Of a DNA stretch of 64,000 nt, positions 1-64,000 are shown one piece after another. Location of the stretch: NCBI GenBank assembly GCA_963667785.2, contig CAXXMU010000006.1:1024001-1088000 (forward strand), in the 5' to 3' direction. This DNA is from Alphaproteobacteria bacterium. Its GTDB lineage: Bacteria; Pseudomonadota; Alphaproteobacteria; UBA828. The notes below the pieces were generated by a model. It saw only the letters and a program-made list of their open reading frames with translations, had not been told where the DNA came from and ran no database searches. The position numbers were made by a program, and so were the translations under genes. Numbering within the stretch: the first letter of the stretch is position 1; every line of letters begins with the position of its first letter.

Positions 1-310
1 GGCCCTTGTAGGCCGTGTTGATCGGCACGTAGACCGCCCCCAGATAGTTGGCACCGAGGAAGACGCGGAGCGCGTCGGCGCCGTTCGGCAGCCACGAGAG
101 CACGTGGTCGCCCTGCGCCACGCCGAGCGACTGCAGGCCGATGGCCGTCGCGATCACCTCGGCCCGCGTCTGCGCGTAGCTCCATTCCGCGCCGTCCTCG
201 AAGACGCAGAAGGTCTTGTCTGGCGTCTCCGCCGCCAGCCGGTCGAGCAGGTAGCGCAGCACGCACCTGTCGGCCGCCGGAATGCGCGGATCGCTGTGGG
301 ACGCCGCCAT
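1..310 (-). CDS. AMP-binding acyl-CoA ligase (CaiC-like), N-terminal part; runs off the window edge
   Basis: Manual translation of the minus strand from ATG at 310: MAASHSDPRIPAADRCVLRYLLDRLAAETPDKTF...WSYAQ...LQSLGVAQGDHVLSWLPN...LGAVYVPINTAYKG, typical of adenylate-forming enzymes. Not in the ORF track. Confidence 0.8.
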   Translation of the reverse strand, partial: MAASHSDPRIPAADRCVLRYLLDRLAAETPDKTFCVFEDGAEWSYAQTRAEVIATAIGLQSLGVAQGDHVLSWLPNGADALRVFLGANYLGAVYVPINTAYKG

Positions 311-579
311 CGCCTGTTCCACGCCTGTCGCTCGCTCGTGCTCCACCGTCGCCGAGGCCCCCTTGTAGCCCGGAGACGGCCCGCGATTAACCCGGATTCC
401 TCGCCACGGTCGCGGCCTGCGTCCCGCGCGCCCGGTCCGCGGGGAGCAGGCGCGCAAGCGAGAGCGACTGCCGTCCCGCCCTGGCGACGGCGCGGAGCGG
501 TCCAGTTTGCTTGACGGTGTGGAGCCCACGGCTTAGCCTCGATTGGCAGATGGTTTGGGAGGTGGGAGGTACAAAAACC

Positions 580-1854
580 ATGTGCATGAAATCATTCACG
601 AAAATAGGTCTTCAGCGGTGGCTGACCAGGTCACTCGCGGCAATCGCGCTGGCCGGAGCGGTGGCGTTTGCGGCCCCGGTGCAGGCGAACGACACCATCA
701 AGATCGGGTTCAGCATGGCGCTCACCGGCGGTCTCGCCGGAGCCGGCAAGGGTGCGCTGATCGCCATGCAGGTGTGGGCCGAGGACGTCAACGCCAAGGG
801 CGGCCTCCTCGGCAAGCAGGTCGAGCTCATCTACTACGACGATCAGACCAACCCCGCGAACGTGCCCGGCATCTATGCCAAGCTGCTCGACGTCGACGAG
901 GTCGACTTCGTGGTGTCCGGCTACGGCACCAACCTGATCGCGCCGGCGATGCCGCTCGTCATGCAGCGCGGGCTCGTCTTCCCCTCGCTCTTCGGTCTCG
1001 CGGTCAACGAGAAGTTCAACTACCCCAATTATTTCCAGATCATGCCGTCGGGGCCTGAGCCGATGACGGACTGGTCGAGGGGCTTCTTCGAGGTGGCCAT
1101 GGCGCAGGATCCGCCGCCGAAGACGATCGCGCTCGTGGGCGCCGACGCTGAATTCGCCAAGAACGCGGTCAACGGCGCCCGGACCAACGCGGAGAAGTAC
1201 GGCCTCGAGGTCGTCTACGACGAGTCCTACCCGCCGAAGACGGCGGACTACACCCCGATCGTCAACGCGATCCAGGCGCGCAGTCCGGACATCGTCTATG
1301 TGGGCTCCTATCCGCCTGATTCGGTCGGGATGGTGAAGGCGGCCACGGAGGTCGGGCTCAAGACCAGGATGTTCGGCGGCGGCATGGTGGGGCTGCAGTT
1401 CGCCTCCATCATGACCGCGCTCGGGCCGAAGCTGAACGGCATCGTGAACTACGACTTCTGGGTGCCGGAGCCGACGCTCCAGTTCGAGGGCGTCGAGGCC
1501 TTCCTCGCCAAGTACCAAAAGGCGGCCGAGGGCCAGGGCGTGGATCCGCTCGGCTTCTATCTCCAGCCCTATGCCTATGCGTACCTGCAGGTGCTGGAGC
1601 AGGGGATTACCGGTACGGGCAGCATGGATCACGCCGCAATCGGCGAATTCATCCGCAACAACGAGTTCGACACCGTCGTCGGCAAGGTGAGCTTCGCGCC
1701 GAACGGCGAGTGGGCGAACACGCGGGTGCTGATGGTCCAGTACCAGGGGATCGAGGACAACGAGCTTGCGACCTTCGCCACGGCGGGGACGCGCGTCGTT
1801 CTCTATCCGGGGGAGTGGACGTCCGGGACCATCAACTACCCGTACGCCCAGTAG
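580..1854 (+). CDS. LIV/HAAT-family ABC transporter substrate-binding protein
   Basis: Signal peptide, then IKIGFSMALTG...NAKGGLLGKQVELIYYDD. GGAGGT RBS at 565-570 before ATG 580. Confidence 0.9.
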   Translation: MCMKSFTKIGLQRWLTRSLAAIALAGAVAFAAPVQANDTIKIGFSMALTGGLAGAGKGALIAMQVWAEDVNAKGGLLGKQVELIYYDDQTNPANVPGIYAKLLDVDEVDFVVSGYGTNLIAPAMPLVMQRGLVFPSLFGLAVNEKFNYPNYFQIMPSGPEPMTDWSRGFFEVAMAQDPPPKTIALVGADAEFAKNAVNGARTNAEKYGLEVVYDESYPPKTADYTPIVNAIQARSPDIVYVGSYPPDSVGMVKAATEVGLKTRMFGGGMVGLQFASIMTALGPKLNGIVNYDFWVPEPTLQFEGVEAFLAKYQKAAEGQGVDPLGFYLQPYAYAYLQVLEQGITGTGSMDHAAIGEFIRNNEFDTVVGKVSFAPNGEWANTRVLMVQYQGIEDNELATFATAGTRVVLYPGEWTSGTINYPYAQ

Positions 1855-1953
1855 CCCGCGCTCCCGAGAGGAGCCAAACAGCGACAGTCGATGGAAATGT
1901 CATCCCGCACCCGACGGGATGACATTTCCCGTTCCCGCTAGGGCACCCCTTTC

Positions 1954-2826
1954 TTGTTCACCGTCGATCTTCTGTTGAACGCGCTCGTGGCGGGCGTGCT
2001 GCTCGGCGGCTTCTACGCCGCGGTGAGCCTCGGGCTGACCGTCTCGTTCGGGCAGCTCAACATCGTCAACATCGCGCACCCGGCCTTCATCATCCTCGGC
2101 TCCTACATCGCCTACATGTGCAACAGCCTGTGGGGGCTGGATCCGATCCTGGCCGGCATCATCTTCGTCCCGGTGTTCTTCCTCATCGGCGCCGGCGCCT
2201 ACCGGCTCTACTACGAGAGCTTCGAGCGCAAGGACGACGAAGCGCTGCGCGGTCTCGCCTTCTTCTTCGGTGTGATGTTCATCATCGAGGTCGGGCTGAT
2301 CATGGTCTACGGCGTGGACTTCCGCTCGGTGCAGGCGTCCTACATCGGACAGAACCTGAGAGTCGGCGGGGTCGGCGTGCCCACCCGCATGCTGGTGCCG
2401 TTCTGCGTCTCCGTCGCCATGTTCAGCGCGGTCTATCTCTACATGTCGCGCACCTTCAACGGCCGCGCGATCAAGGCCGTGGCGCAGGATCGGCTGGCGC
2501 TGCAGCTCATGGCCGCCGACCCGGTCAAGATCAAGCAGCTCGGCTTCGGCATCAGCATCGGCACCGCCGCGCTGGCGGGCGCGCTGCTGATCATCATCAT
2601 TCCGGTCGAGCCCTCGGTGGGCCGGCTCTACATCGGCCAGGTGTTCGCGATCGCGGTGCTCGCCGGGCTCGGATCGATCCCCGGCACGCTGGTGGCCGGC
2701 ATCGTCCTCGGCATCGCCGAAAGCCTGGTGTCGACGTTCTTCGGCCCCTCGTGGGCGCCCGCCGTGGCCTTCGGCATCCTGCTCCTGGCGCTGGCCTTCC
2801 GGCCGCAAGGGCTGTTCGGCCGATGA
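1954..2826 (+). CDS. LIV-family ABC permease (LivH-like)
   Basis: Hydrophobic; NIAH, GRAIKAVAQD and GLGSIPG motifs. Confidence 0.9.
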   Translation: MFTVDLLLNALVAGVLLGGFYAAVSLGLTVSFGQLNIVNIAHPAFIILGSYIAYMCNSLWGLDPILAGIIFVPVFFLIGAGAYRLYYESFERKDDEALRGLAFFFGVMFIIEVGLIMVYGVDFRSVQASYIGQNLRVGGVGVPTRMLVPFCVSVAMFSAVYLYMSRTFNGRAIKAVAQDRLALQLMAADPVKIKQLGFGISIGTAALAGALLIIIIPVEPSVGRLYIGQVFAIAVLAGLGSIPGTLVAGIVLGIAESLVSTFFGPSWAPAVAFGILLLALAFRPQGLFGR

Positions 2827-3812
2827 GAATGCCGGCGCTGAAGCTCTCGGCCTTCTGGATCTGCGCCGCCGTCGTGGTGCTGCTCGGCATCGCGGTGACG
2901 ATCTTCGACGTCTTCGCCATCAACACCTTCATCTACTTCGCCGCCTACGTCGTGCTGCAGTACGTGGTGCTGGCGACCGCCTGGAACATCATGGGCGGCT
3001 ACATGGGCTACGTGAACTTCGGCACCGCCGGCTTCTTCGCGGTCGGCGCCTATGCGTCCGTCGCGCTCTACAACCTGATTCAGGCGCCGCTCGCCCTGAT
3101 GATCCCGTTCTCGGGCGTCGTCTGCGCCCTGCTCGGGCTCGCCATGGGCTACCTGACGCTCCGGCTGCGGGGTGTCTTCTTCGCCATCGCGACGCTGGCG
3201 ATGGCGATCGTGCTCGAGACGATGATTCTCAACTGGGACTACGTGGGCGGCGCGACCGGCGCCTATATCCTGCGCGAGCGCGAGATGGCGCCGTTCGGCG
3301 ACTATGTCGAGTTCCTGTTCTTCGTGATGCTCCTGCTCGCGATCTTCGCCGTCGCGGTCGCGCGCTGGCTCGAGAGGTCGAAGACGGGGCGGGGCTTCGG
3401 CGCCATCCGCGACGACGAGGTCGCCGCCGAGTGCGCCGGCGTGCCCACGCTTCGGCTGAAGCTCATCGCGACGACCGTTTCCGGCTTCCTCATGGGAGTC
3501 GCCGGCGCGCCGTTCGCGCTCTATGTCGGCTTCATCGAGCCCTCGTCCGCCTTCAATCTCATCTACGCGGTCAACGCCATCGCGATGCCCATGATCGGCG
3601 GCGCGACCACCTGGCTGGGCCCGCTGATCGGGGCGCTGCTGCTCGGCACCGTGCAGCAGGTCGCCACGGTGACGATCTCGTCGGAGCTCAACCTCCTGAT
3701 CGTCGGCGTCGTTCTGGTGTTCTTCGTGATCGTGGCGCCGGAGGGGATCGTGGGACTGCTTCGAAAGTGGTGGAGGCCGCGAAAGTGGTGGAGGCCGCGC
3801 AATGACCGCTGA
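2823..3812 (+). CDS. LIV-family ABC permease (LivM-like)
   Basis: ATGA overlap with the previous stop; WNIMGGYMGYVNFG, LRLRGVFFAIATL and AIRDDEVAA motifs. Confidence 0.9.
   Translation: MRMPALKLSAFWICAAVVVLLGIAVTIFDVFAINTFIYFAAYVVLQYVVLATAWNIMGGYMGYVNFGTAGFFAVGAYASVALYNLIQAPLALMIPFSGVVCALLGLAMGYLTLRLRGVFFAIATLAMAIVLETMILNWDYVGGATGAYILREREMAPFGDYVEFLFFVMLLLAIFAVAVARWLERSKTGRGFGAIRDDEVAAECAGVPTLRLKLIATTVSGFLMGVAGAPFALYVGFIEPSSAFNLIYAVNAIAMPMIGGATTWLGPLIGALLLGTVQQVATVTISSELNLLIVGVVLVFFVIVAPEGIVGLLRKWWRPRKWWRPRNDR
3762..3799 (+). repeat. 18-bp tandem duplication CGAAAGTGGTGGAGGCCG x2 (RKWWRP x2)
   Basis: Read directly at 3762-3779 and 3780-3797. Confidence 0.95.
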
Positions 3813-4516
3813 CGCGTTGCTCGACGTGCGCGCCGTCACCAAGCGCTTCGGCGGCTTCACGGCGCTTGACCAGATCAGCATGGAGGTCAGGGCGGGCGAG
3901 CGCTTCGGCATGATCGGCCCGAACGGCTCCGGCAAGACCACCATGATCAACTGCATTTCCGGGACGCTGGCCAACGAGGGCGGCGAAATCCTCTTCAAGG
4001 GCGCGAGGCTCGACGGCAAGAAGCCCCATCAGCGCACGCGGCTGGGGATCGCGCGGTCGTTCCAGATTCCCAAGCCCTTCCGTTCGATGACGGTGCTCGA
4101 GAACCTCGGTATCGCGCTCGAATACGCGACCGACGCCGCGCCTAGCGAGGTTCGGGAGCGTGGCATGACGATCCTCGAGACGATCGGCCTGGCCGAACGC
4201 GCCGGCGAGAATGCCGGGGCGCTGACGCAGATCGACATGCGCAAGCTGGAGCTTGCCCGTGCAATGGCGACCGAGCCGGAACTGCTGATTTCCGACGAAG
4301 CGATGGCGGGGCTCTCGTCGACCGAGGTCGACGACATCCTCGACATCCTGTTCAAGCTGAACGAGGGCGGCATCACAATCATCATGATCGAGCACATCAT
4401 GCGGGCGGTCATGCGGTTCTCGACGCGGATCGTGGTGCTGGACGCGGGCCGCAAGATCGCGGACGGAAGGCCGGACGAAATCGTCAACGACCCCGAAGTA
4501 GAGAGGGCGTATCTCG

Positions 4517-4524
<8 letters not shown>
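3802..4524 (+). CDS. ABC ATP-binding protein (LivG-like)
   Basis: Walker A GPNGSGKT; IEH; C-terminal VERAYLG. Confidence 0.92.
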
Positions 4525-5248
<724 letters not shown>

Positions 5249-5289
5249 CGCAGGTGCCGATAGGAGGCGCGGGTGGTCCCGCGGCTCGC

Positions 5290-6429
5290 TCAGGCCGCGC
5301 CGACGGCGGCATCGAGGGCGCAGTCGAGGGTTGCAACCGCACTCTCGATCCCGTGCCGCTCGTGCACCCGCGCCGCCGCCGCCTCGCCCATGGCCCAACG
5401 CCTCCCGGCGTCGGCAGAGAGTTCGACCACCGCGCAGGCGAAGGCCACGTCGTCATGGCGCGGCGTGAGCAGCCCGGTCTCGCCGTCGGCGACGATCGCA
5501 CGGGCGCCGGGCCAGTCCTGCGCCACCGCCGGCAGGCCCGCGGCGCCCGCCTGCAGCAGGGCCATGGGCAGGGCCTCGTCGTAGGCGGGCCAGACGTAGG
5601 TGTCGCAGGCCGCATAGACCTCGGGCAGCGTCTCGTCCTCCCTCTCGCCGGCTAGCACCGCCCGGCCCGGCCCGAGGGGGCGGAGCGCCTCCTCCACCGG
5701 CGCGCGTGCCTCGCCGTCGCCGACCGCGACCAGCTGCCATGGCGGCGCGGCGACAAGCGCGAGCGCACGGCCCAGCAGGCGCCAGGAGGCGAGCGCGGCA
5801 CCGGCACGCATGGGGGCTTCGGCCAGCAGCCACGGGCGGGCGGGATCGAGCGGCAGGGTCGCCGCCAGTGCCCGGCGGGCCTCGTCGCGCCCGGCCGCGC
5901 GCCAGGGCGCGCTGTCGAGAAAGGGCGCGAGCCGGTGGAGCCGCGCCGGGTGTGCCACCAGCGGCCTGACGCTCTCCTCGTCTTTGGCCGTCAGCGACAG
6001 CACCGCGCGGGCGTGCGCGATGGCGCGCGCGGTGAGCGTCGCCCAGCCTCCCTGAGCGGCACCGGCGTCACCGCGCGGGTACGACGCGCCCACCAGCAGG
6101 TAGGGGATGGCGAGCGTATCGGCCACCGCAGGGCCTACCAGGTCGGGCGCGCCGGGATACAGGTGGCAGGTGAGCCAGGCCTCGGGCCGCACGGCGAACG
6201 GCAGGTCGCGGTAGGCGGCGACGAGGCGGCGGGCGTTCGCGGCGCCCTTCCGCTCCAGCGCGTTCTGCCGGCGGCGATCTCCCTCGGCGCCGTCGCTGCG
6301 GAATTCGGTGGGCGCGAGCAGGGTGTGGCCGGCAGCCTCCAGCGCCTGTGCGACAGGCCGCACCAGCGAGGGCCGGCCCTGCTGCGCCATGCTCGTTCGA
6401 TCCGACGGCGTGTAGAGCGCGATGCGCAT
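5290..6429 (-). CDS. GT-B/GT4-family glycosyltransferase, divergent
   Basis: Start MRIALYTP; C-terminal VGDGEAR...YAACDTYVWPAYDEALPMALLQAGAAGLP...GETGLL. Confidence 0.8.
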   Translation of the reverse strand: MRIALYTPSDRTSMAQQGRPSLVRPVAQALEAAGHTLLAPTEFRSDGAEGDRRRQNALERKGAANARRLVAAYRDLPFAVRPEAWLTCHLYPGAPDLVGPAVADTLAIPYLLVGASYPRGDAGAAQGGWATLTARAIAHARAVLSLTAKDEESVRPLVAHPARLHRLAPFLDSAPWRAAGRDEARRALAATLPLDPARPWLLAEAPMRAGAALASWRLLGRALALVAAPPWQLVAVGDGEARAPVEEALRPLGPGRAVLAGEREDETLPEVYAACDTYVWPAYDEALPMALLQAGAAGLPAVAQDWPGARAIVADGETGLLTPRHDDVAFACAVVELSADAGRRWAMGEAAAARVHERHGIESAVATLDCALDAAVGAA

Positions 6430-6556
6430 GTCAGCCGTCGGCGCGCGCAAGGCGCGGGCCGAGGGCGGGGGCTGTCGACAGCGCCTCCGCATTGGCGTTT
6501 GCGCCGCCCGCCCCCCATCGGCGATCATCCGGCGCCAGCAACAGGGAGAACCCCCG

Positions 6557-7264
6557 GTGACCGAAACGCCCCTCAACGAGGCCGAGTTGGCGGCGCTCAG
6601 AGCCTACGATACGCCCACGATCTGCAACGCGCTGGAGATCGTCTGCCCCGAGCGCCGCACCCTCGGCTTCACGACCGAGACGCTGATCTGCTCCTTCCCC
6701 GCGCTTGCGCCCATGGTGGGCTATGCGCGGACCGCCACGATCCGCTCGATGGAGAAGCCGGCGAAGGACGCCGACGCGCTGAGCGCGGACCGGGTGACCT
6801 ATTACCGCTACGTGGAGGAGGGCCACGGCCCCTCCATCATGGTCATCCAGGACATCGATTCCAGGCCGGGCGCGGCGTCGTGGTGGGGCGAAGTGCATTC
6901 CGCCGTGCATCAGGCGCTGGGCTGCCTCGGCGTGGTGACCAACGGCGCGGTGCGCGATCTCGACATGGTCGCCGACGGCTTCCAGTTCCTCTCGGGCACG
7001 GTGGTGCCGTCGCATGCCTGGGTCCATCTGGTGAGCCATGGCGAGCCGGTGGACGTCTGCGGCATGCTGACGCATTCGGGCGATCTGGTGCATGCGGACC
7101 GCCACGGCGCGGTCATCATCCCGCACGAGGCGGCACGCGAGGTGCCGGCGGCGGCCGAGCTCTGCATGCGCCGGGAGGCGCCGATTCTCGCGGCCTGCAA
7201 GGAGCCGGGCTTTTCCGCCGAGGTCATGGCGCGGGTGATGAGCGAGGCGAAGGAAATCCACTAG
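6557..7264 (+). CDS. RraA/HMG aldolase family protein
   Basis: YDTPTICNALE, WWGEV, GVVTNGAVRD, GDLVHADRHG; GTG start after GGGAG. Confidence 0.85.
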   Translation: MTETPLNEAELAALRAYDTPTICNALEIVCPERRTLGFTTETLICSFPALAPMVGYARTATIRSMEKPAKDADALSADRVTYYRYVEEGHGPSIMVIQDIDSRPGAASWWGEVHSAVHQALGCLGVVTNGAVRDLDMVADGFQFLSGTVVPSHAWVHLVSHGEPVDVCGMLTHSGDLVHADRHGAVIIPHEAAREVPAAAELCMRREAPILAACKEPGFSAEVMARVMSEAKEIH

Positions 7265-8025
7265 CCGGCGCGGGACGCGGCACGGTCGCGGGCCGCCTCC
7301 CCGAAGGCGCCGAAGATCGCCAGCGAGAACGGGTCGTCCGCGACCTTCCACTCCGGGTGCCACTGCACGCCGAGCGCGAACGCGGGCGCATCGTCGACGC
7401 GCACGGCCTCGATCTGGCCGTCCGGCGCGGTCGCCTCGACCACCAGGCCGGGCGCGAGACGGTCGATCCCCTGCGCGTGCAGCGAGTTGACCGCGACCTC
7501 GCGCCCAGGCCAGAGCGAGGCCAGCAGGCCGCCGGCGGCAAGCGTCACCTCATGGGCCGGCCCGTACTGCACGTCACGGGCCTGAGAGCCGTCCGAACGA
7601 TGGTCGAGCCGGCCGGGCAGGCGATGGACCTCCTGATGCAGGCTGCCGCCGAGGGCGACATTGAGCTCCTGCACGCCCCGGCAGATGCAGAAGATGGGCA
7701 CGCCCGCCTCGATCGCCGCCCGGATCAGCGGCAGCGTCGTCGCGTCGCGCTCGGGGTCGTGGAGCGTGCCGTCGGCGCTCGGCGGGCCGTCATAGAGCGC
7801 GGGCTCCACGTTCGACGGGCTGCCGGTGAAGAGCAGGCCGTCGAAGCGCTCGAGCACCGCGTTGCGGTCGAGCGCCGGGCCGAGCGCAGGCACCGCAAGC
7901 GGCAGGCCGCCGGCGGCCTCGGCGACCGCCCTCATGTACTTGTCGCCGACGACATGGAAGGGGTGAATGCCGATCTCCCGCGTACACGCGGGCAGGCCGA
8001 TCAGCGGAACCGGCGGCGCCGTCAT
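7261..8025 (-). CDS. puuD: Gamma-glutamyl-gamma-aminobutyrate hydrolase family (peptidase C26)
   Basis: ICRGVQELNV nucleophile elbow, VNSLHAQ, GVQWHPE. Confidence 0.85.
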   Translation of the reverse strand: MTAPPVPLIGLPACTREIGIHPFHVVGDKYMRAVAEAAGGLPLAVPALGPALDRNAVLERFDGLLFTGSPSNVEPALYDGPPSADGTLHDPERDATTLPLIRAAIEAGVPIFCICRGVQELNVALGGSLHQEVHRLPGRLDHRSDGSQARDVQYGPAHEVTLAAGGLLASLWPGREVAVNSLHAQGIDRLAPGLVVEATAPDGQIEAVRVDDAPAFALGVQWHPEWKVADDPFSLAIFGAFGEAARDRAASRAG

Positions 8026-8031
8026 GGCGGC

Positions 8032-9381
8032 TCAGCTATCACGAGGGCCGTCGGCGGGCAAGAAGCCGCCCCGCCGCACAATCCCCAGGTAGATGACGCC
8101 GAGGCCGGCGCCTCGCACCACGTAGAGCAGCGTCATCGCCAGCCACAGGCCGTGATTGCCCAGCGGCTCGCGCAGGAGCCAGGCGCAGGGCACGAAGACG
8201 GCGAAGGCCAGCATCATCGTGTTGCGCATGTCGGCGGTGCGGGTGGTGCCGGTGAAGACGCCGTCGAAGAAGATGCCCCACACCGCGACCAGCGGCAGCG
8301 CGATCAGCCAGGGCAAGTAGTCGTAGGCGACCGCGCGCACGGGCTCGATGTCGGTCAGCACGCGAATGACCGGCAGGCCGGCAAGGCCGTAAACCGCGAC
8401 CGTGAGGAGGGCGAGGGCGAGGCTCCAGAGCAGGCAGACCCGGATGGCGCGGGCGAGATCCTCGCGGCGCCGGGCGCCGAGGGCGCGGCCGGTGAGCGCC
8501 TCGACGGCGAACGCGAAGCCGTCGAACGCGAAGTTGAAGAAGACGACGAAGTTGAGCAGCACCGCGTTGGCGGCGAGCACCACGTCGCCCTGGCGCGCGC
8601 TCAGCGTGGTGAACAGTGCGAACGCCGTGATCACGAACAGCGTGCGCAGGAAGATATCGCGGTTGATGCCGAGGAAGCGCCGCATGGCGGTGACATCGAG
8701 GAGGAGGTGGGGGCGCCACTGGCCGCCATGGCGGCGCGCGAGGCGGGCGGTGACGACCAGGCCCAGCAGGAGCCCCCAATAGTCGGCTGCCACCGTGGCC
8801 CAGGCGGCGCCGGCGACGGCAAGGTCGAAGCCGAGCACCAGCACCAGGTCGAGCACGATGTTGATGCCGTTGACCGTCAGCAGCAGCGCCAGCGCGGCCC
8901 GGGTGTTCTGCATCCCGATGAACCAGCCCACGAGCGCGATGTTGGCGAGCGCCGCCGGCGCCCCCCAGATGCGGATGAAGAAGTAGCCCATGCCCTCGCC
9001 GGCGACCGCCTCGCTCGGCTCCACCAGATGGAAGGCGAGCCGTCCGATCGGCCCCTGCAGCGCGAGCAGCAGCGCCGCCAGCACGAGGGCGATGACGAGC
9101 GCGCGGGCAAGCGTCGCGCGGGCACCGTCGAAGTCGCGGGCGCCGTAGTACTGGGCGGTCAGCCCCGTGGTGCCCATGCGCAGGAAATTGCTGCCGAAAT
9201 AGATCGTGTTGAAGATCAGCGCGCCGACCGCGACCGCGCCCAGAAAATGCGGCTCGGGCAGGTGGCCGATGACCGCCGTGTCCACCGCGCCGAGCAGCGG
9301 GACGGAGAGGTTGGAGACGACCATCGGCCAGGCCAGTCGCCAGACCCGCCGATGCCAGACCCACTCACGCATCGGCGACAT
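8032..9381 (-). CDS. dinF: MATE efflux transporter, DinF subfamily
   Basis: SNLSVPLLGAVDTAVIGHL, FLRMGTTGLTAQ, DGFAFAVEAL. Confidence 0.9.
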   Translation of the reverse strand: MSPMREWVWHRRVWRLAWPMVVSNLSVPLLGAVDTAVIGHLPEPHFLGAVAVGALIFNTIYFGSNFLRMGTTGLTAQYYGARDFDGARATLARALVIALVLAALLLALQGPIGRLAFHLVEPSEAVAGEGMGYFFIRIWGAPAALANIALVGWFIGMQNTRAALALLLTVNGINIVLDLVLVLGFDLAVAGAAWATVAADYWGLLLGLVVTARLARRHGGQWRPHLLLDVTAMRRFLGINRDIFLRTLFVITAFALFTTLSARQGDVVLAANAVLLNFVVFFNFAFDGFAFAVEALTGRALGARRREDLARAIRVCLLWSLALALLTVAVYGLAGLPVIRVLTDIEPVRAVAYDYLPWLIALPLVAVWGIFFDGVFTGTTRTADMRNTMMLAFAVFVPCAWLLREPLGNHGLWLAMTLLYVVRGAGLGVIYLGIVRRGGFLPADGPRDS

Positions 9382-9438
9382 CGGCCGGATCGCGCGCCCC
9401 TGTGGCCGGCGGGCGGGCGAGAACGGGGCGCCCGGCGC

Positions 9439-10101
9439 TCAGCGTTCCACGCGCGGCGTCTTGCGCGGGTTCTCGAACACGAACAGCGTCGGCCGCAGCA
9501 CGATATTCGTCTCGAGATCGTGCAGGGCGACGGTGGTGACGAAGCCCTGCGCATCCGTCACCTGCCAGCCGCGCAGCAGGAACGGGTCGGCATCCAGGAC
9601 GAGCGTCAGGCTGCCGGCGCCGGCATCGTCCGGCCGCACCACGGTGATCGCGATGCGCCCGTCGATCTCCGCGAACGCGGTCACCACCAGGTCCTCGCCG
9701 AAGCGCATCTCCTCCTTCGTGAGCGAGCCGAGCGGGGTGTCGAAGATGAACCAGTCGTTGACCTGGCCGAGCTCCATGTCGTGATAGTGCAGCAGCAGCC
9801 CGTCGCCCACGATCAGCACCGGCACCGGCGGTGCGTATTCCACGCGAAGCCGGCCGGGCCGGCGCAGATAGAGCACGCCCTCGGCGCGGTCGCCCTCCGG
9901 CCCGACCTGCCGGAAATCCGCCCTGAGCGTGTCGATCCCGTTCAGATAGCCCTCGACGGCGGCAAGCGTTTGCTGCTCTGCCGGGTCGAGGCTTGCGGGA
10001 ACGGCCTCCTGGCCCTGCGCCGGCGGAGCGGCCGCGAGCCAGACGGCCAGCAGGGCGCCGATGCAGAGCAGGGCGGCGGCACGGAACGTCGTCATCGACA
10101 T
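9439..10101 (-). CDS. lolA: Outer-membrane lipoprotein carrier LolA
   Basis: Signal peptide; TLRADFRQ, LRRPGRLRVEY, WQVTDAQG; directly downstream of ftsK. Confidence 0.88.
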   Translation of the reverse strand: MSMTTFRAAALLCIGALLAVWLAAAPPAQGQEAVPASLDPAEQQTLAAVEGYLNGIDTLRADFRQVGPEGDRAEGVLYLRRPGRLRVEYAPPVPVLIVGDGLLLHYHDMELGQVNDWFIFDTPLGSLTKEEMRFGEDLVVTAFAEIDGRIAITVVRPDDAGAGSLTLVLDADPFLLRGWQVTDAQGFVTTVALHDLETNIVLRPTLFVFENPRKTPRVER

Positions 10102-10171
10102 CGTGCCTGGAATGTAGGGTGCGCGGCCCGCGCTGCCAATCGCGGGCTGCGATCGTGGCGAGAAATCCCTG

Positions 10172-12592
<2,421 letters not shown>

Positions 12593-12762
12593 CTGCTGCC
12601 CCTGCGTACGAGTCGAGCCGAATCGAACATCACACCAGTTTACAGGAGGTTATATGGCTCTGTTAAGGGGAGAGTCGAAGCCGGGGATATGGACCATACC
12701 GGGTACGGACCGCCGCTCGCCCTCCTGCGCGGATCAATCCCGCGCGGCCGACCCGTTCCCGG

Positions 12763-13557
12763 CTAGTTCGAGCGCGAGCTGGCGCGGGGCCGGACCGGCA
12801 CGCCCTCCAGGAGGCCGTGGCGGTCCATGTCCAGCCAGGCATCCATGAAGACCTCGTTCCACTGCTCGGTCATGGGGTGGTGCATCATGTCACGGTAGAC
12901 CGTCCACATGGTCACGAGCTCGTCTGCTCCGTCGCGGAGGGCGGCGTACGCGGTCTCCACCGTGCGGACGAGGGCGGCCATGATGAAGGGACGCTGCTCC
13001 CAGCGGCCGAACACCTGGGCGCACTCCCGGATCAGCTTGGTCGGGTCGCCGCCCGCTTCCTTGACCGGCTCGCAGAAGGGCAGGATGTGATCGACACCCG
13101 CCTGGGCGACGGCCACGGCCTGCGGCAGGGAGAAGACGGTGGTGCAGCAGGTCTCCACGCCCTCTTCCCGGAGCGCGGCGAAGGCCTTCAGTGCGGTCGT
13201 CGAGCACGGGATCTTCAGGACGACCTGGTCGGAGAGATCCGTGAACGCCTTTCCGACCTCGAGGAGCTCCTCGAGCGAGTGCCCGTCGATCTCGACGACG
13301 ATGGGCTTGTCGGTGAGGTCCAGGTACTTCTTGATCACGTCGATGGCACCGCCATGGGCCTTCGCGTACTGATTGTGCACCACCGTGTTCGTGACGATCC
13401 CGGCGATGCCGAGGGGCATCCATTCCCTGAGGTCATCGGGATCGCCGGCGAGCCAGATGGCGGGGCCGCGGCCCTGGTGGAGGGCGGCGGGGACCGGGCC
13501 GGTGCCGGCCTCCTCGCCGATCGATAGAGCAAGGGGGACGGCGCGTGCAGTCCTCAT
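12763..13557 (-). CDS. Transaldolase/fructose-6-phosphate aldolase family protein, atypical
   Basis: GIVTN, VVEI, Schiff-base VLKIP, TTVFSLPQA, HPMT; start uncertain. Confidence 0.8.
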   Translation of the reverse strand: MRTARAVPLALSIGEEAGTGPVPAALHQGRGPAIWLAGDPDDLREWMPLGIAGIVTNTVVHNQYAKAHGGAIDVIKKYLDLTDKPIVVEIDGHSLEELLEVGKAFTDLSDQVVLKIPCSTTALKAFAALREEGVETCCTTVFSLPQAVAVAQAGVDHILPFCEPVKEAGGDPTKLIRECAQVFGRWEQRPFIMAALVRTVETAYAALRDGADELVTMWTVYRDMMHHPMTEQWNEVFMDAWLDMDRHGLLEGVPVRPRASSRSN

Positions 13558-13631
13558 GATCGGTTCCTCCCGGTCCGTTGCGACGCCATCACGGTGAACT
13601 GGCTCGGTTCAACCGGCCAACCCGCGTCGGA

Positions 13632-15119
13632 TTACGAAGCCCGCGCGTTGGGCACCGCCTTCGCGATCCTGTCAATACCCTCAGGTATCAGCGATCCTGC
13701 GATCACCGAGTAGCCCAGGCGAATGTGATTCCGGTTGTTTCTCTCGTCGGAGAAGGTGAAGCCGCCCGTCTCGAAGAATACGCCCTCGGCTTCCACCAAC
13801 TGCCGAAGAATGCCGGCATCCGCCTCGTCCGGCAGCCTGAGCCAGATACTGCCTCCGCCATATTCCGACTTCGTGGACGCGCCCGGGAAATGCTGCTCGA
13901 GGGCGTCATGCATGACCGCGCAGCGCTGCTTGTAGATGCCGGTGATCTTCGCGACGAACCGGTCGAAGTACCCGCGTTGAAGGAACAGCGCCACGCTTCT
14001 CTGATTGTTCACAGGGGGGTGCCGAAGAATATGGTGGCGGAGCGCTCTCGCTTCCCGGACGAACTCGCGATCGGCAACCAGGTAGCCGATGCGAAGGCCC
14101 GGCAACAGCGACTTCGACAAACTCCCCGTATAGATGACGTTTCCCCAGCCATCGAGGCTCTTGAGAGCGCGCGGGGGTGTCATGTTGAAGCTGATGTCGG
14201 CCTCGTAATCGTCCTCGATCACGAACTGACCGTTGCTCTTCGTGAGATCGAGCAGTTCCATTTTTCGGTCGAGGGGCATGGTGACGGTTGTCGGAAACTG
14301 ATGGCTGGGTGTCACGAAGAGGCACTTGCAACCGCCGACATCGCTGGAGAGAACCAGTCCCTTCCTGTCGACAGGCAGGCGCCTCACCGCAATACCCTCG
14401 ATCTCGGCCATGTTGATGACGTCGGGATAGCCTGGGTCCTCGACGCCGATCGTCTCGCCCGGCGACAGCAGGAGCTTGATGGCGATGTAGAGCGCCTGCT
14501 GGCCGCCGACCGTGACCAGGACCTCGTCGGGATGGGCGACGATGCCGCGCTTGGCGAGCACGCGCTGGATCAGCTGCTCGATCAGCATGTCGTCGTCGAT
14601 CGCGGAATAGTCGGTGGCCCAATTGGCGAGTTCGATGACGTTGACGGAATCGCGCACGCACTCGCGCCAGCTCGTAATGGGGAAGAGTGACGGGTCGGTC
14701 AGGCCGCAGACGAACGGGTAGCGATACCTGACCAGGACGTCCGAAGGCTTCACGACGCGCTGAAGGTTGAAGCTCCGCCCGGCGAAGAACGCCCGGTAGT
14801 CCAGCCGGCCCGGCGGTCGTGCATTCCCGGCCGGTGCGTCCGGCTTCAGCGCGTGGCCCGGGTCCGTCAGCACGTCGGGGTTCACGTAGAAGCCGGAGCG
14901 GTTCCGGGACTCCACGAAGCCGTCCTGCTTAAGCGCGTCATAGGCCAGCGTGACGGTCGTCACGCTGACTCCCAGCTCCGTCGACAGTTGCCGGATCGAC
15001 GGCAACGGCCGATGCAGGGGGTACTGACGATTGACGATGCCCATCGCGATCTGGCGCCGAATCTGCTTCTGCAGGCTCTCCGGCGCCTCGCGATCGATCA
15101 CGATCATGTTCTCGTACAT
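13632..15119 (-). CDS. MocR/GabR-family (GntR HTH plus PLP aminotransferase-like) regulator
   Basis: LPSIRQLSTELGVSVTTV HTH; VTPSHQFPT, IEDDYE, GSLSKSLLPGLRIGY. Confidence 0.93.
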   Translation of the reverse strand: MYENMIVIDREAPESLQKQIRRQIAMGIVNRQYPLHRPLPSIRQLSTELGVSVTTVTLAYDALKQDGFVESRNRSGFYVNPDVLTDPGHALKPDAPAGNARPPGRLDYRAFFAGRSFNLQRVVKPSDVLVRYRYPFVCGLTDPSLFPITSWRECVRDSVNVIELANWATDYSAIDDDMLIEQLIQRVLAKRGIVAHPDEVLVTVGGQQALYIAIKLLLSPGETIGVEDPGYPDVINMAEIEGIAVRRLPVDRKGLVLSSDVGGCKCLFVTPSHQFPTTVTMPLDRKMELLDLTKSNGQFVIEDDYEADISFNMTPPRALKSLDGWGNVIYTGSLSKSLLPGLRIGYLVADREFVREARALRHHILRHPPVNNQRSVALFLQRGYFDRFVAKITGIYKQRCAVMHDALEQHFPGASTKSEYGGGSIWLRLPDEADAGILRQLVEAEGVFFETGGFTFSDERNNRNHIRLGYSVIAGSLIPEGIDRIAKAVPNARAS

Positions 15120-15342
15120 CGTCGTCAGGCCCCTCGCCCCATGGAGCGACAGCCGCGGGAGTCAGGGGTAGCGCACGCCCAGCGGCGCCATCAAGCACTC
15201 TCAGCCTCTGCACCCAAAACCTTTCCTGTCTGTATGTAGGGACTCATCTGTCCGAGCGGTAGGTTGATCCCGCGATGGCTTAGAAAATAAGCGCGCACGG
15301 GAGGGATTTTACCGGTGGATCAAGTGGCGGTGTCGGGAAGCA

Positions 15343-17004
15343 ATGCAGCTGCGTAGCGACAAACAATATCTGGGAATCGAGCGCTCTCTGCAGCGTGCAT
15401 GGGCGAAAGGAGCCGGGCTGATCGACGAAGAGTTCGAGCAGCCCATGATCGCGGTCGTCAACACGTATCAGGAGTTCTCACCGGAGAACGTCCACCTCCG
15501 TCAGGTCGCCGACGCCGTCAAGGCGGGCATTCGCATGGCGGGCGGAACACCCTGCGAATTCAACACCTTCCACGTCACTGACAGCGAGACCTTTGCCTCA
15601 GTCGGCATGCGCTACGTGCTGCCGAGCAGAGACCTCGTGGCCGACATGATCGAGCTCATGGTCGAAGGCCACCGCTTCGATGCGATGGTGCTGATCGGCT
15701 CGGGCGACAAGGTTATGCCTGGAATGGTAATGGCCGCAACACGCCTGGATATACCCGCCATCGTTCTGTACGGCGGACCGACCAAGGCCGGACTCTACAA
15801 GAACCGTAAGGTATTTCTGGAGACGGTCTACGACGGCGTCGGCGAGCATCTTCTCGGGAGGATTACCGAGGAAGAACTCAAGGGTCTCGAGGATAACCAC
15901 TTCCCGTTTTCGGGCGCTTGTGACACCGCAACATCAGGCAATACTGCCGGCATCTACACGGAAGCTCTGGGACTTTCCCTGCCCCATTCCGGCACCTTTC
16001 CTGCGGGAAGCAACTACCAGCTGCGCGCGGCGAAATACACCGGGATGAGGATCATGGAGTTGCTGAAAGAAGACCTGCGCCCGTCGGAAATCCTGTCGCA
16101 GGAGGCTTTCGAGAACGCCATGCGCGTGGGGCTGGCGGTCGGCGGCTCCACCAACATGGTCCTTCACATGATCGCGATGGCGATCGAGGCCGGCGTCGAA
16201 ATCAGCTTCGACACCTGGGACCGGCTCAGCCGGGAGACTCCGACCCTGGTCAAGCTCGCGCCGTCGGGACCCTGGGGCGTAACGGAGCTCGGCGAAGCGG
16301 GCGGCACGCCCGCGGTCATGAAGGCGCTGGGCGATCTCATTCACCCGGACACGCGGACGGTGAGCGGCGAGACGACCGGGGAGCTGATCGCCCAGGCGGA
16401 AATCGAGAACCCCGCGTGCATCCGAAGCAGGAGCGATCCCGTCGAGCCGGAGGGCTCCATCTACATCCTCAAGGGCACTCTCGCCCCCGGCGGTGCGGTG
16501 GTGAAGGCCTCCGGTGTCGCTCGCGACATGTGGGAAGCCGTGCTGCCGGCACGCGTCTTCGAGGACGAAGAGGGCGCGATCGACGCACTCCGCGACAACG
16601 AAATCTCGCCCGGCACCTGCGTCGTGATCCGGAACGAGGGAACGCGGGGCGGCCCCGGCATGCGCGAGATGCTGGGTGCCACCTCGGCGTTGATGGGGGC
16701 GGGTCTCGGCAACAGCTGCGCGCTCGTCACGGACGGGCGCTTCTCGGGCGCGACGCACGGCCCCGCCATCGGATACGTCACGCCCGAGGCCGCGCGGGAG
16801 GGGCCCATCGCCCTCGTCGAGGACGGCGATCCGATCTGCATCGACCTGGCGGGCCGCACGCTCGACTTGCGGGTGGACCCGGAGGTGCTCGCGCAGCGCC
16901 GCCGCAATCACACGCCGAGGCCGGTTCCGGTCTCGCGCGGCTATCTCAAGCACTACGCCGAGCACGTGGCGCCGGCGTCCGAAGGGGCGGTGATGCCGCG
17001 CTAG
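15343..17004 (+). CDS. IlvD/Edd-family dehydratase homologue with altered Fe-S ligands
   Basis: [38 protein letters not shown]; PEN and GDK in place of PCN and CDK. Confidence 0.9.
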
Positions 17005-17007
17005 GCC

Positions 17008-18054
17008 ATGAACGCAGCAGGGAAGACCGTCGTCGTCACCAATGCCGCCTCCACCGGTATCAGGATCGAGCGCGCCGAGTTAAAGGCGCTCGCGCGCCGC
17101 AGCGACCGGCCCGGCCTGGCCTATCTCGGCGCCTGGACGTTTCTGCTGGCAGCGACCGGGGCGCTCGTCTGGCTCGCCCTGGGCAGCGCGTACGTCTGGG
17201 CGGCGATGTTCGCATACGGCGTCGTCATGTCGGTGCCGTCCTACGCGCTCAGCCACGAAACGGCGCACGGAACCGCCTTCCGCACACGCCGGCTCAACGA
17301 GGCCGTCTTCTGGTTCACGTCGCTGCTCTACGGCGAGGAGCCGCTGCACCGGCGCTACACCCACACGAACCATCACACCCACACCTGGTACGTCGGCCAC
17401 GACAGCCAGATGCCTTTCGACACGCCGCTCGACTTCAAGGGCTGGCTCTACGACATCAGCGGGCTGTCGATCCACAGGTTCCAGCTCCGGGTGCTCTGGC
17501 AGCTCGCGACCAGGCGATACACGCCGCTGATGCGGGAGGTGTCGCCGGCGTCAGAGCTGCCGAAGATGACCCGCAACGCGCGCCTCTTCTGCCTCATCTA
17601 CCTCGGCGTCGTCGCCCTGATCGCGTCCGGCTACGGCTGGCCGCTGCTCTGGTTCTACGTGCTGCCGCGACTCATCGGCGGTCCGATCATGCTGATGTTC
17701 AACATCATCCAGCACGCCGAGATGCAGGAGAACTCGCCCTCGATCGTGGACAGCACGCGGACGTTCCGGACGAACTGGGTGGGGCGCTTCCTCTATCTCA
17801 ACATGAACAACCACGTGGAGCACCACCTCTATCCGCAGGTGCCGTTCTACGCGCTCCCCCGGCTTCACGAGGCGGTCGCCCGGCAGACGCCGGAGCCGGA
17901 TCCGGGCTTCTGGCCCACCAATATCGATCTTCTCTGGGTCGTCGTCCGGCGCTCGCTCGGGCGCGGCACCAAGGCTGCATGGATCCGCCAGGCGCCGCAC
18001 ATGGTCAGCGCCGGCGGCACCCACACGAAGATCTCGAAGGCCACGATGCAGTGA
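17008..18054 (+). CDS. Membrane di-iron desaturase/hydroxylase family (MocD-like)
   Basis: His boxes HETAH, HTNHH, QH and HVEHH; several TM segments. Confidence 0.88.
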   Translation: MNAAGKTVVVTNAASTGIRIERAELKALARRSDRPGLAYLGAWTFLLAATGALVWLALGSAYVWAAMFAYGVVMSVPSYALSHETAHGTAFRTRRLNEAVFWFTSLLYGEEPLHRRYTHTNHHTHTWYVGHDSQMPFDTPLDFKGWLYDISGLSIHRFQLRVLWQLATRRYTPLMREVSPASELPKMTRNARLFCLIYLGVVALIASGYGWPLLWFYVLPRLIGGPIMLMFNIIQHAEMQENSPSIVDSTRTFRTNWVGRFLYLNMNNHVEHHLYPQVPFYALPRLHEAVARQTPEPDPGFWPTNIDLLWVVVRRSLGRGTKAAWIRQAPHMVSAGGTHTKISKATMQ

Positions 18055-18893
18055 CGCGCACGCGCATCTACACCTACGGCGGCAAGCCGGCCCGGCGCAA
18101 CTTCACCGTGGCCGACATGATCGCGCACAAGGGCACGGCCAGGCTCTGCCAGACCTGCCCGGCGACGGAGGAGGAAGCCGCAGCCTGCGAGGCGGTGGGC
18201 ATCGACGTGCTGAACACGTCGGATGCGGACCTTCCCGCGGTGCGGGCCGGTGCGCCGGAGACCTTCACCATCGCCGATCTGCCGATGACGGCGCACCGGA
18301 CGCCGGACGATATCCTGCGTGCCGCCGTGAAGGCGGCGGAAATCGGTGCCGACGCGGTCTACACGCCGCGCAGCCTGCACATGGTCGAGATGCTGGCCAG
18401 GGAGGGGCTCGCTGTTCAGGGCCATCTCGGCCTGGTGCCGAGGCTTTCCACACGGCGGGGCGGCTTGCGGATCGTCGGCAAGACGGCAGACGAGGCCGTC
18501 GAGCTGGCGGAGGATTTTCGCCGGCTCGAGGACGCTGGCGCCTATGCCGCCGAAGTGGAATGCGTCGCGGCCGAGGCGCTCGCGGCGATCAACCCGCTGA
18601 CGACGCTGGTCACGCATTCCATCGGCGCCGGCTCCGCAGGCGACGTCATCTTCATGTTCCTGGTGGACATCTGCGGGGAGTCCGATCGCCCCCCGGGGCA
18701 CGCCAAGGCGTTCGCTGACCTGAGTTCGATCCGCGCGCATCTCGCGGTCGAGCGGCGGCGCGCCCTGAGCGACTACCGGCACGCGGTCATGAACGGCTCC
18801 TATCCCGACGCCACGACCTCGGTCTCGATGCTGCCGGACGAGCACGAGAGGCTCCTCGAGGCGCTGGATGCGCGCCGGATCTTTCACTCCTAG
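18051..18893 (+). CDS. PanB-like (ketopantoate hydroxymethyltransferase fold) protein, non-canonical
   Basis: GTGA overlap; ADLP, GHLGLVP, AGAYAAEVECV, SIGAG; lacks GDS and KxE. Confidence 0.8.
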   Translation: MTRTRIYTYGGKPARRNFTVADMIAHKGTARLCQTCPATEEEAAACEAVGIDVLNTSDADLPAVRAGAPETFTIADLPMTAHRTPDDILRAAVKAAEIGADAVYTPRSLHMVEMLAREGLAVQGHLGLVPRLSTRRGGLRIVGKTADEAVELAEDFRRLEDAGAYAAEVECVAAEALAAINPLTTLVTHSIGAGSAGDVIFMFLVDICGESDRPPGHAKAFADLSSIRAHLAVERRRALSDYRHAVMNGSYPDATTSVSMLPDEHERLLEALDARRIFHS

Positions 18894-18903
18894 GGGAACG
18901 ACC

Positions 18904-19212
18904 ATGGCCGACTGGGTCCGCGCCTGCGCCTGCGACGACATCGAGGAAGAGGACCTCATCCGCTGGGACCACGGAGGCCGCACCTACGCGATCTACAGAG
19001 CCGAGGACGGCTTCTACTGCACCGACGGCATGTGCACGCACGAGGAAGAGCACCTCGAGGAGGGGCTTCTGACCGGCCATGTCATCGAGTGCCCCCTTCA
19101 CCAGGGCCGCTTCGACATCCGGACGGGAGAGGTGATCTCGCCGCCGCCCTTCGTCGACCTCAACACCTATCCGGTGAAGACGGAGGGCGGACAGGTCTAC
19201 GTGAAGGTTTAG
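18904..19212 (+). CDS. Rieske [2Fe-2S] ferredoxin (MocE-like)
   Basis: CTHE...CPLHQGRFD Rieske motif. Confidence 0.92.
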   Translation: MADWVRACACDDIEEEDLIRWDHGGRTYAIYRAEDGFYCTDGMCTHEEEHLEEGLLTGHVIECPLHQGRFDIRTGEVISPPPFVDLNTYPVKTEGGQVYVKV

Positions 19213-19280
19213 TGCCCCTGGACCGCAAAAACTCCCGGGGAATGCGCCGACAACCGATGCAACGAAGAGGAGATGGAACC

Positions 19281-20309
19281 ATGCAGAACCCAATTCGCAA
19301 ACTGCTGCTGCCCGGCCTGACCGCGGCAGGAATCGCGCTCGGCGCGATGGCTTACCAGGCCGACACGCAGAAAGCCGAGGCGGCGGAGAGCTTCATCTTC
19401 GCCCATGCGATGAACGTCGATCACGTGTTCCACGCCATCTCGGAACGCTACATCGGCGACCTGGCCGACCAGAGCGGCCTCGAGATCGAGTATCACCCGG
19501 GCGGCGATCTCGGGGACTGGACGTCGCTGTTCGAGCAGGCCATGCAGGGCGTGGTTCCGATGACGCTCACCTGGGCCTCGTCCGAATTCGATTCGCGGCT
19601 CGACCTCATCTATCTGGGCTACATCGTCTCCAACTGGGAAGACGCGGAACGTCTCTACGGCCCCGGCGCCGGCATGCTCGACGTTTACAACGACATGCTG
19701 GCCGATCTCGGTCTCCATGCCCTCGGCATCATCCCGACCGACTTCGGCTCGGTGGTGATCCGGAAGGGCGTGGGCGAGCTTCCGATGAACTTCCCCGCCG
19801 ATCCTAACGGCATGAAGATCCGTGTGCCGGGACTGGCGATCGCCGTGGACCGCTTCAACAACTTCGGCTTCGCCGCCGTGCCGATCCCGCTCTCGGAGGT
19901 GCACACGGCCCTTCAGCTCGGGACCGTGGATGCGCGGTCGTTCTCCACCGCAGTCGAGACCTACACGCTGCGCGACGTCCTTGAGGCCAACATTCTTACG
20001 AACGACTACTTCGAGGTCGCCTTCTGGCTCGTCAACAAGGAGTGGTGGGACGGCCTCCCCGAAGACTCCCGCAACGCCCTGCAGGCTGCAGCCGACAACA
20101 CTATCGGCTGGTCGTGGAAGGAAGCCAGGAGCAAGAGCGACGAGTTCCTGCAGAAGGCGCGCGATGCAGGCATCAACGTCGTCGAGCTGAGCGACGAGCA
20201 GATGAGCGCCGCCAAGCAGATCGTCTATGAGAAGGAGTGGCCGATGATGGAAGGCGTCGTCGGCAAGGAAATCATGGACAAGATCCGCCAGGTCGTAGGC
20301 GTCGAGTAA
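19281..20309 (+). CDS. TRAP transporter substrate-binding protein (DctP family)
   Basis: Signal peptide; HPGGDLG, GMKIRVP, EVHTALQLGTVDA; GAGGAG RBS. Confidence 0.9.
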   Translation: MQNPIRKLLLPGLTAAGIALGAMAYQADTQKAEAAESFIFAHAMNVDHVFHAISERYIGDLADQSGLEIEYHPGGDLGDWTSLFEQAMQGVVPMTLTWASSEFDSRLDLIYLGYIVSNWEDAERLYGPGAGMLDVYNDMLADLGLHALGIIPTDFGSVVIRKGVGELPMNFPADPNGMKIRVPGLAIAVDRFNNFGFAAVPIPLSEVHTALQLGTVDARSFSTAVETYTLRDVLEANILTNDYFEVAFWLVNKEWWDGLPEDSRNALQAAADNTIGWSWKEARSKSDEFLQKARDAGINVVELSDEQMSAAKQIVYEKEWPMMEGVVGKEIMDKIRQVVGVE

Positions 20310-20333
20310 GAACGTCACGTCCTCCAGCGACTG

Positions 20334-20359
20334 CGTCCGGGTGCTTCGGCACCCGGACG
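20334..20359 (+). terminator. 11-bp stem with UUCG tetraloop between dctP and dctQ (mRNA stabiliser or partial terminator)
   Basis: CGTCCGGGTGC-TTCG-GCACCCGGACG followed by GCTTCTT. Confidence 0.7.
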
Positions 20360-20384
20360 GCTTCTTGATGGAGGACCTGCGACC

Positions 20385-21029
20385 GTGACGGGCAATTCCG
20401 ATCAGCGACCCGGCCCCTCCGAGGTCCCGGAGTCATCGGTCGGCGATACCGAGGGTAGCGAGCGTGAACCGCCCGAGCGACTGACCGCCCTGCCCAAGGG
20501 CCCGCTGGCGGAGAGGTTGCGATGGGTGCTGGCGGCCGAGGCGGTCGTCCAGCGGATTCTCTACGTCTTCATCGTCGCGTTCGGCCTCTGCCTCGCCGGG
20601 CTGATGTTCACCCAGGTGGTGCTGCGATACGCCTTCGCCTCGCCGTTCGTGGGGATCGAGGAGCTATCGCTCCTCTTCGGCGCCTGGTTCTACTTCCTCG
20701 GAATCGCCTACGTCACGCGCGACGGCGAGCACATCCACGGCGGCATCCTGACCATGGTGGTTCGCGGGCCGAACGGCGTGCAGGCCGTTCGCCTGATCGT
20801 CACCGTGCTCGGCATCGCGGCCTGCGCGGTCTTCGGCTACTTCGCGATCAGGTACGCGCTCTTCGAGATCCAGACCGGGCGGCTCAGCTCGTACATGCGC
20901 TGGCCCAAGGGGTTGTGGTCGGCCTCCCTCATCCTCGGCTTCGTCGGCACCACGATCTACATGATCCTTCAGGCAGTCCATCAGTTCCTGGATCTGCAGG
21001 CCCGCCTCCGCGCGCGGTCGCAGAGGTAG
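20385..21029 (+). CDS. TRAP transporter small permease (DctQ)
   Basis: QVVLRY, EELS, GEHI; four TM segments. Confidence 0.88.
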   Translation: MTGNSDQRPGPSEVPESSVGDTEGSEREPPERLTALPKGPLAERLRWVLAAEAVVQRILYVFIVAFGLCLAGLMFTQVVLRYAFASPFVGIEELSLLFGAWFYFLGIAYVTRDGEHIHGGILTMVVRGPNGVQAVRLIVTVLGIAACAVFGYFAIRYALFEIQTGRLSSYMRWPKGLWSASLILGFVGTTIYMILQAVHQFLDLQARLRARSQR

Positions 21030-21031
21030 CC

Positions 21032-22336
21032 GTGCTCATCTTTCTCGGCTCCATCGCCCTCATCGTCATCCTGCTACTCTCGGAGATGCCGATTGCGTTC
21101 GCCTTCGGCATCGGCGCGCTGGTGTTCGGCCTTGCGTCGGGCTCGGACATCTCCTTCCTCATCCCCTTCGCCTATCAAACGACCTCGAGCTTCGCCCTGC
21201 TCGCGCTGCCGCTGTTCGTGATGGCCGGCACCATCATGGCCGAAGGCGGGATGTCCGAACGCCTGCTCGCCTTCGTGAATGCGCTGGTCGGCAGGCTCAA
21301 GGGCGGGCTCGGCGCCGTGACCATCGTCACCTGCGCGCTGTTCGGTGCGATCTCCGGCTCGTCGTCCGCGGCCATCGCCGCCATCGGGTCGATCATGATC
21401 CCGCGCATGATCCGGGAGGGATATCCGCCCGGTCATGCCACCGCCCTGGTCGCCTGCTCCTCGGTTCTCGCGCTGATGATCCCGCCCTCCATTCCCATGA
21501 TCGTCTTTGCGGTCACCGGCGGGATATCGGTGGGTGCAGCCTTCCTCTCGACCATCGTTCCCGGCGTCCTGCTGACGGGCGTCTATGTCGGCCTCAACTT
21601 CCTGTTCCTGCGGAAGGTGAAGACCATCACGGTCGAGGAACGGGTTTCCGTGCGGGTCGCGGTCCGCAGAGTCGGCACCACGGGCACCAAGGCCTTCTGG
21701 GCGCTGCTGCTGCCGGTCTTCATCCTGGGAAGCATCTATTCCGGGATCGCCACGCCGACCGAGGCGGCCGCGATCGCCTTCGTCTACACGGTCATCGTGG
21801 GCTTCGTCTTCTATCGCGGGCTGACGCTGCAGAACTTCCCCAAGGCCATCGGGCGCGCGGCGGTGACCACCGGGTCGATCATCGCGGTGCTGTTCTTCCT
21901 GTTCGTCATGAGCCGGGCGATGGTCCTCGAACAGGTGCCGAAGGACGTGGCGGACGCGCTGATCGCGCTGACGGAGAACCGCATCTTCGTGCTTCTGATG
22001 ATCAACCTGATCCTGCTGTTGATCGGCATGATCGTGGACGACGTGTCCGGCAGCGTGCTCGCGGCCATCGTGCTGCTGCCGGTGGCGACGGAGATCGGCG
22101 TCCATCCCATCCACTTCGCCGCGATCGTCGGCACCAATCTCGGGCTCGGGAACGTGTCGCCGCCGTGCGCGCCCATGCTCTACATGGCGGCGGGGATCAG
22201 CAAGCTCTCGCTGGACAAGTATGTGGTGCCGACAATGAAGCTGCTCTGCCTGGGCCATCTGCCCATGGTGCTGATCGTCACCTTCATCCCGGACCTCTCC
22301 CTGGCTCTGCCCAGGCTGGTCATGGGGATCGAGTGA
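21032..22336 (+). CDS. TRAP transporter large permease (DctM)
   Basis: GAISGSSSA, MIPPSIPMI, ATPTEAA, SPP. Confidence 0.93.
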   Translation: MLIFLGSIALIVILLLSEMPIAFAFGIGALVFGLASGSDISFLIPFAYQTTSSFALLALPLFVMAGTIMAEGGMSERLLAFVNALVGRLKGGLGAVTIVTCALFGAISGSSSAAIAAIGSIMIPRMIREGYPPGHATALVACSSVLALMIPPSIPMIVFAVTGGISVGAAFLSTIVPGVLLTGVYVGLNFLFLRKVKTITVEERVSVRVAVRRVGTTGTKAFWALLLPVFILGSIYSGIATPTEAAAIAFVYTVIVGFVFYRGLTLQNFPKAIGRAAVTTGSIIAVLFFLFVMSRAMVLEQVPKDVADALIALTENRIFVLLMINLILLLIGMIVDDVSGSVLAAIVLLPVATEIGVHPIHFAAIVGTNLGLGNVSPPCAPMLYMAAGISKLSLDKYVVPTMKLLCLGHLPMVLIVTFIPDLSLALPRLVMGIE

Positions 22337-22358
22337 GCGACGGCGTCTCCGGCGTAAG

Positions 22359-22706
22359 TCAGTCGGCGGTCCCCGCCGGTGCGGCGCGGCGCAGCGCGGC
22401 GAGCAGTGCCGGATCCAGGGGGTCGAGCGGGCGCCCGGCGATCTCCTCGGCCGCGGCCCAGACCTGGGGCAGGTGCGCCACCAGGGTCGTGCGGCCGGCG
22501 TGGCTCCGCACCACATACTGATTGTTGGCCCAGTCCGACGCCTGGCAGCCATAGTGATCGAGGATCCGGTTGACCAGCGAGACGCGGCGCAGCCGGCCGA
22601 GATAGCGCTCGCGCCCGCTCTCGGGCTCGGCCGTGCGGCCGGCGTCGGTGCCGGCCTCTGTCCAGTGCACGCTGCCGTCGGCCATCATCGAGCAGAACGC
22701 GCACAC
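22359..22706 (-). CDS. Small hypothetical protein with N-terminal CxxC...HW
   Basis: GTG start after GGGGAG; C-terminal LDPLDP; follows the C45 gene. Confidence 0.65.
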   Translation of the reverse strand: MCAFCSMMADGSVHWTEAGTDAGRTAEPESGRERYLGRLRRVSLVNRILDHYGCQASDWANNQYVVRSHAGRTTLVAHLPQVWAAAEEIAGRPLDPLDPALLAALRRAAPAGTAD

Positions 22707-22736
22707 GACGCCGTCTCCCCGGCCCCGCCGGCCTGC

Positions 22737-23828
22737 TCAGGCGGCGAGCGGATACTCCTCGAAGGAGGAGCGACAGGGCTGGGTGTCGGTGATGTGGAGA
22801 GTCCGCTGCTTGAGCGAGATCACGATCGAATGGTTGGTCTCCAGCCGCAGATTCTCGGGCTCGTCGTCGTCATAGTGCGCGCAGATCGAGTGCGGGTGGG
22901 CGAAGTGGTCGCCCATCGCAGATTCGATGGCGGCCACGTCGAGCTCCTGCGACTGCCTGAGCAGCCGTTCGAGGCGGACATGGCGGTACATGGTGTTGGG
23001 CCAGAGCTTGACCACCTCCGACTCCACGTCGAGCTCGCAGAAGTGGTTTGAGTGCGTGAGCACCCCGTCCTCGGGGTAGATGAACGCCTCCTTGTCGGGG
23101 CTCGTCTCGATGTCGATGGCGATGCCGTCCTCGTGCGCGATGAGGAAGTTCATGGCGACGGTCCGGTTGGTGCCGCAGACTCCGAGGATCGCCTCCTGCA
23201 TGTTGCGGGCGTTGAGGATATCGCGCACCCGCATGCGGAAGGGCTTCTCGTACTCGTACTTGCCGTCCTCCGTCGTCATCAGGGCGTTGATGCACACGCC
23301 GATGCCGTGCTCGTTGACGCCCTGCATGCCGCCGATGGTGCCGACCTCGCCGATGTGGATGAAGTCCGGCCCGTCCTCCCGCGTTACCCTGGAGACTGCG
23401 GTGTTGATGTCCCGCACCCAGTCCCAGTTCTGACCGATGACGGTGTCGCCGTTCTTCGAGCGCTCGGGCAGCACCGCGAAGGAGGTGCAGCCGTCGGGCG
23501 CGACAGGCACGTGTTGCGGCTGCGCGTTGCTCTTCATCATGCCCACGAGCAGCTCGTAGCGCACGTTGAGGAGCGTGATCTCCTCCAGACTTCGGCCCGA
23601 GCCCTCGACCACGCCGTCGATCTCCTCCCAGAATAACGGGTCCCTCGGGCGGAGCGCCTCGGCCCACTTCGCGGATTCGGCCATCAGCACGTCCTTCTCG
23701 AAGCCCAGAAGCTCGAAGCGCTTGAGGTAGCGATCGAGATTCTCGTCGATCTCCTTCGACAGGATCTCGCCGTGGGCACGGCCGCGATCCCTGGGATCGC
23801 CCGTCAGGTTCAGCACTGGCTTGGTCAT
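22737..23828 (-). CDS. Peptidase C45/Ntn-hydrolase (isopenicillin-N acyltransferase-like)
   Basis: RGRAHGE; autocleavage site G-CTSF; GQNWDW, GVNEHG, THSNHF. Confidence 0.88.
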   Translation of the reverse strand: MTKPVLNLTGDPRDRGRAHGEILSKEIDENLDRYLKRFELLGFEKDVLMAESAKWAEALRPRDPLFWEEIDGVVEGSGRSLEEITLLNVRYELLVGMMKSNAQPQHVPVAPDGCTSFAVLPERSKNGDTVIGQNWDWVRDINTAVSRVTREDGPDFIHIGEVGTIGGMQGVNEHGIGVCINALMTTEDGKYEYEKPFRMRVRDILNARNMQEAILGVCGTNRTVAMNFLIAHEDGIAIDIETSPDKEAFIYPEDGVLTHSNHFCELDVESEVVKLWPNTMYRHVRLERLLRQSQELDVAAIESAMGDHFAHPHSICAHYDDDEPENLRLETNHSIVISLKQRTLHITDTQPCRSSFEEYPLAA

Positions 23829-23996
23829 CGCTCGCCTCCCGTGCGGCCTCCGCCGGCCACCTCCCTCTAGCTCCGAGCCTCGTTGCGAGCGTAGCAAGGC
23901 GGCCGCGCCGAGAGAAGGCGGAAAGAGAGCCGCGCCGGCGCATCGCGCGCTATCATCGGCGGACACAGCCGGGCTGCGACAGAGGGAGGCAGAAAC

Positions 23997-24911
23997 ATGG
24001 CCACGCAGAAGGACATCCAGGTTTGCTTCAATCCACACTTCGATGCGGTATCGCTCTGGATCGGGTCGTTCGGCGGCGCGGACTCGCCCTGCGACATCTC
24101 GCGCGGCGTCTTCGCGGCGCGCCAGGGAGTGCCGCGCATCCTTGAGATGTTCGCCCGCTACGGCATCAAGACGACGTGGGACATCACCGGCCACTCCATC
24201 GAGAGCTTTCCGAAGGAGGCCGAGATGGTCGCGAAGCACGGCCACGAGATCGGCGTTCACGGCTACACCCACGAGAACCCGCTCGCCATGTCCCGCCAGC
24301 AGGAGGCCGACGTTCTCGACAAGTGCGTCGAGCTGGTGACCGAACTCTGCGGTGTGCGGCCGACCGGCTACGTCGCGCCGTGGTGGGAGCTGAGCCCCAA
24401 CACCATCGACCTGCTTCTCGAGCGTGGCTTCGTCTACGACAGCAGCCTGATGGAGGACGACTACACGCCCTACTACCTGCGCAAGGGCGACCGCTGGACC
24501 AAGATCGACTACAGCAAGGATGCAGTCGAGTGGATGAAGCCCTGGGTGGCGGGAGAGTCGGTCGATCTCATCGAGCTGCCGGCGAGCTGGTACCTCGACG
24601 ACGCGCCGCCCATGATGTTCGTGAAGACCTTCCCCAACAGCCACGGCTGGGTAAACCCGCGGGACATCGAGGAAATCTGGCGCGACCAGTTCGACTGGAT
24701 CTACCGTCACTACGACCACGCCATCTACTGCTGCGTGATCCATCCCGACTGCGCCGGCAAGCCGCAGGTCCTGATGATGGTGGAGCGGCTCATCGACCAT
24801 GTCCTATCGCATTCCGGCGTGTGCATGGTGACCAAGGCCGACATGGCGGAGGACTTCAAGCGCCGCCAACCCTTCGGCGCCACGGCCGAGGGCGCGCCCG
24901 CCGCGGACTAG
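23997..24911 (+). CDS. Polysaccharide deacetylase (NodB-like, HP0310/PuuE type), cytoplasmic
   Basis: DSPCDISRG, HEIGVHGYTHE, GYVAPWWE, YDSSLM, IHPD. Confidence 0.88.
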   Translation: MATQKDIQVCFNPHFDAVSLWIGSFGGADSPCDISRGVFAARQGVPRILEMFARYGIKTTWDITGHSIESFPKEAEMVAKHGHEIGVHGYTHENPLAMSRQQEADVLDKCVELVTELCGVRPTGYVAPWWELSPNTIDLLLERGFVYDSSLMEDDYTPYYLRKGDRWTKIDYSKDAVEWMKPWVAGESVDLIELPASWYLDDAPPMMFVKTFPNSHGWVNPRDIEEIWRDQFDWIYRHYDHAIYCCVIHPDCAGKPQVLMMVERLIDHVLSHSGVCMVTKADMAEDFKRRQPFGATAEGAPAAD

Positions 24912-25057
24912 GCGAACGAGCCGAACGGCGCGGCCGCCACCCCCCTTGCCCGGCTCTGCGGCGGCCGGCACCCGGCACCGCCGCGGTCGATCGCGAGCAG
25001 GTCGGGGGCGGATTTCTCCCGTGCACGCTCTTGACCTTCGCGTGCAGCTGAATCGCT

Positions 25058-25128
25058 GCGCGCTCCCGGAGCACTCTAGGTGTTCGCGCGCTCCCGGAGC
25101 ACTCTAGGTGTTCGCGCGCTCCCGGAGC
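25058..25128. repeat. 28-bp tandem repeat x2.5 (GCGCGCTCCCGGAGCACTCTAGGTGTTC) over the permease stop codon
   Basis: Copies at 25058-25085 and 25086-25113, partial copy at 25114-25128. Confidence 0.95.
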
Positions 25129-27181
25129 GCGACGATCGCGCCGAGCAGAACGAGGCCGTAGATGATGTTGCGCACGGCCTCGGGCAGCACCGTGCCCGAC
25201 AGCATGATGCCGAGGCCGGTGAACAGAATCGCGCCACCCAGGATTCCCAGATAGTGGCCGCGGCCCCCGGTAATGAGGGTGCCGCCGAGCACCACGACGG
25301 CGATCGACGACAGCAGATAGGGGTCGCCCATCCCGTAGAACGCCTGGGCGCTGAAGCCCGCTAGAAACACTCCGACCAGGCTCGAGCAGAAGCCGCTCAG
25401 CACATAAGCGCCGACGATCGGGAAGCCGGTCCGCACACCCGAGAGGCGGCTCACCCGTTCGCTGTTGCCCACCGCGAAGATGCGCCGGCCCGGGGCGCTC
25501 CTGTTCAGGTAGAGCGTCGCCACCACGACGAAGCCGATGAGAAACCAGCCGATCGGCGCGATGCCGCCGATGCGCCCCGTGACGAACCAGGCCAGCGAAG
25601 GCGGAGCCTTGCCGATCGGCGCGCCCGAGCTGAACAGCAGCGACACGCCCTCCAGGATGCCGTTCATGGCGAGCGTCACGATGATCGGCGAGAGCCCGAA
25701 GAGCACGATGGTCATGCCGTTGAGGAAGCCGATGGCGATCCCGATCCCGAGCGCCGCCGGAATCACCCACACCGCCGGCGCGTCGAGCCCGTTGCAGAGC
25801 GTGGTGACGACGATCGCCGGGAAGGTCATGGTCCAGGGAACCGAGAGGTCGAGCCCGCCGGTGATGATGACCGTTCCCTGGCCGAGGCCGAGAATGGCGA
25901 GGAAGGCGGTCAGTATCAGCATGGCGTTGAGGTAGGCGAGCGGCGAGAAGTCGCTGCCGAAGATGCCGAGCGTGACACCCAGGATGACGATGTAGATGAG
26001 GTAGGCCGGCACCGCGAAGCGCAGCACGGCGCGGTGCCGGTCGATCCAGGGCGCAGCGGCTATGGCGGCGCCTGCACCCGGCGGATCCGGCCCGCCGAGG
26101 CGGATCGGCTCGCCCACCACCCGCAGCCTGGACGGCAGCGACGACTCCCGCAGCGCCCGCAGCGTCGCCCGCCAGAAGCGCGTGATCTCCACCACGGGCG
26201 AATCGCGGCCGAGCGAGAAGCCGAGCACGGCGATGAGCAGGATCACGCCCTCCACGATCGGCGTGTAGTAGGTGCGCACGCCCAGCACGAGGAAGATGTT
26301 CACGACCACTGTGAGCGTGAGGGCGCCGAAGATGGTTCCGACGGCACCGCCGCGGCCGCCGCCGATGAGCGTGCCCCCCAGCACGACGGCGGCGAAGATC
26401 TGGAGCAGCATCTTCGCGCCGATCAGCGGATCACCGCCGCCCATGTTGGCGGTGATGAAGAGGCCGGCCGCGCCGTAGCACATGCCCGCGAAGGTGAAGG
26501 TGAAGAAGCGGGTGCGGCGTACGTCGACCCCGTTGGCCTCGGCCGATCCCGCATCGCTGCCGATGGCGTAGATGCCGGTGCCGATCCGCGTGTTCTTGAG
26601 CATGAGCCAGAACAGGATGGCGACCGCGAGCACGACGACCGGGGCGGGCAGTCCTTCAGTGATGAGGTCGCCGGTAAAGACCAGGCTGAAGTCCCACGGC
26701 ATCTCGCCACCGGGGAACTTGAGCACGAGCAGCGCCGCTCCCTGCGCGATGAACATGGTGGCGAGCGTCACCACGATGGATTGCAGGCGGACATAGGCGA
26801 CGAGGAAGCCGTTGACCGCGCCGATGGCAGCACCCAGACCCAGCGCGATGACGAGCGCGACGAGGGTGAAGAGGCCGGTCCCCATGTCGGCGACGGGGCC
26901 GAGCTGGGTGACCAGCACCACGTTGACGAGCGAGATCACCGCGCCCGCCGAGAGATCGAGCCCGCCGGCGAGGATAACGATGGTCTCGCCCAGGGCGGCG
27001 AGCGCGAGGGTCGCGGCGCTCGCGCTGATGCTGCTGATGTCGAAGTAGGCGATGCCCTGGCCGGTGATGAGCTGCAGCGCGATCATGGCGGCGGCGAACA
27101 CGGCGATGGCGATGATCGTGCCGCGCTGGCGCGACCAGCTGAACGGCGGCAGGTAGGGCAACCGTGGCGCTCGGAGCGCGG

Positions 27182-27185
<4 letters not shown>
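25104..27185 (-). CDS. Sugar (CUT2/RbsC-type) ABC permease with two fused permease domains
   Basis: Two copies each of GGLDLS, IYAIG/IFAVG and VVLGGT...GGRG within 693 aa. Confidence 0.88.
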
Positions 27186-28705
<1,520 letters not shown>

Positions 28706-28830
28706 GGCCGGACTCTGCGTGCCGCCGCCGCCCGGTCAGTCCGGCGCCTTGGGGCGCGGTGGTTGCCGCCGCGCCCCTCGCACCTTGCCCCGGCCGGTAA
28801 CGGCCTGCAGCCGCCGCCCGCCGGTGTAGC

Positions 28831-29952
28831 TCAGCTACCGTCGGGCACCGCGCCGTTGAGAGCCGAATAGACGTCGAGCTCGGGCACCTGCGAATGCCAC
28901 ACGTCGATGAAGTAGTTCGACGGCGCGACGGAGAGAGGCACCGCATTGCAGGACCAATCCTTGGCGGTGAGCTCGGCCTTGTCCCCCGTGTCGCAGAGCG
29001 CCGTCTGCCCCGGTGTGACCAGGGGCATCGGGATCTCGGCGAAGCGCGGAATCTCGGCGCCGTCGAACTTTGCCATCCCGAGCTTGAAGGCGTACGGCGC
29101 GGCCCAGGGCGGCGAGCCCATCGACGCACTGCGCAGCCCGTAGGCGCCCTCGGTCGTTCCCGGCGGGAGCTGGGCCACGCGATGGCCGTTGGTGCCGTTG
29201 CCGGCGCAGGGCTTGAGCTGGTCGCCGCGGCCCTCGTCCACCTGCATCTGGGTAAAGACGTAGCAGCCGGTCTGGGTCCACAGGCCGTCGATCTTGTCCC
29301 ACCCGTGGGTTGCGACGATCTCGGTCAGCTTCTGCTTCGCCGTGGCGTTGTTCCACATGCTCGGCGTGTCGGCGATGATCGTGATGTCCGGGAACTCGGC
29401 GAACACCGCCTTGGCCGCGGAGTTCCGCCGCAGGTCGACCATGTTGCCGGGAATGCCGCCCATGAAGACGATGTTGCCCTTGCCGCCAAGCTCCTCGGCC
29501 AACCATTCGGCCGGCCCCGCGCCGGCCCAGTCCTGATTGATGCCGACGTGATGGGCGCAAGGCTCCGTGACCTGGGCGTCGAAGGTGATGAAGACCACGC
29601 CCCGGCGGCAGGCGTTACGGATGGCGCGGTTGAGCGCCGTCGGCGAGATCGCCCACGAGACGATGACTTGCGCGCCCGCCTGCACCATCGCGTTGATCTG
29701 CTGGATCTGGGTCTGCGCATTGCCGCGCGCGGACTGAATCTCGATATCTACCCGGTCCTTGTAGTCCTTGGTCCCCGCTATCGAGCTCAACAGGTTGGTG
29801 GACGCATCCATCCAGGTGTTGCCCTCGAAACCCAAGCTCACATAGACCTTGACCTTCTCGTCCGCGGTGGCCGTCCCGGCCGGCGCTAGGCCGCCCGCCA
29901 GAAGCGCCAGTGCCGCAGCCCCGAGCGCCGCGTTGCGCAGGTACTTTCTCAT
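28831..29952 (-). CDS. Sugar-type ABC substrate-binding protein
   Basis: Signal peptide; QIQQINAMV, WLAEELGGKGNI; leads the ABC operon. Confidence 0.88.
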   Translation of the reverse strand: MRKYLRNAALGAAALALLAGGLAPAGTATADEKVKVYVSLGFEGNTWMDASTNLLSSIAGTKDYKDRVDIEIQSARGNAQTQIQQINAMVQAGAQVIVSWAISPTALNRAIRNACRRGVVFITFDAQVTEPCAHHVGINQDWAGAGPAEWLAEELGGKGNIVFMGGIPGNMVDLRRNSAAKAVFAEFPDITIIADTPSMWNNATAKQKLTEIVATHGWDKIDGLWTQTGCYVFTQMQVDEGRGDQLKPCAGNGTNGHRVAQLPPGTTEGAYGLRSASMGSPPWAAPYAFKLGMAKFDGAEIPRFAEIPMPLVTPGQTALCDTGDKAELTAKDWSCNAVPLSVAPSNYFIDVWHSQVPELDVYSALNGAVPDGS

Positions 29953-30238
29953 TTCCGTCGCCTCCCGTTTGTGTCGCCGATCGCGCGCATATTCTTGTCA
30001 TTGACCGTTGTCAGACGCGCCTGCATGTCCGGCACAGCCATCATAGGCAGCGACCCTTGGTGCGACAACCGCTCGGGCTTTCGTCGGCCGGGCGGCACCC
30101 CGCCCCTGATCGTGAACGGCCATTCGCCTTGTCGCTCCCGGGTCGGCGGCGGTGAGGAATCCGCGCCGGCCGGGGCGTCGCCGTGCGAAGATGGGCCCCG
30201 GGACACAGGCTCCGCTCAGACCGCCACGGGAGGCTCGC

Positions 30239-31657
30239 GTGACGTCCGCGACCGAGAACGACTTCCAGGCCAGCGTGCGCGGGATGTTCGACCGCGCCGC
30301 GGCTGCGCTCGGCGTCCCGGACGACCTCGTCGAGACGATCCGCGAGTGCAAGTCCGTCATCCAGCTGCGCTTCCCGGTTCGCCTGCGGGGCCGCTACCAG
30401 ACCTTCTGCGGCTGGCGCGCGGTCCACAGCGAGCATCGGCTGCCCGTGAAGGGCGGCATTCGCTACGCGCCCTTCGTCGACCAGCAGGAGGTCGAGGCGC
30501 TGGCGGCGCTGATGACCTTCAAGTGCGCGCTGGTCGACGTGCCCTTTGGCGGCGCCAAGGGGGGCCTCGCGATCCGTCCCGACGACTACACGGAGGAAGA
30601 GCTCGAGCTGATCACGCGGCGCTTCACCCAGGAGCTTGCCGATCGCGGCTATATCAGTCCGAGCCGGGACGTGCCCGCGCCCGACATCGGCACCGGCGCG
30701 CGCGAGATGGCCTGGATGGCGGACGAGTACCGGCAGCTCTATCCCTCGGACATCGACGCGCTGGCGTGCGTCACGGGCAAGCCCGTGACCCAGGGAGGCA
30801 TTCCGGGACGCGAGGAGGCGACCGGCCGCGGGGTCCAGTACGTCCTCCGCGAGTTCTTCCGCCACCCGGACGACGTGGCCCGCAGCGGCCTGGAGGACGG
30901 CCTCGAAGGCAAGCGGGTCATCCTCCAGGGGCTCGGCAACGTGGGCTCTCACGCGGCCCGATACCTCGTCGAAGAGGAAGGCGTGCGCCTCACGGGCGTC
31001 ATCGAGCACGACGGTGCCCTTCTCTCCGATACGGGCCTTGCGCCCGCTGCGCTGGCGGAGCACATGGCCCGTGCCGGCGGGCTGGAGGGGTTCCCCGGTG
31101 CGCGCTTCGTCGCCGACGGCGCGTCCGTCCTTGAGGCGGAGTGCGACATTCTCGTTCCCGCCGCCATCGAGAGCCAGATTACCGAGGCCAACGCCCCACG
31201 CATCCGCGCGCCGCTCATCGTCGAGGCCGCCAACGGCCCGGTGACGCTCGCGGCCGAGCGGCAGCTGCTCGCGCGCGGCACGGCCATCCTGCCCGACCTT
31301 CTCGTCAACGCCGGCGGCGTGACCGTCAGCTACTTCGAATGGGTCTCCAACGTCTCGCACATGCGCTTCGGCCGGCTCTCGCGTCAGCTCGATATCCAGC
31401 GGGGCAAACGCATCATCGACATGATCGAGACGACGTCCGGCCGGACCGTGCCCGACGAGCTCAAGGCGCCGCTGCTGCGGGGCGTGGACGAGCTCGACCT
31501 GGTGCAGTCCGGTCTCGAGGACACCATGCGCGAGGCCTACGGTGCGATGCGCGAGACGATGCTGGGCTCGGACGCGATCGAGGACATGCGCACCGCCGCC
31601 TTCGCCGTGGCGCTGGAGAAGGTCGTGCGGTCCTACCGCCAGATGGGCCTCGCCTGA
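30239..31657 (+). CDS. gdh: Glu/Leu/Phe/Val dehydrogenase (glutamate dehydrogenase) with antenna-like insert
   Basis: KGGIRY, MTFKCA, GGAKGG, DVPAPD, REEATGRGV, QGLGNVG, EAANGP, NAGGVTVSYFEW. Confidence 0.92.
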   Translation: MTSATENDFQASVRGMFDRAAAALGVPDDLVETIRECKSVIQLRFPVRLRGRYQTFCGWRAVHSEHRLPVKGGIRYAPFVDQQEVEALAALMTFKCALVDVPFGGAKGGLAIRPDDYTEEELELITRRFTQELADRGYISPSRDVPAPDIGTGAREMAWMADEYRQLYPSDIDALACVTGKPVTQGGIPGREEATGRGVQYVLREFFRHPDDVARSGLEDGLEGKRVILQGLGNVGSHAARYLVEEEGVRLTGVIEHDGALLSDTGLAPAALAEHMARAGGLEGFPGARFVADGASVLEAECDILVPAAIESQITEANAPRIRAPLIVEAANGPVTLAAERQLLARGTAILPDLLVNAGGVTVSYFEWVSNVSHMRFGRLSRQLDIQRGKRIIDMIETTSGRTVPDELKAPLLRGVDELDLVQSGLEDTMREAYGAMRETMLGSDAIEDMRTAAFAVALEKVVRSYRQMGLA

Positions 31658-31727
31658 GGGCCGGGACCGCGCTCCGGGCGCCGCCGCCCGGCGCACCGCT
31701 TCGCACGGGTCGGGGCGTCGGGCCGGA

Positions 31728-33512
31728 TCAGAGCGGCCACACCAGCAGGATCAGCGGGATGGAGACCGCGACGATCAGCATCTCCAGCGGCAGCCCCATG
31801 CGCCAGTAGTCGCCGAAGCGGTAGCCGCCGGGGCCCATCACCAGCGTGTTGTTCTGGTGGCCGATCGGCGTCAGGAAGGCGCACGAGGCGCCGACCGCCA
31901 CCGCCATCAGGAACGGGTCCGCGTTGGTTCCCAGCCGCTCGGCGAGGCCCACGCCGATCGGCGCCATGATGACCGCCGTGGCGGCATTGTTGACGATGTC
32001 CGACAGCGTCATCGTCACCACCATCACCAGGACGAGGACGAAGACGGGAGAGAGCGCTCCGCCGGAGCCCAGAATTGCGTCGGTGATGAGCGCCGTGGTC
32101 CCCGTCGTCTCCAGCGCGCCGCCGATGGGCATCATCGAGCCGAGCAGGATGATGACCGGCCAGTTGATGCTGTCGTAGGCCTCGCGCAACGGGATGACCT
32201 TGAGGAAGAGCATGGCCGCCGCCGCGATGCCCAGCGCAATCGCCGGCGCGACGAAGCCGGCCGAGGCCGCCGCCATGGCCGCAACGAAGATGGCGACCGG
32301 CACCCAGGCCCGGCCGGTGCCGCCGATCCTGATGCCCCGGTCCACCAGCGGCAGGCAGCCGAGCTGCGCGAGCAGCGCGGGCATCTGGCTCTCGGGCCCC
32401 TGGAGCAGCAGGACGTCGCCTGCACGGAAGCGCACGGTGTGCAGGCGCGCGCCGATGCGCCGGCCCTGGCGGGAGATCGCGAGGAGGTCGAGGCCGTAGC
32501 GGCTGCGCAGCGAGACCCCGCTGGCGGTCCGTCTCTCGATCATGCCGGCGGGCGAGACCACCGCCTCGACCAGGACGAGGTCGTCCGCGCCGGACGCAGG
32601 CGCGTCCTTCGGCGCGGCGCCCACCAGCTCCAGGCCGAGGGTCTGGATGGTCTCGGCCAGGTCCTCGGGCGCGGCGCCGACCACCAGGATATCACCCCGC
32701 TTCACGCGCCCGCGCCAGCCCGCGAGCGCGACCCGCTCGCGGTCGCGGATCAGCTCCAGCAGCCGGGCGCTCTGGTCGTCGAAGATCGCCCGGAGCTGGC
32801 GCCGCCCCTTGCCGACGAGCGACGAGGCGGGCGGGACCCGGAGCTCCGTCAGGTAGTCGTCGATCTCGATGATCCGGGGCGACGGTCCGCCCTCGCGCCT
32901 CGCACGGGGGATCAGGCGCCAGCCGACGAACGCGACGAAGAGCACGCCCGCCATCGCCACCGGAAGGCCGACCGGCGCGAAGTCGAACATGGCAAAGCCT
33001 TCGCCGGTCGTCTCCGCACGGTAGGTGGCGATGATGATGTTGGGGGGCGTGCCGATCAGCGTGACCAGCCCGCCCAGGATGGCGGCAAACGCCAGCGGCA
33101 TGAGGACGAGGCCGGGCGCGTGCTCCGCCCGCCGCGCCGCGCGGAGCGCCACCGGCATGAAGAGCGCGAGCGCGCCGACGTTGTTGATGAAGGCTGAGAG
33201 GATCGAGGTGATGCCGCCCAGCACGCCGATCTGGACCGGGGCGCGCCGGCCCCCGTGCTGCTCGAGATGGCGCGAGAGGAGCGCGATCAGGGCCGAGCCG
33301 GAGAGCGCCCGGCTCAGGATCAGCACGGCCGCAACGGTGATGACCGCCGGATGCCCGAATCCCCGGAAGGCCTCCACCGGTTCCACCAGGCCGAGCACCA
33401 CCGTGAGAAGGAGCGCGCTGAACGCGACGAGGTCGTAGCGCCAGCGCCCCCAGACGAAGAGGGCGAGGATGCCGGCGAGCAGCGCCAGCATCGTCATCTG
33501 ATCGATGGTCAT
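31728..33512 (-). CDS. SLC13/DASS-family permease with TrkA-C domains
   Basis: FINNVGA, TLIGTPPNII, VNNAATA, LTPIGHQNN...GGYRFGDY. Confidence 0.9.
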   Translation of the reverse strand: MTIDQMTMLALLAGILALFVWGRWRYDLVAFSALLLTVVLGLVEPVEAFRGFGHPAVITVAAVLILSRALSGSALIALLSRHLEQHGGRRAPVQIGVLGGITSILSAFINNVGALALFMPVALRAARRAEHAPGLVLMPLAFAAILGGLVTLIGTPPNIIIATYRAETTGEGFAMFDFAPVGLPVAMAGVLFVAFVGWRLIPRARREGGPSPRIIEIDDYLTELRVPPASSLVGKGRRQLRAIFDDQSARLLELIRDRERVALAGWRGRVKRGDILVVGAAPEDLAETIQTLGLELVGAAPKDAPASGADDLVLVEAVVSPAGMIERRTASGVSLRSRYGLDLLAISRQGRRIGARLHTVRFRAGDVLLLQGPESQMPALLAQLGCLPLVDRGIRIGGTGRAWVPVAIFVAAMAAASAGFVAPAIALGIAAAAMLFLKVIPLREAYDSINWPVIILLGSMMPIGGALETTGTTALITDAILGSGGALSPVFVLVLVMVVTMTLSDIVNNAATAVIMAPIGVGLAERLGTNADPFLMAVAVGASCAFLTPIGHQNNTLVMGPGGYRFGDYWRMGLPLEMLIVAVSIPLILLVWPL

Positions 33513-33655
33513 GGCCGGGCCGTGCTCCCACCCGTTCGCGAATGCATTCGGGACTCGGCGAATCTGATCATTGCGGCATGGCGGGCGGCAAGGTCGCCGC
33601 TGCGGGACGCGCTCGCAGGCCTACACGGGACGGATCGGCGGGCGTGCGGGGAGCC

Positions 33656-36043
33656 CTATGTCTCCGCCCTCGGCCGCGTCATCTGCCAGTAGGCCAGCGC
33701 TCGCTCCTGGGCGAGGCGGAGCAGGGTGCCCTCGGCGTAGCCGCCTTCCGCGTCGTGATCGCCCGCCGGCATTCCCGTGAAGAGCGTCAACGCCTCGTGG
33801 ATGGTCGAGACCGCATGGACGCTGAACCGACCTGCCGCGCACGCCCGCGAGACCGCTTCGCTCACCATCAGGTCTCCGGCGTTCGAGTGGGGGACGATCA
33901 CGCCCTGGGTGCCGCTGAGGCCGTCCGCCTCGCACACCGCGAAGAACCCCTCGACCTTCTCCGTCACCGCGCCGATCGCCTGAACGTGCCCGAGCTGGTC
34001 GATCGCGCCGGTCATCGCGAGGTCCTGCCGGAGCGGCACGCCGGTGAGCGCGCTCAGGAGGCAGCATATCTCCGCGCCCGACGCGGAGTCGCCGTCGATC
34101 CCGCCATAGCTCTGCTCGAAGGCGACCGAGGCGGAGAAGGCCAGCGGATGGCCGGTCTTGAGCAGGTGGCGCATGAGGCCGCCCAGGATGTAGAAGCCCT
34201 TGGTGTGGATGGCGCCGGAGAGCTCCGCCTCGCGCTCGATGTCGACCATGCCGGCGCTTCCCGGACCCACGGTCGCGGTGATCCGCTGGGGGAAGCCGTA
34301 GGTCAGGGGGCCTGCGCTGACGACCGCGAGCCCGTTGATCTGGCCGATCTCGGCACCCGTCGTCTGAATCCCGATCCTGCCTTCGGCGATCAGCTGGCGG
34401 AAGCGACGCGCCGGCAGGTCGGCGCGCCGTCGCCCGCGACGGATCGCCTCGCTCACGTCGCCGCCTGCCACCGCGCCGCGCCCGGCCTTGCCGGCGAGGA
34501 ACGCGGCTTCCCGGGCGACATCGGCGAGGCGACCGAAACGCGTGGTCAGCCTGTCGCGCCGGCCCGCGACGCGGGCGCCGTGATCGGTTAGCGCCGCCAC
34601 GGCGTCACGCGAGAAGGGCAGAAGCGCCTCGTCGCGGGCGATGCGCGAGAGCACGCCGGCGTAGTACCGGACGCCCGTTTCGTCGCGCGGGATGGTGGTC
34701 TCGAAATCGGCCAGCACCTTGAATAGCTGCCCGAAGTCCGGGTCGCTGGCGCTCAGCAGCTCGTAGAGGCCGCCGTCGCCGATCAGCACCACCTTGACGG
34801 CGATCGGGATCGGGTCCGGCTTGAGGAAGGGTGCGCCGAAAGGGGACGCGGCCTCGGCCGGGACGATCTCCAGCGTGCCCGAGCGCAGGCTGCGCAACAG
34901 CATCTTCCAGGCGCCGGGCTCGGCGAGCACGTCGCGCGCCTCCAGGATCAGGAAGCCGCCGTCCGCCTGGAGGAGCGATCCCCCCCGGATCGTCATGTGA
35001 TCCGCGTGCGAGCGCCCCTCGGCCACGAATTCGCGCTCGATCTCGCCGAGGAGGTTCCTGAGCGAGGGCGTGTGCTCGATCACGATCGGGCAGTCGGAAG
35101 CGGCGTCGTGCTCGAGGATCAGGTTCACCCGATACCGCCGGGTCGCCGTCTCGATCTGGTCGAGAGCACCCAGCTTCTGCACCAGATCGGCCACCACGTC
35201 GGCGAGGAACTCGCGCACCGCCGGCGAATCGAACGCGGCCTCGATCGCATCGATGTGGTGGCCGAGGACGCGGCGCGTCTCGGCCTCGAGCAGCGCGCGC
35301 AGCTTCGCGCGATGGTCGGACCGGACCTCGGCAATCCTGTGGCCGAGCTCCTCGAACTTCAGAGCGAACGCGTTGATGCGGGTGCGGATATGCTCGAAGT
35401 CCTCGGCCGCGAGCGTGCCCTGGCTGCGCAGCGCCTCGAGTTGCTGCAGGGGCACCGCCTCGCCGTCGACGACCGGCAGGATGTCGGGCTGCACGCCGCC
35501 GGCCACCTGGCGCGTGACCAGGGCGAGGCCGTTGGCACGCAGCTCCTCCTCGAACGGTGCGCCGAGCTCGCGAATCGATTGCTGGGCGCCTTCGTCGAGC
35601 GCCGCACGCCTGGCGCGTACCGAATCCGCATTGAGGGCCTGGGCCAGCTCCTCCTCCACGAACTCGACGAGACGATCGACGCTGCGGCAGAACTCGCGGC
35701 CCCGTGCGCGCGGCAGCGTGAGCAGCCGCGGGCGGCCGGGCCGGGTGAAGTTGTGGACGTAGCAGCGGTCGTCGGCCAGGGGGCAGCCGGGACTGATATC
35801 CTCCAGCAATTGGCGAACCAGGCTCTTTCGCCCCGTGCCGGCGATGCCGCGCACATAGATGTTCTGGCCGGGCGCGAAGACCTCGAGCCCGTAGCGTAGT
35901 GCCTCGATCGCATCGTCCTGGCCGACGACACCGGTGATGGGGTCGACGTCGGCGGTGGTCTCGAACGGCGGCAGGAGCGAATCGCAGCTCCAGCGCAGCG
36001 CGTCTGCGCCGAGCGGCTTGACGCCCCTGGACCCTGAAGCCAC
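33656..36043 (-). CDS. Lon-like S16 protease (LonC/AAA_32 type)
   Basis: VVGQDDA, GQINGL, FEQSYGGIDGDSAS (Ser), EKVEGF (Lys). Confidence 0.9.
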   Translation of the reverse strand: MASGSRGVKPLGADALRWSCDSLLPPFETTADVDPITGVVGQDDAIEALRYGLEVFAPGQNIYVRGIAGTGRKSLVRQLLEDISPGCPLADDRCYVHNFTRPGRPRLLTLPRARGREFCRSVDRLVEFVEEELAQALNADSVRARRAALDEGAQQSIRELGAPFEEELRANGLALVTRQVAGGVQPDILPVVDGEAVPLQQLEALRSQGTLAAEDFEHIRTRINAFALKFEELGHRIAEVRSDHRAKLRALLEAETRRVLGHHIDAIEAAFDSPAVREFLADVVADLVQKLGALDQIETATRRYRVNLILEHDAASDCPIVIEHTPSLRNLLGEIEREFVAEGRSHADHMTIRGGSLLQADGGFLILEARDVLAEPGAWKMLLRSLRSGTLEIVPAEAASPFGAPFLKPDPIPIAVKVVLIGDGGLYELLSASDPDFGQLFKVLADFETTIPRDETGVRYYAGVLSRIARDEALLPFSRDAVAALTDHGARVAGRRDRLTTRFGRLADVAREAAFLAGKAGRGAVAGGDVSEAIRRGRRRADLPARRFRQLIAEGRIGIQTTGAEIGQINGLAVVSAGPLTYGFPQRITATVGPGSAGMVDIEREAELSGAIHTKGFYILGGLMRHLLKTGHPLAFSASVAFEQSYGGIDGDSASGAEICCLLSALTGVPLRQDLAMTGAIDQLGHVQAIGAVTEKVEGFFAVCEADGLSGTQGVIVPHSNAGDLMVSEAVSRACAAGRFSVHAVSTIHEALTLFTGMPAGDHDAEGGYAEGTLLRLAQERALAYWQMTRPRAET

Positions 36044-36178
36044 GGCTCACCTCATTCGCGACTGCTCTATATGGTCGCTTCGCCGTCCTGGAGCAACTCG
36101 GTCGCGCTCCCGGCGCCGATGCCGCAGCCGCCGAGCTACGCGGCGCCCGGCTGCGCCCTGGCGGCTGGAGCAGAGGGT

Positions 36179-37066
36179 CTATACGGGCTGCGCGATCCGG
36201 GCCGGATCGCCGGTATCGAGAGTCGTGACGCGGCGCATCTCCCGCCGGTGCCGGGTGTCGTCGAAGGCGCGCGCCCGGTGCATCGTGGCGCGGTTGTCCC
36301 AGATCACGAAGTCGCCGCTCCGCCACGTGTGCCGGTAGACGAGCTCGGGCCGGGTCGCGTGCTCCATGAGGTCGCGGAGCAGCAGCCGGCCGTCGGGAAC
36401 GGGCCGGTCGAGAATCCGCGACGCGTGCGAGGCAAGGTAGAGGGAGCGCCGCCCGGTGCGCGGGTTGTTCAGCACCAGGGGCTGAACAGCCCCCTTGAGC
36501 CTGTCGCTCTCCTCCTCGGAGAACTCGAAGCCGAGCGTCACGCGCGAATAGGCGATCGAATGGTGCACGCGGAGACCCTCGAGGCCCGCCTTCGTCTCGT
36601 CTTCCAGCGTGTCGTAGGCGGCCCGCATGTCCGCGAACTCGGTGTCGGCCGCGACCGGCGGCAGCGCCAGGGCGGCGAGCATCGAGTAGCGGCCGCGCGG
36701 GTCCTGAAACGACGCGTCGGTGTGCCAGAGGCGGTTCGCGAGGCCGTACTGACGCTTCCTGCTGTCCGCCTCCAGAAGCTCTCCATCGGCATCGACGTTC
36801 GAGACATCGGTGAGCGCTTCGTCGCCGAAGCGGCTCTCCTGCAGGACACTGATGCCGGTCTTGCGATGGAGGTCCCCGTCGAGCCGGACGGCGAAGTCGC
36901 GCTGCTCCTCGCTCGAGAACGCCTGGTCCCGGAACACGAGTACCGCGTGCTCGTCCATGCCCTCCCGGATTCGCTCGAGCGTCTCGTCGTCGTGCACGCA
37001 GCGCAGGTCGAGCGGGCTCGCCTCGGCGGCGAAGCGCGGGTGAAGCCTGTGGAAATCGAGGGTCAT
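36179..37066 (-). CDS. TauD/TfdA-family Fe(II)/2-oxoglutarate dioxygenase
   Basis: WHTDASF, TEFADMRAAYD, WDNRATMHRA. Confidence 0.92.
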   Translation of the reverse strand: MTLDFHRLHPRFAAEASPLDLRCVHDDETLERIREGMDEHAVLVFRDQAFSSEEQRDFAVRLDGDLHRKTGISVLQESRFGDEALTDVSNVDADGELLEADSRKRQYGLANRLWHTDASFQDPRGRYSMLAALALPPVAADTEFADMRAAYDTLEDETKAGLEGLRVHHSIAYSRVTLGFEFSEEESDRLKGAVQPLVLNNPRTGRRSLYLASHASRILDRPVPDGRLLLRDLMEHATRPELVYRHTWRSGDFVIWDNRATMHRARAFDDTRHRREMRRVTTLDTGDPARIAQPV

Positions 37067-37186
37067 GAGTCGGTCCGGCAGGGCGCAGGCTATGGCACGA
37101 CAGGGTAGCGCGAACGGTCCCCCTGCGGCCACTCCACCCGCACCCGCCGGCGCGCGCGAAATCGAGCGAACTTCTCGATCAGGACA

Positions 37187-37960
37187 CTAGCCCGGCGGCA
37201 GGCCGGCGGTGAGGCCGCCGTCGATCACGAGCGCCGTGCCCGTGATCCAGCTTGCCTCGTCGGAGGCGAGATAGAGGAACGCCGCCGCGATCTCGGCGGG
37301 CTGGCCCATGCGGCCCAGGGGATGCGCGGCACGAGCCGCCGCCCGGCTTGCCTCCGGGTCGTCCTGCGCCTCGAAATACGCGGCAGCCATCGGCGTCTCG
37401 ACGAAACCGGGACAGACGCAGTTCACGCGGATGCCGTGGGCGGCGCCGTCGAGAGCCATGCACCTGGTGAGCATCACGACCCCCGCCTTGGCGGCGGAAT
37501 AGCCGTGCTGACCGGCCATGCCGATGACGCCGGCAACCGATGCCGTGTTCAGGATCGACCCGCCGCCGGCCGCGACGAAGCGGGGCCATGCCGCCCGGCT
37601 ACACCGGTAGATGCTCGAAAGGTCGAGGTCGAGCACGCGATCCCACTCGCCGGCGGCGAGGGTCTCGACGGTGCCGGGCATTGGAATCGCGGCGTTGTTC
37701 ACGAGGATGTCGACGCCGCCGAGCGCCTCCCAGGCGCGATCCACCATGGCAGCGACGGACTCGTCGTCTCCGACGTCTGCGGCGAGGCCTGTCGCCGTTC
37801 CTCCCCGGGCGCGTATGGCGGCCGCCTGCCTGTCCGCGCCGGCGCCGTCGAGATCGGCAATCGCGACGGCCGCCCCTTCCGCCGCGAAGCGCTCGGCGGT
37901 CGCGGCGCCGATGCCGGACGCACCGCCCGTGACCAGCGCGCGTTTGCCCGACAAGCGCAT
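37187..37960 (-). CDS. Short-chain dehydrogenase/reductase
   Basis: TGGASGIG, NNAA, YSAAK, VCPG. Confidence 0.92.
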   Translation of the reverse strand: MRLSGKRALVTGGASGIGAATAERFAAEGAAVAIADLDGAGADRQAAAIRARGGTATGLAADVGDDESVAAMVDRAWEALGGVDILVNNAAIPMPGTVETLAAGEWDRVLDLDLSSIYRCSRAAWPRFVAAGGGSILNTASVAGVIGMAGQHGYSAAKAGVVMLTRCMALDGAAHGIRVNCVCPGFVETPMAAAYFEAQDDPEASRAAARAAHPLGRMGQPAEIAAAFLYLASDEASWITGTALVIDGGLTAGLPPG

Positions 37961-38066
37961 CAAGGCCTGCTCGGTGGGGAGAACGTCGGGGTCATGGGCC
38001 GGCCGGGCGTGCCATTCAGGGGATGACGAGGGTACAGACGCTGCGGCCGCGGCGGCAAGGCCGGCA

Positions 38067-38537
38067 TCAGCCGTTCGCTTCTGAGCCCGCGTGGCGTGCC
38101 TCCGCGTGTGCCTTCAGCGCCTCGCCCACGTCGGCGAAGCCGCGGCGCATGGAGCCGCCGAAGCACGCCCACACGAGCGGTGCGAGCAGACCCGTCAACC
38201 CGTCCGTGTTGTGATAGCTGCAGCTCGTCGCGTCGAGGGGCTCGAGATGCTGTCCCCGCACCGCGTGCAGGAGCCACCGGGCTCCGAATGTCTTTTCCCA
38301 GGCGATCAGCCGGGGCTCGTCGAACGCGCATACGGTCTCGGTGATTCTGAAGGTCGACGAGCCCATCCTTACCAGCAGGTGCGCAGGAGAGCCGATTGCG
38401 AAGTCCGTTCGGGCCTTGGGCGTGAACGGGTTCCACTCGCCGTAGCTCTCGACCGCGGTCAGAACGCGCCAGACGGTGTCGACCGGCGCGTCGATCCGAA
38501 CCGGCTCGGTACGAACTTCATATGTCGGCATCGTCAT
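38067..38537 (-). CDS. SRPBCC/START-like ligand-binding protein
   Basis: IDAPVDTVWRVL...YGEWNPF; C-terminal EALKAHAE. Confidence 0.82.
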   Translation of the reverse strand: MTMPTYEVRTEPVRIDAPVDTVWRVLTAVESYGEWNPFTPKARTDFAIGSPAHLLVRMGSSTFRITETVCAFDEPRLIAWEKTFGARWLLHAVRGQHLEPLDATSCSYHNTDGLTGLLAPLVWACFGGSMRRGFADVGEALKAHAEARHAGSEANG

Positions 38538-39589
38538 GCATCCCCAGGGTTCTCAAGCATTCTGACCCGGTCATCCGACCGCTCCCGGCGCTCCCGCGAT
38601 CTGGCCACCAAGTCTTCGCTGGCGGCCCACAATCTGGCGCCGTTTTTCGGATCGGCCGCAGCCGGCAGGACGGACTTCCGCTGCATCAGGTGGAGATAGA
38701 TCCCCGTGGCGCCGCCCGCCTCCTCGGCGCAGCAGAGATAGATCGCCGGCCCCATGGCCTCCTCGGGCGATTGCAGGAAATGCCGCATCACCGGGTCGAC
38801 GATCGGCTTGAGCAGCGCCGGCGCGTCCCTTGCGATGTTGGAGGCGATGCCGCCGGGGCACATCGCGTGCACCGCGACCTCGACCGCGTTGCCCGGGTTC
38901 AGGCGGCGCGACAGCTCGGTCGCGTACATGCAGAGAAGCTGCTTGCTGATGCCGTAGTACTTCAGGCTCTCGTTCGTCCGGTAGTCCGTGAATTCGCCCA
39001 GACGAGCGAAGTCGACGACATGGAAGGAGCGGTGCGCTTCGGACGAGACGAAGACGATCCTCGGAGTCTCGCCGGGCCGGCCCGACGGGCGAATCACCCC
39101 GTCCTGCAGCCATCGGTCGATCATCACGCGCGAGGACAGGAAATGAACGGCAAACATCATCTCGTATCCCTGGGCGGATTTTCTCGCTCTCGGCGGCATC
39201 AGGCCGGCATTCATCAGCGCGACGTCGAGGCGGACGCCGCGCGCCTTCAGCAGGTCGCACAAGCGATGCACGGAATCGAGATCGGCGAGATCGACCTCCA
39301 TCATCTCCACGGCCGAGGAGCCTGACAGCCTCGCGACGTCGTCGCGGCATTCGCCGTGTCCGGGTCGACAGGCCAGGATCATGGCGCCGCCGCGCCGCGC
39401 GAGCTCGACGGCGGCAGCCTTGCCCAGGCCGCTGTTGGCGCCCGTCACCAGGCAGGTCCTGCCGTCGATCCGCACGTCGCCGGGAACCGGGTCGACCTCG
39501 TCGTGCTTCGGCCGCCTGAGGTCCTGGACCGCGGCGACGAGCGCGCCGAGGGGCGTGCCGTCTCCGACGAGTCTGGGCTCCCTCTCCAC
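38534..39589 (-). CDS. SDR, retinol-dehydrogenase/WWOX-like
   Basis: TGANSGLG, DLADLDSV, NAG, VSSEAH, YGISK. Confidence 0.88.
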   Translation of the reverse strand: MEREPRLVGDGTPLGALVAAVQDLRRPKHDEVDPVPGDVRIDGRTCLVTGANSGLGKAAAVELARRGGAMILACRPGHGECRDDVARLSGSSAVEMMEVDLADLDSVHRLCDLLKARGVRLDVALMNAGLMPPRARKSAQGYEMMFAVHFLSSRVMIDRWLQDGVIRPSGRPGETPRIVFVSSEAHRSFHVVDFARLGEFTDYRTNESLKYYGISKQLLCMYATELSRRLNPGNAVEVAVHAMCPGGIASNIARDAPALLKPIVDPVMRHFLQSPEEAMGPAIYLCCAEEAGGATGIYLHLMQRKSVLPAAADPKNGARLWAASEDLVARSRERRERSDDRVRMLENPGDA

Positions 39590-39637
39590 GGCTTGCGCTC
39601 CCTCGGCCTTGTCCGTTCCTGCCGTGCAATCCGGCCT

Positions 39638-40897
39638 TCATTCGAAGGGAATCGCGTACTTCCTGCGATAGGCGGAAAAACTCTCCTCGATGATCTCCTC
39701 GCTCAGCCCGAAATCGCCCAGGCGGTAGGTATGCCTGCCGAAACGGTTCTGCGGATTCGCCTCGATGTAGCTCCCGGCGCTCCGGACCGCCGGCTCGTCG
39801 AATTCGATCCCGAGCCGCCGGCAGAGCCGCCGCAGTTGAGCGACGGGATCCTCGATCAGGTCATAGTACGACACGTCGATGAATCGGTCGGGCTCCGCCC
39901 CGGAGCGGGCCGCTTCGGTCGACGCGACCATCCTGCGCGTCTTCCTGCACCAGTGTCTCGCGATCTCGCCCGGATCCACCACGTCGCTGAAGATGCCGCG
40001 GCCGTGCGCGACCATGCTGCAGAACGACGGCAACGCCTTCCGCGGGTCGCGGTGGGTCTGCACGATCGTCGCATGCGGAAACGTCTTCAGGACTATGTCC
40101 ATGTATTCCATGTGATGCGGGGTCTTCAGCACCCACAGCCTGCCCGGACGCCGCCAGCACATAATCTTCAACACCGTGCGAAAGTACGCGTAGGCCCGCG
40201 TGTGGTCCTGCTCCTCCAGCCAGCGGGAATATCCCGGCACGTGCATCATCGCCTCGGGCGCCTGACTCATGAAGTTCAGGTCGAGCAGCATGACGTCCTC
40301 TTCCGGCCCGGCGTGGTCGACCGGGTGGACCGCCATGAACTGCGGCGACAGGTAGGAGATCGCCCGTTGCACCAGAAGCGGGCGGAGCCTGCGGGCGATG
40401 GCCGCGCGCCCCCTCATGCCGCCCGCCGGCACCGGGTCGAGCACTTCGCTACCCGAGAGGCCGCGGATGGCGGGGTGAGAGTTGAGCAGGCGGTGCAGCA
40501 GCGTCGTTCCGGTGCGCTGCAATCCGGTCACCAGGATGATCGTGCCGAGCTCGATCTCGTGTATCTCCGGGTGCCGCCTGAGCAGGTCCTCGATCCGCAG
40601 ACGCTGGACGAGCGCGCCGGCAAGGCGGGACTTCTGGATCAACCGGCCCGTGGCGGTCAGCCGGGCTTCCTCGTTGATCGAGTCGACCAGCACGTGGAGC
40701 GCCTCGGCGTGCCCGTCATCGCCGAAATCGGCGAGCCCGGTCTTGCGTCTGGCATGCTCGAGGAGAGCGTCCACGTCCAGCCGGCGCGACGGCCCCGACC
40801 TGCCGTTCGACCCGCCCAGGGCGTTGAGCACCCTGACCGGGAGCGGACGATGCGGGCGCTCATAGTCCGTCGACGTGACGCGATCCCTCCTGCCCAC
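39638..40897 (-). CDS. PAPS-dependent sulfotransferase family protein
   Basis: GLQRTGTT (5'-PSB), WVLKTPHH, THRDP; start uncertain (GTG 40897). Confidence 0.85.
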   Translation of the reverse strand: MGRRDRVTSTDYERPHRPLPVRVLNALGGSNGRSGPSRRLDVDALLEHARRKTGLADFGDDGHAEALHVLVDSINEEARLTATGRLIQKSRLAGALVQRLRIEDLLRRHPEIHEIELGTIILVTGLQRTGTTLLHRLLNSHPAIRGLSGSEVLDPVPAGGMRGRAAIARRLRPLLVQRAISYLSPQFMAVHPVDHAGPEEDVMLLDLNFMSQAPEAMMHVPGYSRWLEEQDHTRAYAYFRTVLKIMCWRRPGRLWVLKTPHHMEYMDIVLKTFPHATIVQTHRDPRKALPSFCSMVAHGRGIFSDVVDPGEIARHWCRKTRRMVASTEAARSGAEPDRFIDVSYYDLIEDPVAQLRRLCRRLGIEFDEPAVRSAGSYIEANPQNRFGRHTYRLGDFGLSEEIIEESFSAYRRKYAIPFE

Positions 40898-40917
40898 GGC
40901 GCTGCCCCTCTGCCCAG

Positions 40918-42102
40918 CTAATCTCTCAGGCTGCTCAATTTGACCAGCCGGGTGTGGGGCTGAGGAGTCTCCCTGGCGCGCACCCACCGGAAACACATGG
41001 TCCCGGACATATGACCGGCGGTCTCGATCCAGTTGGGCCGGCCGGGATCGTCGTGCGCCACGATCAGCCGAACGGAATTGTCGTCCTCGTGGTGGGCGAG
41101 ATGCTTGTTGGTGTGAATCCTGTGATGCCGATAGTCCAGGGATTCCATCCAGTAATTGTTCAGCTGAAAGTTCCAGTACCCGCACTCGGGAGGCGTGACC
41201 TCGATCACCAGGGCCTCGTCCTCCGCGATCGCCCAATGGCTGTGATAGTAGGTGATGTTGGGATCGCCGCCGGCGGCCAGCGACACCTCCGGATCGAACA
41301 TCGGCAACGCGTTGCTGTGCTTCTGGAAGTCCCGCGCCCACTTCGCGAACAGCAGCGGCGCGCCGGCGACCAGCGCTCCCGCCTTCGACAACCCCTCGTC
41401 GAGCTGTCTCGGGGTCAGGGGGGCGGGACGGCGTTCATGCTCGGGACAGTCGATGCGCTCGATCCGCAGCTCCGCCGGCCTCTCCGTTTCCCGGTCGAGG
41501 AAGGTCTGCCGCACGACGAGGGTGCCGGTTTCGGGCGTCATGGGCAGCCAGTTCTCAGGCTGCGGCCTGGCGCTGAGCACGAGCTCGAAGTTGCCGTCTG
41601 AATCCATCTCGATCTGATCGGCTTCGATATGGCCGGTGGGAGGCAGGCCGCCGCCCTCGCCGTAGTTGCCGGACTGGGTGCCGAAGCTCAGATAAGCGAT
41701 CGTGTTGCGCCGTCCCGTGATCCTGTATTCGTAGCTGCCGTCCAGGGCAGCCGTCTGGTAGAAGTTGTCCGGATTGTCGGCCCCCAGCTTGGTGACCTCG
41801 TCGACGACACGATGCAGCACCGGAGCCTTGGCGTCCGCGTGCTCGACGAACGCCAGCAGGCCGGCGCGGGCGATGCGGCTGAGGTAGCGGTAGCCCTCCG
41901 CCTGGTTAAACGAATCCTGCGGCGCACCGGGAAAGGTCAACGCCGCTCCCGCCGCCTTGAGGGTGTCGCAGAACTCGTCCCAGGCCTCGCCGCGGACGAC
42001 CCGCCGGGCGGCGATGTCGTCGTCACTCCTGCCCCGCAGCCGCCGGATCAAGAGGGATATCCGGCGAAACAGGGTCAGGAGACATATGACGAGCCTTCGC
42101 AT
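40918..42102 (-). CDS. DUF1214-like protein
   Basis: AEGYRYL, GADNPDNFY, YWNFQL, ESLDY, DPGRPNWIET. Confidence 0.78.
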   Translation of the reverse strand: MRRLVICLLTLFRRISLLIRRLRGRSDDDIAARRVVRGEAWDEFCDTLKAAGAALTFPGAPQDSFNQAEGYRYLSRIARAGLLAFVEHADAKAPVLHRVVDEVTKLGADNPDNFYQTAALDGSYEYRITGRRNTIAYLSFGTQSGNYGEGGGLPPTGHIEADQIEMDSDGNFELVLSARPQPENWLPMTPETGTLVVRQTFLDRETERPAELRIERIDCPEHERRPAPLTPRQLDEGLSKAGALVAGAPLLFAKWARDFQKHSNALPMFDPEVSLAAGGDPNITYYHSHWAIAEDEALVIEVTPPECGYWNFQLNNYWMESLDYRHHRIHTNKHLAHHEDDNSVRLIVAHDDPGRPNWIETAGHMSGTMCFRWVRARETPQPHTRLVKLSSLRD

Positions 42103-42114
42103 GGGTCACCCCTC

Positions 42115-42322
42115 CTAGAGCGTATCCGTCTTTGGCGGATACGCGACAGGCCGCGACTGCGGCCCGCCGCTTATGCGGCGCCCTCGCGGAGGCGCCGGCC
42201 GTCGCGCCGGAAGGCGCGCGGTATCGAATGACGGCCGGAAGGCGCGCGGGACCGCTGGACGGCCGGCTGCCGTGAGCGACAAAGAGGCTGGAGCGTTTCC
42301 GTGTAAAGCGGACACGCTCTAG
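42115..42322. mobile_element. MITE-like 208-bp element with 14-bp terminal inverted repeats ending in CTAG
   Basis: CTAGAGCGTATCCG (42115) matches the reverse complement of 42309-42322 (CTAGAGCGTGTCCG) at 13/14; hairpins at both ends. Confidence 0.55.
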
Positions 42323-42409
42323 CCAGCGCCCTCCCCGTTGCCGCTCGTCCGTTGCTACGCCGGCGCCGGCCGCAAGGCAACGCCCCGACCAGCGTGCAGC
42401 TCGCCTTCC

Positions 42410-43660
42410 TCAGCGCACGGACGAGACGCCCTCGATGGCGCGATGGAGATAGAGGAGGCCGATCACGCCTGCGCTCACGGCGCCGAGGAGCCAAAGACCC
42501 GCGTCGAATCCGCCGGTGAGGTCCGACGCGGCGCCGATCGCGAGCGGGCCCAGCACGCCGCCCACCTCGGCCGCCGAGAAGAAGAGGCCGACCGCCGCCC
42601 CGGTGTGGCGGGTGCCGACGCCGCGCGTCTCCATGAGAACGAGGATCAACACCGCGATCAGCGAGCCCCGCGCGATGCCCTGAAGGATCATGGCGACGAC
42701 GAGCGCCGGCACGCCCGCGATCAGCAGCACCAGCGCGCCGGCGCCGGTCGAGAGCGAGAGGACCAGCAGGATGGCGAAGCGCCGGGGCGGCGTCGCCAGC
42801 CTCGGGAAGATCAGCGCGCCGACGATCCCGATGGCCGTGGGAACCGCCGACCAGAGGCCGGCCTCGTCCGCCGCCATGCCGCCGGAGCGCAGCATCTCCG
42901 GCAGCCAGTTGCCGAGCGCGTGATGGACGAAGAAGGCGCCGATGCTCATCGCCAGGATGACCCGGATCGCCGGCAGACGCAGAAGCCTGCGAAAGACCGC
43001 GATCTGGCCCGCGATCGTCTCGCGATGACGTGCGGCGCGCTCGACCACGCGGTTGACCGGATGGCGGCCCAGCAGGAACCAGGCGACGGCCGCGGCGAGG
43101 ATGAAGCCGGTGTGAATCAGCATGACCTGGCGCCAGTCGCCGCCGGTGAGCGGCATCAGGACGCTGTTGGTCAGCACCAGCGCGAGCATGTTGCCGAGCG
43201 CAGGGCCGGTGATGTAGACGCCCATGGCGAAGCCGCGCTCCGCGCCCTGGAACCATTGCGCGATCGCCTTCGGCGCGCCGATGGAGATGAGCGGCCCGCC
43301 GATGCCGAACAGCCCTACCGCCACGAACATCGTGGCACCGTCGAAGGCGACGGCGCGCAGTCCGCCCGATGCGGCGATGATGAGGGCGGCGAGGAACAGC
43401 GACCACGTGAGCCCGACGCGGTCGACGAAGGCCCCGCAGGGAACGGCGGCCACGATATAGACCAGCGGCCACGCGCCCAGGATGGCACCCATGGTCGTGT
43501 AGCTGAGGCCGAGGTCGCGGCTGACGGGCTCGATCAACGGCGCCATCGCCGCGGACAGCAGGCCGAAGCCGAAGTAGATCAGCCAGACTCCGCCCAGCAT
43601 GGCCCAGCGGTAGCCGTGGTCGTGGGGCGCGGGCGGCGGCGCAGGCGCGGGGTGGGGCAC
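42410..43660 (-). CDS. MFS transporter
   Basis: About 12 TM segments; GAFVDRVG motif A, QWFQGAERGFAMG. Confidence 0.88.
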   Translation of the reverse strand: MPHPAPAPPPAPHDHGYRWAMLGGVWLIYFGFGLLSAAMAPLIEPVSRDLGLSYTTMGAILGAWPLVYIVAAVPCGAFVDRVGLTWSLFLAALIIAASGGLRAVAFDGATMFVAVGLFGIGGPLISIGAPKAIAQWFQGAERGFAMGVYITGPALGNMLALVLTNSVLMPLTGGDWRQVMLIHTGFILAAAVAWFLLGRHPVNRVVERAARHRETIAGQIAVFRRLLRLPAIRVILAMSIGAFFVHHALGNWLPEMLRSGGMAADEAGLWSAVPTAIGIVGALIFPRLATPPRRFAILLVLSLSTGAGALVLLIAGVPALVVAMILQGIARGSLIAVLILVLMETRGVGTRHTGAAVGLFFSAAEVGGVLGPLAIGAASDLTGGFDAGLWLLGAVSAGVIGLLYLHRAIEGVSSVR

Positions 43661-43666
43661 GCGCTC

Positions 43667-44080
43667 TCAGGGCCGGCGCGGGCGGAAGCGGGGCAGCGTG
43701 AGCGACTCCGTCACGCGGTCGAACACGACCTCGACCGGGAGTCCGACGCGGAGCGTCTCCGCCGGGCACTCGACGATGCTCGCGGTGAGCCTGACCCCTT
43801 CCGCCAGCTCGATCTGCGCCACGGCGTAGGGGATCTCGGCCCTGAACGCGGGGAACCAGTCCTGGTGGACCACCGTCCAGGTGGAGACGGTGCCGTGGCC
43901 CTGCGCCTCCTCCCAGCCGATGCGTCCGGAGAAGCAGTCGGGGCAGACCGGGCCGGGCGGCCAGTGCCAGGCCTGGCAGTCGCCGCAACGGGGGAGCCGG
44001 AGCGCTCCCTCGTGCGCGCTCTCCCAGAAGCGCGCATTGTCCGGGTTGATCCGTGGCGCGGGCTTCTCGTAATCGCTCAT
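43667..44080 (-). CDS. Zn-ribbon/OB-fold protein (DUF35)
   Basis: CGDC...CPDC, GTVSTWT, IELAEGVR, LPRFRP. Confidence 0.9.
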   Translation of the reverse strand: MSDYEKPAPRINPDNARFWESAHEGALRLPRCGDCQAWHWPPGPVCPDCFSGRIGWEEAQGHGTVSTWTVVHQDWFPAFRAEIPYAVAQIELAEGVRLTASIVECPAETLRVGLPVEVVFDRVTESLTLPRFRPRRP

Positions 44081-44100
44081 CCGCCGCTCCCCGGTCCTGC

Positions 44101-45279
44101 TCAGTTCCGCAGGATCACGGAATCGCCCCAGACGGTCGCCCACTGCAGGGCTCGGGCGCCTGCGATCTGGCGCGGCCCGGCCTCGCCGCGCAACTGGCGC
44201 ACCATCTCGCAGAGCGAGTTCCAGCCGGCGACGTGGGCCTCGGAGAGCAGGCCGCCGGAGCTGTTGACCGGCAGCGCGCCGCCGGGGCCGATGCGGCCCC
44301 CCTGCACGAAGGCCGCCGCCTCCCCCGGCGCGCAGAAGCCGAAGCGCTCCAGCACGAACAGGACGAGCGGCGAGAAGGCGTCGTAGGTGTAGAGGCCCTG
44401 GATCGTCTCGCGCGGGATGCCGGCCGAGCGGTAGACGGCGAGGTCGCGCTCGGCCGGCTGCTCCGGTCGCACGCCCGCCTGCTGGTTGATGCCGAGACCC
44501 GGCGGCGCGAAGATGAACTCGTCGCGGCCTGCGCGCATGCCCTGCATGCCGGCGACGAGGACGGGCCGCTGCCTCAGGTCTCGGGCGCGCTCGGCGGTCG
44601 TCACCAGCACCACGGCCGCCCCGTCGCTGACGATGCAGCAGTCGAAGAGCCGGAGCGGGTCCACCACCATGCGCGAGGCCTGATGGTCGGCGACGCTCAT
44701 GGGCTTTCGCATCACCGCGCCGGGGCTCAGCCGCGCATGCGCCCGGAGCGCCACCGGCACTGCGGCAAGCTCCGCGCTGGTCGCACCGTAAAGCGCCATG
44801 TAGCACTGCATGGCAAGCGCGGCGCCGCCGGCGGGCGCGGTCAGCCCGTAGTGCGGGGTCTCCGCATGGGTGCCGCCGGTCTCGCGATAGCCCTCGAAGT
44901 CGTGCGGGCCGCCGAGGATGTCGCGCTCGCGGGTGAAGCTCAGCACGTTCACGCAGGCGACGACCGTGGCCATGCCGCAGGCCACCGCCATCGCCGCCGT
45001 CTGCAGGCTGCCGGTGACGAAACGGCCGTGGGTCCAGGCCTGGTTGACGAAGCCGATCTCGAGGCCGAAGGCCTGGGCGACCTGGTCGTAGTCGACGCCG
45101 AGGGGCCAGCCGATGTGGATGGAGAGCCCGTCGACGTCGCCCCGCTCGAGCCCTGCGTCGGCGAGCGCCGCCTTGAAGGCGGCGGCCGCGAGCGCGAGCT
45201 GGCTCTCGGGCAGGTGGCGGCCAAAGCGGCTGGTGCCGATGCCGACGATCGCCGCCCTGTCGCGCAGCGCCTCCGTCAT
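44101..45279 (-). CDS. SCP2-type thiolase-superfamily protein (Ltp2-like, no N-terminal nucleophile Cys)
   Basis: AIVGIG, LFDCCIVSDGAA, YDAFSP, NSSGGLLSEAH. Confidence 0.85.
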   Translation of the reverse strand: MTEALRDRAAIVGIGTSRFGRHLPESQLALAAAAFKAALADAGLERGDVDGLSIHIGWPLGVDYDQVAQAFGLEIGFVNQAWTHGRFVTGSLQTAAMAVACGMATVVACVNVLSFTRERDILGGPHDFEGYRETGGTHAETPHYGLTAPAGGAALAMQCYMALYGATSAELAAVPVALRAHARLSPGAVMRKPMSVADHQASRMVVDPLRLFDCCIVSDGAAVVLVTTAERARDLRQRPVLVAGMQGMRAGRDEFIFAPPGLGINQQAGVRPEQPAERDLAVYRSAGIPRETIQGLYTYDAFSPLVLFVLERFGFCAPGEAAAFVQGGRIGPGGALPVNSSGGLLSEAHVAGWNSLCEMVRQLRGEAGPRQIAGARALQWATVWGDSVILRN

Positions 45280-46868
45280 CTCGCCTCGTCCGCGGCGAAG
45301 AACTCGGCGAGGCGGGCCTTCTGCAGCTTGCCGGTGGTGGTGAGCGGCAGATCGCCCGCGCCAACGAAGCGGTACTCCCGCGGCACCTTGTAGGCGGCGA
45401 GGCGCTCGGCGCAGTGGGCGATGAGCGCGTCGGCCGATAGCGCGGCGCCTTCGCGCAGCACGATGACCGCGGCGACACGCTGGTCGCGTTCCGGGTCCGA
45501 GAGCCCGATCGCGTAGGCGAGCTCCACCTCGGGCACCTCGCGGAGCACCGCCTCCACCTCGGCCGGCGAGACGTTGATTCCGCCCGACTTGATCAGCTCC
45601 TTGAGCCGTCCGCGAAAGTGCAGGAAGCCGTCCTCGTCGAGCATCCCGAGGTCGCCGGTGCGGAACCAGCCGTCGTGAAAGGCCCGCGCGTCCTCCGCCG
45701 GGTCCTTGTAGTAGCCGACCGTGACATAGCCCCGGACCAGGATCTCGCCGACCGAGCCCGCAGGCAGCGGCGCGAGGCTCTCGGGGTCCGCGATCGCGAT
45801 CTCCATGCCCGGCAGCGGCCGGCCGACGGTCTCGAGGCGCTTCTCCAACGGGTCGTCCGCGTCGGTGACCGTGCAGTTGCCGTAGGTCTCGGTCAGCCCG
45901 TAGATGTTGCAGATCTCGGCGACCCCGAGGTCGATCAGGCGCCTGACCTGCTCGGGCGAGCCCAGCGTCGCCCCGGTGCGGAGCGAGGAGATGTCGCGCT
46001 CGGGCCGCTCGGGATGGCGCTCCAGCGCGTGCACCATGTTGGGCGTGCCGTAGAAGACGGTGCAGCGCTCGGCCTCGATCAGGCGCAGCGCCTCCGCGGC
46101 GTCGAAATGCTCCTGCAGCACGATGCAGCCCGCGTGGGTGAGGACCGCGAAGAGCGCGTTCTCGCAGCCCAGCCCCCAGAAGAGCGAGACCGCGAGCCAG
46201 AGCCTGTCGCCCGGGCGTAGATGCTGGCGCTCGCCGATATTCCACATGTTCTCGATCAGCACGTAGTGCTGGAGCTGCACCCCCTTGGGCAGCGCCGTGG
46301 AGCCCGAGGTGTAGAGCAGGTAGGCGACATCCTCGGGCCGGACGGCGGCCCGGGCGCGGTCCGCCGCCGCGTCGTCGACGGCCTCCCCCCGGTCCCGCAG
46401 CTCCGCGAAGGGCAATGCCGGATGGTCGCCGTGCATCTCGCCGACGCACAGGACTTCCCGAACGCCGGCGAGCGCATCGCCCTCGCGGGCGAGCGCGGCG
46501 AGGGTGTCCAGATAGTCGTGCCTGAGGAAGCGTTCGACGGTGATGAGAAACCTGGTGTCCGAATGGACGAGCAGGTGGGCCAGCTCGCGCCGGGTCGCCC
46601 AGGTGTTGATCGCCACCATGATGCCGCCCAGCAGCGTTATCGCGAACGCGGCGAGGATCCACTCGGGCCGGTTGCCCATGAGCAGCGCCACCTTGTCGCC
46701 GCGCCTGACGCCGAGCGCGTGCAGCCCCTTGGCGAGCACGCGCACCTCGTCCCGCAGCGCGCGATAGGTGAGTCGGGTGCCGCCGCCGACCAGCGCCTCG
46801 TGCTCGGGGTAGCGCGCCGCCAGCTCGTCGAGCAGGGCCGGGATCGTCTTCGCGTCTGGCGGGCGCAT
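45276..46868 (-). CDS. Acyl-CoA synthetase (AMP-binding)
   Basis: YTSGSTALPKG, YGLTE, TGDLG, GRLKELIKSGG, TGK. Confidence 0.92.
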   Translation of the reverse strand: MRPPDAKTIPALLDELAARYPEHEALVGGGTRLTYRALRDEVRVLAKGLHALGVRRGDKVALLMGNRPEWILAAFAITLLGGIMVAINTWATRRELAHLLVHSDTRFLITVERFLRHDYLDTLAALAREGDALAGVREVLCVGEMHGDHPALPFAELRDRGEAVDDAAADRARAAVRPEDVAYLLYTSGSTALPKGVQLQHYVLIENMWNIGERQHLRPGDRLWLAVSLFWGLGCENALFAVLTHAGCIVLQEHFDAAEALRLIEAERCTVFYGTPNMVHALERHPERPERDISSLRTGATLGSPEQVRRLIDLGVAEICNIYGLTETYGNCTVTDADDPLEKRLETVGRPLPGMEIAIADPESLAPLPAGSVGEILVRGYVTVGYYKDPAEDARAFHDGWFRTGDLGMLDEDGFLHFRGRLKELIKSGGINVSPAEVEAVLREVPEVELAYAIGLSDPERDQRVAAVIVLREGAALSADALIAHCAERLAAYKVPREYRFVGAGDLPLTTTGKLQKARLAEFFAADEAR

Positions 46869-47101
46869 GGCGCGGGTCTCTCCGCGTGTTGGATCGGCAC
46901 GGGCTTCCCGGACCATAGACCGGGGGCCGGGGCGGGTGAACCTGCCGCGCATCCTGCCGCACGCGCGCCCTAGGTCTCGGATCGCATACGACATAAGCTA
47001 TGCGGCCGAACGATCCCGCGCGGGCATCCCGCGAGCGGGGTGGGGATGCTTGCGCGGTGGATTGGCGGCGCGACGACACAGGAAGTGGAGGACCGGTGAC
47101 G

Positions 47102-49156
47102 ATGAATGACGTGTCGAGGGTGGCCGTTCGGGTCGCGTGCGATGTCGGCGGAACGTTTACCGACGTGTGCGTTCTGGACCAGGAGACCGGCCAGATGCGC
47201 GTCGCCAAGACGCCGACGACGCCCGACCCGATCGACGGCGTGCTCAACGGCATCGAGGCCGGCGGGGTGGACCTCCGCGACATGGTGCTCTTCGCCCACG
47301 GCACCACGCTCGCCACCAACGCGCTGATCACGCGCAACTTCCCGCCGGCCATCATGGTGACCACGAAGGGCTTCCGCGACGTGATCGAGATCCGGCGCGG
47401 CACCCGCGACGATCTGTGGGACACCTACAAGGAGATGGCGCCGCCTTACATCAAGCGCCGCGACCGGCTGGTCGTCACCGAGCGCATCGACTACAGCGGC
47501 GCCATCATCGAGCCGGTGAACGAGGCCGAGGCCCGCGAGGCCGCCCGCATCATCAACAAGCGGGGCGTGAAGACCATCGCCGTCTGCTTCGCCAACGCCT
47601 TCGCCAACCCCGAGAACGAGCGGCGGATGCGCGACATCCTCGAGGAAGAGGTGCCGGGCGCCTCGATCTCGCTCTCGAGCGAGATCATGCCCGAGATCTT
47701 CGAGCACGAGCGCTTCTCGACGACGGTGGCGAACGCGGTGCTGGCGCCGGTCGCCGGAGAGTATGTGGGTCGGCTCGCCACGCGGCTCCGCGAAGGCGGC
47801 TACGAGGAGGACATCCTGCTGCTGCATTCCGGCGGCGGGGTGATGACCGAGAGCACGGCGTCCAAGTTCGCGGCCAGGCTCGCCGCCTCGGGCATCGCGG
47901 CGGGCGCCATCGCGAGCCGCTTCGTCGCCCAGCTCGCGGGCTACGAGAACTCGATCAGCCTCGACATGGGCGGTACCAGCACCGACGTCTCGCTCTGCGA
48001 CCGGGGCAACCTCAGGGTGACCACCGACTGGTACGTGCAGTACGGCTATCCCATCTGCTTCCCCAGCATCGAGGTGCTGACCATCGGCGCCGGCGGCGGC
48101 TCGCTCGCCTGGATCGACGAGGCGAACTCGCTCCGCAACGGGCCGCAGTCGGCCGGGTCCTCTCCGGGGCCGGCCTGCTACGGGCGGGGCGGCGTGGAGC
48201 CCACCAACTCCGACGCCAACATCGTCCTCGGGCGCATCAGCGACCGGCTCGCGGGCGGCGCCGTCACGCTCGATCGCGCGCTCGCCGAGGAGGCCATCAA
48301 GCGCCGCGTCGCCGACCCGCTCGGGCTCTCGGTGCAGGAGGCCGCGGTCTCGATCCTCCAGGTGGCGAACGCCAACATGGCCGACGCCGTGCGCCTGGTC
48401 TCGATCCGGCGCGGCTACGACCCGCGCGACTTTGCGTTGACCGTGTTCGGCGGGGCCGGCCCGCTGCACGGTGTGGCGCTGGCCCGTGACCTCTCGATCC
48501 CGACCGTGCTGGTGCCGCCGAACCCGGGCGTCACGTCTGCGCTCGGCTGCCTGCTGGTCGACATCAAGCACGACATGTCGCAGATGTACCTGCGCTCTAC
48601 CGAAGACGCGAAGATCGAGGAGATCGAGCAGACCTTCAGCGCGCTCGAGGACGAGGGCCGCCAGCGGCTCCTGCACGAGGGCGTGACCGAGGATCGCATG
48701 CAGTTCGAGCGCTTCGTCGACATGCGCTATCTCGGCCAGTGGCGCTCCATGTCGATCAAGGTGGACGCGAGCGCGGGCTCGCTCGATGCGGCGATCGCCC
48801 AGTTCCACGAGGAGCACGGCCGCGAGCACAACTATTCGAGGCCCGACGCGCCGGTCGAGATCTACCGCCTCACCGTCACCGCCACCGGCCTCTCGCAGAA
48901 GGCGGAGTTCGCCAAGGAGGAGATGGACCGCTCGGCGCCGAGCCCGGCAAGCCGGCGGCCGGTCGTCTTCGACGAAGAGCCGACGCCGATCGACACCCCG
49001 ATCTACGACCGCGATACGCTGCACGCAGGTGCGGTGATCGAAGGGCCGGCGATCATCGAGCAGCTGGATTCCACGGTGCTGGTGCCGCCCGGCCTCAAGG
49101 CCGAGGTCGACCCCTGGCACACCATCGTCATGCACATTCCGCAGGCCGAAGGCTGA
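47102..49156 (+). CDS. Hydantoinase A/oxoprolinase family, ATP-binding subunit
   Basis: DVGGTFTD, HGTTLATN, DMGGTSTD, GAGGGS, FGGAGPLH. Confidence 0.93.
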   Translation: MNDVSRVAVRVACDVGGTFTDVCVLDQETGQMRVAKTPTTPDPIDGVLNGIEAGGVDLRDMVLFAHGTTLATNALITRNFPPAIMVTTKGFRDVIEIRRGTRDDLWDTYKEMAPPYIKRRDRLVVTERIDYSGAIIEPVNEAEAREAARIINKRGVKTIAVCFANAFANPENERRMRDILEEEVPGASISLSSEIMPEIFEHERFSTTVANAVLAPVAGEYVGRLATRLREGGYEEDILLLHSGGGVMTESTASKFAARLAASGIAAGAIASRFVAQLAGYENSISLDMGGTSTDVSLCDRGNLRVTTDWYVQYGYPICFPSIEVLTIGAGGGSLAWIDEANSLRNGPQSAGSSPGPACYGRGGVEPTNSDANIVLGRISDRLAGGAVTLDRALAEEAIKRRVADPLGLSVQEAAVSILQVANANMADAVRLVSIRRGYDPRDFALTVFGGAGPLHGVALARDLSIPTVLVPPNPGVTSALGCLLVDIKHDMSQMYLRSTEDAKIEEIEQTFSALEDEGRQRLLHEGVTEDRMQFERFVDMRYLGQWRSMSIKVDASAGSLDAAIAQFHEEHGREHNYSRPDAPVEIYRLTVTATGLSQKAEFAKEEMDRSAPSPASRRPVVFDEEPTPIDTPIYDRDTLHAGAVIEGPAIIEQLDSTVLVPPGLKAEVDPWHTIVMHIPQAEG

Positions 49157-49178
49157 CGCAGAGAGCGAGGAAGAAGAG

Positions 49179-51194
49179 ATGAGCAAGAACGGTGAAGGCT
49201 ACACGCTCGACCCCGTGACCTTCGAGGTGCTCAAGAACGCCTACGTCAACATCGTCGACCAGATGGCCGAGCAGATCTTCCGCACCTGCTACTCCTTCGT
49301 CATCTGGTCGCGGGATTTCTCGTCCGCCATCTGCGACACCGAGGGCAACACGATCATGCAGGGCTCGGGCGACATCGCCGCCCACGTGGGCACGCTGCAC
49401 TACACGGCCCAGGCCGTCATCAACAAGTTCGGCGACGACATCCACCCCGGCGATACCTTCGTCGTCAACGACGTCTACCAGGGCGGCACCCACTTCAACG
49501 ACACGCGCATCGTCCGCCCCATCTTCTACAAGGGCATTCATCTGGGCTTCTCGCAGGCCAACGGCCACTGGGCCGATGTGGGCGGCGCGGTGCCGGGCTC
49601 GTTCAATGTCAGCGCGCTCGACCACATGGCCGAGGGGCTGCGCATCACGCCGGTCCGCGTCTACAGCAAGGGCGAATACCTCTCCGACGTGGCCGAGCTG
49701 ATCGCCAACAACACCCGCGCGCCGGCCGACATCATCGGCGACCTGCAGGCCCAGGCCGAGGCCTGCAACGTGGCCGAGCGGGAGATCGGCCGGCTCTGCG
49801 ACAAGTACGGCGTCGACGTGATCCAGACCTCCTTCGCCGAGGTACAGGACTATGTGGAGACGCTCACCCGTCAGCGCATCGCCAGGCTGCCTGACGGCGT
49901 CTGGGAGACGGAGGACTATATCGACGTGGACCCGGTCGCCGGCGAGGGGCTGATCCCGATCCGCATCAAGATGACCATCGACGGCGACGGCGTGCACTAC
50001 GACCTCTCCGGCTCGCACCCGAAGACGATCTCGACCTTCCTCAACTGCTGCTACGGCGGCGCGTTCGCGGCGATCGTCGCCGGCACCAAGATGCAGTCGC
50101 CCGACATCCCGCTGAACTCCGGCTTCTACCGCGTCGTCACCGTCGATCTCGGGCCGAAGGGGACCGTGGTCAACGCCGACTGGCCGACGCCTGTCGCGGG
50201 CTTCTGCTCGGGCCCGTTCGAGAAGATCATGAACTCGGTATTCGAACTCTGGGCCGAGATCCTGCCCGAGCGCGCCATGGCGTGCACCTTCAACCTCGAA
50301 TACCTGCTGATCGGCGGCCGCGACGGCCGCAAGGAGGATCGCCCCTACTTCATGTGGTACGACTGGATGGTCGGCGGCTGGGGCGCCCGCAACGGCCGCG
50401 ACGGCTGGGGCGCGACGGGGCCGGTCTTCGGCGTCCAGCTCGGCACCCAGCCCTTCGAGGGGCAGGAGCGGCTGGCCCCGGTGCTGACCACGGGCCACGA
50501 GCTCATCGTCGATTCCGGCGGTCCCGGCAACTCGCGGGGCGGCCTCGGCGTCGAGAAGGGCGCGATCCTGACCAAGGCGGAACGCTCCGTGGTCTCCTAC
50601 TGCTGCGACCGCGAGCGTTCGGTGACCTGGGGGCTGTGGGGCGGCCTGCCCTCGATCCCGCACGGGGTCTGGGTCAATCCGGGCACCCAGGGCGAGCGCT
50701 ATCTGGGCTCGATCTTCTCGGGCGTGCCGGTGGAGGCGGGCGACACCGTGACGCGGCCGTCCGCCGGCGGCGGCGGTCTCGGCGACCCGCTCACCCGCGA
50801 GCCTGCGACGGTGTGCGAGGACGTGGCGGACGGCTACGTCTCCATCGAGCGGGCGCGGAAGGACTACGGCGTCGTGGTCCGCGAGATCGACGCCGACCTC
50901 GCCGAATACGAGGTCGACGAGGCGGCGACCGAGGCCGAGCGCGAGCGCATCCGCACCCAGCGCCACGCCTGGCTCGACGTGGACGCCGAGGACATTGCGG
51001 CCAAGTACCGCAGCAAGGAGCTGGACGCGCTCGACCTGATCCGGCAGTACGGCGTGATCGTCGACTGGGGCACTGGCGAGCTCCTGCCCACCACCACCCG
51101 GCAGTTCCGCGACATGCTGCGCCGCCGCACCGCGGCCCACTGGGAGGTGCCGGGCCAGGCCCGCAACGAGCAGCCGACGCTCCGCGTCGCCTGA
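49179..51194 (+). CDS. Hydantoinase B/oxoprolinase family subunit
   Basis: RDFSSAI, NDVYQGGTHFND, HWADVGG, DSGGPG, GGGGLGDP. Confidence 0.93.
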   Translation: MSKNGEGYTLDPVTFEVLKNAYVNIVDQMAEQIFRTCYSFVIWSRDFSSAICDTEGNTIMQGSGDIAAHVGTLHYTAQAVINKFGDDIHPGDTFVVNDVYQGGTHFNDTRIVRPIFYKGIHLGFSQANGHWADVGGAVPGSFNVSALDHMAEGLRITPVRVYSKGEYLSDVAELIANNTRAPADIIGDLQAQAEACNVAEREIGRLCDKYGVDVIQTSFAEVQDYVETLTRQRIARLPDGVWETEDYIDVDPVAGEGLIPIRIKMTIDGDGVHYDLSGSHPKTISTFLNCCYGGAFAAIVAGTKMQSPDIPLNSGFYRVVTVDLGPKGTVVNADWPTPVAGFCSGPFEKIMNSVFELWAEILPERAMACTFNLEYLLIGGRDGRKEDRPYFMWYDWMVGGWGARNGRDGWGATGPVFGVQLGTQPFEGQERLAPVLTTGHELIVDSGGPGNSRGGLGVEKGAILTKAERSVVSYCCDRERSVTWGLWGGLPSIPHGVWVNPGTQGERYLGSIFSGVPVEAGDTVTRPSAGGGGLGDPLTREPATVCEDVADGYVSIERARKDYGVVVREIDADLAEYEVDEAATEAERERIRTQRHAWLDVDAEDIAAKYRSKELDALDLIRQYGVIVDWGTGELLPTTTRQFRDMLRRRTAAHWEVPGQARNEQPTLRVA

Positions 51195-51211
51195 GTGCCT
51201 CGACTGGGCCC

Positions 51212-51904
51212 GTGCGCACCGTCCTGGTCACGGGTGCCGACCGCGGCATCGGCCACGCGCTCTGCCGCGCCTGTCACGCGCGCGGCGATACGGTCGTCGC
51301 GGCCTGCCTGGATGATTCGGAGGAACTAAGGGCGCTCGACATCCGGGTCGAGCCCGGCATCGACGTGACCTCCGACGACGCGGTGCGGAGCTTGGCCGAG
51401 AGCCTCACGCGCACCGGCACGACGCTCGACGTTCTCATCAACAATGCCGGGATCGCCGGCCCCGACCATGTATTGGGCGCGCTCGACTACGACGACATCC
51501 GCCGGCAGATCGAGGTGAACGCGCTCGGGCCCCTTCGCGTGACCGAGGCCTTGCTGGAGCGGCTCAAGCCGGGATCGACGGTCGCCTTCATCACCAGCCG
51601 CATCGGCTCGCTCGGCGACAACCACTCGGGCGGGCTCTACGGCTACCGCATCTCCAAGTGCGCCGCCAACATGGTCGCGGTCAACCTCGCCCACGATCTG
51701 GCGACGCGCGGCATCGGCGCGGTAGTGCTGCACCCCGGCATGGTGGCGACCGCCATGACCTTCGACGACGAGCGCGCAGAGGCGCGGCCGCCGGAGGAAG
51801 CCGCCGCCGCGCTGATCGAGCGGATCGAGCGGGCCGGCCAGGCGGAGCCGGGCGCGCCGCCCGCCTTCTGGCACGCGCCCGAGCGCACGATCATCCCGTG
51901 GTGA
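51212..51904 (+). CDS. SDR, CsgA/C-factor-like
   Basis: TGADRGIG, INNAG, YRISK, LHPGMVAT. Confidence 0.88.
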   Translation: MRTVLVTGADRGIGHALCRACHARGDTVVAACLDDSEELRALDIRVEPGIDVTSDDAVRSLAESLTRTGTTLDVLINNAGIAGPDHVLGALDYDDIRRQIEVNALGPLRVTEALLERLKPGSTVAFITSRIGSLGDNHSGGLYGYRISKCAANMVAVNLAHDLATRGIGAVVLHPGMVATAMTFDDERAEARPPEEAAAALIERIERAGQAEPGAPPAFWHAPERTIIPW

Positions 51905-51944
51905 CGACCTTGCGCTAAGCGCGCACCGCGATTTCGGAGACGAA

Positions 51945-52052
51945 CCCCCACTTCACCCCGCCCCTCTCCGCCCCCAGGGGCAGAGAGGGAGAGCACGCTG
52001 TTGCAATCGCGTTCCCCCTCCGCCTTCGGGGGAGGGGGACAGGGGGAGGTGG
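51945..52052. repeat. Double-hairpin palindromic intergenic element (REP/RPE-like)
   Basis: CCCTCTCCGCCCCC/GGGGCAGAGAGGG and TCCCCCTCC/GGAGGGGGA hairpins, enclosed by CCACTTC...GGAGGTGG. Confidence 0.7.
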
Positions 52053-52091
52053 AGTGTGTCGTATGTGCGCGACGCTGGATGCGCACGCTAC

Positions 52092-53081
52092 CTAGGCGTC
52101 CAGGCCGAGGCTCCGGTGGAAGGCCTCGACCGCGCCGATGGCGGCATCCGCCGCGTCGTCCTGCTCCGGCAGGGCATCGCAGTAGGTGGCGACCGCTTGC
52201 TGCGCGAGCGGCATCCACTTCCCGATCCAGCCCCGGATCACGTCGGCATTGCCCTCCTGCTCCAGTGAGAACGCGACGAGGGCGGCGCTCCAGCGGCGCG
52301 AGCGCTCGCTGTCCCGCATCTGGTTGTCGGCGAGCAGGCCGAGGAGCCCGTCGTCGGAGCGACGCGCGACACGGCCGAGCTGCCGGTGCGCCTCGTCGGC
52401 GGCCGGCTTCGCCACCAGATTGAGCGCGACGAAGTGCTCGCCCCAGTCGTAGGTGGCGAGCGTCTTCTCCAGGAGCTCGCGGAAGCCCTGCCAGGCGGGC
52501 GCCGATTCCCAGGTCTGCCGCTCCGTCTCCCCGAACCCGCGCGCAGGGTGCGCGCGCTGGAGCTCGCGCGCCCGATAGGCGCAGCGGGAGAGCCAGCGGA
52601 ACTCGTCGCCGTCCTGGAAGCCGGCGCAGGCCGTCACCGTGCTGGCCGGCGCGATCTGCACCAGGTAGGCCGCGCCCATCTGCAGCGCCATCTGCAGGAA
52701 GCGCCGGGGCGTGTAGAGCCGCTCCAGCACGTCGAGCCAGGCGGCAGACAGCGTCCCGTCGTGGCCGATCTCGTCGTGCTCGTCGAGCAGGCCGTCGACG
52801 TACTGCTCCTGCTGATCCTGGATCCGCGTGTAGACGCGGTAGATCATCTCGTCCGGGTCGCGAAAGCCCTCCCAGTCCGGGTGCTGCAGCGGGCTTTCCG
52901 AGACGTGACGCTTGTAGAACTCGTTCATGCCCAAGAGCGGCGCGGGCGAGAGCTCGTAGGCCTGGTCGGGATGGCGCGTGCGGGTCTGCAGGTTGGTGGT
53001 GACGACCTCGTACTCGCTCGGCCGCCGCCGCTTCCTGGCGAGGCCGCTCCACGTCTTCATGCCTTTGACTTCGACCGTCAC
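52092..53081 (-). CDS. Soluble di-iron monooxygenase hydroxylase beta subunit (TmoE/IsoE-like)
   Basis: KTWSGL...RPSEYEVV, FRDPDEMIYRVY, WQGFRELLEK, DWGE. Confidence 0.92.
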   Translation of the reverse strand: MTVEVKGMKTWSGLARKRRRPSEYEVVTTNLQTRTRHPDQAYELSPAPLLGMNEFYKRHVSESPLQHPDWEGFRDPDEMIYRVYTRIQDQQEQYVDGLLDEHDEIGHDGTLSAAWLDVLERLYTPRRFLQMALQMGAAYLVQIAPASTVTACAGFQDGDEFRWLSRCAYRARELQRAHPARGFGETERQTWESAPAWQGFRELLEKTLATYDWGEHFVALNLVAKPAADEAHRQLGRVARRSDDGLLGLLADNQMRDSERSRRWSAALVAFSLEQEGNADVIRGWIGKWMPLAQQAVATYCDALPEQDDAADAAIGAVEAFHRSLGLDA

Positions 53082-53170
53082 GGTACTGCTCCCTAGTGTC
53101 CTGCTTTGAAGTTAATTCCCACTCAGTCGGGCTCGTGAGCGATCCCTCCAACTGCGGTTTTCTTACACAT

Positions 53171-53260
53171 CGTCATGCCCGGACTCGTTCCGGGCATCCA
53201 CGTTCTTTGCCCCCGCTGCACGAAAACTCGTGGATGGCCGGGACAAGCCCGGCCATGACG
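53171..53260. repeat. Palindromic intergenic element (alphaproteobacterial RIME/RPE-like)
   Basis: CGTCATGCCCGGACTCGTTCCGGGCATCCACG...CGTGGATGGCCGGGACAAGCCCGGCCATGACG. Confidence 0.8.
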
Positions 53261-53304
53261 AGTTGGGGGCGGCGCACAAGGATGGAGACTTCCGGAACGG
53301 GTCA

Positions 53305-53598
53305 CTAGCGCGCGACGAACCGGATGCCGTCCGGCTCGGTGCGGATGAACCCTGCGAAGCTCGGCATGTTCGCCTCGATGTCGCCGCGGGTGACGGTGCG
53401 GCCCAGCACGTCGCCCACCGTCTCGAAGCGCACGAAGCACTCGTCCGCGACCTTGATGCGGACATAGGACGCGTGCGCCTCGGTGATGACCTCGCGCCCC
53501 TCGCTCTCCTCCTGGATCGCCTCGAGCACCGCGTCCGCGATCTCGCCCGCGCGCATCACGGGGCCCACGAGGTTGCCGGCGTCGTCTGCCGTCGTCAT
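53305..53598 (-). CDS. Monooxygenase effector/coupling protein (TmoD/MmoB/DmpM family)
   Basis: VGPVMRAG, SYVRI, MPSFAGFI; GGAGGAG RBS. Confidence 0.92.
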   Translation of the reverse strand: MTTADDAGNLVGPVMRAGEIADAVLEAIQEESEGREVITEAHASYVRIKVADECFVRFETVGDVLGRTVTRGDIEANMPSFAGFIRTEPDGIRFVAR

Positions 53599-53629
53599 GC
53601 TCGTCTCCTCCTCCCCGGCCGAGGCCCGC

Positions 53630-53890
53630 TCAGCCGGCGCGGTAGATTTCGACGGACTCCATCTCGACGAAGCCCGCATCCGCGATGGTGAGCCCATCCG
53701 GCAGTGCCTCGTCGCTGCCCTGGAGACGCACCTTGAGGATCGCGTCGGACGGGAAGGGCGCCACCAGGACGCCCGCGACCTGGTCCGCCACCTTCCCCGC
53801 CAGCTCCGCCATGGTGTCGCCGGTATCGAAGACCTGCACCTTGTAGCCGTAGTCGCCCTCGAGCAGGACGGCGAGCGGAATGTCGGCCAT
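53630..53890 (-). CDS. Monooxygenase hydroxylase gamma subunit (TmoB-like)
   Basis: IPL...EGD, DTMAELA, TIADAG; 86 aa, directly after the alpha subunit. Confidence 0.88.
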   Translation of the reverse strand: MADIPLAVLLEGDYGYKVQVFDTGDTMAELAGKVADQVAGVLVAPFPSDAILKVRLQGSDEALPDGLTIADAGFVEMESVEIYRAG

Positions 53891-53905
53891 CGCAACTGCC
53901 CCCGT

Positions 53906-55426
53906 CTACTCGGCGGCCGCCGCGCGCGGCGCGTCGTAGCCGTCGATCCACTGATAGTCGTAGCCGCAGACGCCGCGCTCCTCGAAGCTCTGGCCCATGT
54001 ACTCGTAGAAGCCGTCGGGGCCCGGCGGCACGGTGCCGTCCAGCACCCGGTCGATGATGCTGCGATGCCCCTGGTAGCGGGCGGGCTCCAGCTCGAAGAC
54101 CCACTTGCAGGGCTCGGAGCAGAAGTGATAGCGCCGGCCCCCGTGGTCGAGGTGGAAGTCGGTGGCGTTCCAGCGCCGGCCGTTCACCTGCCGGCCCACG
54201 CCCGCGATCCCGGTCACCTCCAGCCCGCACATGTTGCAGATGAGCGGCGGAACCTCCGGCACCGTCTTCTCGAAGCGGCCCTGGCGGATATTGTCGATCA
54301 CCACGTCCCAGCACTTGCCGTAGGTGTCGTTCCAGCCCGGATACTTCTCCTCCAGCCAGTCGCGCTCGGCGGGCGAGACGCAGGCGATCGGCCGCCACCA
54401 CTCGGTCGCGCGGTAGACGTAGACGCCGATCTGCTGCGAGTGGTGGAAGGTCTCGATGTCGTGGAGGAAGTAATCCCAGTACCACGGCAGATCGAGGCCC
54501 AAAGCCTTGATGTTGCGGGCGAACTGATCGACCACCCATTCGTGCATGAACTCCTTGAGCGAATGCTCGCGGAACTCCAGCGGCGTGTAGTAGTCCATGG
54601 AGATGCCGCTCAAGGCGGAGAACTGCTTCCAGATGCGCCAGAAGCCGATGTCGACGAGCTGCTGCGCCTCCGCCTTGCGCCCGTTCTCGATCATGATGCT
54701 GATGAGCGGCGTGCCGATCTGCGCGTGCCGGGCCTCGTCGGTCTGGATGCTCTGCAGCATGGTGGCGAAGGTGTGGTCGCCCGCCTTCGCCGCGTCCGCC
54801 GAGAGGCCGATGAACTGCAGGTTGGTAAAGCCCTGCTCGAAGGCGAAGTTGGTCATGATCGCGGCGCTGATCGCATCGCGCGTGTGCTCGATGTCGTCGA
54901 GCGCATGGCGCAGGCTGATGATGATCCAGTTCTCGGTCTTGGACGACTTGTGCGCCCAGTCGAAGACGCGGTCGTGCTTGATGAACTCGTAGGCGAAATA
55001 CATCTGGATCTGGCCGTGACGCATTTCGTCGAGGGTGCCGAAGGTCGCCATGTTGCGCATGCCCGGCGCACGGCTGAAGCGGGTCATCCGGGCGAAGGCG
55101 GATGCCGAGTGGAACTCGGCGAAGCCGATGGGGCTGAAATGCAGCGCGAGCAGCGCCTTCCAGTGCGGCGAGGCGTTCTTGAAGAAGTCCGCCCGCGCGA
55201 GCGCGGACTTCACCGAATAGGCGCCGATGTCCTTGTCGCGCTGGGTCTCGACATAGTCCCGGTAGCAGACCTTGTAGGGCTCGTCGAAGGTCTCCCACTG
55301 CTCGACCGAAATCCCGAAGGGATCGCTGAACTCGGGCGGGAAGAGCTCTTCCTCGGCGACGTAGGCGGGAGTCCAGTTGGTATCCCGCGTGAGGTCGTAC
55401 CATTCGTGCATATCGAGCAGCGCCAT
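53906..55426 (-). CDS. Soluble di-iron monooxygenase hydroxylase alpha subunit (TmoA/IsoA group)
   Basis: WYDLTRDTNW; di-iron ligands E104, E134-x-x-H137, E197, E231-x-x-H234; T201-N202; WLEEKYPGW; C-terminal YHS-like domain. Confidence 0.95.
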   Translation of the reverse strand: MALLDMHEWYDLTRDTNWTPAYVAEEELFPPEFSDPFGISVEQWETFDEPYKVCYRDYVETQRDKDIGAYSVKSALARADFFKNASPHWKALLALHFSPIGFAEFHSASAFARMTRFSRAPGMRNMATFGTLDEMRHGQIQMYFAYEFIKHDRVFDWAHKSSKTENWIIISLRHALDDIEHTRDAISAAIMTNFAFEQGFTNLQFIGLSADAAKAGDHTFATMLQSIQTDEARHAQIGTPLISIMIENGRKAEAQQLVDIGFWRIWKQFSALSGISMDYYTPLEFREHSLKEFMHEWVVDQFARNIKALGLDLPWYWDYFLHDIETFHHSQQIGVYVYRATEWWRPIACVSPAERDWLEEKYPGWNDTYGKCWDVVIDNIRQGRFEKTVPEVPPLICNMCGLEVTGIAGVGRQVNGRRWNATDFHLDHGGRRYHFCSEPCKWVFELEPARYQGHRSIIDRVLDGTVPPGPDGFYEYMGQSFEERGVCGYDYQWIDGYDAPRAAAAE

Positions 55427-55496
55427 TCCATCGTCTCCCTGGTCGGTGCCGGGACGATGCGGGCGGCGCGCCTGTGGCGCCGCCCGCACCCCGAGC

Positions 55497-56543
55497 TTAC
55501 CCGCCGAGCGCGTCCTTGAAGATCGAGCAGTCGATCCCCACTGCGGGATCGACCGTCTCGGTCATCAGGCCGAAGGTCAACCACCACTTGTTGGTGAGCT
55601 CCCAGTGGTCGGTGAGCTGGCCGTTGCGCTGGCCGAAGGGCGGCTCGCCCTCGGCAACGCCGCAGAACTGCGCCGATTCCTCCAGACTATACATGTAGAG
55701 AGTGCCGTCGTCGGGGTTGTTGAGGCCGCCGAGGATCGGCTCCACGTCCGCCACGCCCCACTGTAGCACCTCGGCGATCATCGCGTTGCCCTCCGTCGGG
55801 TTCGCGCGCCACCACTCGACCGCCGCGTAGCGGGCCTTCGTGAGCGCCACCAGCAGGTCGCGGTGCTCCGCGACGAAGGCGTCGGAGACGAAGATGGCGT
55901 CCGCGATCAGGCCCTCCTTGAGCCAGTACTCCTCGCCCGAATGGCTCATCTCGCGCGAGCCGGGGAGCTCTTCCAGCACCTGCGGGCCGTAGGGGTCCCA
56001 GAGCTCGGCGGCCGAGAGCTGGCCCGCGATCATCGCTGCGGCGGCGGCATCCGGGAAGAGGTTCACCATCTCCACCTCGTCCCACTTGATGCCCTGCTGC
56101 TCGAGCCAGATCGCCATGTAGATCTGCGACAGCCCGCCCTCGATGACGCCGACCTGCTTGCCCTTGAGGTCCTCGGGAGAGGCGATGTCGGGGCCCACGA
56201 TGATGCGGTCCGATCCGTTGCCGAGATTGGTGAGGCCGAGCAGCTTCACCGGCATGTCCTCGGCGAGCGCGATGGGGCCGAACTCGATGGTGCTGGTCAC
56301 GATGTCGAGCTGGCCGCTCGCGAGCAGGCCCATGCTCTGCACCGGGTCCTCGATGATCGAGATCTCGAGGTCGACGTTCTCCGGCAGCATCCCTTTCGCC
56401 TTGGCGATGTGGAGGAAGCCGTAGCCCGGCCAGCTGAAGTGCGCGACCCTGACGGTCTCCTTGGCGCTGGCCGCGCCGGCGATGCCGAGCGCGAGCGCGC
56501 AGGCAGCCAGTGTCATGATGGATGTTCGCCACAGCATGGTCAT
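55497..56543 (-). CDS. NitT/TauT-family ABC substrate-binding protein
   Basis: Signal peptide; WPGY, EDLKGKQVG, WDPY. Confidence 0.88.
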   Translation of the reverse strand: MTMLWRTSIMTLAACALALGIAGAASAKETVRVAHFSWPGYGFLHIAKAKGMLPENVDLEISIIEDPVQSMGLLASGQLDIVTSTIEFGPIALAEDMPVKLLGLTNLGNGSDRIIVGPDIASPEDLKGKQVGVIEGGLSQIYMAIWLEQQGIKWDEVEMVNLFPDAAAAAMIAGQLSAAELWDPYGPQVLEELPGSREMSHSGEEYWLKEGLIADAIFVSDAFVAEHRDLLVALTKARYAAVEWWRANPTEGNAMIAEVLQWGVADVEPILGGLNNPDDGTLYMYSLEESAQFCGVAEGEPPFGQRNGQLTDHWELTNKWWLTFGLMTETVDPAVGIDCSIFKDALGG

Positions 56544-56580
56544 ATCTCCCTTTCCCTTAGGTTGTCCGTGCGGGCAGGCC

Positions 56581-57429
56581 CTAGCTGACCCGCCCCCTGA
56601 TCTCCTCGCGCATCATCGCGTAGAGCCGCCGCTCCATGTCCACGTAACCCGGATGCACGAGCATCTCCTCCTTCTTCTGGAAGCGGCGGCCTTCCTTGAA
56701 CGCCATGGGGAGGTCGGCTTTGATTCGCCCCGGCTGGCGGGTGTAGAAGATGATCCGGTCGGCGAGGTAGATCGCCTCCTGGATGTCGTGGGTGACCACC
56801 ACCACCGTCTTGTTCTCGCGCTCGATGATCTCGATTATCATCTCCTCCATCTCCCAGGTGACCTGGGCGTCGAGCGCGCCGAAGGGCTCGTCCAGCAGCA
56901 GCAGCGCCGGATTCTGCGCCAGCGTGCGCGCGATGGAGACGCGCTGCTTCATGCCGCCGGAAAGCTCGGCCGGATAGGCGTTGGCGAACCCCTCCAGATG
57001 AACGAGCTCGAGGAAGTGCTCGGCGCGCGCGCGCCGCTCGGCCTTCGCGAGCCCCTGGAGCTTCAGACCGTATTCGATGTTGGCCCGCGTCGTGAGCCAG
57101 GGGAAGGAGGTATAGGCCTGGAACACCATGCCGCGCTCGGGTCCCGGCCCCGGGATCGGCCGGCCGAACATGGTCACGTCGCCCAGCGAGGGGTATTCGA
57201 GCCCCGCCATCAGCCTGAGCATCGTCGTCTTGCCGCAGCCGGACGGGCCGATCATCGCCGTCACCTGATTGGCATGGACGTCGAAGGAGACATCGTCGAG
57301 GGCGATCACGCTGCCGTTCAGGTAGCTCTTGGTGACCCGGTTGGCGCGGAGCGGCGGCGTCCCCGGCAGAGGGGCGTCGACACCCGTCTGCGCCTGCGTC
57401 GCCTTTCGCCCGAGACCCAGGATCGCCAT
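56581..57429 (-). CDS. NitT/TauT-family ABC ATP-binding protein
   Basis: GPSGCGKT, VFQAYTSFPW, LSGGMKQR, DEPFGALD, VTHD. Confidence 0.93.
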   Translation of the reverse strand: MAILGLGRKATQAQTGVDAPLPGTPPLRANRVTKSYLNGSVIALDDVSFDVHANQVTAMIGPSGCGKTTMLRLMAGLEYPSLGDVTMFGRPIPGPGPERGMVFQAYTSFPWLTTRANIEYGLKLQGLAKAERRARAEHFLELVHLEGFANAYPAELSGGMKQRVSIARTLAQNPALLLLDEPFGALDAQVTWEMEEMIIEIIERENKTVVVVTHDIQEAIYLADRIIFYTRQPGRIKADLPMAFKEGRRFQKKEEMLVHPGYVDMERRLYAMMREEIRGRVS

Positions 57430-57440
57430 CCCGCCCCCTC

Positions 57441-58322
57441 CTAGCGCCTGACCCGCAGGTAGGGGAAGAGGATGCGGCTGGCGACGCGGAACGAGATGTC
57501 GGTCAGCACGCCGAGCACACCGATGGTAAGGATGCCGCCCATCATGATGTCGACGTGGAGGAAGCGGGCAGCCCGCATCATCACCGCGCCGATGCCGTCG
57601 GTCGCCACGATGATCTCGGCGATCACCAGGTAGGTCCAGGCGACGGCGATCATGTTGCGCATGGAATCGAGGATGGCGGGCGCCGCGGCGCGGAAGGTGA
57701 TGCCCACCACCTGCCGCCGCTTGGCCCCCATGGTGAGACCGGACTCGACCAGCTCGCGCTGGACCGCGAGCGTGTTGTCGAGGATCAGCGCGACGAGAAA
57801 GAAGAAGCAGCCGAGGAAGAGCAGCGCCATCTTGGCGAAGTCGGTCGGCCCGAACCACACCAGCAGCAGCGGCGCGAAGGAGGCCGCCGGCAGATAGCGC
57901 CAGCCCCCTGTGGTCGGGCTGATGAGCGCGCGCGCCTTGACGAAGCAGCCCATGAAGACGCCGAGCGGCACGGCGATCAGGCTGGCGACGAAGAAGCTCG
58001 CATAGATGCGGTAGAGGCTGGTGCCGACATCGGCGATGAAGTTCTTCTCGGCGAAGAGATAGGCGATCTCGGCCACCACCTGCTCGACGGCAGGCAGAAA
58101 GCGTTGCTTCTCCGCCGGCGTCGCGTAGTGGGCGACCTCCCAGACGGCGAAGAAGATGATGACGCCGAGCACTCCCAGCACCACGGTGCGCCGCTGGGTG
58201 AGGGAGCCCAGCACCTCCAGGAAGGGCTGACGCGGCGGCTTGAAGACGGGCGCGAGGGCGGCCTCGCCCGGTTGCGAATTCGCATCGGACGGCGGCGTGC
58301 CCCCGGCGTGCCCCTGCGCCAT
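57441..58322 (-). CDS. NitT/TauT-family ABC permease
   Basis: RYLPAASFAPLL, AWTYLVIAE, DGIG. Confidence 0.9.
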   Translation of the reverse strand: MAQGHAGGTPPSDANSQPGEAALAPVFKPPRQPFLEVLGSLTQRRTVVLGVLGVIIFFAVWEVAHYATPAEKQRFLPAVEQVVAEIAYLFAEKNFIADVGTSLYRIYASFFVASLIAVPLGVFMGCFVKARALISPTTGGWRYLPAASFAPLLLVWFGPTDFAKMALLFLGCFFFLVALILDNTLAVQRELVESGLTMGAKRRQVVGITFRAAAPAILDSMRNMIAVAWTYLVIAEIIVATDGIGAVMMRAARFLHVDIMMGGILTIGVLGVLTDISFRVASRILFPYLRVRR

Positions 58323-58371
58323 TCATGTCACCCCGGCGGCCGGCGGTCGTTCCCGGAGCGCGTTCGCCACG

Positions 58372-59607
<1,236 letters not shown>

Positions 59608-59630
59608 GGCGGGTCGTCTCCCCTTGCCCG

Positions 59631-60305
59631 TTACGCGCCCGGCGCCGGCCGCCGGCGGCCGCCGCGCCCGGCCGCCTTTCCGCGGCCGTTTCCTGCGCCC
59701 AGCGGCTTGTCCCACTTGAAGAGGCTCTTGTAGAGGCCGAGCCCCATCATCGGCTCGACCTGGGCGATGTCGTCCGAGCCGTAGCAGTGGGAATCGAGAA
59801 AGTCGCGCAGCTCGTCGGGCGAGCCGCACACCACCTCGGCCAGCAGGTCGAAGCGCGCGGCGACGCGCATGACGTAGACGACCTCGGGCCGGTCGCGGAA
59901 GTGGGACGCCACCTCATGGGCGCTCGCGCCGCGGGCGACCTTGATGCCGAGCATCGACCAGGCCGTGTAGCCCAGCGCCAGCGGGTTCACCACGGTGATG
60001 AAGTGAATCAGGTTGGCCCGGTGCATCTGGCCCACGCGGGAGCGCACGGTCCCTTCCGAGACGCCGAGCGTCCGCGCGATGGTGGAGAACGGCATGCGGC
60101 CGTCCTCCTGCAAGAGCGCCACGATCTCCCGGTTCAGCCCCTCGATGGGAGGAGCCGAGGTATACGCGACCGCGTCGTCCTGCAGGTCGGCCATGCCTAT
60201 CTGGCGCAGGCCCATGATCGGCGCGGGCTCCGCGTCGGCCGGCGCTCGCCGCCCTGCCCCTTCGCCGTTCCCCCCGGTCTTCGAGGATGCCTTCGAGGGG
60301 CTCAT
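59631..60305 (-). CDS. Lrp/AsnC-family transcriptional regulator
   Basis: LQEDGRMPFSTIARTLGVSEGTVRSRV HTH, RFDLLAEV; GGAGG RBS. Confidence 0.9.
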   Translation of the reverse strand: MSPSKASSKTGGNGEGAGRRAPADAEPAPIMGLRQIGMADLQDDAVAYTSAPPIEGLNREIVALLQEDGRMPFSTIARTLGVSEGTVRSRVGQMHRANLIHFITVVNPLALGYTAWSMLGIKVARGASAHEVASHFRDRPEVVYVMRVAARFDLLAEVVCGSPDELRDFLDSHCYGSDDIAQVEPMMGLGLYKSLFKWDKPLGAGNGRGKAAGRGGRRRPAPGA

Positions 60306-60325
60306 GCCGCCTCCCCCTGCGATCG

Positions 60326-60430
60326 ACGGATTCCGGCGCCGACAAGGGCCAACTCCGACGAAATCCATGGCCAATCGTAGCGATTGTCGCGCAACCCGTC
60401 AACGAAACGCCGTGAACTCACGAATTTCGC
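60326..60430. promoter_or_regulatory. Four phased (31-32 bp) semi-palindromic sites, putative Lrp operators
   Basis: ACGGATTCCGG 60326, ACGAAATCCAT 60358, GCGCAACCCGT 60389, ACGAATTTCGC 60420. Confidence 0.5.
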
Positions 60431-60433
60431 ATG

Positions 60434-60462
60434 TTGGCTTCGATCCGGGCCGCGTGTAATGT
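60434..60462 (+). promoter_or_regulatory. Putative sigma70 promoter of the deacetylase gene
   Basis: TTGGCT-N17-TAATGT, about 30 bp before the start codon. Confidence 0.35.
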
Positions 60463-60492
60463 CGAGAGAGCCGCTGCCGCGAGGAGGGAGCG

Positions 60493-61422
60493 ATGACGCT
60501 CAAGCTGATCGACAACCCGGTGCCGTGGCCGGACGGAGCCCGCTGCGCCGTGGCCATCACCTTCGACATCGACACCGACAGCATCCTGCACCTCGATTTC
60601 CCCGACAAGGCGGAGAACATGCTCTCGGCCAACTCGTTCCTCAGGTACGACGAGGTGGCGATCCCGCGGATCCTGAAGGTCTACGCCCATTACGGCATCA
60701 AGCAGACCTTCTTCTATCCGGCCTGGTGCATGGAGCGGTACCCGCACCTCGTGGACGCGATCCTGGAGGGCGGGCACGAGATCGCAGCCCACGGCTACCT
60801 CCACGAGAACCCCAACGACGAATCGCGCGAGCGGCAGGAATACTGGCTGGACCGGCAGATCGAGGTGATCAAGCGCATGACCGGGCGGGCGCCGCGCGGC
60901 TGGCGCGCGCCGCTCTACAACGCGTCGAAGCACTCGCCGGCGCTGCTCGCCGAGCGCGGCATGCTCTACGACGCGAGCCTGATGGGCGACGACGTCCCCT
61001 GCGTGCTGCAGACGCCCGCCGGCGAGGTCATCTGCCTGCCCTCGCACTGGGGCATGGACGACTGGCCGCACTACATGCACAGCCTCGACTTCCACTACAC
61101 CATGACCATCAAGTCGCCGGACGAGGCCATGCGGGTCTTCGATTCCGAGTTCGAGGCTATGTACGAGAACGGCGGCATGCTCGTCACCGTCTGGCATCCC
61201 TTCGTCTCCGGCCGGCTCGCCCGGATGCGCCGCGTGGCGGCGTGGATCGAGGCGCTGCAGAAGCGGGGCGGCGTCTGGTTCGCGACGATGGAGGAGATCG
61301 CCGCCCACGTGCGCGCCTGCATCGACGACGGCTCCTGGACGCCGCGCACGGAGCGGATGCCCTACTACGACGGGCGGATTCCGGAGTGGGAGCCGCAGGA
61401 GACCGCCGCCGCCGCAGAGTAG
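60493..61422 (+). CDS. Polysaccharide deacetylase (NodB-like) small-molecule amidohydrolase
   Basis: WPDGARCAVAITFDID, HEIAAHGYLHE, GWRAP, DDWP, WHP. Confidence 0.88.
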   Translation: MTLKLIDNPVPWPDGARCAVAITFDIDTDSILHLDFPDKAENMLSANSFLRYDEVAIPRILKVYAHYGIKQTFFYPAWCMERYPHLVDAILEGGHEIAAHGYLHENPNDESRERQEYWLDRQIEVIKRMTGRAPRGWRAPLYNASKHSPALLAERGMLYDASLMGDDVPCVLQTPAGEVICLPSHWGMDDWPHYMHSLDFHYTMTIKSPDEAMRVFDSEFEAMYENGGMLVTVWHPFVSGRLARMRRVAAWIEALQKRGGVWFATMEEIAAHVRACIDDGSWTPRTERMPYYDGRIPEWEPQETAAAAE

Positions 61423-61471
61423 GCGCAGCGCGACCGGCGCTGGCCTGCGCCCGCGCCTGCGCCCGTGCGGA

Positions 61472-62461
61472 TCAGAGCGCGGGGATCAGGCGCTCCTTCG
61501 GGTACTCGGCACCGACCACGTGCTGGATCGTCACCGCGCGCACCATCTGGTAGGTGCGGATGCGGAAGGCCGGGTCGCACGACATGCGGATGTACATGTC
61601 CTTGCCGCTGATGCCGTAATCGTCCCGCAGCCACTGCATCATGTTGTCGCAGGCGTCGTAGACCGCGTGCTCCATGGGCAGGTTGATGCCGACGGCGACG
61701 AGGCTGTCGGGCTTCTCGATCCGCACGCAGGGCGCGTGCTTGTTCTTGATGACCGTCGCGCTCAGCTCGATCGTCGCCCGCGTCTCGTCGGCGATGCCGG
61801 TGAACTCGGTGTCCCCCTGGCCGCCGTGCATGTCGCCCACGTAGAGCAGGCCGCCGTCGTGATAGGCGTTGAGATAGATCGTGTGGCCGGCGCGCACGTC
61901 GCGGCAGTCGATGTTGCCGCCGAAGGGGCCCTGGCCCAGCAGCGAGGTGAAGACCTCGCGCTCCGGCGCGCACGCGAGCGTGCCGCAGAAGGGCATCAGG
62001 TCCCAGGTGAGCTTGTCCGAGTACTTGCCCGTGCCGTCCCGCGTGTGGCCGCTCGGGCCGGGGAAGTGCTCGATCACCTGCACATGCGCCTCGGAGCACT
62101 CCGCCCAGCGCTTCGAATCCCCTAGCGGCCCGATGCCCGGCAGGATGCCGGAGAAGCCGTAGCGCCAGGGATCGATCGAATCGATATGGACCGCGAGCGT
62201 GTCGCCGCGCGCGCAGCCCTCGACGTAGATCGGCCCCACCACTGGGTTGTACTTGGGCGGCCAGACGCTCTGCAGGGACACGACGTGCTCGCCGGTGAAA
62301 TCGTGCACCAGCGGGTCGTCGCTGTCGTCGGCGATCAGGCCCGAGAGCGCGTCGTCGGTCTCCAGCCGGAAGACTTCTCCCTGGGCCACGCGCAGGATCG
62401 GCTCGTCCTCCCAGTCGAAGGCGTACTTGCTGGGCACCTCGCCCCGCCTGATCGTCTGCAT
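61472..62461 (-). CDS. Acetamidase/formamidase family protein
   Basis: NPVVGPIYVEG, GGNIDC, GDMHGGQGDTE. Confidence 0.9.
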   Translation of the reverse strand: MQTIRRGEVPSKYAFDWEDEPILRVAQGEVFRLETDDALSGLIADDSDDPLVHDFTGEHVVSLQSVWPPKYNPVVGPIYVEGCARGDTLAVHIDSIDPWRYGFSGILPGIGPLGDSKRWAECSEAHVQVIEHFPGPSGHTRDGTGKYSDKLTWDLMPFCGTLACAPEREVFTSLLGQGPFGGNIDCRDVRAGHTIYLNAYHDGGLLYVGDMHGGQGDTEFTGIADETRATIELSATVIKNKHAPCVRIEKPDSLVAVGINLPMEHAVYDACDNMMQWLRDDYGISGKDMYIRMSCDPAFRIRTYQMVRAVTIQHVVGAEYPKERLIPAL

Positions 62462-62583
62462 CGCGGCCTCTCCCTTCGCCTGTCGTCATCGCCCGGCGCG
62501 GCCCCGGACGTGCCGGGGGCGCCGACCGGCCGCCACGATATCACGGACCGCCGCGCGGACCCGACGCTGCGGCCTTCAGACGA

Positions 62584-62598
62584 TTATGGGTCCCATAA
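62584..62598. promoter_or_regulatory. Perfect palindrome TTATGGG-T-CCCATAA (LysR-type T-N11-A operator candidate)
   Basis: Read directly, in an AT-rich divergent intergenic region. Confidence 0.5.
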
Positions 62599-62767
62599 CA
62601 ATTTGTTTTCTTGCGGCGTTTTCGGGCGATGACCACCTGAGAAATTACGCGACAGGCCGGGAACAATCGTTCCCCGTCATCGGCAAGTGGATAGAGGCGC
62701 TGGGCCGTTCGCAATCGTGACGAGAACGAACGCCCGCGACGCCTCGAACGGGAAGGAAGTACCGACC

Positions 62768-63301
62768 ATGAAATATCGTTTCGCAGCGGCGGCAGCGGCC
62801 CTGGCGCTCGGTGTGACCGCCGGCCTCGGTGCCGCATCCGCGCACCACACCTACGAGGTTACGGTGACGAACGAGATGGAGGACGAGCTGCTCGCGCCGA
62901 TCCTGGTGGCACCGGTGGCGGAAGACGGCAAGATCTTCGTCGGGCGCTACGTCTCGAACGAGGCGGAGCACCAGATCCTCACCGGAGAGCCGGAGATGCT
63001 GGCAGACGTCATCGGCGAGAGCGCCGCGATCGGCCACGGCAGCGACGGCCCCCCCGGCGTCCTCCTGGCGCCGGGCGAGTCGGTCACCTTCACGGTGCCG
63101 AACGGCGCCGCGCAGGTCCGCGTCCTCGCCATGGTGGCGCCCACCGTCTACCCGGACCACTACGTGACCGCGGTCGTTCCGCTGAACGGCGAGCCGGTCT
63201 CGGTGGGGCTCGATCGCTTCGATATCGGCTACGACGAAGGCCGCATGCAGATCGAGCCCGTGGCCGAGGCGGTCGCGACGGTGAGCGTGGGCGTCATGTG
63301 A
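62768..63301 (+). CDS. Secreted protein, spondin-N-like
   Basis: Signal peptide; YEVTVTN, PGESVTFTV, LAMVAPT, FDIGYDE. Confidence 0.6.
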   Translation: MKYRFAAAAAALALGVTAGLGAASAHHTYEVTVTNEMEDELLAPILVAPVAEDGKIFVGRYVSNEAEHQILTGEPEMLADVIGESAAIGHGSDGPPGVLLAPGESVTFTVPNGAAQVRVLAMVAPTVYPDHYVTAVVPLNGEPVSVGLDRFDIGYDEGRMQIEPVAEAVATVSVGVM

Positions 63302-64000
63302 CCGGCGTCTCCGCGAGCCGTCGCCTGCTGTCGGCGGCGCGGCCGGCCTCGATCAGCGAGAGAATCATCTCGGGCCTGAGCGGCAGCGTCGTGATCTCGA
63401 CGCCGAAGGGCGCGAGCGCGTCACAGATGGCGTTGGCGAGCGCGCCCGGCACGGGCCCCGGCCCGCCCTCACCCTCCGCGCGGACGCCGGGCGGGTGGTC
63501 CGGGCTCGGCGTGGGCGCGAAGGCGACGGTGACGTGCGGCACATCGGCTGCCGACGCGAGAGGATAGCGCCCGAAGTCCGCCGCCCTCTGCCGGCCATCC
63601 TCGCCGTAGACGATCTCCTCGAACATCGCGTTCGACATCCCCTGGACGACCGCGCCCTGTACCTCGCCTTCGACGACGATCGGATCGATCACGCTGCCCG
63701 CGTCCTCGCAGGTGACGTAGTCGAGGACGATGAAGCGGCCGGTCTCGATGTCGACCTCGACCGTCGCGGCATGCGCGGTGAAGCAGGGCGCCGGCTTCGG
63801 CGCCTCGACGCGGGCAGTATGCGCTAGGCCGGGGGGCTCGCCCGGCGGCGGGTCCGCCTGCTCCCCGCGCGGCGGGAGCATGTCCGACGGGATGGCGGAG
63901 AGCTCCGCGCCGCAGGCGAAGCCGATCCCCAGATAGTGCCCCTCGGCGCGCGCGTCCGCCTGCATCGCGCGAAAGCCCGCGAGGTCCACCCTCTCCAGGA
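63294..64000 (-). CDS. Xanthine/CO dehydrogenase-family molybdopterin large subunit, C-terminal part with internal deletion; start outside window
   Basis: YLGIGFA, HAATVEVDIETG, EDAG...P.VVEG, GEGG...ANAICDAL. Confidence 0.8.
   Translation of the reverse strand, partial: LERVDLAGFRAMQADARAEGHYLGIGFACGAELSAIPSDMLPPRGEQADPPPGEPPGLAHTARVEAPKPAPCFTAHAATVEVDIETGRFIVLDYVTCEDAGSVIDPIVVEGEVQGAVVQGMSNAMFEEIVYGEDGRQRAADFGRYPLASAADVPHVTVAFAPTPSPDHPPGVRAEGEGGPGPVPGALANAICDALAPFGVEITTLPLRPEMILSLIEAGRAADSRRRLAETPVT

Follow-up and report, generated by a model that had tools for sequence, protein, structure and literature searches.

A 9.6-kb gene block that probably imports a methylated acid and removes its methyl group

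The block and its conservation

The window analysed here is a 64,000-nucleotide stretch of an alphaproteobacterial genome (GCA_963667785.2, contig CAXXMU010000006.1, positions 1,024,001 to 1,088,000 of the forward strand), and all coordinates are positions in this window. The layout of nine genes between 12763 and 22336 given in a preliminary description of this DNA is reproduced by open reading frame calls, Pfam and NCBIfam, all nine genes of the 9.6-kb block being found in place:

10172-12592, minus strand: ftsK, adjoining the Tal-like gene
12724..22302, no strand: island, present or absent as one unit (flank-joining contig, GC3)
12763-13557, minus strand: Tal/FSA-like class I aldolase-fold protein, 264 aa (PF00923, TIGR00875)
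13632-15119, minus strand: MocR-family regulator, GntR HTH and aminotransferase-fold domain (PF00392, PF00155)
15208..15239, plus strand: candidate MocR operator, direct repeat CTGyA-N17-CTGTn (motif conservation)
15343-17004, plus strand: IlvD/EDD-family protein without Fe-S ligands (PF00920, PF24877)
17008-18054, plus strand: membrane di-iron oxygenase, FA_desaturase family, MocD-like (PF00487)
18051-18893, plus strand: PanB-like protein, YTPR subfamily (PF02548)
18868-19212, plus strand: MocE-family Rieske [2Fe-2S] ferredoxin (TIGR02377)
19281-20309, plus strand: DctP, TRAP solute-binding protein (PF03480)
20385-21029, plus strand: DctQ, TRAP small permease (PF04290)
21032-22336, plus strand: DctM, TRAP large permease (PF06808, TIGR00786)

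The GTG start of the PanB-like gene overlaps the desaturase stop, the first 26 bases of the Rieske gene lie within the PanB-like gene, and DctQ may start further downstream (alternative start codons 20517 and 20526). The oxygenase matches PF00487 with 123 bits, the Rieske ferredoxin passes the MocE-family model TIGR02377 (140.4 bits, cut-off 136.15), and DctM matches PF06808 (312 bits) and TIGR00786 (337.5 bits, cut-off 268.45).

The core set, comprising the IlvD-like, desaturase, PanB-like, Rieske ferredoxin and DctPQM genes and usually MocR, is present at 23 loci (76-97% identity) in Alphaproteobacteria, Gammaproteobacteria and Binatia, with the gene order preserved across phyla. These loci were defined by a PanB-like protein at 78-94% identity and are mutually related, so that they cannot be counted as independent events. 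All 23 contain the desaturase, Rieske, DctP and DctQ genes, and 22 contain DctM, the remaining locus being cut by a contig end. The gene-neighbourhood search proposed in the preliminary description finds the set conserved; neither a characterised pathway matching the gene set nor a published description of the pathway was found. The operon has so far been found mainly in sponge-associated and other marine bacteria.

The inclusion of MocR in the conserved set holds for 18 of the 20 related loci with enough flank, MocR not being found at the other two; its best NCBIfam match is PdxR (317.8 bits, cut-off 320). In 16 of 20 loci, the direct repeat, with a period of 22 bp, precedes the start of the IlvD-like gene by 95-172 bp; it is not present in the 3 loci without MocR nearby, nor in locus L003, and has no hits elsewhere in 826 kb, the pattern having been derived from the same sequences.

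The distribution is patchy: within the window's genus, the cluster is carried by 9 of 20 genomes. A metagenomic contig from run X1 (347 nt, depth 3) joins position 12723 to 22303, omitting 9579 bases; its two arms carry 12 and 19 mismatches, and 20 other letters stand at the junction. This is a weak indication of an empty site, from one low-depth contig of a related strain. Several block genes have a GC3 of 0.78-0.83, against values of about 0.9 or higher for most genes in the flanks. The dN/dS values are 0.05-0.38 across all nine genes.

Three remodelled enzymes

The earlier observation that the IlvD-, PanB- and transaldolase-like proteins lack canonical active-site residues is borne out by alignments, onto which the residue numbering of the reference enzymes was mapped. 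All three genes are under purifying selection (dN/dS 0.08-0.19).

The IlvD-like protein (dN/dS 0.09-0.10) is 45% identical over its whole length to the cyanobacterial DHAD entry 6nte (E 3e-128), with SPEN where PCN is expected and SGDK where CDK is expected. In all 19 orthologues, Cys1 is replaced by Glu and Cys2 by Gly; at the Cys3 position, 12 of them have Cys and 7 have Ser. The alignment shows the Mg ligands and the catalytic Ser preserved, with Asp and Lys of the CDK motif, the GMREM Glu and the GRFSG Ser all retained, which makes the previously suggested dehydration step plausible. Acidic residues appear at or near the positions that held the cluster ligands: Cys1 is Glu, an Asp follows Cys3, and TDSETFAS contains a new Glu. 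Of the 23 loci, 18 have the gene at full length, 3 have large internal deletions in it, and in 2 it lies beyond the contig; because the remaining genes are intact in the 3 loci with deletions, the IlvD-like step is dispensable in some hosts. This type was absent from 300 sampled genomes of the class and from all 55 distant loci that carry a PanB-like gene, and separate canonical IlvD-family genes are encoded elsewhere in the genome. At 45-61% identity there are further full-length lineages (P0242, P0246 and P0248) in which the second and third Cys are missing.

The PanB-like protein (dN/dS 0.08-0.14) matches PF02548 with 102 bits over profile positions 69-258 and scores 85.8 bits with TIGR00222 (cut-off 207.55); its predicted fold gives TM 0.69/0.74 with PanB entry 1m3u. 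The motif YTPR stands at the K-x-E of PanB (K112 to Tyr, E114 to Pro), 21 residues are deleted after D45, and the window's protein retains D45, D84 (the metal-binding Asp), H136 and E181. Among 81 PanB-like sequences, K112 or E114 occurs in none, D84 in 25 (gone in 56) and both H136 and E181 in all, and there are new invariant residues (E168, S190, H217 and E234 in window numbering). This pattern, with H136 and E181 kept, K112 and E114 gone and D84 mostly gone, is consistent with a protein that has lost the keto-acid site but still has the C1-transfer side. A separate canonical panB is encoded elsewhere in the genome.

The Tal-like protein (dN/dS 0.11-0.19) matches PF00923 with 67 bits and scores under every NCBIfam cut-off (TIGR00875, 103.5 bits, cut-off 245.95). 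It has WLAGD for F(L/V)DTA and PFCEP for SPF(V/I)GR; the Schiff-base Lys (VLKIP), a Glu and an Asn are retained, the catalytic Asp is replaced by Ala, the phosphate-site Ser and Arg are replaced by Leu and Pro, and a Cys occupies the position of active-site Asn108. The proposed aldol cleavage is limited to the window's genus: the gene always accompanies the cluster there (9 of 9 cluster carriers, 0 of 11 non-carriers), and 5 of 5 carrier genomes of other lineages contain no orthologue.

PanB-like genes and their neighbouring oxygenases

The main new result is the association of this PanB-like subfamily with oxygenases of unrelated families. In 65 of 80 loci, the PanB-like gene has an oxygenase gene within 350 bp; a further 12 have one within 8 kb, and in 3 none was recognised. 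The families represented are FA_desaturase (41 loci), FA_hydroxylase PF04116 (15 plus 3) and GbcA-like Rieske (6), with PhyH-family genes at other loci; several marine clusters have one PanB-like gene alongside two or three distinct oxygenases. On rhizobial plasmids, the desaturase gene is followed by MocE, reductase and PanB-like genes in that order; in Bradyrhizobium, the PanB-like gene comes first, then sterol desaturase, Rieske and reductase genes, adjoined by a ribokinase and a TIM-barrel gene. The window's oxygenase is about 32-34% identical to the rhizobial desaturases that precede MocE and the reductase, and 60-65% identical to the hydroxylases of distant marine clusters. This comparative context, including the rhizobial mocDEF-like order, backs the earlier idea that a MocD/E-type oxygenase is coupled to C1 removal by a PanB-fold protein. 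Across the 80 neighbourhoods, no gene of folate C1 metabolism, such as folD or purU, is recurrent.

In distant clusters, a DddP-like M24 protein (about 300 bits with the DMSP lyase model, under the cut-off of 600) stands at the place of the IlvD-like gene. Such clusters also carry BCCT transporters, GcvA-like and GbdR-like regulators and GbcA-like oxygenases, the last accompanying PanB-like genes in 9 distant loci. These contexts point to betaine-type zwitterions at least as much as to the methylated cyclitols or mycosporine/gadusol-type compounds suggested previously.

The conserved Arg of DctP (KIRV) aligns with the carboxylate-binding Arg of TeaA, and the residues that we take to be the aromatic ligand residues of TeaA are not conserved. 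Among solved structures, DctP comes closest to 4ovt and to the ectoine binders 3gyy and 2vpn, with scores of only about 70 bits.

Proposed pathway, alternatives and known systems

The 9.6-kb block probably imports a methylated acid and removes its methyl group. Our tentative reading, to which we assign a probability of roughly 0.45, is a horizontally mobile catabolic operon for a methylated, carboxylate-bearing small solute. The solute would enter through the DctPQM system, a TRAP importer by family, and its methyl group would be hydroxylated by the MocD-like di-iron oxygenase, reduced by the MocE-type Rieske protein, as family membership and the rhizopine precedent suggest. From gene context and residue pattern, the PanB-like protein would take the hydroxymethyl or formaldehyde-level C1 unit and most likely pass it to tetrahydrofolate, so that, as proposed here, toxic formaldehyde would not be set free. 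The IlvD-like protein, with its Mg2+ site and Ser base, could then abstract the alpha-proton of the demethylated 2-hydroxy acid and eliminate the beta-substituent without an Fe-S cluster, yielding a 2-oxo acid; in the window's genus, the Tal/FSA-like aldolase without a phosphate site probably splits the non-phosphorylated product. MocR would control the operon via the direct repeat. Several observations run against this reading: the island contains no ferredoxin reductase gene, the IlvD-like gene is internally deleted in 3 loci, folate C1 genes do not recur near the PanB-like genes, and D45 and D84 in the window-type PanB-like protein fit continued keto-acid chemistry. Moreover, formaldehyde condenses spontaneously with tetrahydrofolate, and a dedicated C1-transfer enzyme may therefore be unneeded.

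The retained D45, D84, H136 and E181, together with a fold closest to PanB, would suit an unlikely alternative in which the IlvD-like protein makes a 2-oxo acid from a branched acid, the oxygenase hydroxylates the C-methyl branch by the keto group, and the PanB-like protein runs the PanB reaction backwards, this retro-aldol step freeing the hydroxymethyl as formaldehyde or CH2-THF and removing the blocking methyl or quaternary carbon. In pantoate synthesis, a single compound is handled by both IlvD and PanB, 2-aminoisobutyrate catabolism provides a precedent for a hydroxylase followed by hydroxymethyl removal, and a PanE/ApbA-family gene adjoins the cluster in one locus only (L001). However, K112 and E114 are gone throughout the subfamily and D84 in most of it, the distant PanB-like loci contain no IlvD-like gene, and several marine clusters pair different oxygenases with a single PanB-like gene; furthermore, the rhizobial and Bradyrhizobium contexts are inositol- or sugar-like, and O-demethylation there needs no C-C cleavage. 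It also seems rather improbable that the IlvD-like protein is not a dehydratase but a lyase expelling a C3 leaving group (ammonium, trialkylammonium, sulfonium, sulfite or thiol) from a 2-hydroxy acid, the cluster then degrading a zwitterionic osmolyte such as a betaine, sulfonium or sulfonate acid. With so good a leaving group, a Lewis-acid Fe-S cluster would be unnecessary, and the Mg site, Ser base and nearby acidic residues are compatible with this, although the latter could equally hold a second metal ion or serve ordinary dehydration as general acid. The DddP-like, BCCT, GbcA-like, GcvA-like and GbdR-like genes of distant clusters and the similarity between the hydroxylases of both cluster types argue in the same direction; the likeness of DctP to ectoine binders does so too, but is weak, with ligand residues not conserved, and we know of no natural 2-hydroxy-3-onium acid that is an obvious candidate.

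A further view, in which the block is a transporter that lies by chance next to leftover genes and the three unusual enzymes are decaying or non-catalytic paralogues, is very improbable. All three score under the NCBIfam cut-offs of their families, the IlvD-like gene has its deletions, and locus L080 has degraded PanB-like and DctPQ genes; but low dN/dS, uniform substitutions (19 of 19 IlvD-like and 81 of 81 PanB-like proteins), preserved gene order and canonical IlvD-family and PanB genes elsewhere largely refute it.

Of the known enzymes, the DHAD and sugar-acid dehydratases (IlvD/EDD) share Mg ligands and the catalytic Ser with the IlvD-like protein, which lacks their Fe-S ligands; in the accessible part of PMC9314677, three Cys are retained in all IlvD/EDD classes treated. 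Ketopantoate hydroxymethyltransferase PanB has in common with the PanB-like protein the fold, the Pfam family, H136 and E181, and in the window's protein also D45 and D84, but the latter differs in the replaced K112/E114, the 21-residue deletion, the new invariant residues and a score far under the TIGR00222 cut-off. Transaldolase/fructose-6-phosphate aldolase of the TalC/FSA type shares family, Schiff-base Lys and Glu with the Tal-like protein, which lacks the catalytic Asp and the phosphate-binding Ser and Arg.

The proposed role of mocDEF is removal of a methyl group. The rhizopine system of Sinorhizobium meliloti L5-30 (mocDEF/mocR) resembles the block in its FA_desaturase oxygenase, MocE Rieske protein and MocR-type regulator; mocDEF are rhizopine catabolism genes under MocR control (PMC10107442). 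However, the oxygenases are only about 33% identical, the window's regulator fails the rhizopine MocR model (227.9 against 650), MocF reductase and inositol genes are missing, a TRAP system takes the place of ABC uptake, and the block has IlvD-like and PanB-like genes in addition. A PanB-like gene does stand at the end of rhizobial mocDEF-like operons, a point on which we found no published discussion. Demethylation of methoxy-sugars obliges marine bacteria to handle formaldehyde, and GbcAB-type Rieske N-demethylases and the P450 6-O-methyl-galactose demethylase follow the same logic of oxygenase, electron carrier and formaldehyde handling (PMC9400963). The oxygenase family differs here, and the formaldehyde of the known demethylases goes to the RuMP pathway, glutathione or GcvT-type folate domains rather than to a PanB-fold protein.

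Gene content and distribution of the island

Nine genes (12763-22336) form a block between ftsK and an AAT-family gene in the window (G+C of the window about 68%), and the family of each was confirmed with Pfam and NCBIfam models.

Genes of the block and its two neighbours (window coordinates, strand, description)
10172-12592, minus, ftsK, with four FtsK Pfam domains; left neighbour of the block
12763-13557, minus, Tal/FSA-like gene, downstream of the MocR gene
13632-15119, minus, MocR-family regulator (Pfam/NCBIfam)
15343-17004, plus, IlvD-like gene (Pfam/NCBIfam)
17008-18054, plus, FA_desaturase-family oxygenase (PF00487, 123 bits)
18051-18893, plus, PanB-like gene, with a GTG start overlapping the desaturase stop
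18868-19212, plus, MocE-family Rieske ferredoxin, sharing 26 bases with the 3' end of the PanB-like gene
19281-20309, plus, dctP (Pfam)
20385-21029, plus, dctQ (Pfam)
21032-22336, plus, dctM (Pfam/NCBIfam)
22737-24800, minus, AAT-family gene (PF03417); right neighbour of the block

Given that the rest of the genome encodes three more IlvD/EDD paralogues and one canonical panB, the IlvD-like and PanB-like copies of the block are extra. To the right, the AAT-family gene (22737-24800) encodes a 687-aa protein whose sole Pfam match, AAT, spans residues 449-671 and whose halves match separate places in same-genus genomes; it may be a fusion or rearranged. A 115-aa ORF (22359-22706, minus strand), for which Pfam gives no match up to E 0.05, is kept beside this gene, at 75-93% identity, in five same-genus genomes.

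An alignment of the PanB-like protein was scanned against one genome per species, resulting in 80 loci, in 23 of which the protein is 78-94% identical to that of the window. The desaturase, Rieske ferredoxin, DctP and DctQ genes are present in all 23 loci and DctM in 22, the remaining locus being cut by a contig end; the IlvD-like gene is full length in 18 loci, has an internal deletion, each time at another place, in 3 (L007, L017 and L020) and is off the contig in 2. The conservation of the gene set elsewhere, on which the preliminary description made its proposal depend, holds for the core genes. The MocR regulator accompanies them in 18 of the 20 loci whose flanks are long enough and was not found in the other 2. 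According to the record titles, the carriers belong to Alphaproteobacteria (Rhodospirillales, Paracoccaceae), Gammaproteobacteria (Arenicellales, Ectothiorhodospiraceae) and Binatia, and one IlvD-like protein is labelled Bryobacterales. An Arenicellales locus (L080, 10135-14149) has only fragments of the PanB-like, dctP and dctQ genes, next to intact IlvD-like, desaturase and Rieske genes.

The flanks are unlike even among the closest loci, and the mocR gene of locus L003 is split by an integrase and an IS91-type transposase; in this locus (2651-5588), the tyrosine recombinase and the IS91-family gene lie between the Tal-like gene and mocR, with a C-terminal mocR fragment beside the former. 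Nine of the 20 other species of the window's genus carry the cluster, and a sample of 300 genomes of the class yielded the IlvD-like type only from the genome to which the window belongs. In sequencing run X1, one contig (depth 3), which comes from a related strain, joins position 12723 to 22303 and skips the block. In five same-genus non-carriers, the right-flank genes are present and ftsK is not found within about 10 kb; because synteny differs there, these genomes neither support nor oppose an insertion. The runs that contain at least 40% of the sampled words include two labelled sponge metagenome, all four runs examined consist of contigs, and no RNA run is listed among the runs with the sampled words. 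Metagenome proteins include more than 100 PanB-like clusters at 76% identity or more and more than 100 IlvD-like clusters at 84% or more. The operon is therefore abundant among metagenome proteins and present in sponge-labelled runs, and would mark a metabolite exchanged in those habitats.

The TRAP transporter set is complete (DctP, DctQ and DctM), and DctP keeps the conserved carboxylate-binding Arg, close likeness to solved binders being absent. Ectoine was considered as the substrate and rejected given that the aromatic and Asn ligand residues of TeaA are not conserved in DctP. A candidate operator, the direct repeat CTGyA-N17-CTGTn, precedes the IlvD-like gene by 95-172 bp in 16 of 20 loci, is missing from L003 and from the three loci without a nearby mocR, and has no other occurrence in the 826 kb of the same loci, these counts being descriptive only because the pattern was derived from the same sequences.

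Altered active sites of three enzymes

The preliminary description held that the IlvD-like, PanB-like and Tal-like proteins lack canonical active-site residues, and the alignments confirm this. Residue numbers are those of the reference enzymes, and the correspondences were taken from the alignments. All three are working proteins, with low dN/dS against three close relatives (0.09-0.10 for IlvD-like, 0.08-0.14 for PanB-like, 0.11-0.19 for Tal-like).

The IlvD-like protein contains both Pfam domains of the family (ILVD_EDD_N, 356.5 bits; ILV_EDD_C, 226.9 bits), aligns over its full length to solved dihydroxy-acid dehydratases (6nte, E 3e-128) and falls below the curated cut-offs for these enzymes by only about 1-2 bits (NF002068, 643.2 versus 644; TIGR00110, 616.1 versus 618.15). 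A classification of the [2Fe-2S] members of the IlvD/EDD family describes three Cys as conserved in each of its classes (PMC9314677). In the window protein, the first Cys is replaced by Glu (PCN to PEN) and the second by Gly (CDK to GDK, within SGDK), and 19 of 19 orthologues from other genomes have the same two replacements. At the third position, 12 of the 19 orthologues have Cys and 7 have Ser, and the loop that follows it is altered in the window protein (CDTATSGN versus CGGMFTAN). The Mg2+ site and the base (Asp and Lys of CDK, Glu of GMREM, Ser of GRFSG) are kept, which argues for abstraction of the alpha-proton followed by beta-elimination. Carboxylates in place of the cluster point to a general acid, a second metal or a leaving group that would need no Lewis acid. 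Among 1.84 billion protein representatives, three more full-length IlvD lineages were detected that lack the second and third Cys and have intact Mg and Ser residues (P0242, 61% identity; P0246, 45%; P0248, 47%), P0242 not being found in the 300 sampled genomes of the class. Many other representatives in the same set lack the first Cys alone and have the motif PGH, the E. coli-type arrangement, so that this loss by itself is not unusual. The deletions in three loci are large and independent, removing residues ~262-492 (L007, 7846-8870), ~90-424 (L017, 8214-8876) and ~147-486 (L020, 8257-8883), with the other cluster genes at full length.

The PanB-like protein matches PF02548 with 102.3 bits over profile positions 69-258 only and misses both NCBIfam PanB models (TIGR00222, 85.8 versus 207.55; NF001452, 92.4 versus 272). 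Its AlphaFold model (mean pLDDT 74.8) is closest to PanB structures over the whole length in a Foldseek search (top match 1m3u, E 1e-14, TM 0.69/0.74), and an ESM Atlas look-up returned only PanB-named clusters. When aligned with E. coli PanB (1m3u), it keeps D84, H136 and E181 and has Tyr for K112 and Pro for E114, residues of the keto-acid and Mg site. When 81 subfamily members are aligned with the genome's own canonical PanB, which has K112 and E114, both residues are lost in all 81 (K112 being replaced by Tyr in 67, Phe in 11 and other residues in 3), H136 and E181 are retained in all 81, D45 in 75, and D84 only in the 25 window-type sequences, those close to the window's copy. A 21-residue deletion after D45 is common to the subfamily, and E168, S190, H217 and E234 (window numbering) are new invariant residues. 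Two apparent fusions were rejected: in P0392 (663 aa, desaturase and PanB-like), the alignment patches are out of frame, indicating a frameshift artefact, and P0104 (PanB-like and Rieske) is not counted as real because a frameshift would fuse these two genes, which overlap by 26 bases. A complex prediction for the desaturase and the PanB-like protein returned a score of 0.00 with 'no answer' and speaks neither way. The same-genus genomes G009, G011, G012, G013, G015, G017, G019 and G022 and the same-family genome G029 encode a second, more distant PanB-like paralogue, with 39-42% identity to that of the window; in G009, G017, G019 and G029 the window-type copy is absent. In the closest related locus (L001), a PanE/ApbA-family (ketopantoate reductase-like) gene adjoins the Tal-like gene (3630-4643), so that three pantoate-pathway look-alikes (IlvD-like, PanB-like and PanE/ApbA) are found together in this single locus.

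The Tal-like protein belongs to PF00923 (67.1 bits) and misses TIGR00875 (103.5 versus 245.95). Its VLKIP and VVEI motifs supply the Schiff-base Lys and the Glu, as judged from alignment with the Thermoplasma acidophilum enzyme and with canonical copies, and the Asn of VTN is kept; the catalytic Asp is replaced by Ala, the phosphate-binding Ser by Leu and Arg by Pro, and the Asn of NCT by Cys. The protein is present in 9 of 9 same-genus cluster carriers and in none of the 11 non-carriers, and its gene is no more than about 8 kb away from the PanB-like gene in all 8 carrier assemblies that allow the check. Three arrangements occur in the genus, including one directly after dctM (L005). No orthologue was detected in five carrier genomes of other lineages, which contain ordinary Tal/FSA proteins (27-29% identity) or nothing, and the Tal-like protein is a lineage-specific addition. 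Accordingly, the aldol cleavage step proposed earlier needs qualification: it would be confined to one genus.

Oxygenases beside PanB-like genes in distant loci

In the other 55 loci, the PanB-like protein is 51-64% identical to the window's, and an IlvD-like gene is present in none. The ORFs of all 80 neighbourhoods were clustered, representatives were annotated and the families were mapped.

Types of distant PanB-like neighbourhoods
Type 1: LysR; class II aldolase family; desaturase; PanB-like; DddP-like M24 protein; Rieske ferredoxin; sometimes a reductase and a BCCT transporter
Type 2: LysR; HIBADH-like dehydrogenase; PanB-like; FA_hydroxylase (PF04116)
Type 3: as type 1, with a GbcA-like Rieske oxygenase and/or FA_hydroxylase and a GbdR-like AraC regulator
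Type 4: PhyH-family dioxygenase; short FA_hydroxylase; PanB-like; GntR and TRAP genes

In 65 of the 80 loci, no more than 350 bp separate the PanB-like gene from an oxygenase gene; in 12 others the distance is up to 8 kb, and in 3 no oxygenase gene was recognised. Plasmids of Rhizobium leguminosarum and Sinorhizobium meliloti show the gene order desaturase, MocE, reductase, PanB-like, in which the desaturase has 33% identity to that of the window and the PanB-like protein has Tyr at K112; in R. leguminosarum, this mocDEF-like operon has genes for inosose isomerase and a LacI regulator as neighbours. A Bradyrhizobium plasmid carries ribokinase, PanB-like, sterol desaturase, Rieske, TIM-barrel and reductase genes. 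In such operons, the PanB-like gene, annotated panB, stands at the end or the start (L088, 6965-10469; L089, 6135-9807; L090, 7965-12497), and we found no discussion of them in the literature. Match counts per genus are nearly equal for the desaturase and PanB-like queries (Rhizobium, 144 and 142; Sinorhizobium, 85 and 87; Ensifer, 9 and 9), adjacency having been checked directly in four records.

A gammaproteobacterial contig (L024) encodes two PanB-like proteins (1704-2546 and 7464-8330), one in a window-like cluster (61% identity) and the other beside a short FA_hydroxylase. In 11 roseobacter loci (L031, L036-L038, L042, L045, L047, L049, L051, L053 and L065), PanB-like clusters of varied content adjoin an AMP nucleosidase and adenine deaminase pair, which could be a shared insertion site or a functional link to methylated purines.

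Proposed function and comparison with known systems

These observations raise the question of the role of a PanB fold that lacks the keto-acid site and yet is constantly found with oxygenases. Given that E181 and H136 are kept, that the keto-acid residues are lost, that unrelated oxygenase families adjoin the gene and that the neighbours point to methylated inositols or sugars in rhizobia and to betaine- or sulfonium-type solutes in marine bacteria, this combination is most simply explained if the PanB-like protein handles a formaldehyde-level C1 unit, a hydroxylated methyl group, supplied by varied oxygenases. An alternative for this operon would be a true reverse PanB reaction on a 2-oxo acid made by the IlvD-like enzyme; the retention of both metal-binding Asp residues by the window-type protein is in its favor, and the loss of the keto-acid residues on which the C1-unit role is based bears against it. 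For the C1-unit role, tetrahydrofolate is the natural guess for the acceptor because the protein is a relative of a methylene-tetrahydrofolate enzyme, although no folate-C1 gene was found among the annotated families recurring in at least 3 of the 80 neighbourhoods (families with a median of at least 150 aa being annotated, and 13 of the 30 low-frequency families, 17 ORFs, being scanned). The proposed oxidative demethylation, C1 removal and dehydratase-type step are thus supported in the core, by the adjacency of oxygenases and by the retained Mg site and Ser.

Taken together, we tentatively propose, with a probability of roughly 0.3, that the YTPR PanB-like proteins are an unrecognised class that would take hydroxymethyl or formaldehyde units from oxidative demethylases (acting on N-, O- or S-methyl groups and drawn from three or more unrelated oxygenase families) and pass them to tetrahydrofolate, in pathways from rhizobial methyl-inositol to marine osmolyte catabolism, and that the partner in this operon would be the first Fe-S-free member of the IlvD/EDD family, with carboxylates in place of the cluster and a substrate bearing a charged or activated beta-substituent. 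If so, the YTPR proteins would be folate-linked 'formaldehyde-activating' partners, and an IlvD/EDD enzyme without an Fe-S cluster would be independent of oxygen and iron, which would be relevant to iron-poor seawater and also to biocatalysis, where cluster lability limits these dehydratases. Both subfamilies are now annotated as housekeeping enzymes ('dihydroxy-acid dehydratase' and '3-methyl-2-oxobutanoate hydroxymethyltransferase'), and valine and pantothenate synthesis may therefore be miscounted in sponge symbionts, roseobacters and rhizobia. We file the block as a putative catabolic demethylation operon with two enzyme subfamilies worth bench work.

In a literature search that left most subscription journals outside, no paper was found on the operon, on PanB-like proteins beside demethylases or on Fe-S-free IlvD/EDD enzymes, in agreement with the earlier description of the cluster as unknown. 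The block resembles the MocDEF-type system in its oxygenase: the Rieske ferredoxin passes the MocE-family model TIGR02377 (140.4 versus 136.15 bits) and is encoded in one operon with the FA_desaturase-family oxygenase. The island differs from the rhizopine moc locus in that its regulator scores 227.9 versus 650 on the rhizopine_MocR model and the mocA/B/C inositol genes are absent, and no ferredoxin reductase (MocF) gene is found within 12724-22302, whereas the rhizobial and some of the distant marine clusters include reductase genes.

Follow-up and report, generated by a model that had tools for sequence, protein, structure and literature searches.

A branch of toluene-type di-iron monooxygenases encoded with a triple-Rid protein and a CE4 hydrolase, and probably directed at small nitrogen-rich ring compounds

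The window analysed here, a stretch of 64,000 nucleotides from an alphaproteobacterial genome (contig CAXXMU010000006.1), carries on its reverse strand a run of genes that leads from a regulator to the subunits of a di-iron hydroxylase. Genes were called from a listing of open reading frames together with a GC3-based gene call, families were assigned by Pfam, and all eleven genes described in the initial annotation were recovered at their coordinates. The run opens with an Lrp/AsnC-type transcription regulator (59631-60305; HTH_AsnC-type, 48 bits in Pfam, and 59 bits, below the cut-off, with the NCBIfam AsnC model), whose start is uncertain, the reading frame being open to 60374. It is followed by a triple-Rid fusion protein of 411 aa with three PF01042 stretches (58372-59607), and by the permease (57441-58322; BPD_transp_1), the ATPase (56581-57429; ABC_tran, 111 bits) and the NMT1/NitT-TauT-type periplasmic binding protein (55497-56543; NMT1 58 bits, NMT1_2 44.6 bits) of an ABC importer. 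The binding protein has a signal-peptide-like N-terminus and scores 95.5 bits with the NCBIfam SsuA_fam model, below the cut-off of 163.5; its closest solved relative is TauA, at just 43.8 bits. Then come the hydroxylase alpha subunit, with a di-iron site and a C-terminal YHS domain (53906-55426; PF02332 239 bits, YHS 38.5 bits), the TmoB-type gamma subunit (53630-53890; PF06234, 59.9 bits), the effector or coupling protein of the MmoB/DmpM type (53305-53598; PF02406, 68.5 bits) and the beta subunit (52092-53081; PF02332, 200 bits).

The gaps from lrp to beta measure 23, 49, 11, 37, 70, 15, 31 and 223 nt, so that the description of a co-oriented run with short gaps is borne out, seven of the eight being 70 nt or less. 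The effector/beta interval holds an inserted palindromic dispersed repeat of the REP/MITE-like kind, assigned to neither strand (53082-53304; hairpin matching both strands at 53171-53260), with 39 further matches across the genome. Contigs of relatives, found as sponge metatranscriptome matches, skip 53092-53305, and this absence indicates that the repeat is recent. On the forward strand, divergent from lrp, lies the gene of a CE4 hydrolase of 309 aa (60493-61422; PF01522, 64 bits), and a forward-strand hyuA-hyuB-SDR operon (47096-51904) converges on the run from the other side. No Rieske ferredoxin or reductase genes were found within the operon of the window, and a search for a ligand-naming riboswitch returned none.

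The alpha subunit finds its best solved relatives in ToMO TouA (1t0q, 630 bits) and T4MO alpha (607 bits), and by its sequence it is a toluene-type (group 2) di-iron monooxygenase on a branch of its own. A quick LG+G4 tree search, with the TmoA, TouA and Hpd sequences left out, gathers it with its relatives in a clade of 46 loci (SH-aLRT 99). The phylogenetic check proposed initially thus had a divided outcome, since the subunit lies inside the toluene-type group-2 radiation, yet in its own clade. As in ToMO and T4MO, which share the four-component make-up (alpha, beta, gamma and effector) and the gene order, the di-iron ligands E104, E134, H137, E197, E231 and H234 as well as T201, N202 and Q228 are kept in 46/46 loci. 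Around them, at positions that according to the mutagenesis literature belong to the pocket, all 46 clade members differ from the enzymes outside the clade: Ser replaces Ala at 107 (0/36 outside the clade), Phe replaces Glu at 111 and His replaces Met at 181. Ala, Thr or Cys stands at 175 where others have Phe or Tyr, and position 180 is Glu in 24 and Ala in 20 members against Met, Leu or Phe outside. ToMO TouA carries the outgroup residue at 10 of the 12 signature positions read from the alignment. These substitutions support a pocket more polar than that of other toluene-type enzymes.

Two neighbours of the hydroxylase genes recur in most loci of this clade. The triple-Rid gene occurs in 34/46 clade loci, the CE4 gene likewise in 34/46, and both together in 32/46; when only the 36 loci that reach 15 kb or more are counted, 32 have triple-Rid and 33 have CE4, against none of either gene in the 35 non-clade loci, and therefore the arrangement exceeds chance. 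The Rid linkage is thus not a peculiarity of this genome, as the proposed neighbourhood check could have revealed, but a mark of the 46-locus clade. A metagenome scan seeded with the triple-Rid protein gave 80 loci, in which the CE4 gene lies directly downstream of triple-Rid in 54 of the 56 with room to judge, while triple-Rid is preceded by the gene of a di-iron monooxygenase in 41/48. From these two sets of linkage counts, the conserved unit consists of a monooxygenase, the triple-Rid protein and the CE4 hydrolase. The formamidase and XDH-type genes of the window fall outside it. In five of the seven metagenome exceptions, and on four short contigs, a FAD_binding_3 monooxygenase takes the place of the di-iron enzyme; its nearest families are the HpxO urate hydroxylase (185 bits, cut-off 500) and 6-hydroxynicotinate 3-monooxygenase (127 bits). 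This kinship with hydroxylases of N-heteroaromatics, seen in one lineage, fits the earlier notion of an N-heterocycle or nucleobase-like substrate.

The triple-Rid protein was modelled with AlphaFold as a compact single-chain pseudo-trimer (pLDDT 90.2, pTM 0.92). Its best fold matches are the chorismatases 5a3k and 4bps (TMq 0.51-0.56 over about 370 columns, E 7e-16 to 5e-14), members, with 5ag3, of the FkbO/Hyg5 group of real enzymes in which one chain likewise folds three Rid-like domains into a pseudo-trimer. At 15-17% identity and in another genomic context, this likeness is one of fold, and no chorismatase family in Pfam or NCBIfam matches the protein. With the RutC model it reaches 78 bits in the window and 123 bits in locus L032 (cut-off 169). 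Each of the three domains has another residue in place of the arginine that RidA-type imine deaminases carry, and hence the handling of imines or enamines, which had been assigned to it as a Rid protein, cannot simply be carried over. The triple-Rid protein of the window's lineage is only about 31% identical to its counterparts, and its domains are ordered differently, so that its orthology is less sure.

The divergent gene was rightly seen as such, but the label of amidohydrolase was rejected, since PF01522 denotes a CE4 polysaccharide-deacetylase fold outside the amidohydrolase superfamily. The protein scores 198 bits with an uncharacterised CE4 structure (3rxz), 70 bits with the PuuE allantoinase 3cl6 and 81 bits with the NCBIfam PuuE equivalog (cut-off 424.6), which makes it a relative of PuuE. 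Its Asp and His motif residues are invariant in 34/34 orthologues.

Import and regulation vary more. The ABC and Lrp wiring proposed for the operon does recur in relatives, although less constantly than Rid and CE4: binding protein 27/46, ATPase 23/46, permease 23/46, Lrp 25/46, with PuuR-like regulators in 10/46. Four loci (L035, L039, L042 and L043) instead have an NCS1 permease (PF02133) directly upstream of alpha, and a setting of polar-nitrogen import and control, by NitT/TauT ABC or NCS1 transporters and Lrp or PuuR-like regulators, is found in the clade loci, in line with the earlier suggestion. The noted lack of ring-cleavage (catechol) or epoxide-processing genes also extends to the clade loci inspected. 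Other neighbours are lineage-specific. An ArgE/DapE deacylase gene is present in 16/46 loci, and hyuA/B (7/46) and the SDR gene (8/46) are linked only in the nearest relatives of the window; judged from NCBIfam scores under the cut-offs (caprolactamase alpha 533 and beta 336 bits; IsoH 256 bits, cut-off 350), hyuAB appear to belong to the ATP-dependent lactamase/hydantoinase family and the SDR to be IsoH-like. A two-gene ureohydrolase accompanied by HypA/HypB occurs in 9/46 genome and 11/80 metagenome loci, and is absent from the genome of the window and from five other clade genomes. The gcvTHP genes adjoin the operon in L035, L042 and L043. The flavoprotein swap, the NCS1 permease, the ureohydrolase pair and the gcv linkage have a narrow spread, each being found in a single lineage or a few, and so amount to few independent events. 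Taken together, the partner genes would suit the breakdown of a cyclic amide, a guanidine or a ureide.

A question to be addressed is whether the operon of the window is functional at all, and a decaying or silent remnant in this lineage seems very unlikely. It is true that Rieske and reductase genes are missing in 10/10 loci of the lineage (WIN, L005-L011, L015 and L037), that the 223-nt repeat separates effector from beta, and that the PDA (polysaccharide-deacetylase) gene is missing in L037. However, the four hydroxylase genes are open with intact ligands, alpha is 92-97% identical over seven relatives and 80% in L015, and relatives lack the repeat. Moreover, two sponge metatranscriptome runs from two studies contain contigs 90-97% like parts of the alpha, gamma, effector, SBP, ATPase, permease, Rid and CE4 genes, which means presence in RNA libraries and nothing more. 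A TmoC-like gene lies outside the operon, elsewhere in the genome (C8:11414-11749), and a TmoC orthologue (73-91% identity) is found elsewhere in 5/5 complete relatives without an operon ferredoxin.

On the other hand, the enzyme could be an ordinary aromatic or alkene monooxygenase, acting on toluene, benzene, phenol or similar, with Rid, CE4, ABC and Lrp genes as unrelated neighbours. Its scores with ToMO and T4MO, its full catalytic residue set and the canonical order alpha-gamma-(Rieske)-effector-beta-(reductase) agree with this, alpha shares 55.5% identity with a plasmid-borne enzyme of the toluene type that adjoins meta-cleavage genes, and toluene-type enzymes are promiscuous, so that an aromatic substrate is conceivable. 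Such a reading is nevertheless quite improbable in view of a Rid-CE4 linkage that follows the hydroxylase genes in nearly all long clade loci, spans Alpha-, Beta- and Gammaproteobacteria and is missing from the outgroup, of pocket residues altered in every member, of importers for polar solutes, of clade loci in which, unlike L085, no catechol or epoxide genes were seen, and of a flavoprotein that substitutes for the di-iron enzyme ahead of the same pair. That same swap bears on another unlikely alternative, an oxidative N-dealkylase of methylated guanidines or amines that would hydroxylate the N-alkyl carbon, with Rid hastening the breakdown of the stable hemiaminal and ureohydrolases taking the nitrogenous moiety: group-A flavoprotein hydroxylases attack activated aromatic rings rather than sp3 C-H bonds. 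This scheme also leaves the most constant partner, the CE4 hydrolase, without a role, and the ureohydrolase pair is limited to some lineages. In its favour are that pair, which is dimethylguanidine-hydrolase-like and, in marine lineages, adjacent to the operon, and the sister-group loci L049 and L050, placed behind formate-THF ligase, the latter with upstream genes that, read from their N-termini, resemble the N-methylglutamate pathway. A precedent for methylguanidine, a hydroxylase with a dedicated hemiaminal lyase, is described in PMC12508155.

Comparison with known systems places the clade apart from each of them. ToMO and T4MO lack the triple-Rid and CE4 partners and the importers, having ring-cleavage genes instead, and they include the TmoC and TmoF components missing from the operon of the window. 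The job proposed here, a soluble di-iron enzyme for a polar N-heterocycle, is reportedly done by HpdABCDE (2-hydroxypyridine 5-monooxygenase) and PmlABCDEF, di-iron monooxygenases of N-heteroaromatics; these are set apart by their clusters, in which the genes that follow are said to encode a ring dioxygenase, a deformylase and an amidase and not triple-Rid and CE4. The urate branch (HpxO, 5-hydroxyisourate hydrolase, OHCU decarboxylase, PuuE allantoinase) offers a similar logic, in which an oxo-N-heterocycle is hydroxylated, the unstable product processed and a cyclic amide opened, with kin of HpxO/NicC (the swapped-in flavoprotein) and of PuuE (the CE4 enzyme) encoded in triple-Rid loci; however, the scores stay far under the equivalog cut-offs (185 vs 500 and 81 vs 424.6), the middle enzyme is triple-Rid and the oxygenase is usually di-iron. 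The Rut pathway also co-encodes a monooxygenase (RutA), an amide hydrolase (RutB) and a Rid protein (RutC) for an N-heterocycle, but the flavin enzyme RutA, the isochorismatase-fold RutB and the single-domain RutC match none of the clade families or architectures. Finally, the ureohydrolase of relatives scores 578 and 496 bits with subunits A and B of metformin hydrolase and, like DmgH/MefH (PMC11399263), comes with nickel chaperones; it is a candidate by sequence, neighbours the operon in no more than a single marine lineage, and is absent from the window and its genome.

The reading preferred here, to which we give a probability of roughly 0.6, is that this distinct and conserved group-2 branch carries out the initial step in a catabolic unit of three parts that acts on a nitrogen-rich ring compound. 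The earlier proposal of a monooxygenase for a polar nitrogenous substrate thus keeps its core, which genomic context, pocket and flavoprotein swap fit, but the amidohydrolase becomes a CE4 enzyme and the imine role of Rid cannot be taken for granted. The analysis establishes what the genes are, how they are linked, the clade, the altered pocket, the exchange of oxygenases and the fold of the Rid protein; we infer the substrate class, the order of steps, the part of each partner and the supply of electrons as follows. A polar, electron-rich and nitrogen-rich ring compound would be taken up by the NitT/TauT ABC importer or, in other members, by an NCS1 nucleobase/hydantoin-type permease, and the Lrp regulator would sense this solute or a product. 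The small ring compound attacked, probably not a hydrocarbon, would be an N-heterocycle with oxo or amino substituents, or else a guanidine or ureide in cyclic form; molecules resembling creatinine, hydantoin, a pyrimidone or an oxidised purine are candidates. Its ring would be hydroxylated by the di-iron hydroxylase (alpha, beta and gamma with the effector), with electrons supplied in trans, most likely by the TmoC-like ferredoxin of the second di-iron monooxygenase cluster of the genome. The triple-Rid pseudo-trimer would then rearrange or cleave the unstable product, and the metal-dependent CE4 hydrolase would open an amide bond. Finally, lineage-specific enzymes, among them the ArgE/DapE-type deacylase, the Ni-dependent dimethylguanidine-hydrolase-like pair and the ATP-dependent HyuAB, may finish the breakdown.

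The hydroxylase genes of the window (C6:1024001-1088000) belong to a compact run on the minus strand (52092-60305), in the order lrp, triple-rid, ABC permease, ABC ATPase, NMT1-type binding protein, alpha, gamma (TmoB), effector (MmoB/DmpM) and beta, and a gene for a 309-aa hydrolase (CE4; 60493-61422, plus strand) diverges from it, within an assembly of 4.09 Mb and 70% G+C. Genes were called with our own GC3-based script, and the intergenic gaps of the run measure 11-70 nt, with the sole exception of 223 nt between effector and beta. The co-oriented run with gaps mostly under 100 bp described in the initial annotation is thus borne out, but not its label of "amidohydrolase" for the divergent gene, which encodes instead a polysaccharide-deacetylase-fold protein (PF01522) outside the amidohydrolase superfamily. 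Inserted in the effector/beta gap (53082-53304) is a palindromic dispersed repeat that the genome matches 39 more times (roughly 70-92% identity); it is absent from relatives' contigs, where 53092 is joined to 53305. A second intergenic palindromic dispersed repeat, with 42 further genome matches of roughly 70-92% identity, lies at 51905-52091.

The importer combines a PF09084/PF13379 binding protein, a PF00528 permease and a PF00005 ATPase, a composition that fits the NitT/TauT family of ABC importers, and its binding protein stays below the substrate-specific NCBIfam cut-offs (95.5 vs 163.5 for SsuA_fam and 45 vs 304 for taurine). The putative Lrp/AsnC regulator, of a family that combines an AsnC-type HTH with a C-terminal effector domain, reaches 48 bits with an HTH_AsnC-type model, for a query cut short of the C-terminus, and 59 bits against a cut-off of 227 with the NCBIfam AsnC model, aligned over 7-142 of 153 positions. 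A formamidase-like gene (61472-62461), the gene of a 204-aa secreted protein and XDH-type genes were placed outside the unit; they occur in none of 80 related loci, even at 95-97% alpha identity. Another oxygenase system is found at 15343-19212, 33 kb from the di-iron operon, where one gene of the dihydroxy-acid-dehydratase family, one of the FA_desaturase family (membrane, di-iron) and one for a Rieske ferredoxin (18904-19212) are followed by transporter-like genes.

Toluene-type di-iron monooxygenases are textbook hydrocarbon oxidisers. The alpha subunit scores 630 bits against TouA of ToMO and 607 against TmoA of T4MO, compared with 129 for phenol hydroxylase and 69 for MmoX, and is 55.5% identical to a plasmid enzyme of Paraburkholderia aromaticivorans adjoined by meta-cleavage genes, which identifies it as a group-2 di-iron monooxygenase. 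The alpha, beta, gamma and effector genes, encoded together, match PF02332 twice, PF06234 and PF02406, and no NCBIfam family was found for alpha. Such affinities are those expected of an ordinary aromatic enzyme, which is nevertheless a less likely reading. A scan of one genome per species gave 80 loci, many of them MAG contigs, and a quick maximum-likelihood search was run on 86 alphas (locus L077, with an internal stop, was dropped, and TmoA, TouA and Hpd were left out). The window and 45 loci form one clade in this tree (SH-aLRT 99), whose sister group consists of four alphaproteobacterial MAG loci, and the canonical plasmid enzyme, the Xanthobacter alkene enzyme and an isoprene-type enzyme fall outside it. 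The separation from characterised hydrocarbon oxidisers implied by the initial annotation holds in the sense that the clade is one of its own, but, in this tree without TmoA, TouA and Hpd, the window alpha still sits inside the group-2 radiation bounded by the loci L085, L088/L089 and L086/L087.

The di-iron ligands of the two carboxylate-histidine motifs (E104, E134, H137, E197, E231 and H234) are present in the window and in 46/46 clade alphas, all of which also keep T201, N202 and Q228. Around them, position 107 is Ser in 46/46 clade alphas (0/36 in the outgroup) versus Ala in 36/36 outgroup alphas, and His181 in place of Met and Phe111 in place of Glu are equally invariant in the clade (46/46 each). 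Position 175 is A/T/C versus Phe/Tyr outside, position 176 is Leu in 34/46 clade alphas versus Phe outside, and position 180 is Glu in 24 and Ala in 20 of the 46 versus Met/Leu/Phe outside; H106 occurs in 35/46 and Q198 in 36/46. Positions 100, 107 and 111 are one or two helix turns from the ligand E104, and TouA, as read off the ToMO alignment, carries the outgroup residue at 10 of 12 clade-signature positions. We take positions 100, 103, 107, 176, 180, 196 and 205 to form the substrate pocket of ToMO and T4MO, with 107, 176 and 180 lining the cavity; by this assumption, the clade alphas would not possess a hydrophobic pocket of the ToMO/T4MO type, judging from their residues. The alphas of the sister-group loci L049, L050 and L053 have H181, F111 and E180 as in the clade, but these loci are without Rid and CE4 genes; the alpha and gamma genes of L053 are separated by an inserted M24 creatinase-like gene, with a large flavoprotein of amine-dehydrogenase appearance encoded nearby.

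The neighbourhood of alpha is conserved across the clade. With protein queries from the window and from Sneathiella at a coverage of at least 50%, and with numbers that depend on the identity and coverage thresholds chosen, gamma was found in 43/46 clade loci, effector and beta in 42/46 each, the Rieske ferredoxin in 30/46, the reductase in 11/46, triple-Rid and the CE4 hydrolase in 34/46 each, the binding protein in 27/46, the ATPase and permease in 23/46 each, Lrp in 25/46, an ArgE/DapE-type deacylase in 16/46, a PuuR-like regulator in 10/46, a CobW-type GTPase with a small Cys-rich protein in 9/46 and an NCS1 permease in 5/46. Among the 36 clade loci of at least 15 kb, 32 contain triple-Rid and 33 CE4, and none of 35 non-clade loci has either one. 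Clade loci without these genes are mostly short contigs. The linkages to Rid and to the ABC importer, first noticed in this single genome, are therefore shared well beyond it. The usual order in the clade is alpha-gamma-Rieske-effector-beta-(reductase)-Rid-CE4, and in the window's lineage the Rid gene and the importer are shifted upstream and the CE4 gene is inverted. The branch occurs in about 45 species-level genomes, many labelled as sponge symbionts, as well as in many marine metagenome contigs.

A metagenome scan with a triple-Rid alignment returned 80 loci, many with contig names of marine or Tara type. Where the contig extends at least 1 kb past triple-Rid, the CE4 gene lies immediately 3' of it in 54 of 56 loci, and where at least 1.5 kb of upstream sequence is available, a di-iron monooxygenase gene is found at most 2.5 kb upstream in 41 of 48. 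Among the seven exceptions, five, together with four shorter contigs, encode a 361-aa FAD_binding_3 protein directly 5' of the Rid gene, and these nine loci represent one lineage, as they are 77-100% alike. The nearest families of this flavoprotein are the urate hydroxylase HpxO (185 bits, cut-off 500) and 6-hydroxynicotinate 3-monooxygenase (127 bits), followed by other enzymes that hydroxylate already hydroxylated aromatic and N-heteroaromatic rings. Seen from the Rid side, what is conserved is thus triple-Rid and the CE4 hydrolase together with one or the other kind of oxygenase. Group-A flavoproteins act on activated rings, which favours a substrate that is (hetero)aromatic and electron-rich. 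In the metagenome locus L150 (flavoprotein at 8787-9872) and eight related contigs, the upstream genes encode two GMC oxidoreductases, a citryl-CoA-lyase-like protein and a family III CoA-transferase. In L173, a further exception, the Rid and CE4 genes are accompanied by a peptide-type ABC importer, by two Amidohydro_1 proteins and by an M24 protein.

Triple-Rid (58372-59607, minus strand) contains three PF01042 stretches in one 411-aa chain, and its predicted model (pLDDT 90.2, pTM 0.92) is a compact single unit, each domain of which superposes on single RidA-family chains (TMt 0.81-0.90, Foldseek). RidA-type 2-iminoacid deaminases are homotrimers with subunits of about 130 aa, unlike the single three-domain chain that the model predicts. 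Chorismatase chains take the first seven places among the Foldseek matches (E 7e-16 to 5e-14, about 370 columns), and the modelled protein would resemble the chorismatases FkbO/Hyg5 in being a single-chain pseudo-trimer of Rid-like domains; it differs from them in matching only Rid models in Pfam and NCBIfam and in an identity of just 15-17% in the fold alignment. The arginine of the "P-A-R" motif, which we take to be Arg105 of E. coli RidA and to bind the substrate carboxylate, is present in PH0854, YabJ and the RidA-like protein of this genome, and is replaced by T, G and A in the window domains and by A, L and L in those of Sneathiella litorea (L032). That RidA-like protein, the best single-domain one of the genome (TIGR00004, 95.7 bits vs a cut-off of 106.25), served as alignment reference beside solved RidA-type chains. 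Triple-Rid is by its sequence no canonical imine deaminase, and the handling of imines or enamines that the initial annotation ascribes to Rid proteins cannot readily be transferred to it, all three domains being without this arginine. The triple-Rid of the window's lineage shares only about 31% identity with the rest, its domains corresponding to B, A and A/B where the others follow the order A, B, C. A second triple-Rid fusion (397 aa, C1:492386-493579) adjoins a single-domain Rid gene, a large hydrolase-like gene and an ABC ATPase, so such proteins occur in other contexts of this genome.

The CE4 hydrolase scores 64.3 bits with PF01522, 198 bits against the uncharacterised CE4 structure 3rxz and 70 bits against PuuE allantoinase, and its 81.1 bits with the PuuE allantoinase equivalog are to be read against a cut-off of 424.6. 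Identity across the clade ranges from 45 to 95%, and D25, D27, D29, H100-x3-H104, R138-x-P-x-Y, D-D-W and W-H-P, which correspond to the Asp-His-His metal triad and the catalytic Asp/His motifs, are invariant in 34/34 orthologues. In the soil/freshwater branch, the genes of the small Cys-rich protein and the CobW-type GTPase come after CE4, and a CE4-like gene (as read from the sequence) recurs with both partners at C1:1082049-1084414, while a homologue of the small Cys-rich protein, which has no Pfam family, is encoded near another CE4 gene of the window (22359-24911). GTPase and Cys-rich protein may be a metal chaperone or delivery module for CE4-type hydrolases.

A four-component enzyme of the toluene type requires a Rieske ferredoxin and an NADH reductase. 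No gene for either (TmoC, TmoF) was found in the window's cluster, both being present in other clade loci, and the best match in the genome to a clade reductase, at a distance of about 230 kb, has an identity of 31.5%. This absence is what a silent remnant would show. However, a second di-iron monooxygenase of the same genome, with alpha, gamma, Rieske and effector at C8:9510-12093 and a lone beta at C2:32575-33573, includes a TmoC-like ferredoxin, whose orthologue is found elsewhere in 5/5 complete relatives without an operon ferredoxin (73-91% identity); in two of those five, the second cluster is contiguous (alpha-gamma-Rieske-effector-beta). We infer that electrons reach the window hydroxylase in trans, and with its di-iron ligands intact, a silent remnant is a less likely reading. 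The second toluene-type monooxygenase, also found in loci L100-L102, is long-branched, and ribosomal protein genes adjoin its C8 copy. Its five genes are contiguous in the relatives' genomes G008 and G010, a divergent third alpha-gamma-beta set lies alongside in G006, and no reductase gene was seen adjoining it in the window's own genome. Two sponge metatranscriptome runs, from two studies, contain contigs that resemble, at 90-97%, portions of the genes for alpha, gamma, effector, the importer's binding protein, ATPase and permease, Rid and CE4 (for example, 1481 nt over 53775-55252), at a depth unfit to rank genes and with uncovered parts that are uninformative. These contigs show relatives present in RNA libraries, not transcription of the window operon.

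Genes beside the operon offer clues to the substrate, although those provided by NCS1, ureohydrolase, gcv, HyuAB and formate-THF ligase genes are each confined to one or few lineages. An NCS1 permease (PF02133) is encoded directly upstream of alpha in L035, L039, L042 (Pusillimonas caeni) and L043, and in the soil metagenome loci L175, L177 and L178; according to the available part of PMC13390362, characterised NCS1 members transport nucleobases, hydantoins and allantoin, and one transports metformin. In the marine gammaproteobacterial branch (9/46 clade loci), the operon faces a convergent set made up of two arginase-family genes plus HypA and HypB, the ureohydrolase pair scoring 578 bits against subunit A and 496 against subunit B of metformin hydrolase. 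Its carriers are L016, L019, L022 (16930-19076), L023, L025, L030, L033, L038 and L047, some of them labelled sponge symbionts. Among the 80 metagenome loci, 11 have a beta-type ureohydrolase gene, and 8 of those an alpha-type gene too. As described in the accessible portion of PMC11399263, metformin hydrolase is a two-subunit, nickel-dependent enzyme whose natural forerunner hydrolyses dimethylguanidine, of a source in nature stated to be unknown, and a three-residue stretch reads S-T-S in the dimethylguanidine enzyme and N-S-A in the metformin enzyme. The marine alpha-type subunit has G-T-T at that stretch. A search for a dimethylguanidine-hydrolase-like pair gave none in the genome of the window, where the best matches are 26-27% identical, and, with the same query, none in five other clade genomes (G001-G005).

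The genes gcvT, gcvH and gcvP are neighbours of the operon in three loci (L035, L042 and L043); glyA and sdaA, as read from N-termini, come after them in L042. HyuAB, an ATP-dependent lactamase/hydantoinase pair, borders the operon in the lineage of the window, with a distant pair in L018 and L020, and the sister-group loci L049 and L050 stand behind formate-THF ligase, L050 also having genes that read as N-methylglutamate-pathway-like. Riboswitch scans gave nothing at the gathering threshold in seven clade loci (143 kb), and only chance-level matches of miRNA/CRISPR models on hairpins by E-value in window 44000-64000. By sequence reading only, a creatinase-like gene lies at C6:1092674-1093885, about 5 kb past the window end, and a 53% homologue of the clade ArgE/DapE deacylase occurs beside racemase-like, XDH-type and HyuAB genes at C2:925091-933613.

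The best-supported reading is that the unit is a catabolic route for a small, polar, nitrogen-rich ring compound. The substrate would be imported, its ring hydroxylated by the di-iron enzyme, the unstable product processed by triple-Rid and an amide opened by the CE4 hydrolase, with lineage-specific enzymes finishing the pathway. Such a route would work similarly to the urate branch, in which HpxO is followed by a hydrolase and a decarboxylase and these by PuuE, and to the Rut pathway (monooxygenase, amidohydrolase and Rid), without being a member of either. The main rival is a hydroxylase acting with a hemiaminal lyase, a scheme demonstrated for methylguanidine in the available part of PMC12508155; the flavoprotein-bearing loci, for their part, lean towards a ring. 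A bolder version of the catabolic route, which we regard as rather improbable, is that the unit oxidatively opens creatinine- or (methylated, oxidised) guanine-type 2-amino/oxo N-heterocycles, releasing free guanidines by a so far undescribed route. In titles and abstracts, the listed work on toluene monooxygenase in sponge symbionts gave no match to the operon, and co-mentions of toluene monooxygenase and RidA were unrelated; literature searches found nothing joining a soluble di-iron monooxygenase with a polysaccharide deacetylase, and nothing on SDIMO gene clusters with an amidohydrolase for N-heterocycles.

The natural source of dimethylguanidine and methylguanidine is called unknown in the available parts of PMC11399263 and PMC12508155. 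If the creatinine/guanine-ring route were true, it would be this missing source in the marine lineages where the dimethylguanidine-hydrolase-like nickel enzyme adjoins the unit, and an enzymatic form of the guanidinohydantoin route to guanidine proposed in PMC12623156, as far as its available text goes. The link to that nickel enzyme makes the natural origin of methylated guanidines directly testable, with Sneathiella litorea, Zavarzinia aquatilis and Pusillimonas caeni as cultured carriers for experiments. A group-2 branch tied to triple-Rid, CE4 and importers would represent a new catabolic unit of three enzymes, the roles of the two partners being putative, and would extend the chemistry of the family to polar nitrogen compounds.

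Follow-up and report, generated by a model that had tools for sequence, protein, structure and literature searches.

A glutamate in the predicted substrate pocket of a toluene-type diiron monooxygenase, and the Rid and hydrolase genes that accompany it

Introduction

The window analysed here, a stretch of 64,000 nucleotides of alphaproteobacterial DNA, encodes the alpha subunit of a diiron hydroxylase with a glutamate at position 180, a site predicted to face the substrate pocket and normally greasy. This raises the question of what such an enzyme oxygenates, a hydrocarbon or a small nitrogen-containing compound. Group-1 enzymes often carry the database label "toluene monooxygenase", and most of them are uncharacterised and without a known substrate, according to the accessible part of PMC11825192. 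In the literature covered (mostly papers free of subscription, without their supplements), no description of the clade to which the window's enzyme belongs and no characterised member were found; Table S2/S3 of PMC11825192 might place members in a subgroup.

Identity of the alpha subunit

The intact alpha reading frame runs from 55426 to 53906 on the minus strand, codons 100-205 lying at 54812-55129. The iron ligands E104, E134, H137, E197, E231 and H234 are all present, as are T201, N202 and Q228 at those numbers. The protein aligns without a gap to ToMO (1t0q) over residues 1-406, and alignment to 3dhg, 5tds and 5tdv places T4MO residues 96-210 one to one on the same residues here, so that the numbering holds and the colinearity with T4MO claimed in the first-pass annotation is confirmed. 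An alignment-based AlphaFold model (pLDDT 90.9; the single-sequence version, with pLDDT 34, was unusable) matches 1t0q with a TM score of 0.94 and an rmsd of 1.5 at 53% identity in the structural alignment, and T4MO with TM scores of 0.94-0.97 at 52% identity. Membership of group 1 calls for an alpha subunit that shares at least 35% identity with those of the group (PMC11825192, accessible part), and a TmoB-type gamma subunit, a coupling protein and a beta subunit were all found in the cluster. By sequence, fold and subunits, the enzyme is a group-1 (toluene-type) soluble diiron monooxygenase with a split operon. Among plasmid records, no alpha homologue above 56% identity was found.

The gene cluster and its electron supply

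The features of the locus are collected in Table 1. The Lrp regulator, triple Rid protein, permease, ATPase, binding protein, alpha, gamma, effector and beta genes, in this order, are all on the minus strand and are separated by -4 to 223 bases.

Table 1. Features of the oxygenase locus (positions in the window)
Feature	Position	Strand	Remark
Hydroxylase beta subunit	52092..53081	-	
Effector/coupling protein (MmoB/DmpM family)	53305..53598	-	
Gamma subunit (TmoB family)	53630..53890	-	
Diiron hydroxylase alpha subunit, 506 aa	53906..55426	-	six iron ligands and T201/N202/Q228; AlphaFold match to 1t0q
F196 codon	54839..54841	-	Leu only in the subclade without E180
T192 and N193 codons	54848..54853	-	polar, common in the wider family
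E180 codon (GAG)	54887..54889	-	Met in ToMO; distinctive pocket residue
H106 and S107 codons	55106..55111	-	S107 clade-diagnostic
ABC substrate-binding protein, NMT1/THI5-SsuA type	55497..56543	-	
ABC transporter ATP-binding subunit	56581..57429	-	
ABC transporter permease	57441..58322	-	
Single-chain triple Rid (YjgF/RutC-like) protein	58372..59607	-	without the canonical RidA arginine
Lrp/AsnC regulator	59631..60305	-	
CE4 hydrolase, HP0310/PuuE cyclic-imidase-like branch	60493..61422	+	divergently transcribed
Acetamidase/formamidase-family gene	61472..62461	-	cluster membership uncertain

The gaps on either side of beta (53082-53304 and 51902-52091) consist of dispersed repeats with about 40 and 49 matches in the genome; contigs of relatives in RNA libraries are without the repeat corresponding to 53082-53304. 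No riboswitch turned up when the window and 11 loci were scanned, and promoter and terminator scans gave results at chance level. Neighbour clustering found no acetamidase/formamidase-family gene in the other loci fetched. The hydantoinase/oxoprolinase pair at 47108-51194 was considered as a specific partner and rejected: it is not a general neighbour in the clade, and more than 30 such A/B pairs are present in the window's genome.

Neither a ferredoxin nor a reductase, which would complete a six-gene operon, is encoded in the window's cluster; other clade members keep one or both in theirs. Their absence lowers the standing of the cluster as a canonical operon, not that of the protein as one that works like a group-1 enzyme. 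In the window's genome, C8 encodes the single TmoC-like ferredoxin and C6 the TmoF-like reductase; electrons may be borrowed from these two proteins. A ferredoxin is found elsewhere in 13 of the 14 genomes whose cluster is without one. A second diiron monooxygenase, from another uncharacterised clade, is encoded in three places of the same genome (alpha, ferredoxin and effector at C8:9579-12072, beta at C2:32599-33564, reductase at C6:796390-797370); it may share these electron carriers with the window's enzyme. The missing genes might be taken to mean that the cluster is in decay, a remnant with no supply of electrons, but this is highly improbable: both carriers exist elsewhere in the genome, every frame and ligand in the cluster is intact, and relatives down to 81% identity share the layout. 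Two sponge RNA libraries also contain contigs that resemble the alpha gene at 94-96%; DNA carry-over is possible there, and these contigs weakly suggest expression in relatives.

Residues of the substrate pocket

In the pocket region the alpha subunit has A103, H106, S107, F111, L176, E180, T192 and N193, all as read in the first-pass annotation; in the comparison made here, against ToMO, the same positions hold E103, A106, A107, E111, F176, M180, L192 and T193. For TmoA we take the corresponding letters to be G103, A107, F176, I180 and L192. Positions 107, 192 and 205 presumably line the cavity, and 106, 111 and 193 we assume not to be established cavity positions. In place of the apolar set of T4MO and ToMO (A107, F176, methionine or isoleucine at 180, and L192), S107, L176, E180 and T192 are found. 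Polar residues at 192 and 193 also occur in the Py2 plasmid enzyme of Xanthobacter (T192/S193) and in the Mycobacterium ELW1 enzyme (N192/S193).

The available portion of PMC5812538 locates F188 and F192 of sMMO in the pocket, at its diiron end, and equates F188 with ToMO F176; the alignment being ungapped, sMMO F192 is then equivalent to position 180, which the same portion numbers Ile179 for T4MO. Titles in its reference list name M180, F176 and F196 of ToMO as catalysis or pocket residues, with M180 influencing catalysis. By homology to sMMO F192 and ToMO M180, E180 should thus face the pocket. ToMO I100 lies in the active site, with E103 and F176 at the edge of the cavity (PMC3962191, partial text), and because ToMO keeps this glutamate, an acid near the pocket does not on its own imply an amine substrate.

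Distribution and loss of E180

A set of 121 proteins together with the alpha subunits of 78 loci was assembled; after removal of rows shorter than 430 residues, distant second hits and near-duplicates at 98.5%, 184 rows were used for a quick IQ-TREE analysis, with SH-aLRT as the only support, a midpoint root, and ToMO and T4MO themselves outside the tree. The window's alpha subunit falls within a clade of 84 rows (SH-aLRT 100) that is separate from the ToMO-like rows; the genomes of this clade are sponge-associated, marine, freshwater and soil in origin. A second protein search, with a distant clade member as the query, brought no further members of the clade among the 120 best matches listed.

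F111 is present in all 84 clade rows (4 of the 100 outside), S107 in 83 (5 outside) and N193 in 80 (20 outside). E180 is found in 52 of the 84, down to 59% pairwise identity, and outside the clade in 8 of 100 rows, all of them nearest outgroups, the site being otherwise M, L, F or I. Family-wide, among representatives at 50% identity, E180 occurs in 3 of the 75 that cover the position (one of these at a ragged end of the alignment) and S107 in 2 of 60, as against 18 of 72 for T192, only two of them with E180, and 26 of 72 for N193. E180 and S107, being rare, are therefore informative and T192 and N193, being frequent, are not. The suggestion that E180, T192 and S107 could bind an amine or a ring N-H accordingly survives in part: E180 and S107 nearly suffice to diagnose the clade together with its closest outgroups, T192 does not (nor does N193), and ToMO has its own acid in E103. 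A second acid, E172, on the same helix face, is present in 35 of the 52 E180 rows, in distant members (L012, L028, L034, L081-L083); the window's subclade has L172 together with H106 and L176.

The conservation expected of E180 and T192 also holds for only part of the clade, as 32 of the 84 rows are without both. These 32 group together in a single nested subclade (support 100), in which position 180 holds A, V, C, I or G and, in 31 of 32 rows each, L192 and L196 are found; the remaining 152 rows of the tree all have F196. On the branch where E180 disappears, eight columns conserved in the E180 rows have changed, three of them at pocket sites (180, 192 and 196), compared with 7 pocket sites among 226 eligible columns (p about 0.001, with a list of pocket sites that draws in part on general background). 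As reconstructed on this tree, E180 is lost once, jointly with T192L and F196L, and the joint change points to concerted remodelling of what would be a functional sub-site, in a single event. Cultured hosts exist for both the E180 and the non-E180 types, among them Zavarzinia aquatilis HR-AS (locus L028), which has a complete six-gene E180 cluster, and Rhodospirillaceae bacterium N.6G (L032) with a cluster of the non-E180 type.

E180 is combined with T192 in 48 of its 52 rows and with L192 in the other four. Covariation of the two was tried as independent evidence and rejected (sign test, p 0.25-1), since E180 changes state only three times on the tree.

Conserved gene neighbours

Among loci with at least 8 kb of flanking sequence, a triple Rid gene, a CE4 gene or both adjoin the oxygenase in 19 of 19 E180 clade loci (10 of which are the window and its relatives at 81% identity or more), in 16 of 16 non-E180 clade loci and in none of the 39 loci outside the clade. 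The E180 outgroup loci L056, L061 and L062 are without either gene. The clade's importers are of the NMT1/THI5 type or are NCS1 nucleobase permeases, and further neighbours in clade members are C-N hydrolases, namely an M20 deacylase, an amidase and a pair of ureohydrolases considered below. In distant members with E180, the additional genes are for CobW, an M20 deacylase, NCS1 permeases or an SRPBCC protein. No ring-cleavage genes of a catechol route and no 2,5-dihydroxypyridine dioxygenase were found among the annotated recurring neighbour families.

In the triple Rid protein the conserved arginine of the RidA family is absent, the PAR motif reading PAA, PAG or PVT in alignments to PDB entries and across 10 family members; imine hydrolysis by this protein is therefore not assured. 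Its match to RutC is weak (6e-22, below the cut-off). Compared with its counterparts at L023, L012 and L028, the triple Rid protein of the window's subclade (58372-59607; L009:8723-9958) differs in domain order, only two domains aligning and an extra N-terminal domain standing in place of the C-terminal one.

The CE4 gene product, in a profile search, is nearest to 3rxz, HP0310 and PuuE allantoinase, far ahead of polysaccharide deacetylases (E values of 7e-43 and 1e-22 for the HP0310/PuuE branch, 1e-12 or weaker for the deacetylases), and the Asp/His/His metal motif (D27, H100, H104) is invariant. Its score lies below the PuuE equivalog cut-off; by sequence, it is nevertheless assigned to the cyclic-imidase branch that holds HP0310, PuuE and HxnM. 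According to the accessible text of the two papers, HP0310 is without a polysaccharide groove (PMC3084791), and for HxnM, its fungal relative, the proposed role in nicotinate breakdown is the opening of a cyclic imide (PMC9304392).

Several further genes recur nearby. A small protein of no known family lies between CE4 and CobW genes (L028:16596-16919), with paralogues beside other CE4 genes in the window's genome (window 22362-22709; C1:1083176-1083502); atlas searches gave no further name for it or for the triple Rid protein. A PEP-utilising-domain protein (PRK08296 family) is encoded upstream of CE4 in close relatives (L001, L003, L004, L010, L033), and a PEP-synthase-like gene in a distant member (L012:5208-6839). 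Genes for formate-tetrahydrofolate ligase and an ammonium transporter lie directly upstream of some E180 enzymes (L061, L062, L011), hinting at formate and ammonia as products.

These neighbours bear directly on whether the enzyme is an ordinary hydrocarbon or alkene monooxygenase in which the polar residues are tolerated drift. Its identity to ToMO and the polar residues at 192 and 193 of alkene-type enzymes would fit this, as would an IsoH-like short-chain dehydrogenase gene (51218-51904, convergent with beta; 254 bits against a cut-off of 350). That gene is clustered only in the closest relatives, however, volatile hydrocarbons make a binding-protein importer unnecessary, and linkage to triple Rid or CE4 is seen at all 35 clade loci and at none of the 39 others, so that a hydrocarbon role is improbable.

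Proposed function

Because E180 occupies a normally greasy pocket site and predicted ring-opening hydrolases are always adjacent, the substrate is likely to be a small nitrogen-containing ring rather than a hydrocarbon. The reading that we favour, with a probability of about 0.55, is that the enzyme acts on an N-heteroaromatic compound, polar and taken up from outside, and oxygenates one of its ring carbons. The ABC system would import the compound, and E180 and S107, predicted to line the pocket, would hydrogen-bond the N-H of a small imidazole- or pyrimidine-like ring. The diiron centre would then oxygenate the ring carbon neighbouring the bound N-H, the hydroxylated ring would tautomerise to a lactam or imide for the CE4 enzyme to open, and an intermediate imine or enamine would be dealt with by the triple Rid protein. 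The part of E180 is probably to adjust which substrate is chosen, through the substituent accepted, rather than to define the pathway, which as such would not need it.

The pocket had been put forward as independent support for the hypothesis drawn from gene context, and in this it fails: 32 of the 84 clade rows keep the same neighbours without E180 and T192, so an acidic pocket is not required for that context. As the non-E180 subclade retains its triple Rid and CE4 neighbours, it is the gene context that carries the case for an N-heterocycle; that case rests mainly on the neighbours, and the pocket agrees with it.

It is possible, if on the unlikely side, that the substrate is instead an N/O heterocycle or a phenol, and that E180 is a structural or proton-relay acid, buried and probably protonated, which is hydrogen-bonded to T192/S107 or to a substrate hydroxyl and fills the space of M180 without binding an amine. 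Glutamate is close to methionine in length, 48 of the 52 E180 rows also have T192, E103 is tolerated at the cavity edge of ToMO with hydrocarbon substrates, and the pathway genes stay when apolar residues replace both E180 and T192. The four rows that combine E180 with L192 argue the other way, since they make E180 independent of T192, as does its retention down to 59% identity at a site that otherwise holds M, L, F or I.

Links to guanidine hydrolases

In 8 of 16 non-E180 clade loci the cluster includes a tandem ureohydrolase pair close to metformin/dimethylguanidine hydrolase (DmgH), with HypA/HypB. Genome-wide, at E values of 1e-40 or less, the pair is found in none of 19 E180 clade genomes, and it is present in 8 of 20 non-E180 clade genomes and in all three E180 outgroup genomes tested, many of the genomes being incomplete. 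The window's genome has no such pair, its best match being 30%. A simple rule by which DmgH is gained wherever E180 is lost does not hold, with the pair in only 8 of 20 non-E180 genomes and in 3 of 3 of the E180 outgroups. At the E180 outgroup locus L056 (6295-8683), a DmgH-like pair and a Rieske oxygenase lie directly upstream of the oxygenase, a second, separate link between oxygenase and guanidine hydrolase.

Such links would suit a substrate that is a non-aromatic amine, an amidine or a cyclic guanidine (creatinine-like). E180 would then pair with the cationic group, and hydroxylation by the diiron centre at the carbon adjoining nitrogen would give a hemiaminal, to be degraded by the Rid and CE4 proteins. 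Besides the pairs adjoining 8 of 16 non-E180 loci and L056, and found in 3 of 3 outgroup genomes, there is a precedent in methylguanidine, which undergoes hydroxylation followed by a dedicated lyase (PMC12508155, accessible part). We regard this as doubtful: none of the 19 E180 clade genomes has the pair, nor does the window's own, within the clade it goes with the pocket that has lost its acid, and group-1 enzymes mostly attack pi systems, cyclic ethers being the exception named in the accessible part of PMC11825192.

According to the accessible parts of PMC11399263 and PMC12508155, it is not known where dimethylguanidine comes from in nature. Returning to the N-heterocycle reading, one speculative extension, decidedly doubtful, is that the switch from E180/T192/F196 to A/L/L reflects a change from a heterocycle with N-H or NH2 to its N-methylated form. 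The clade would then be devoted to diiron-dependent breakdown of 2-amino-substituted rings (aminoimidazole, aminopyrimidine or guanine-derived); the window's enzyme would read the free amino edge, and its apolar sister would take the dimethylamino form and free N,N-dimethylguanidine.

Whatever the exact substrate, the clade seems made for recovering nitrogen from polar ring compounds, and if so, inferences of hydrocarbon degradation drawn from its members would be wrong. E180/T192/F196 and A/L/L constitute a natural pair, ready-made for mutagenesis, and a diiron enzyme with an acidic anchor would be useful for regioselective oxidation of N-heterocycles.

Comparison with known systems

The closest comparison is with ToMO TouA of Pseudomonas sp. 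OX1 (1t0q), which shares the fold, the numbering, the iron ligands, T201/N202/Q228, I100, F196 and F205, and from which the window's enzyme differs by E103A, A107S, E111F, F176L, M180E, L192T and T193N, as well as by an operon without ferredoxin or reductase and with ABC importer, triple Rid and CE4 neighbours. T4MO TmoA of Pseudomonas mendocina KR1 (3dhg/5tdt) is colinear over 96-210 and has the same alpha-gamma-effector-beta order, its six-gene operon being reduced to four genes in the window. Judged by pocket and branch, the window's enzyme is predicted not to be a functional orthologue of either. The alkene and dioxane enzymes (plasmid hydroxylases of Xanthobacter Py2, of the IsoA type in Mycobacterium ELW1, and of Xanthobacter YN2) share the group-1 architecture, but at 39-47% identity and with M or F at 180 and A at 107.

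A diiron precedent on an N-heteroaromatic exists in HpdABCDE, the 2-hydroxypyridine 5-monooxygenase of Burkholderia sp. MAK1 (PMC8313251, accessible part), which is likened to the present system by the type of substrate proposed here. The logic of an oxygenase, a C-N hydrolase and a Rid protein is that of the Rut pyrimidine pathway (RutA/RutB/RutC) and of the fungal HxnM route, the window's CE4 gene product being related to the HxnM/HP0310 branch; in contrast to these, the window has a diiron rather than a flavin oxygenase, and a fused triple Rid protein without the catalytic arginine.
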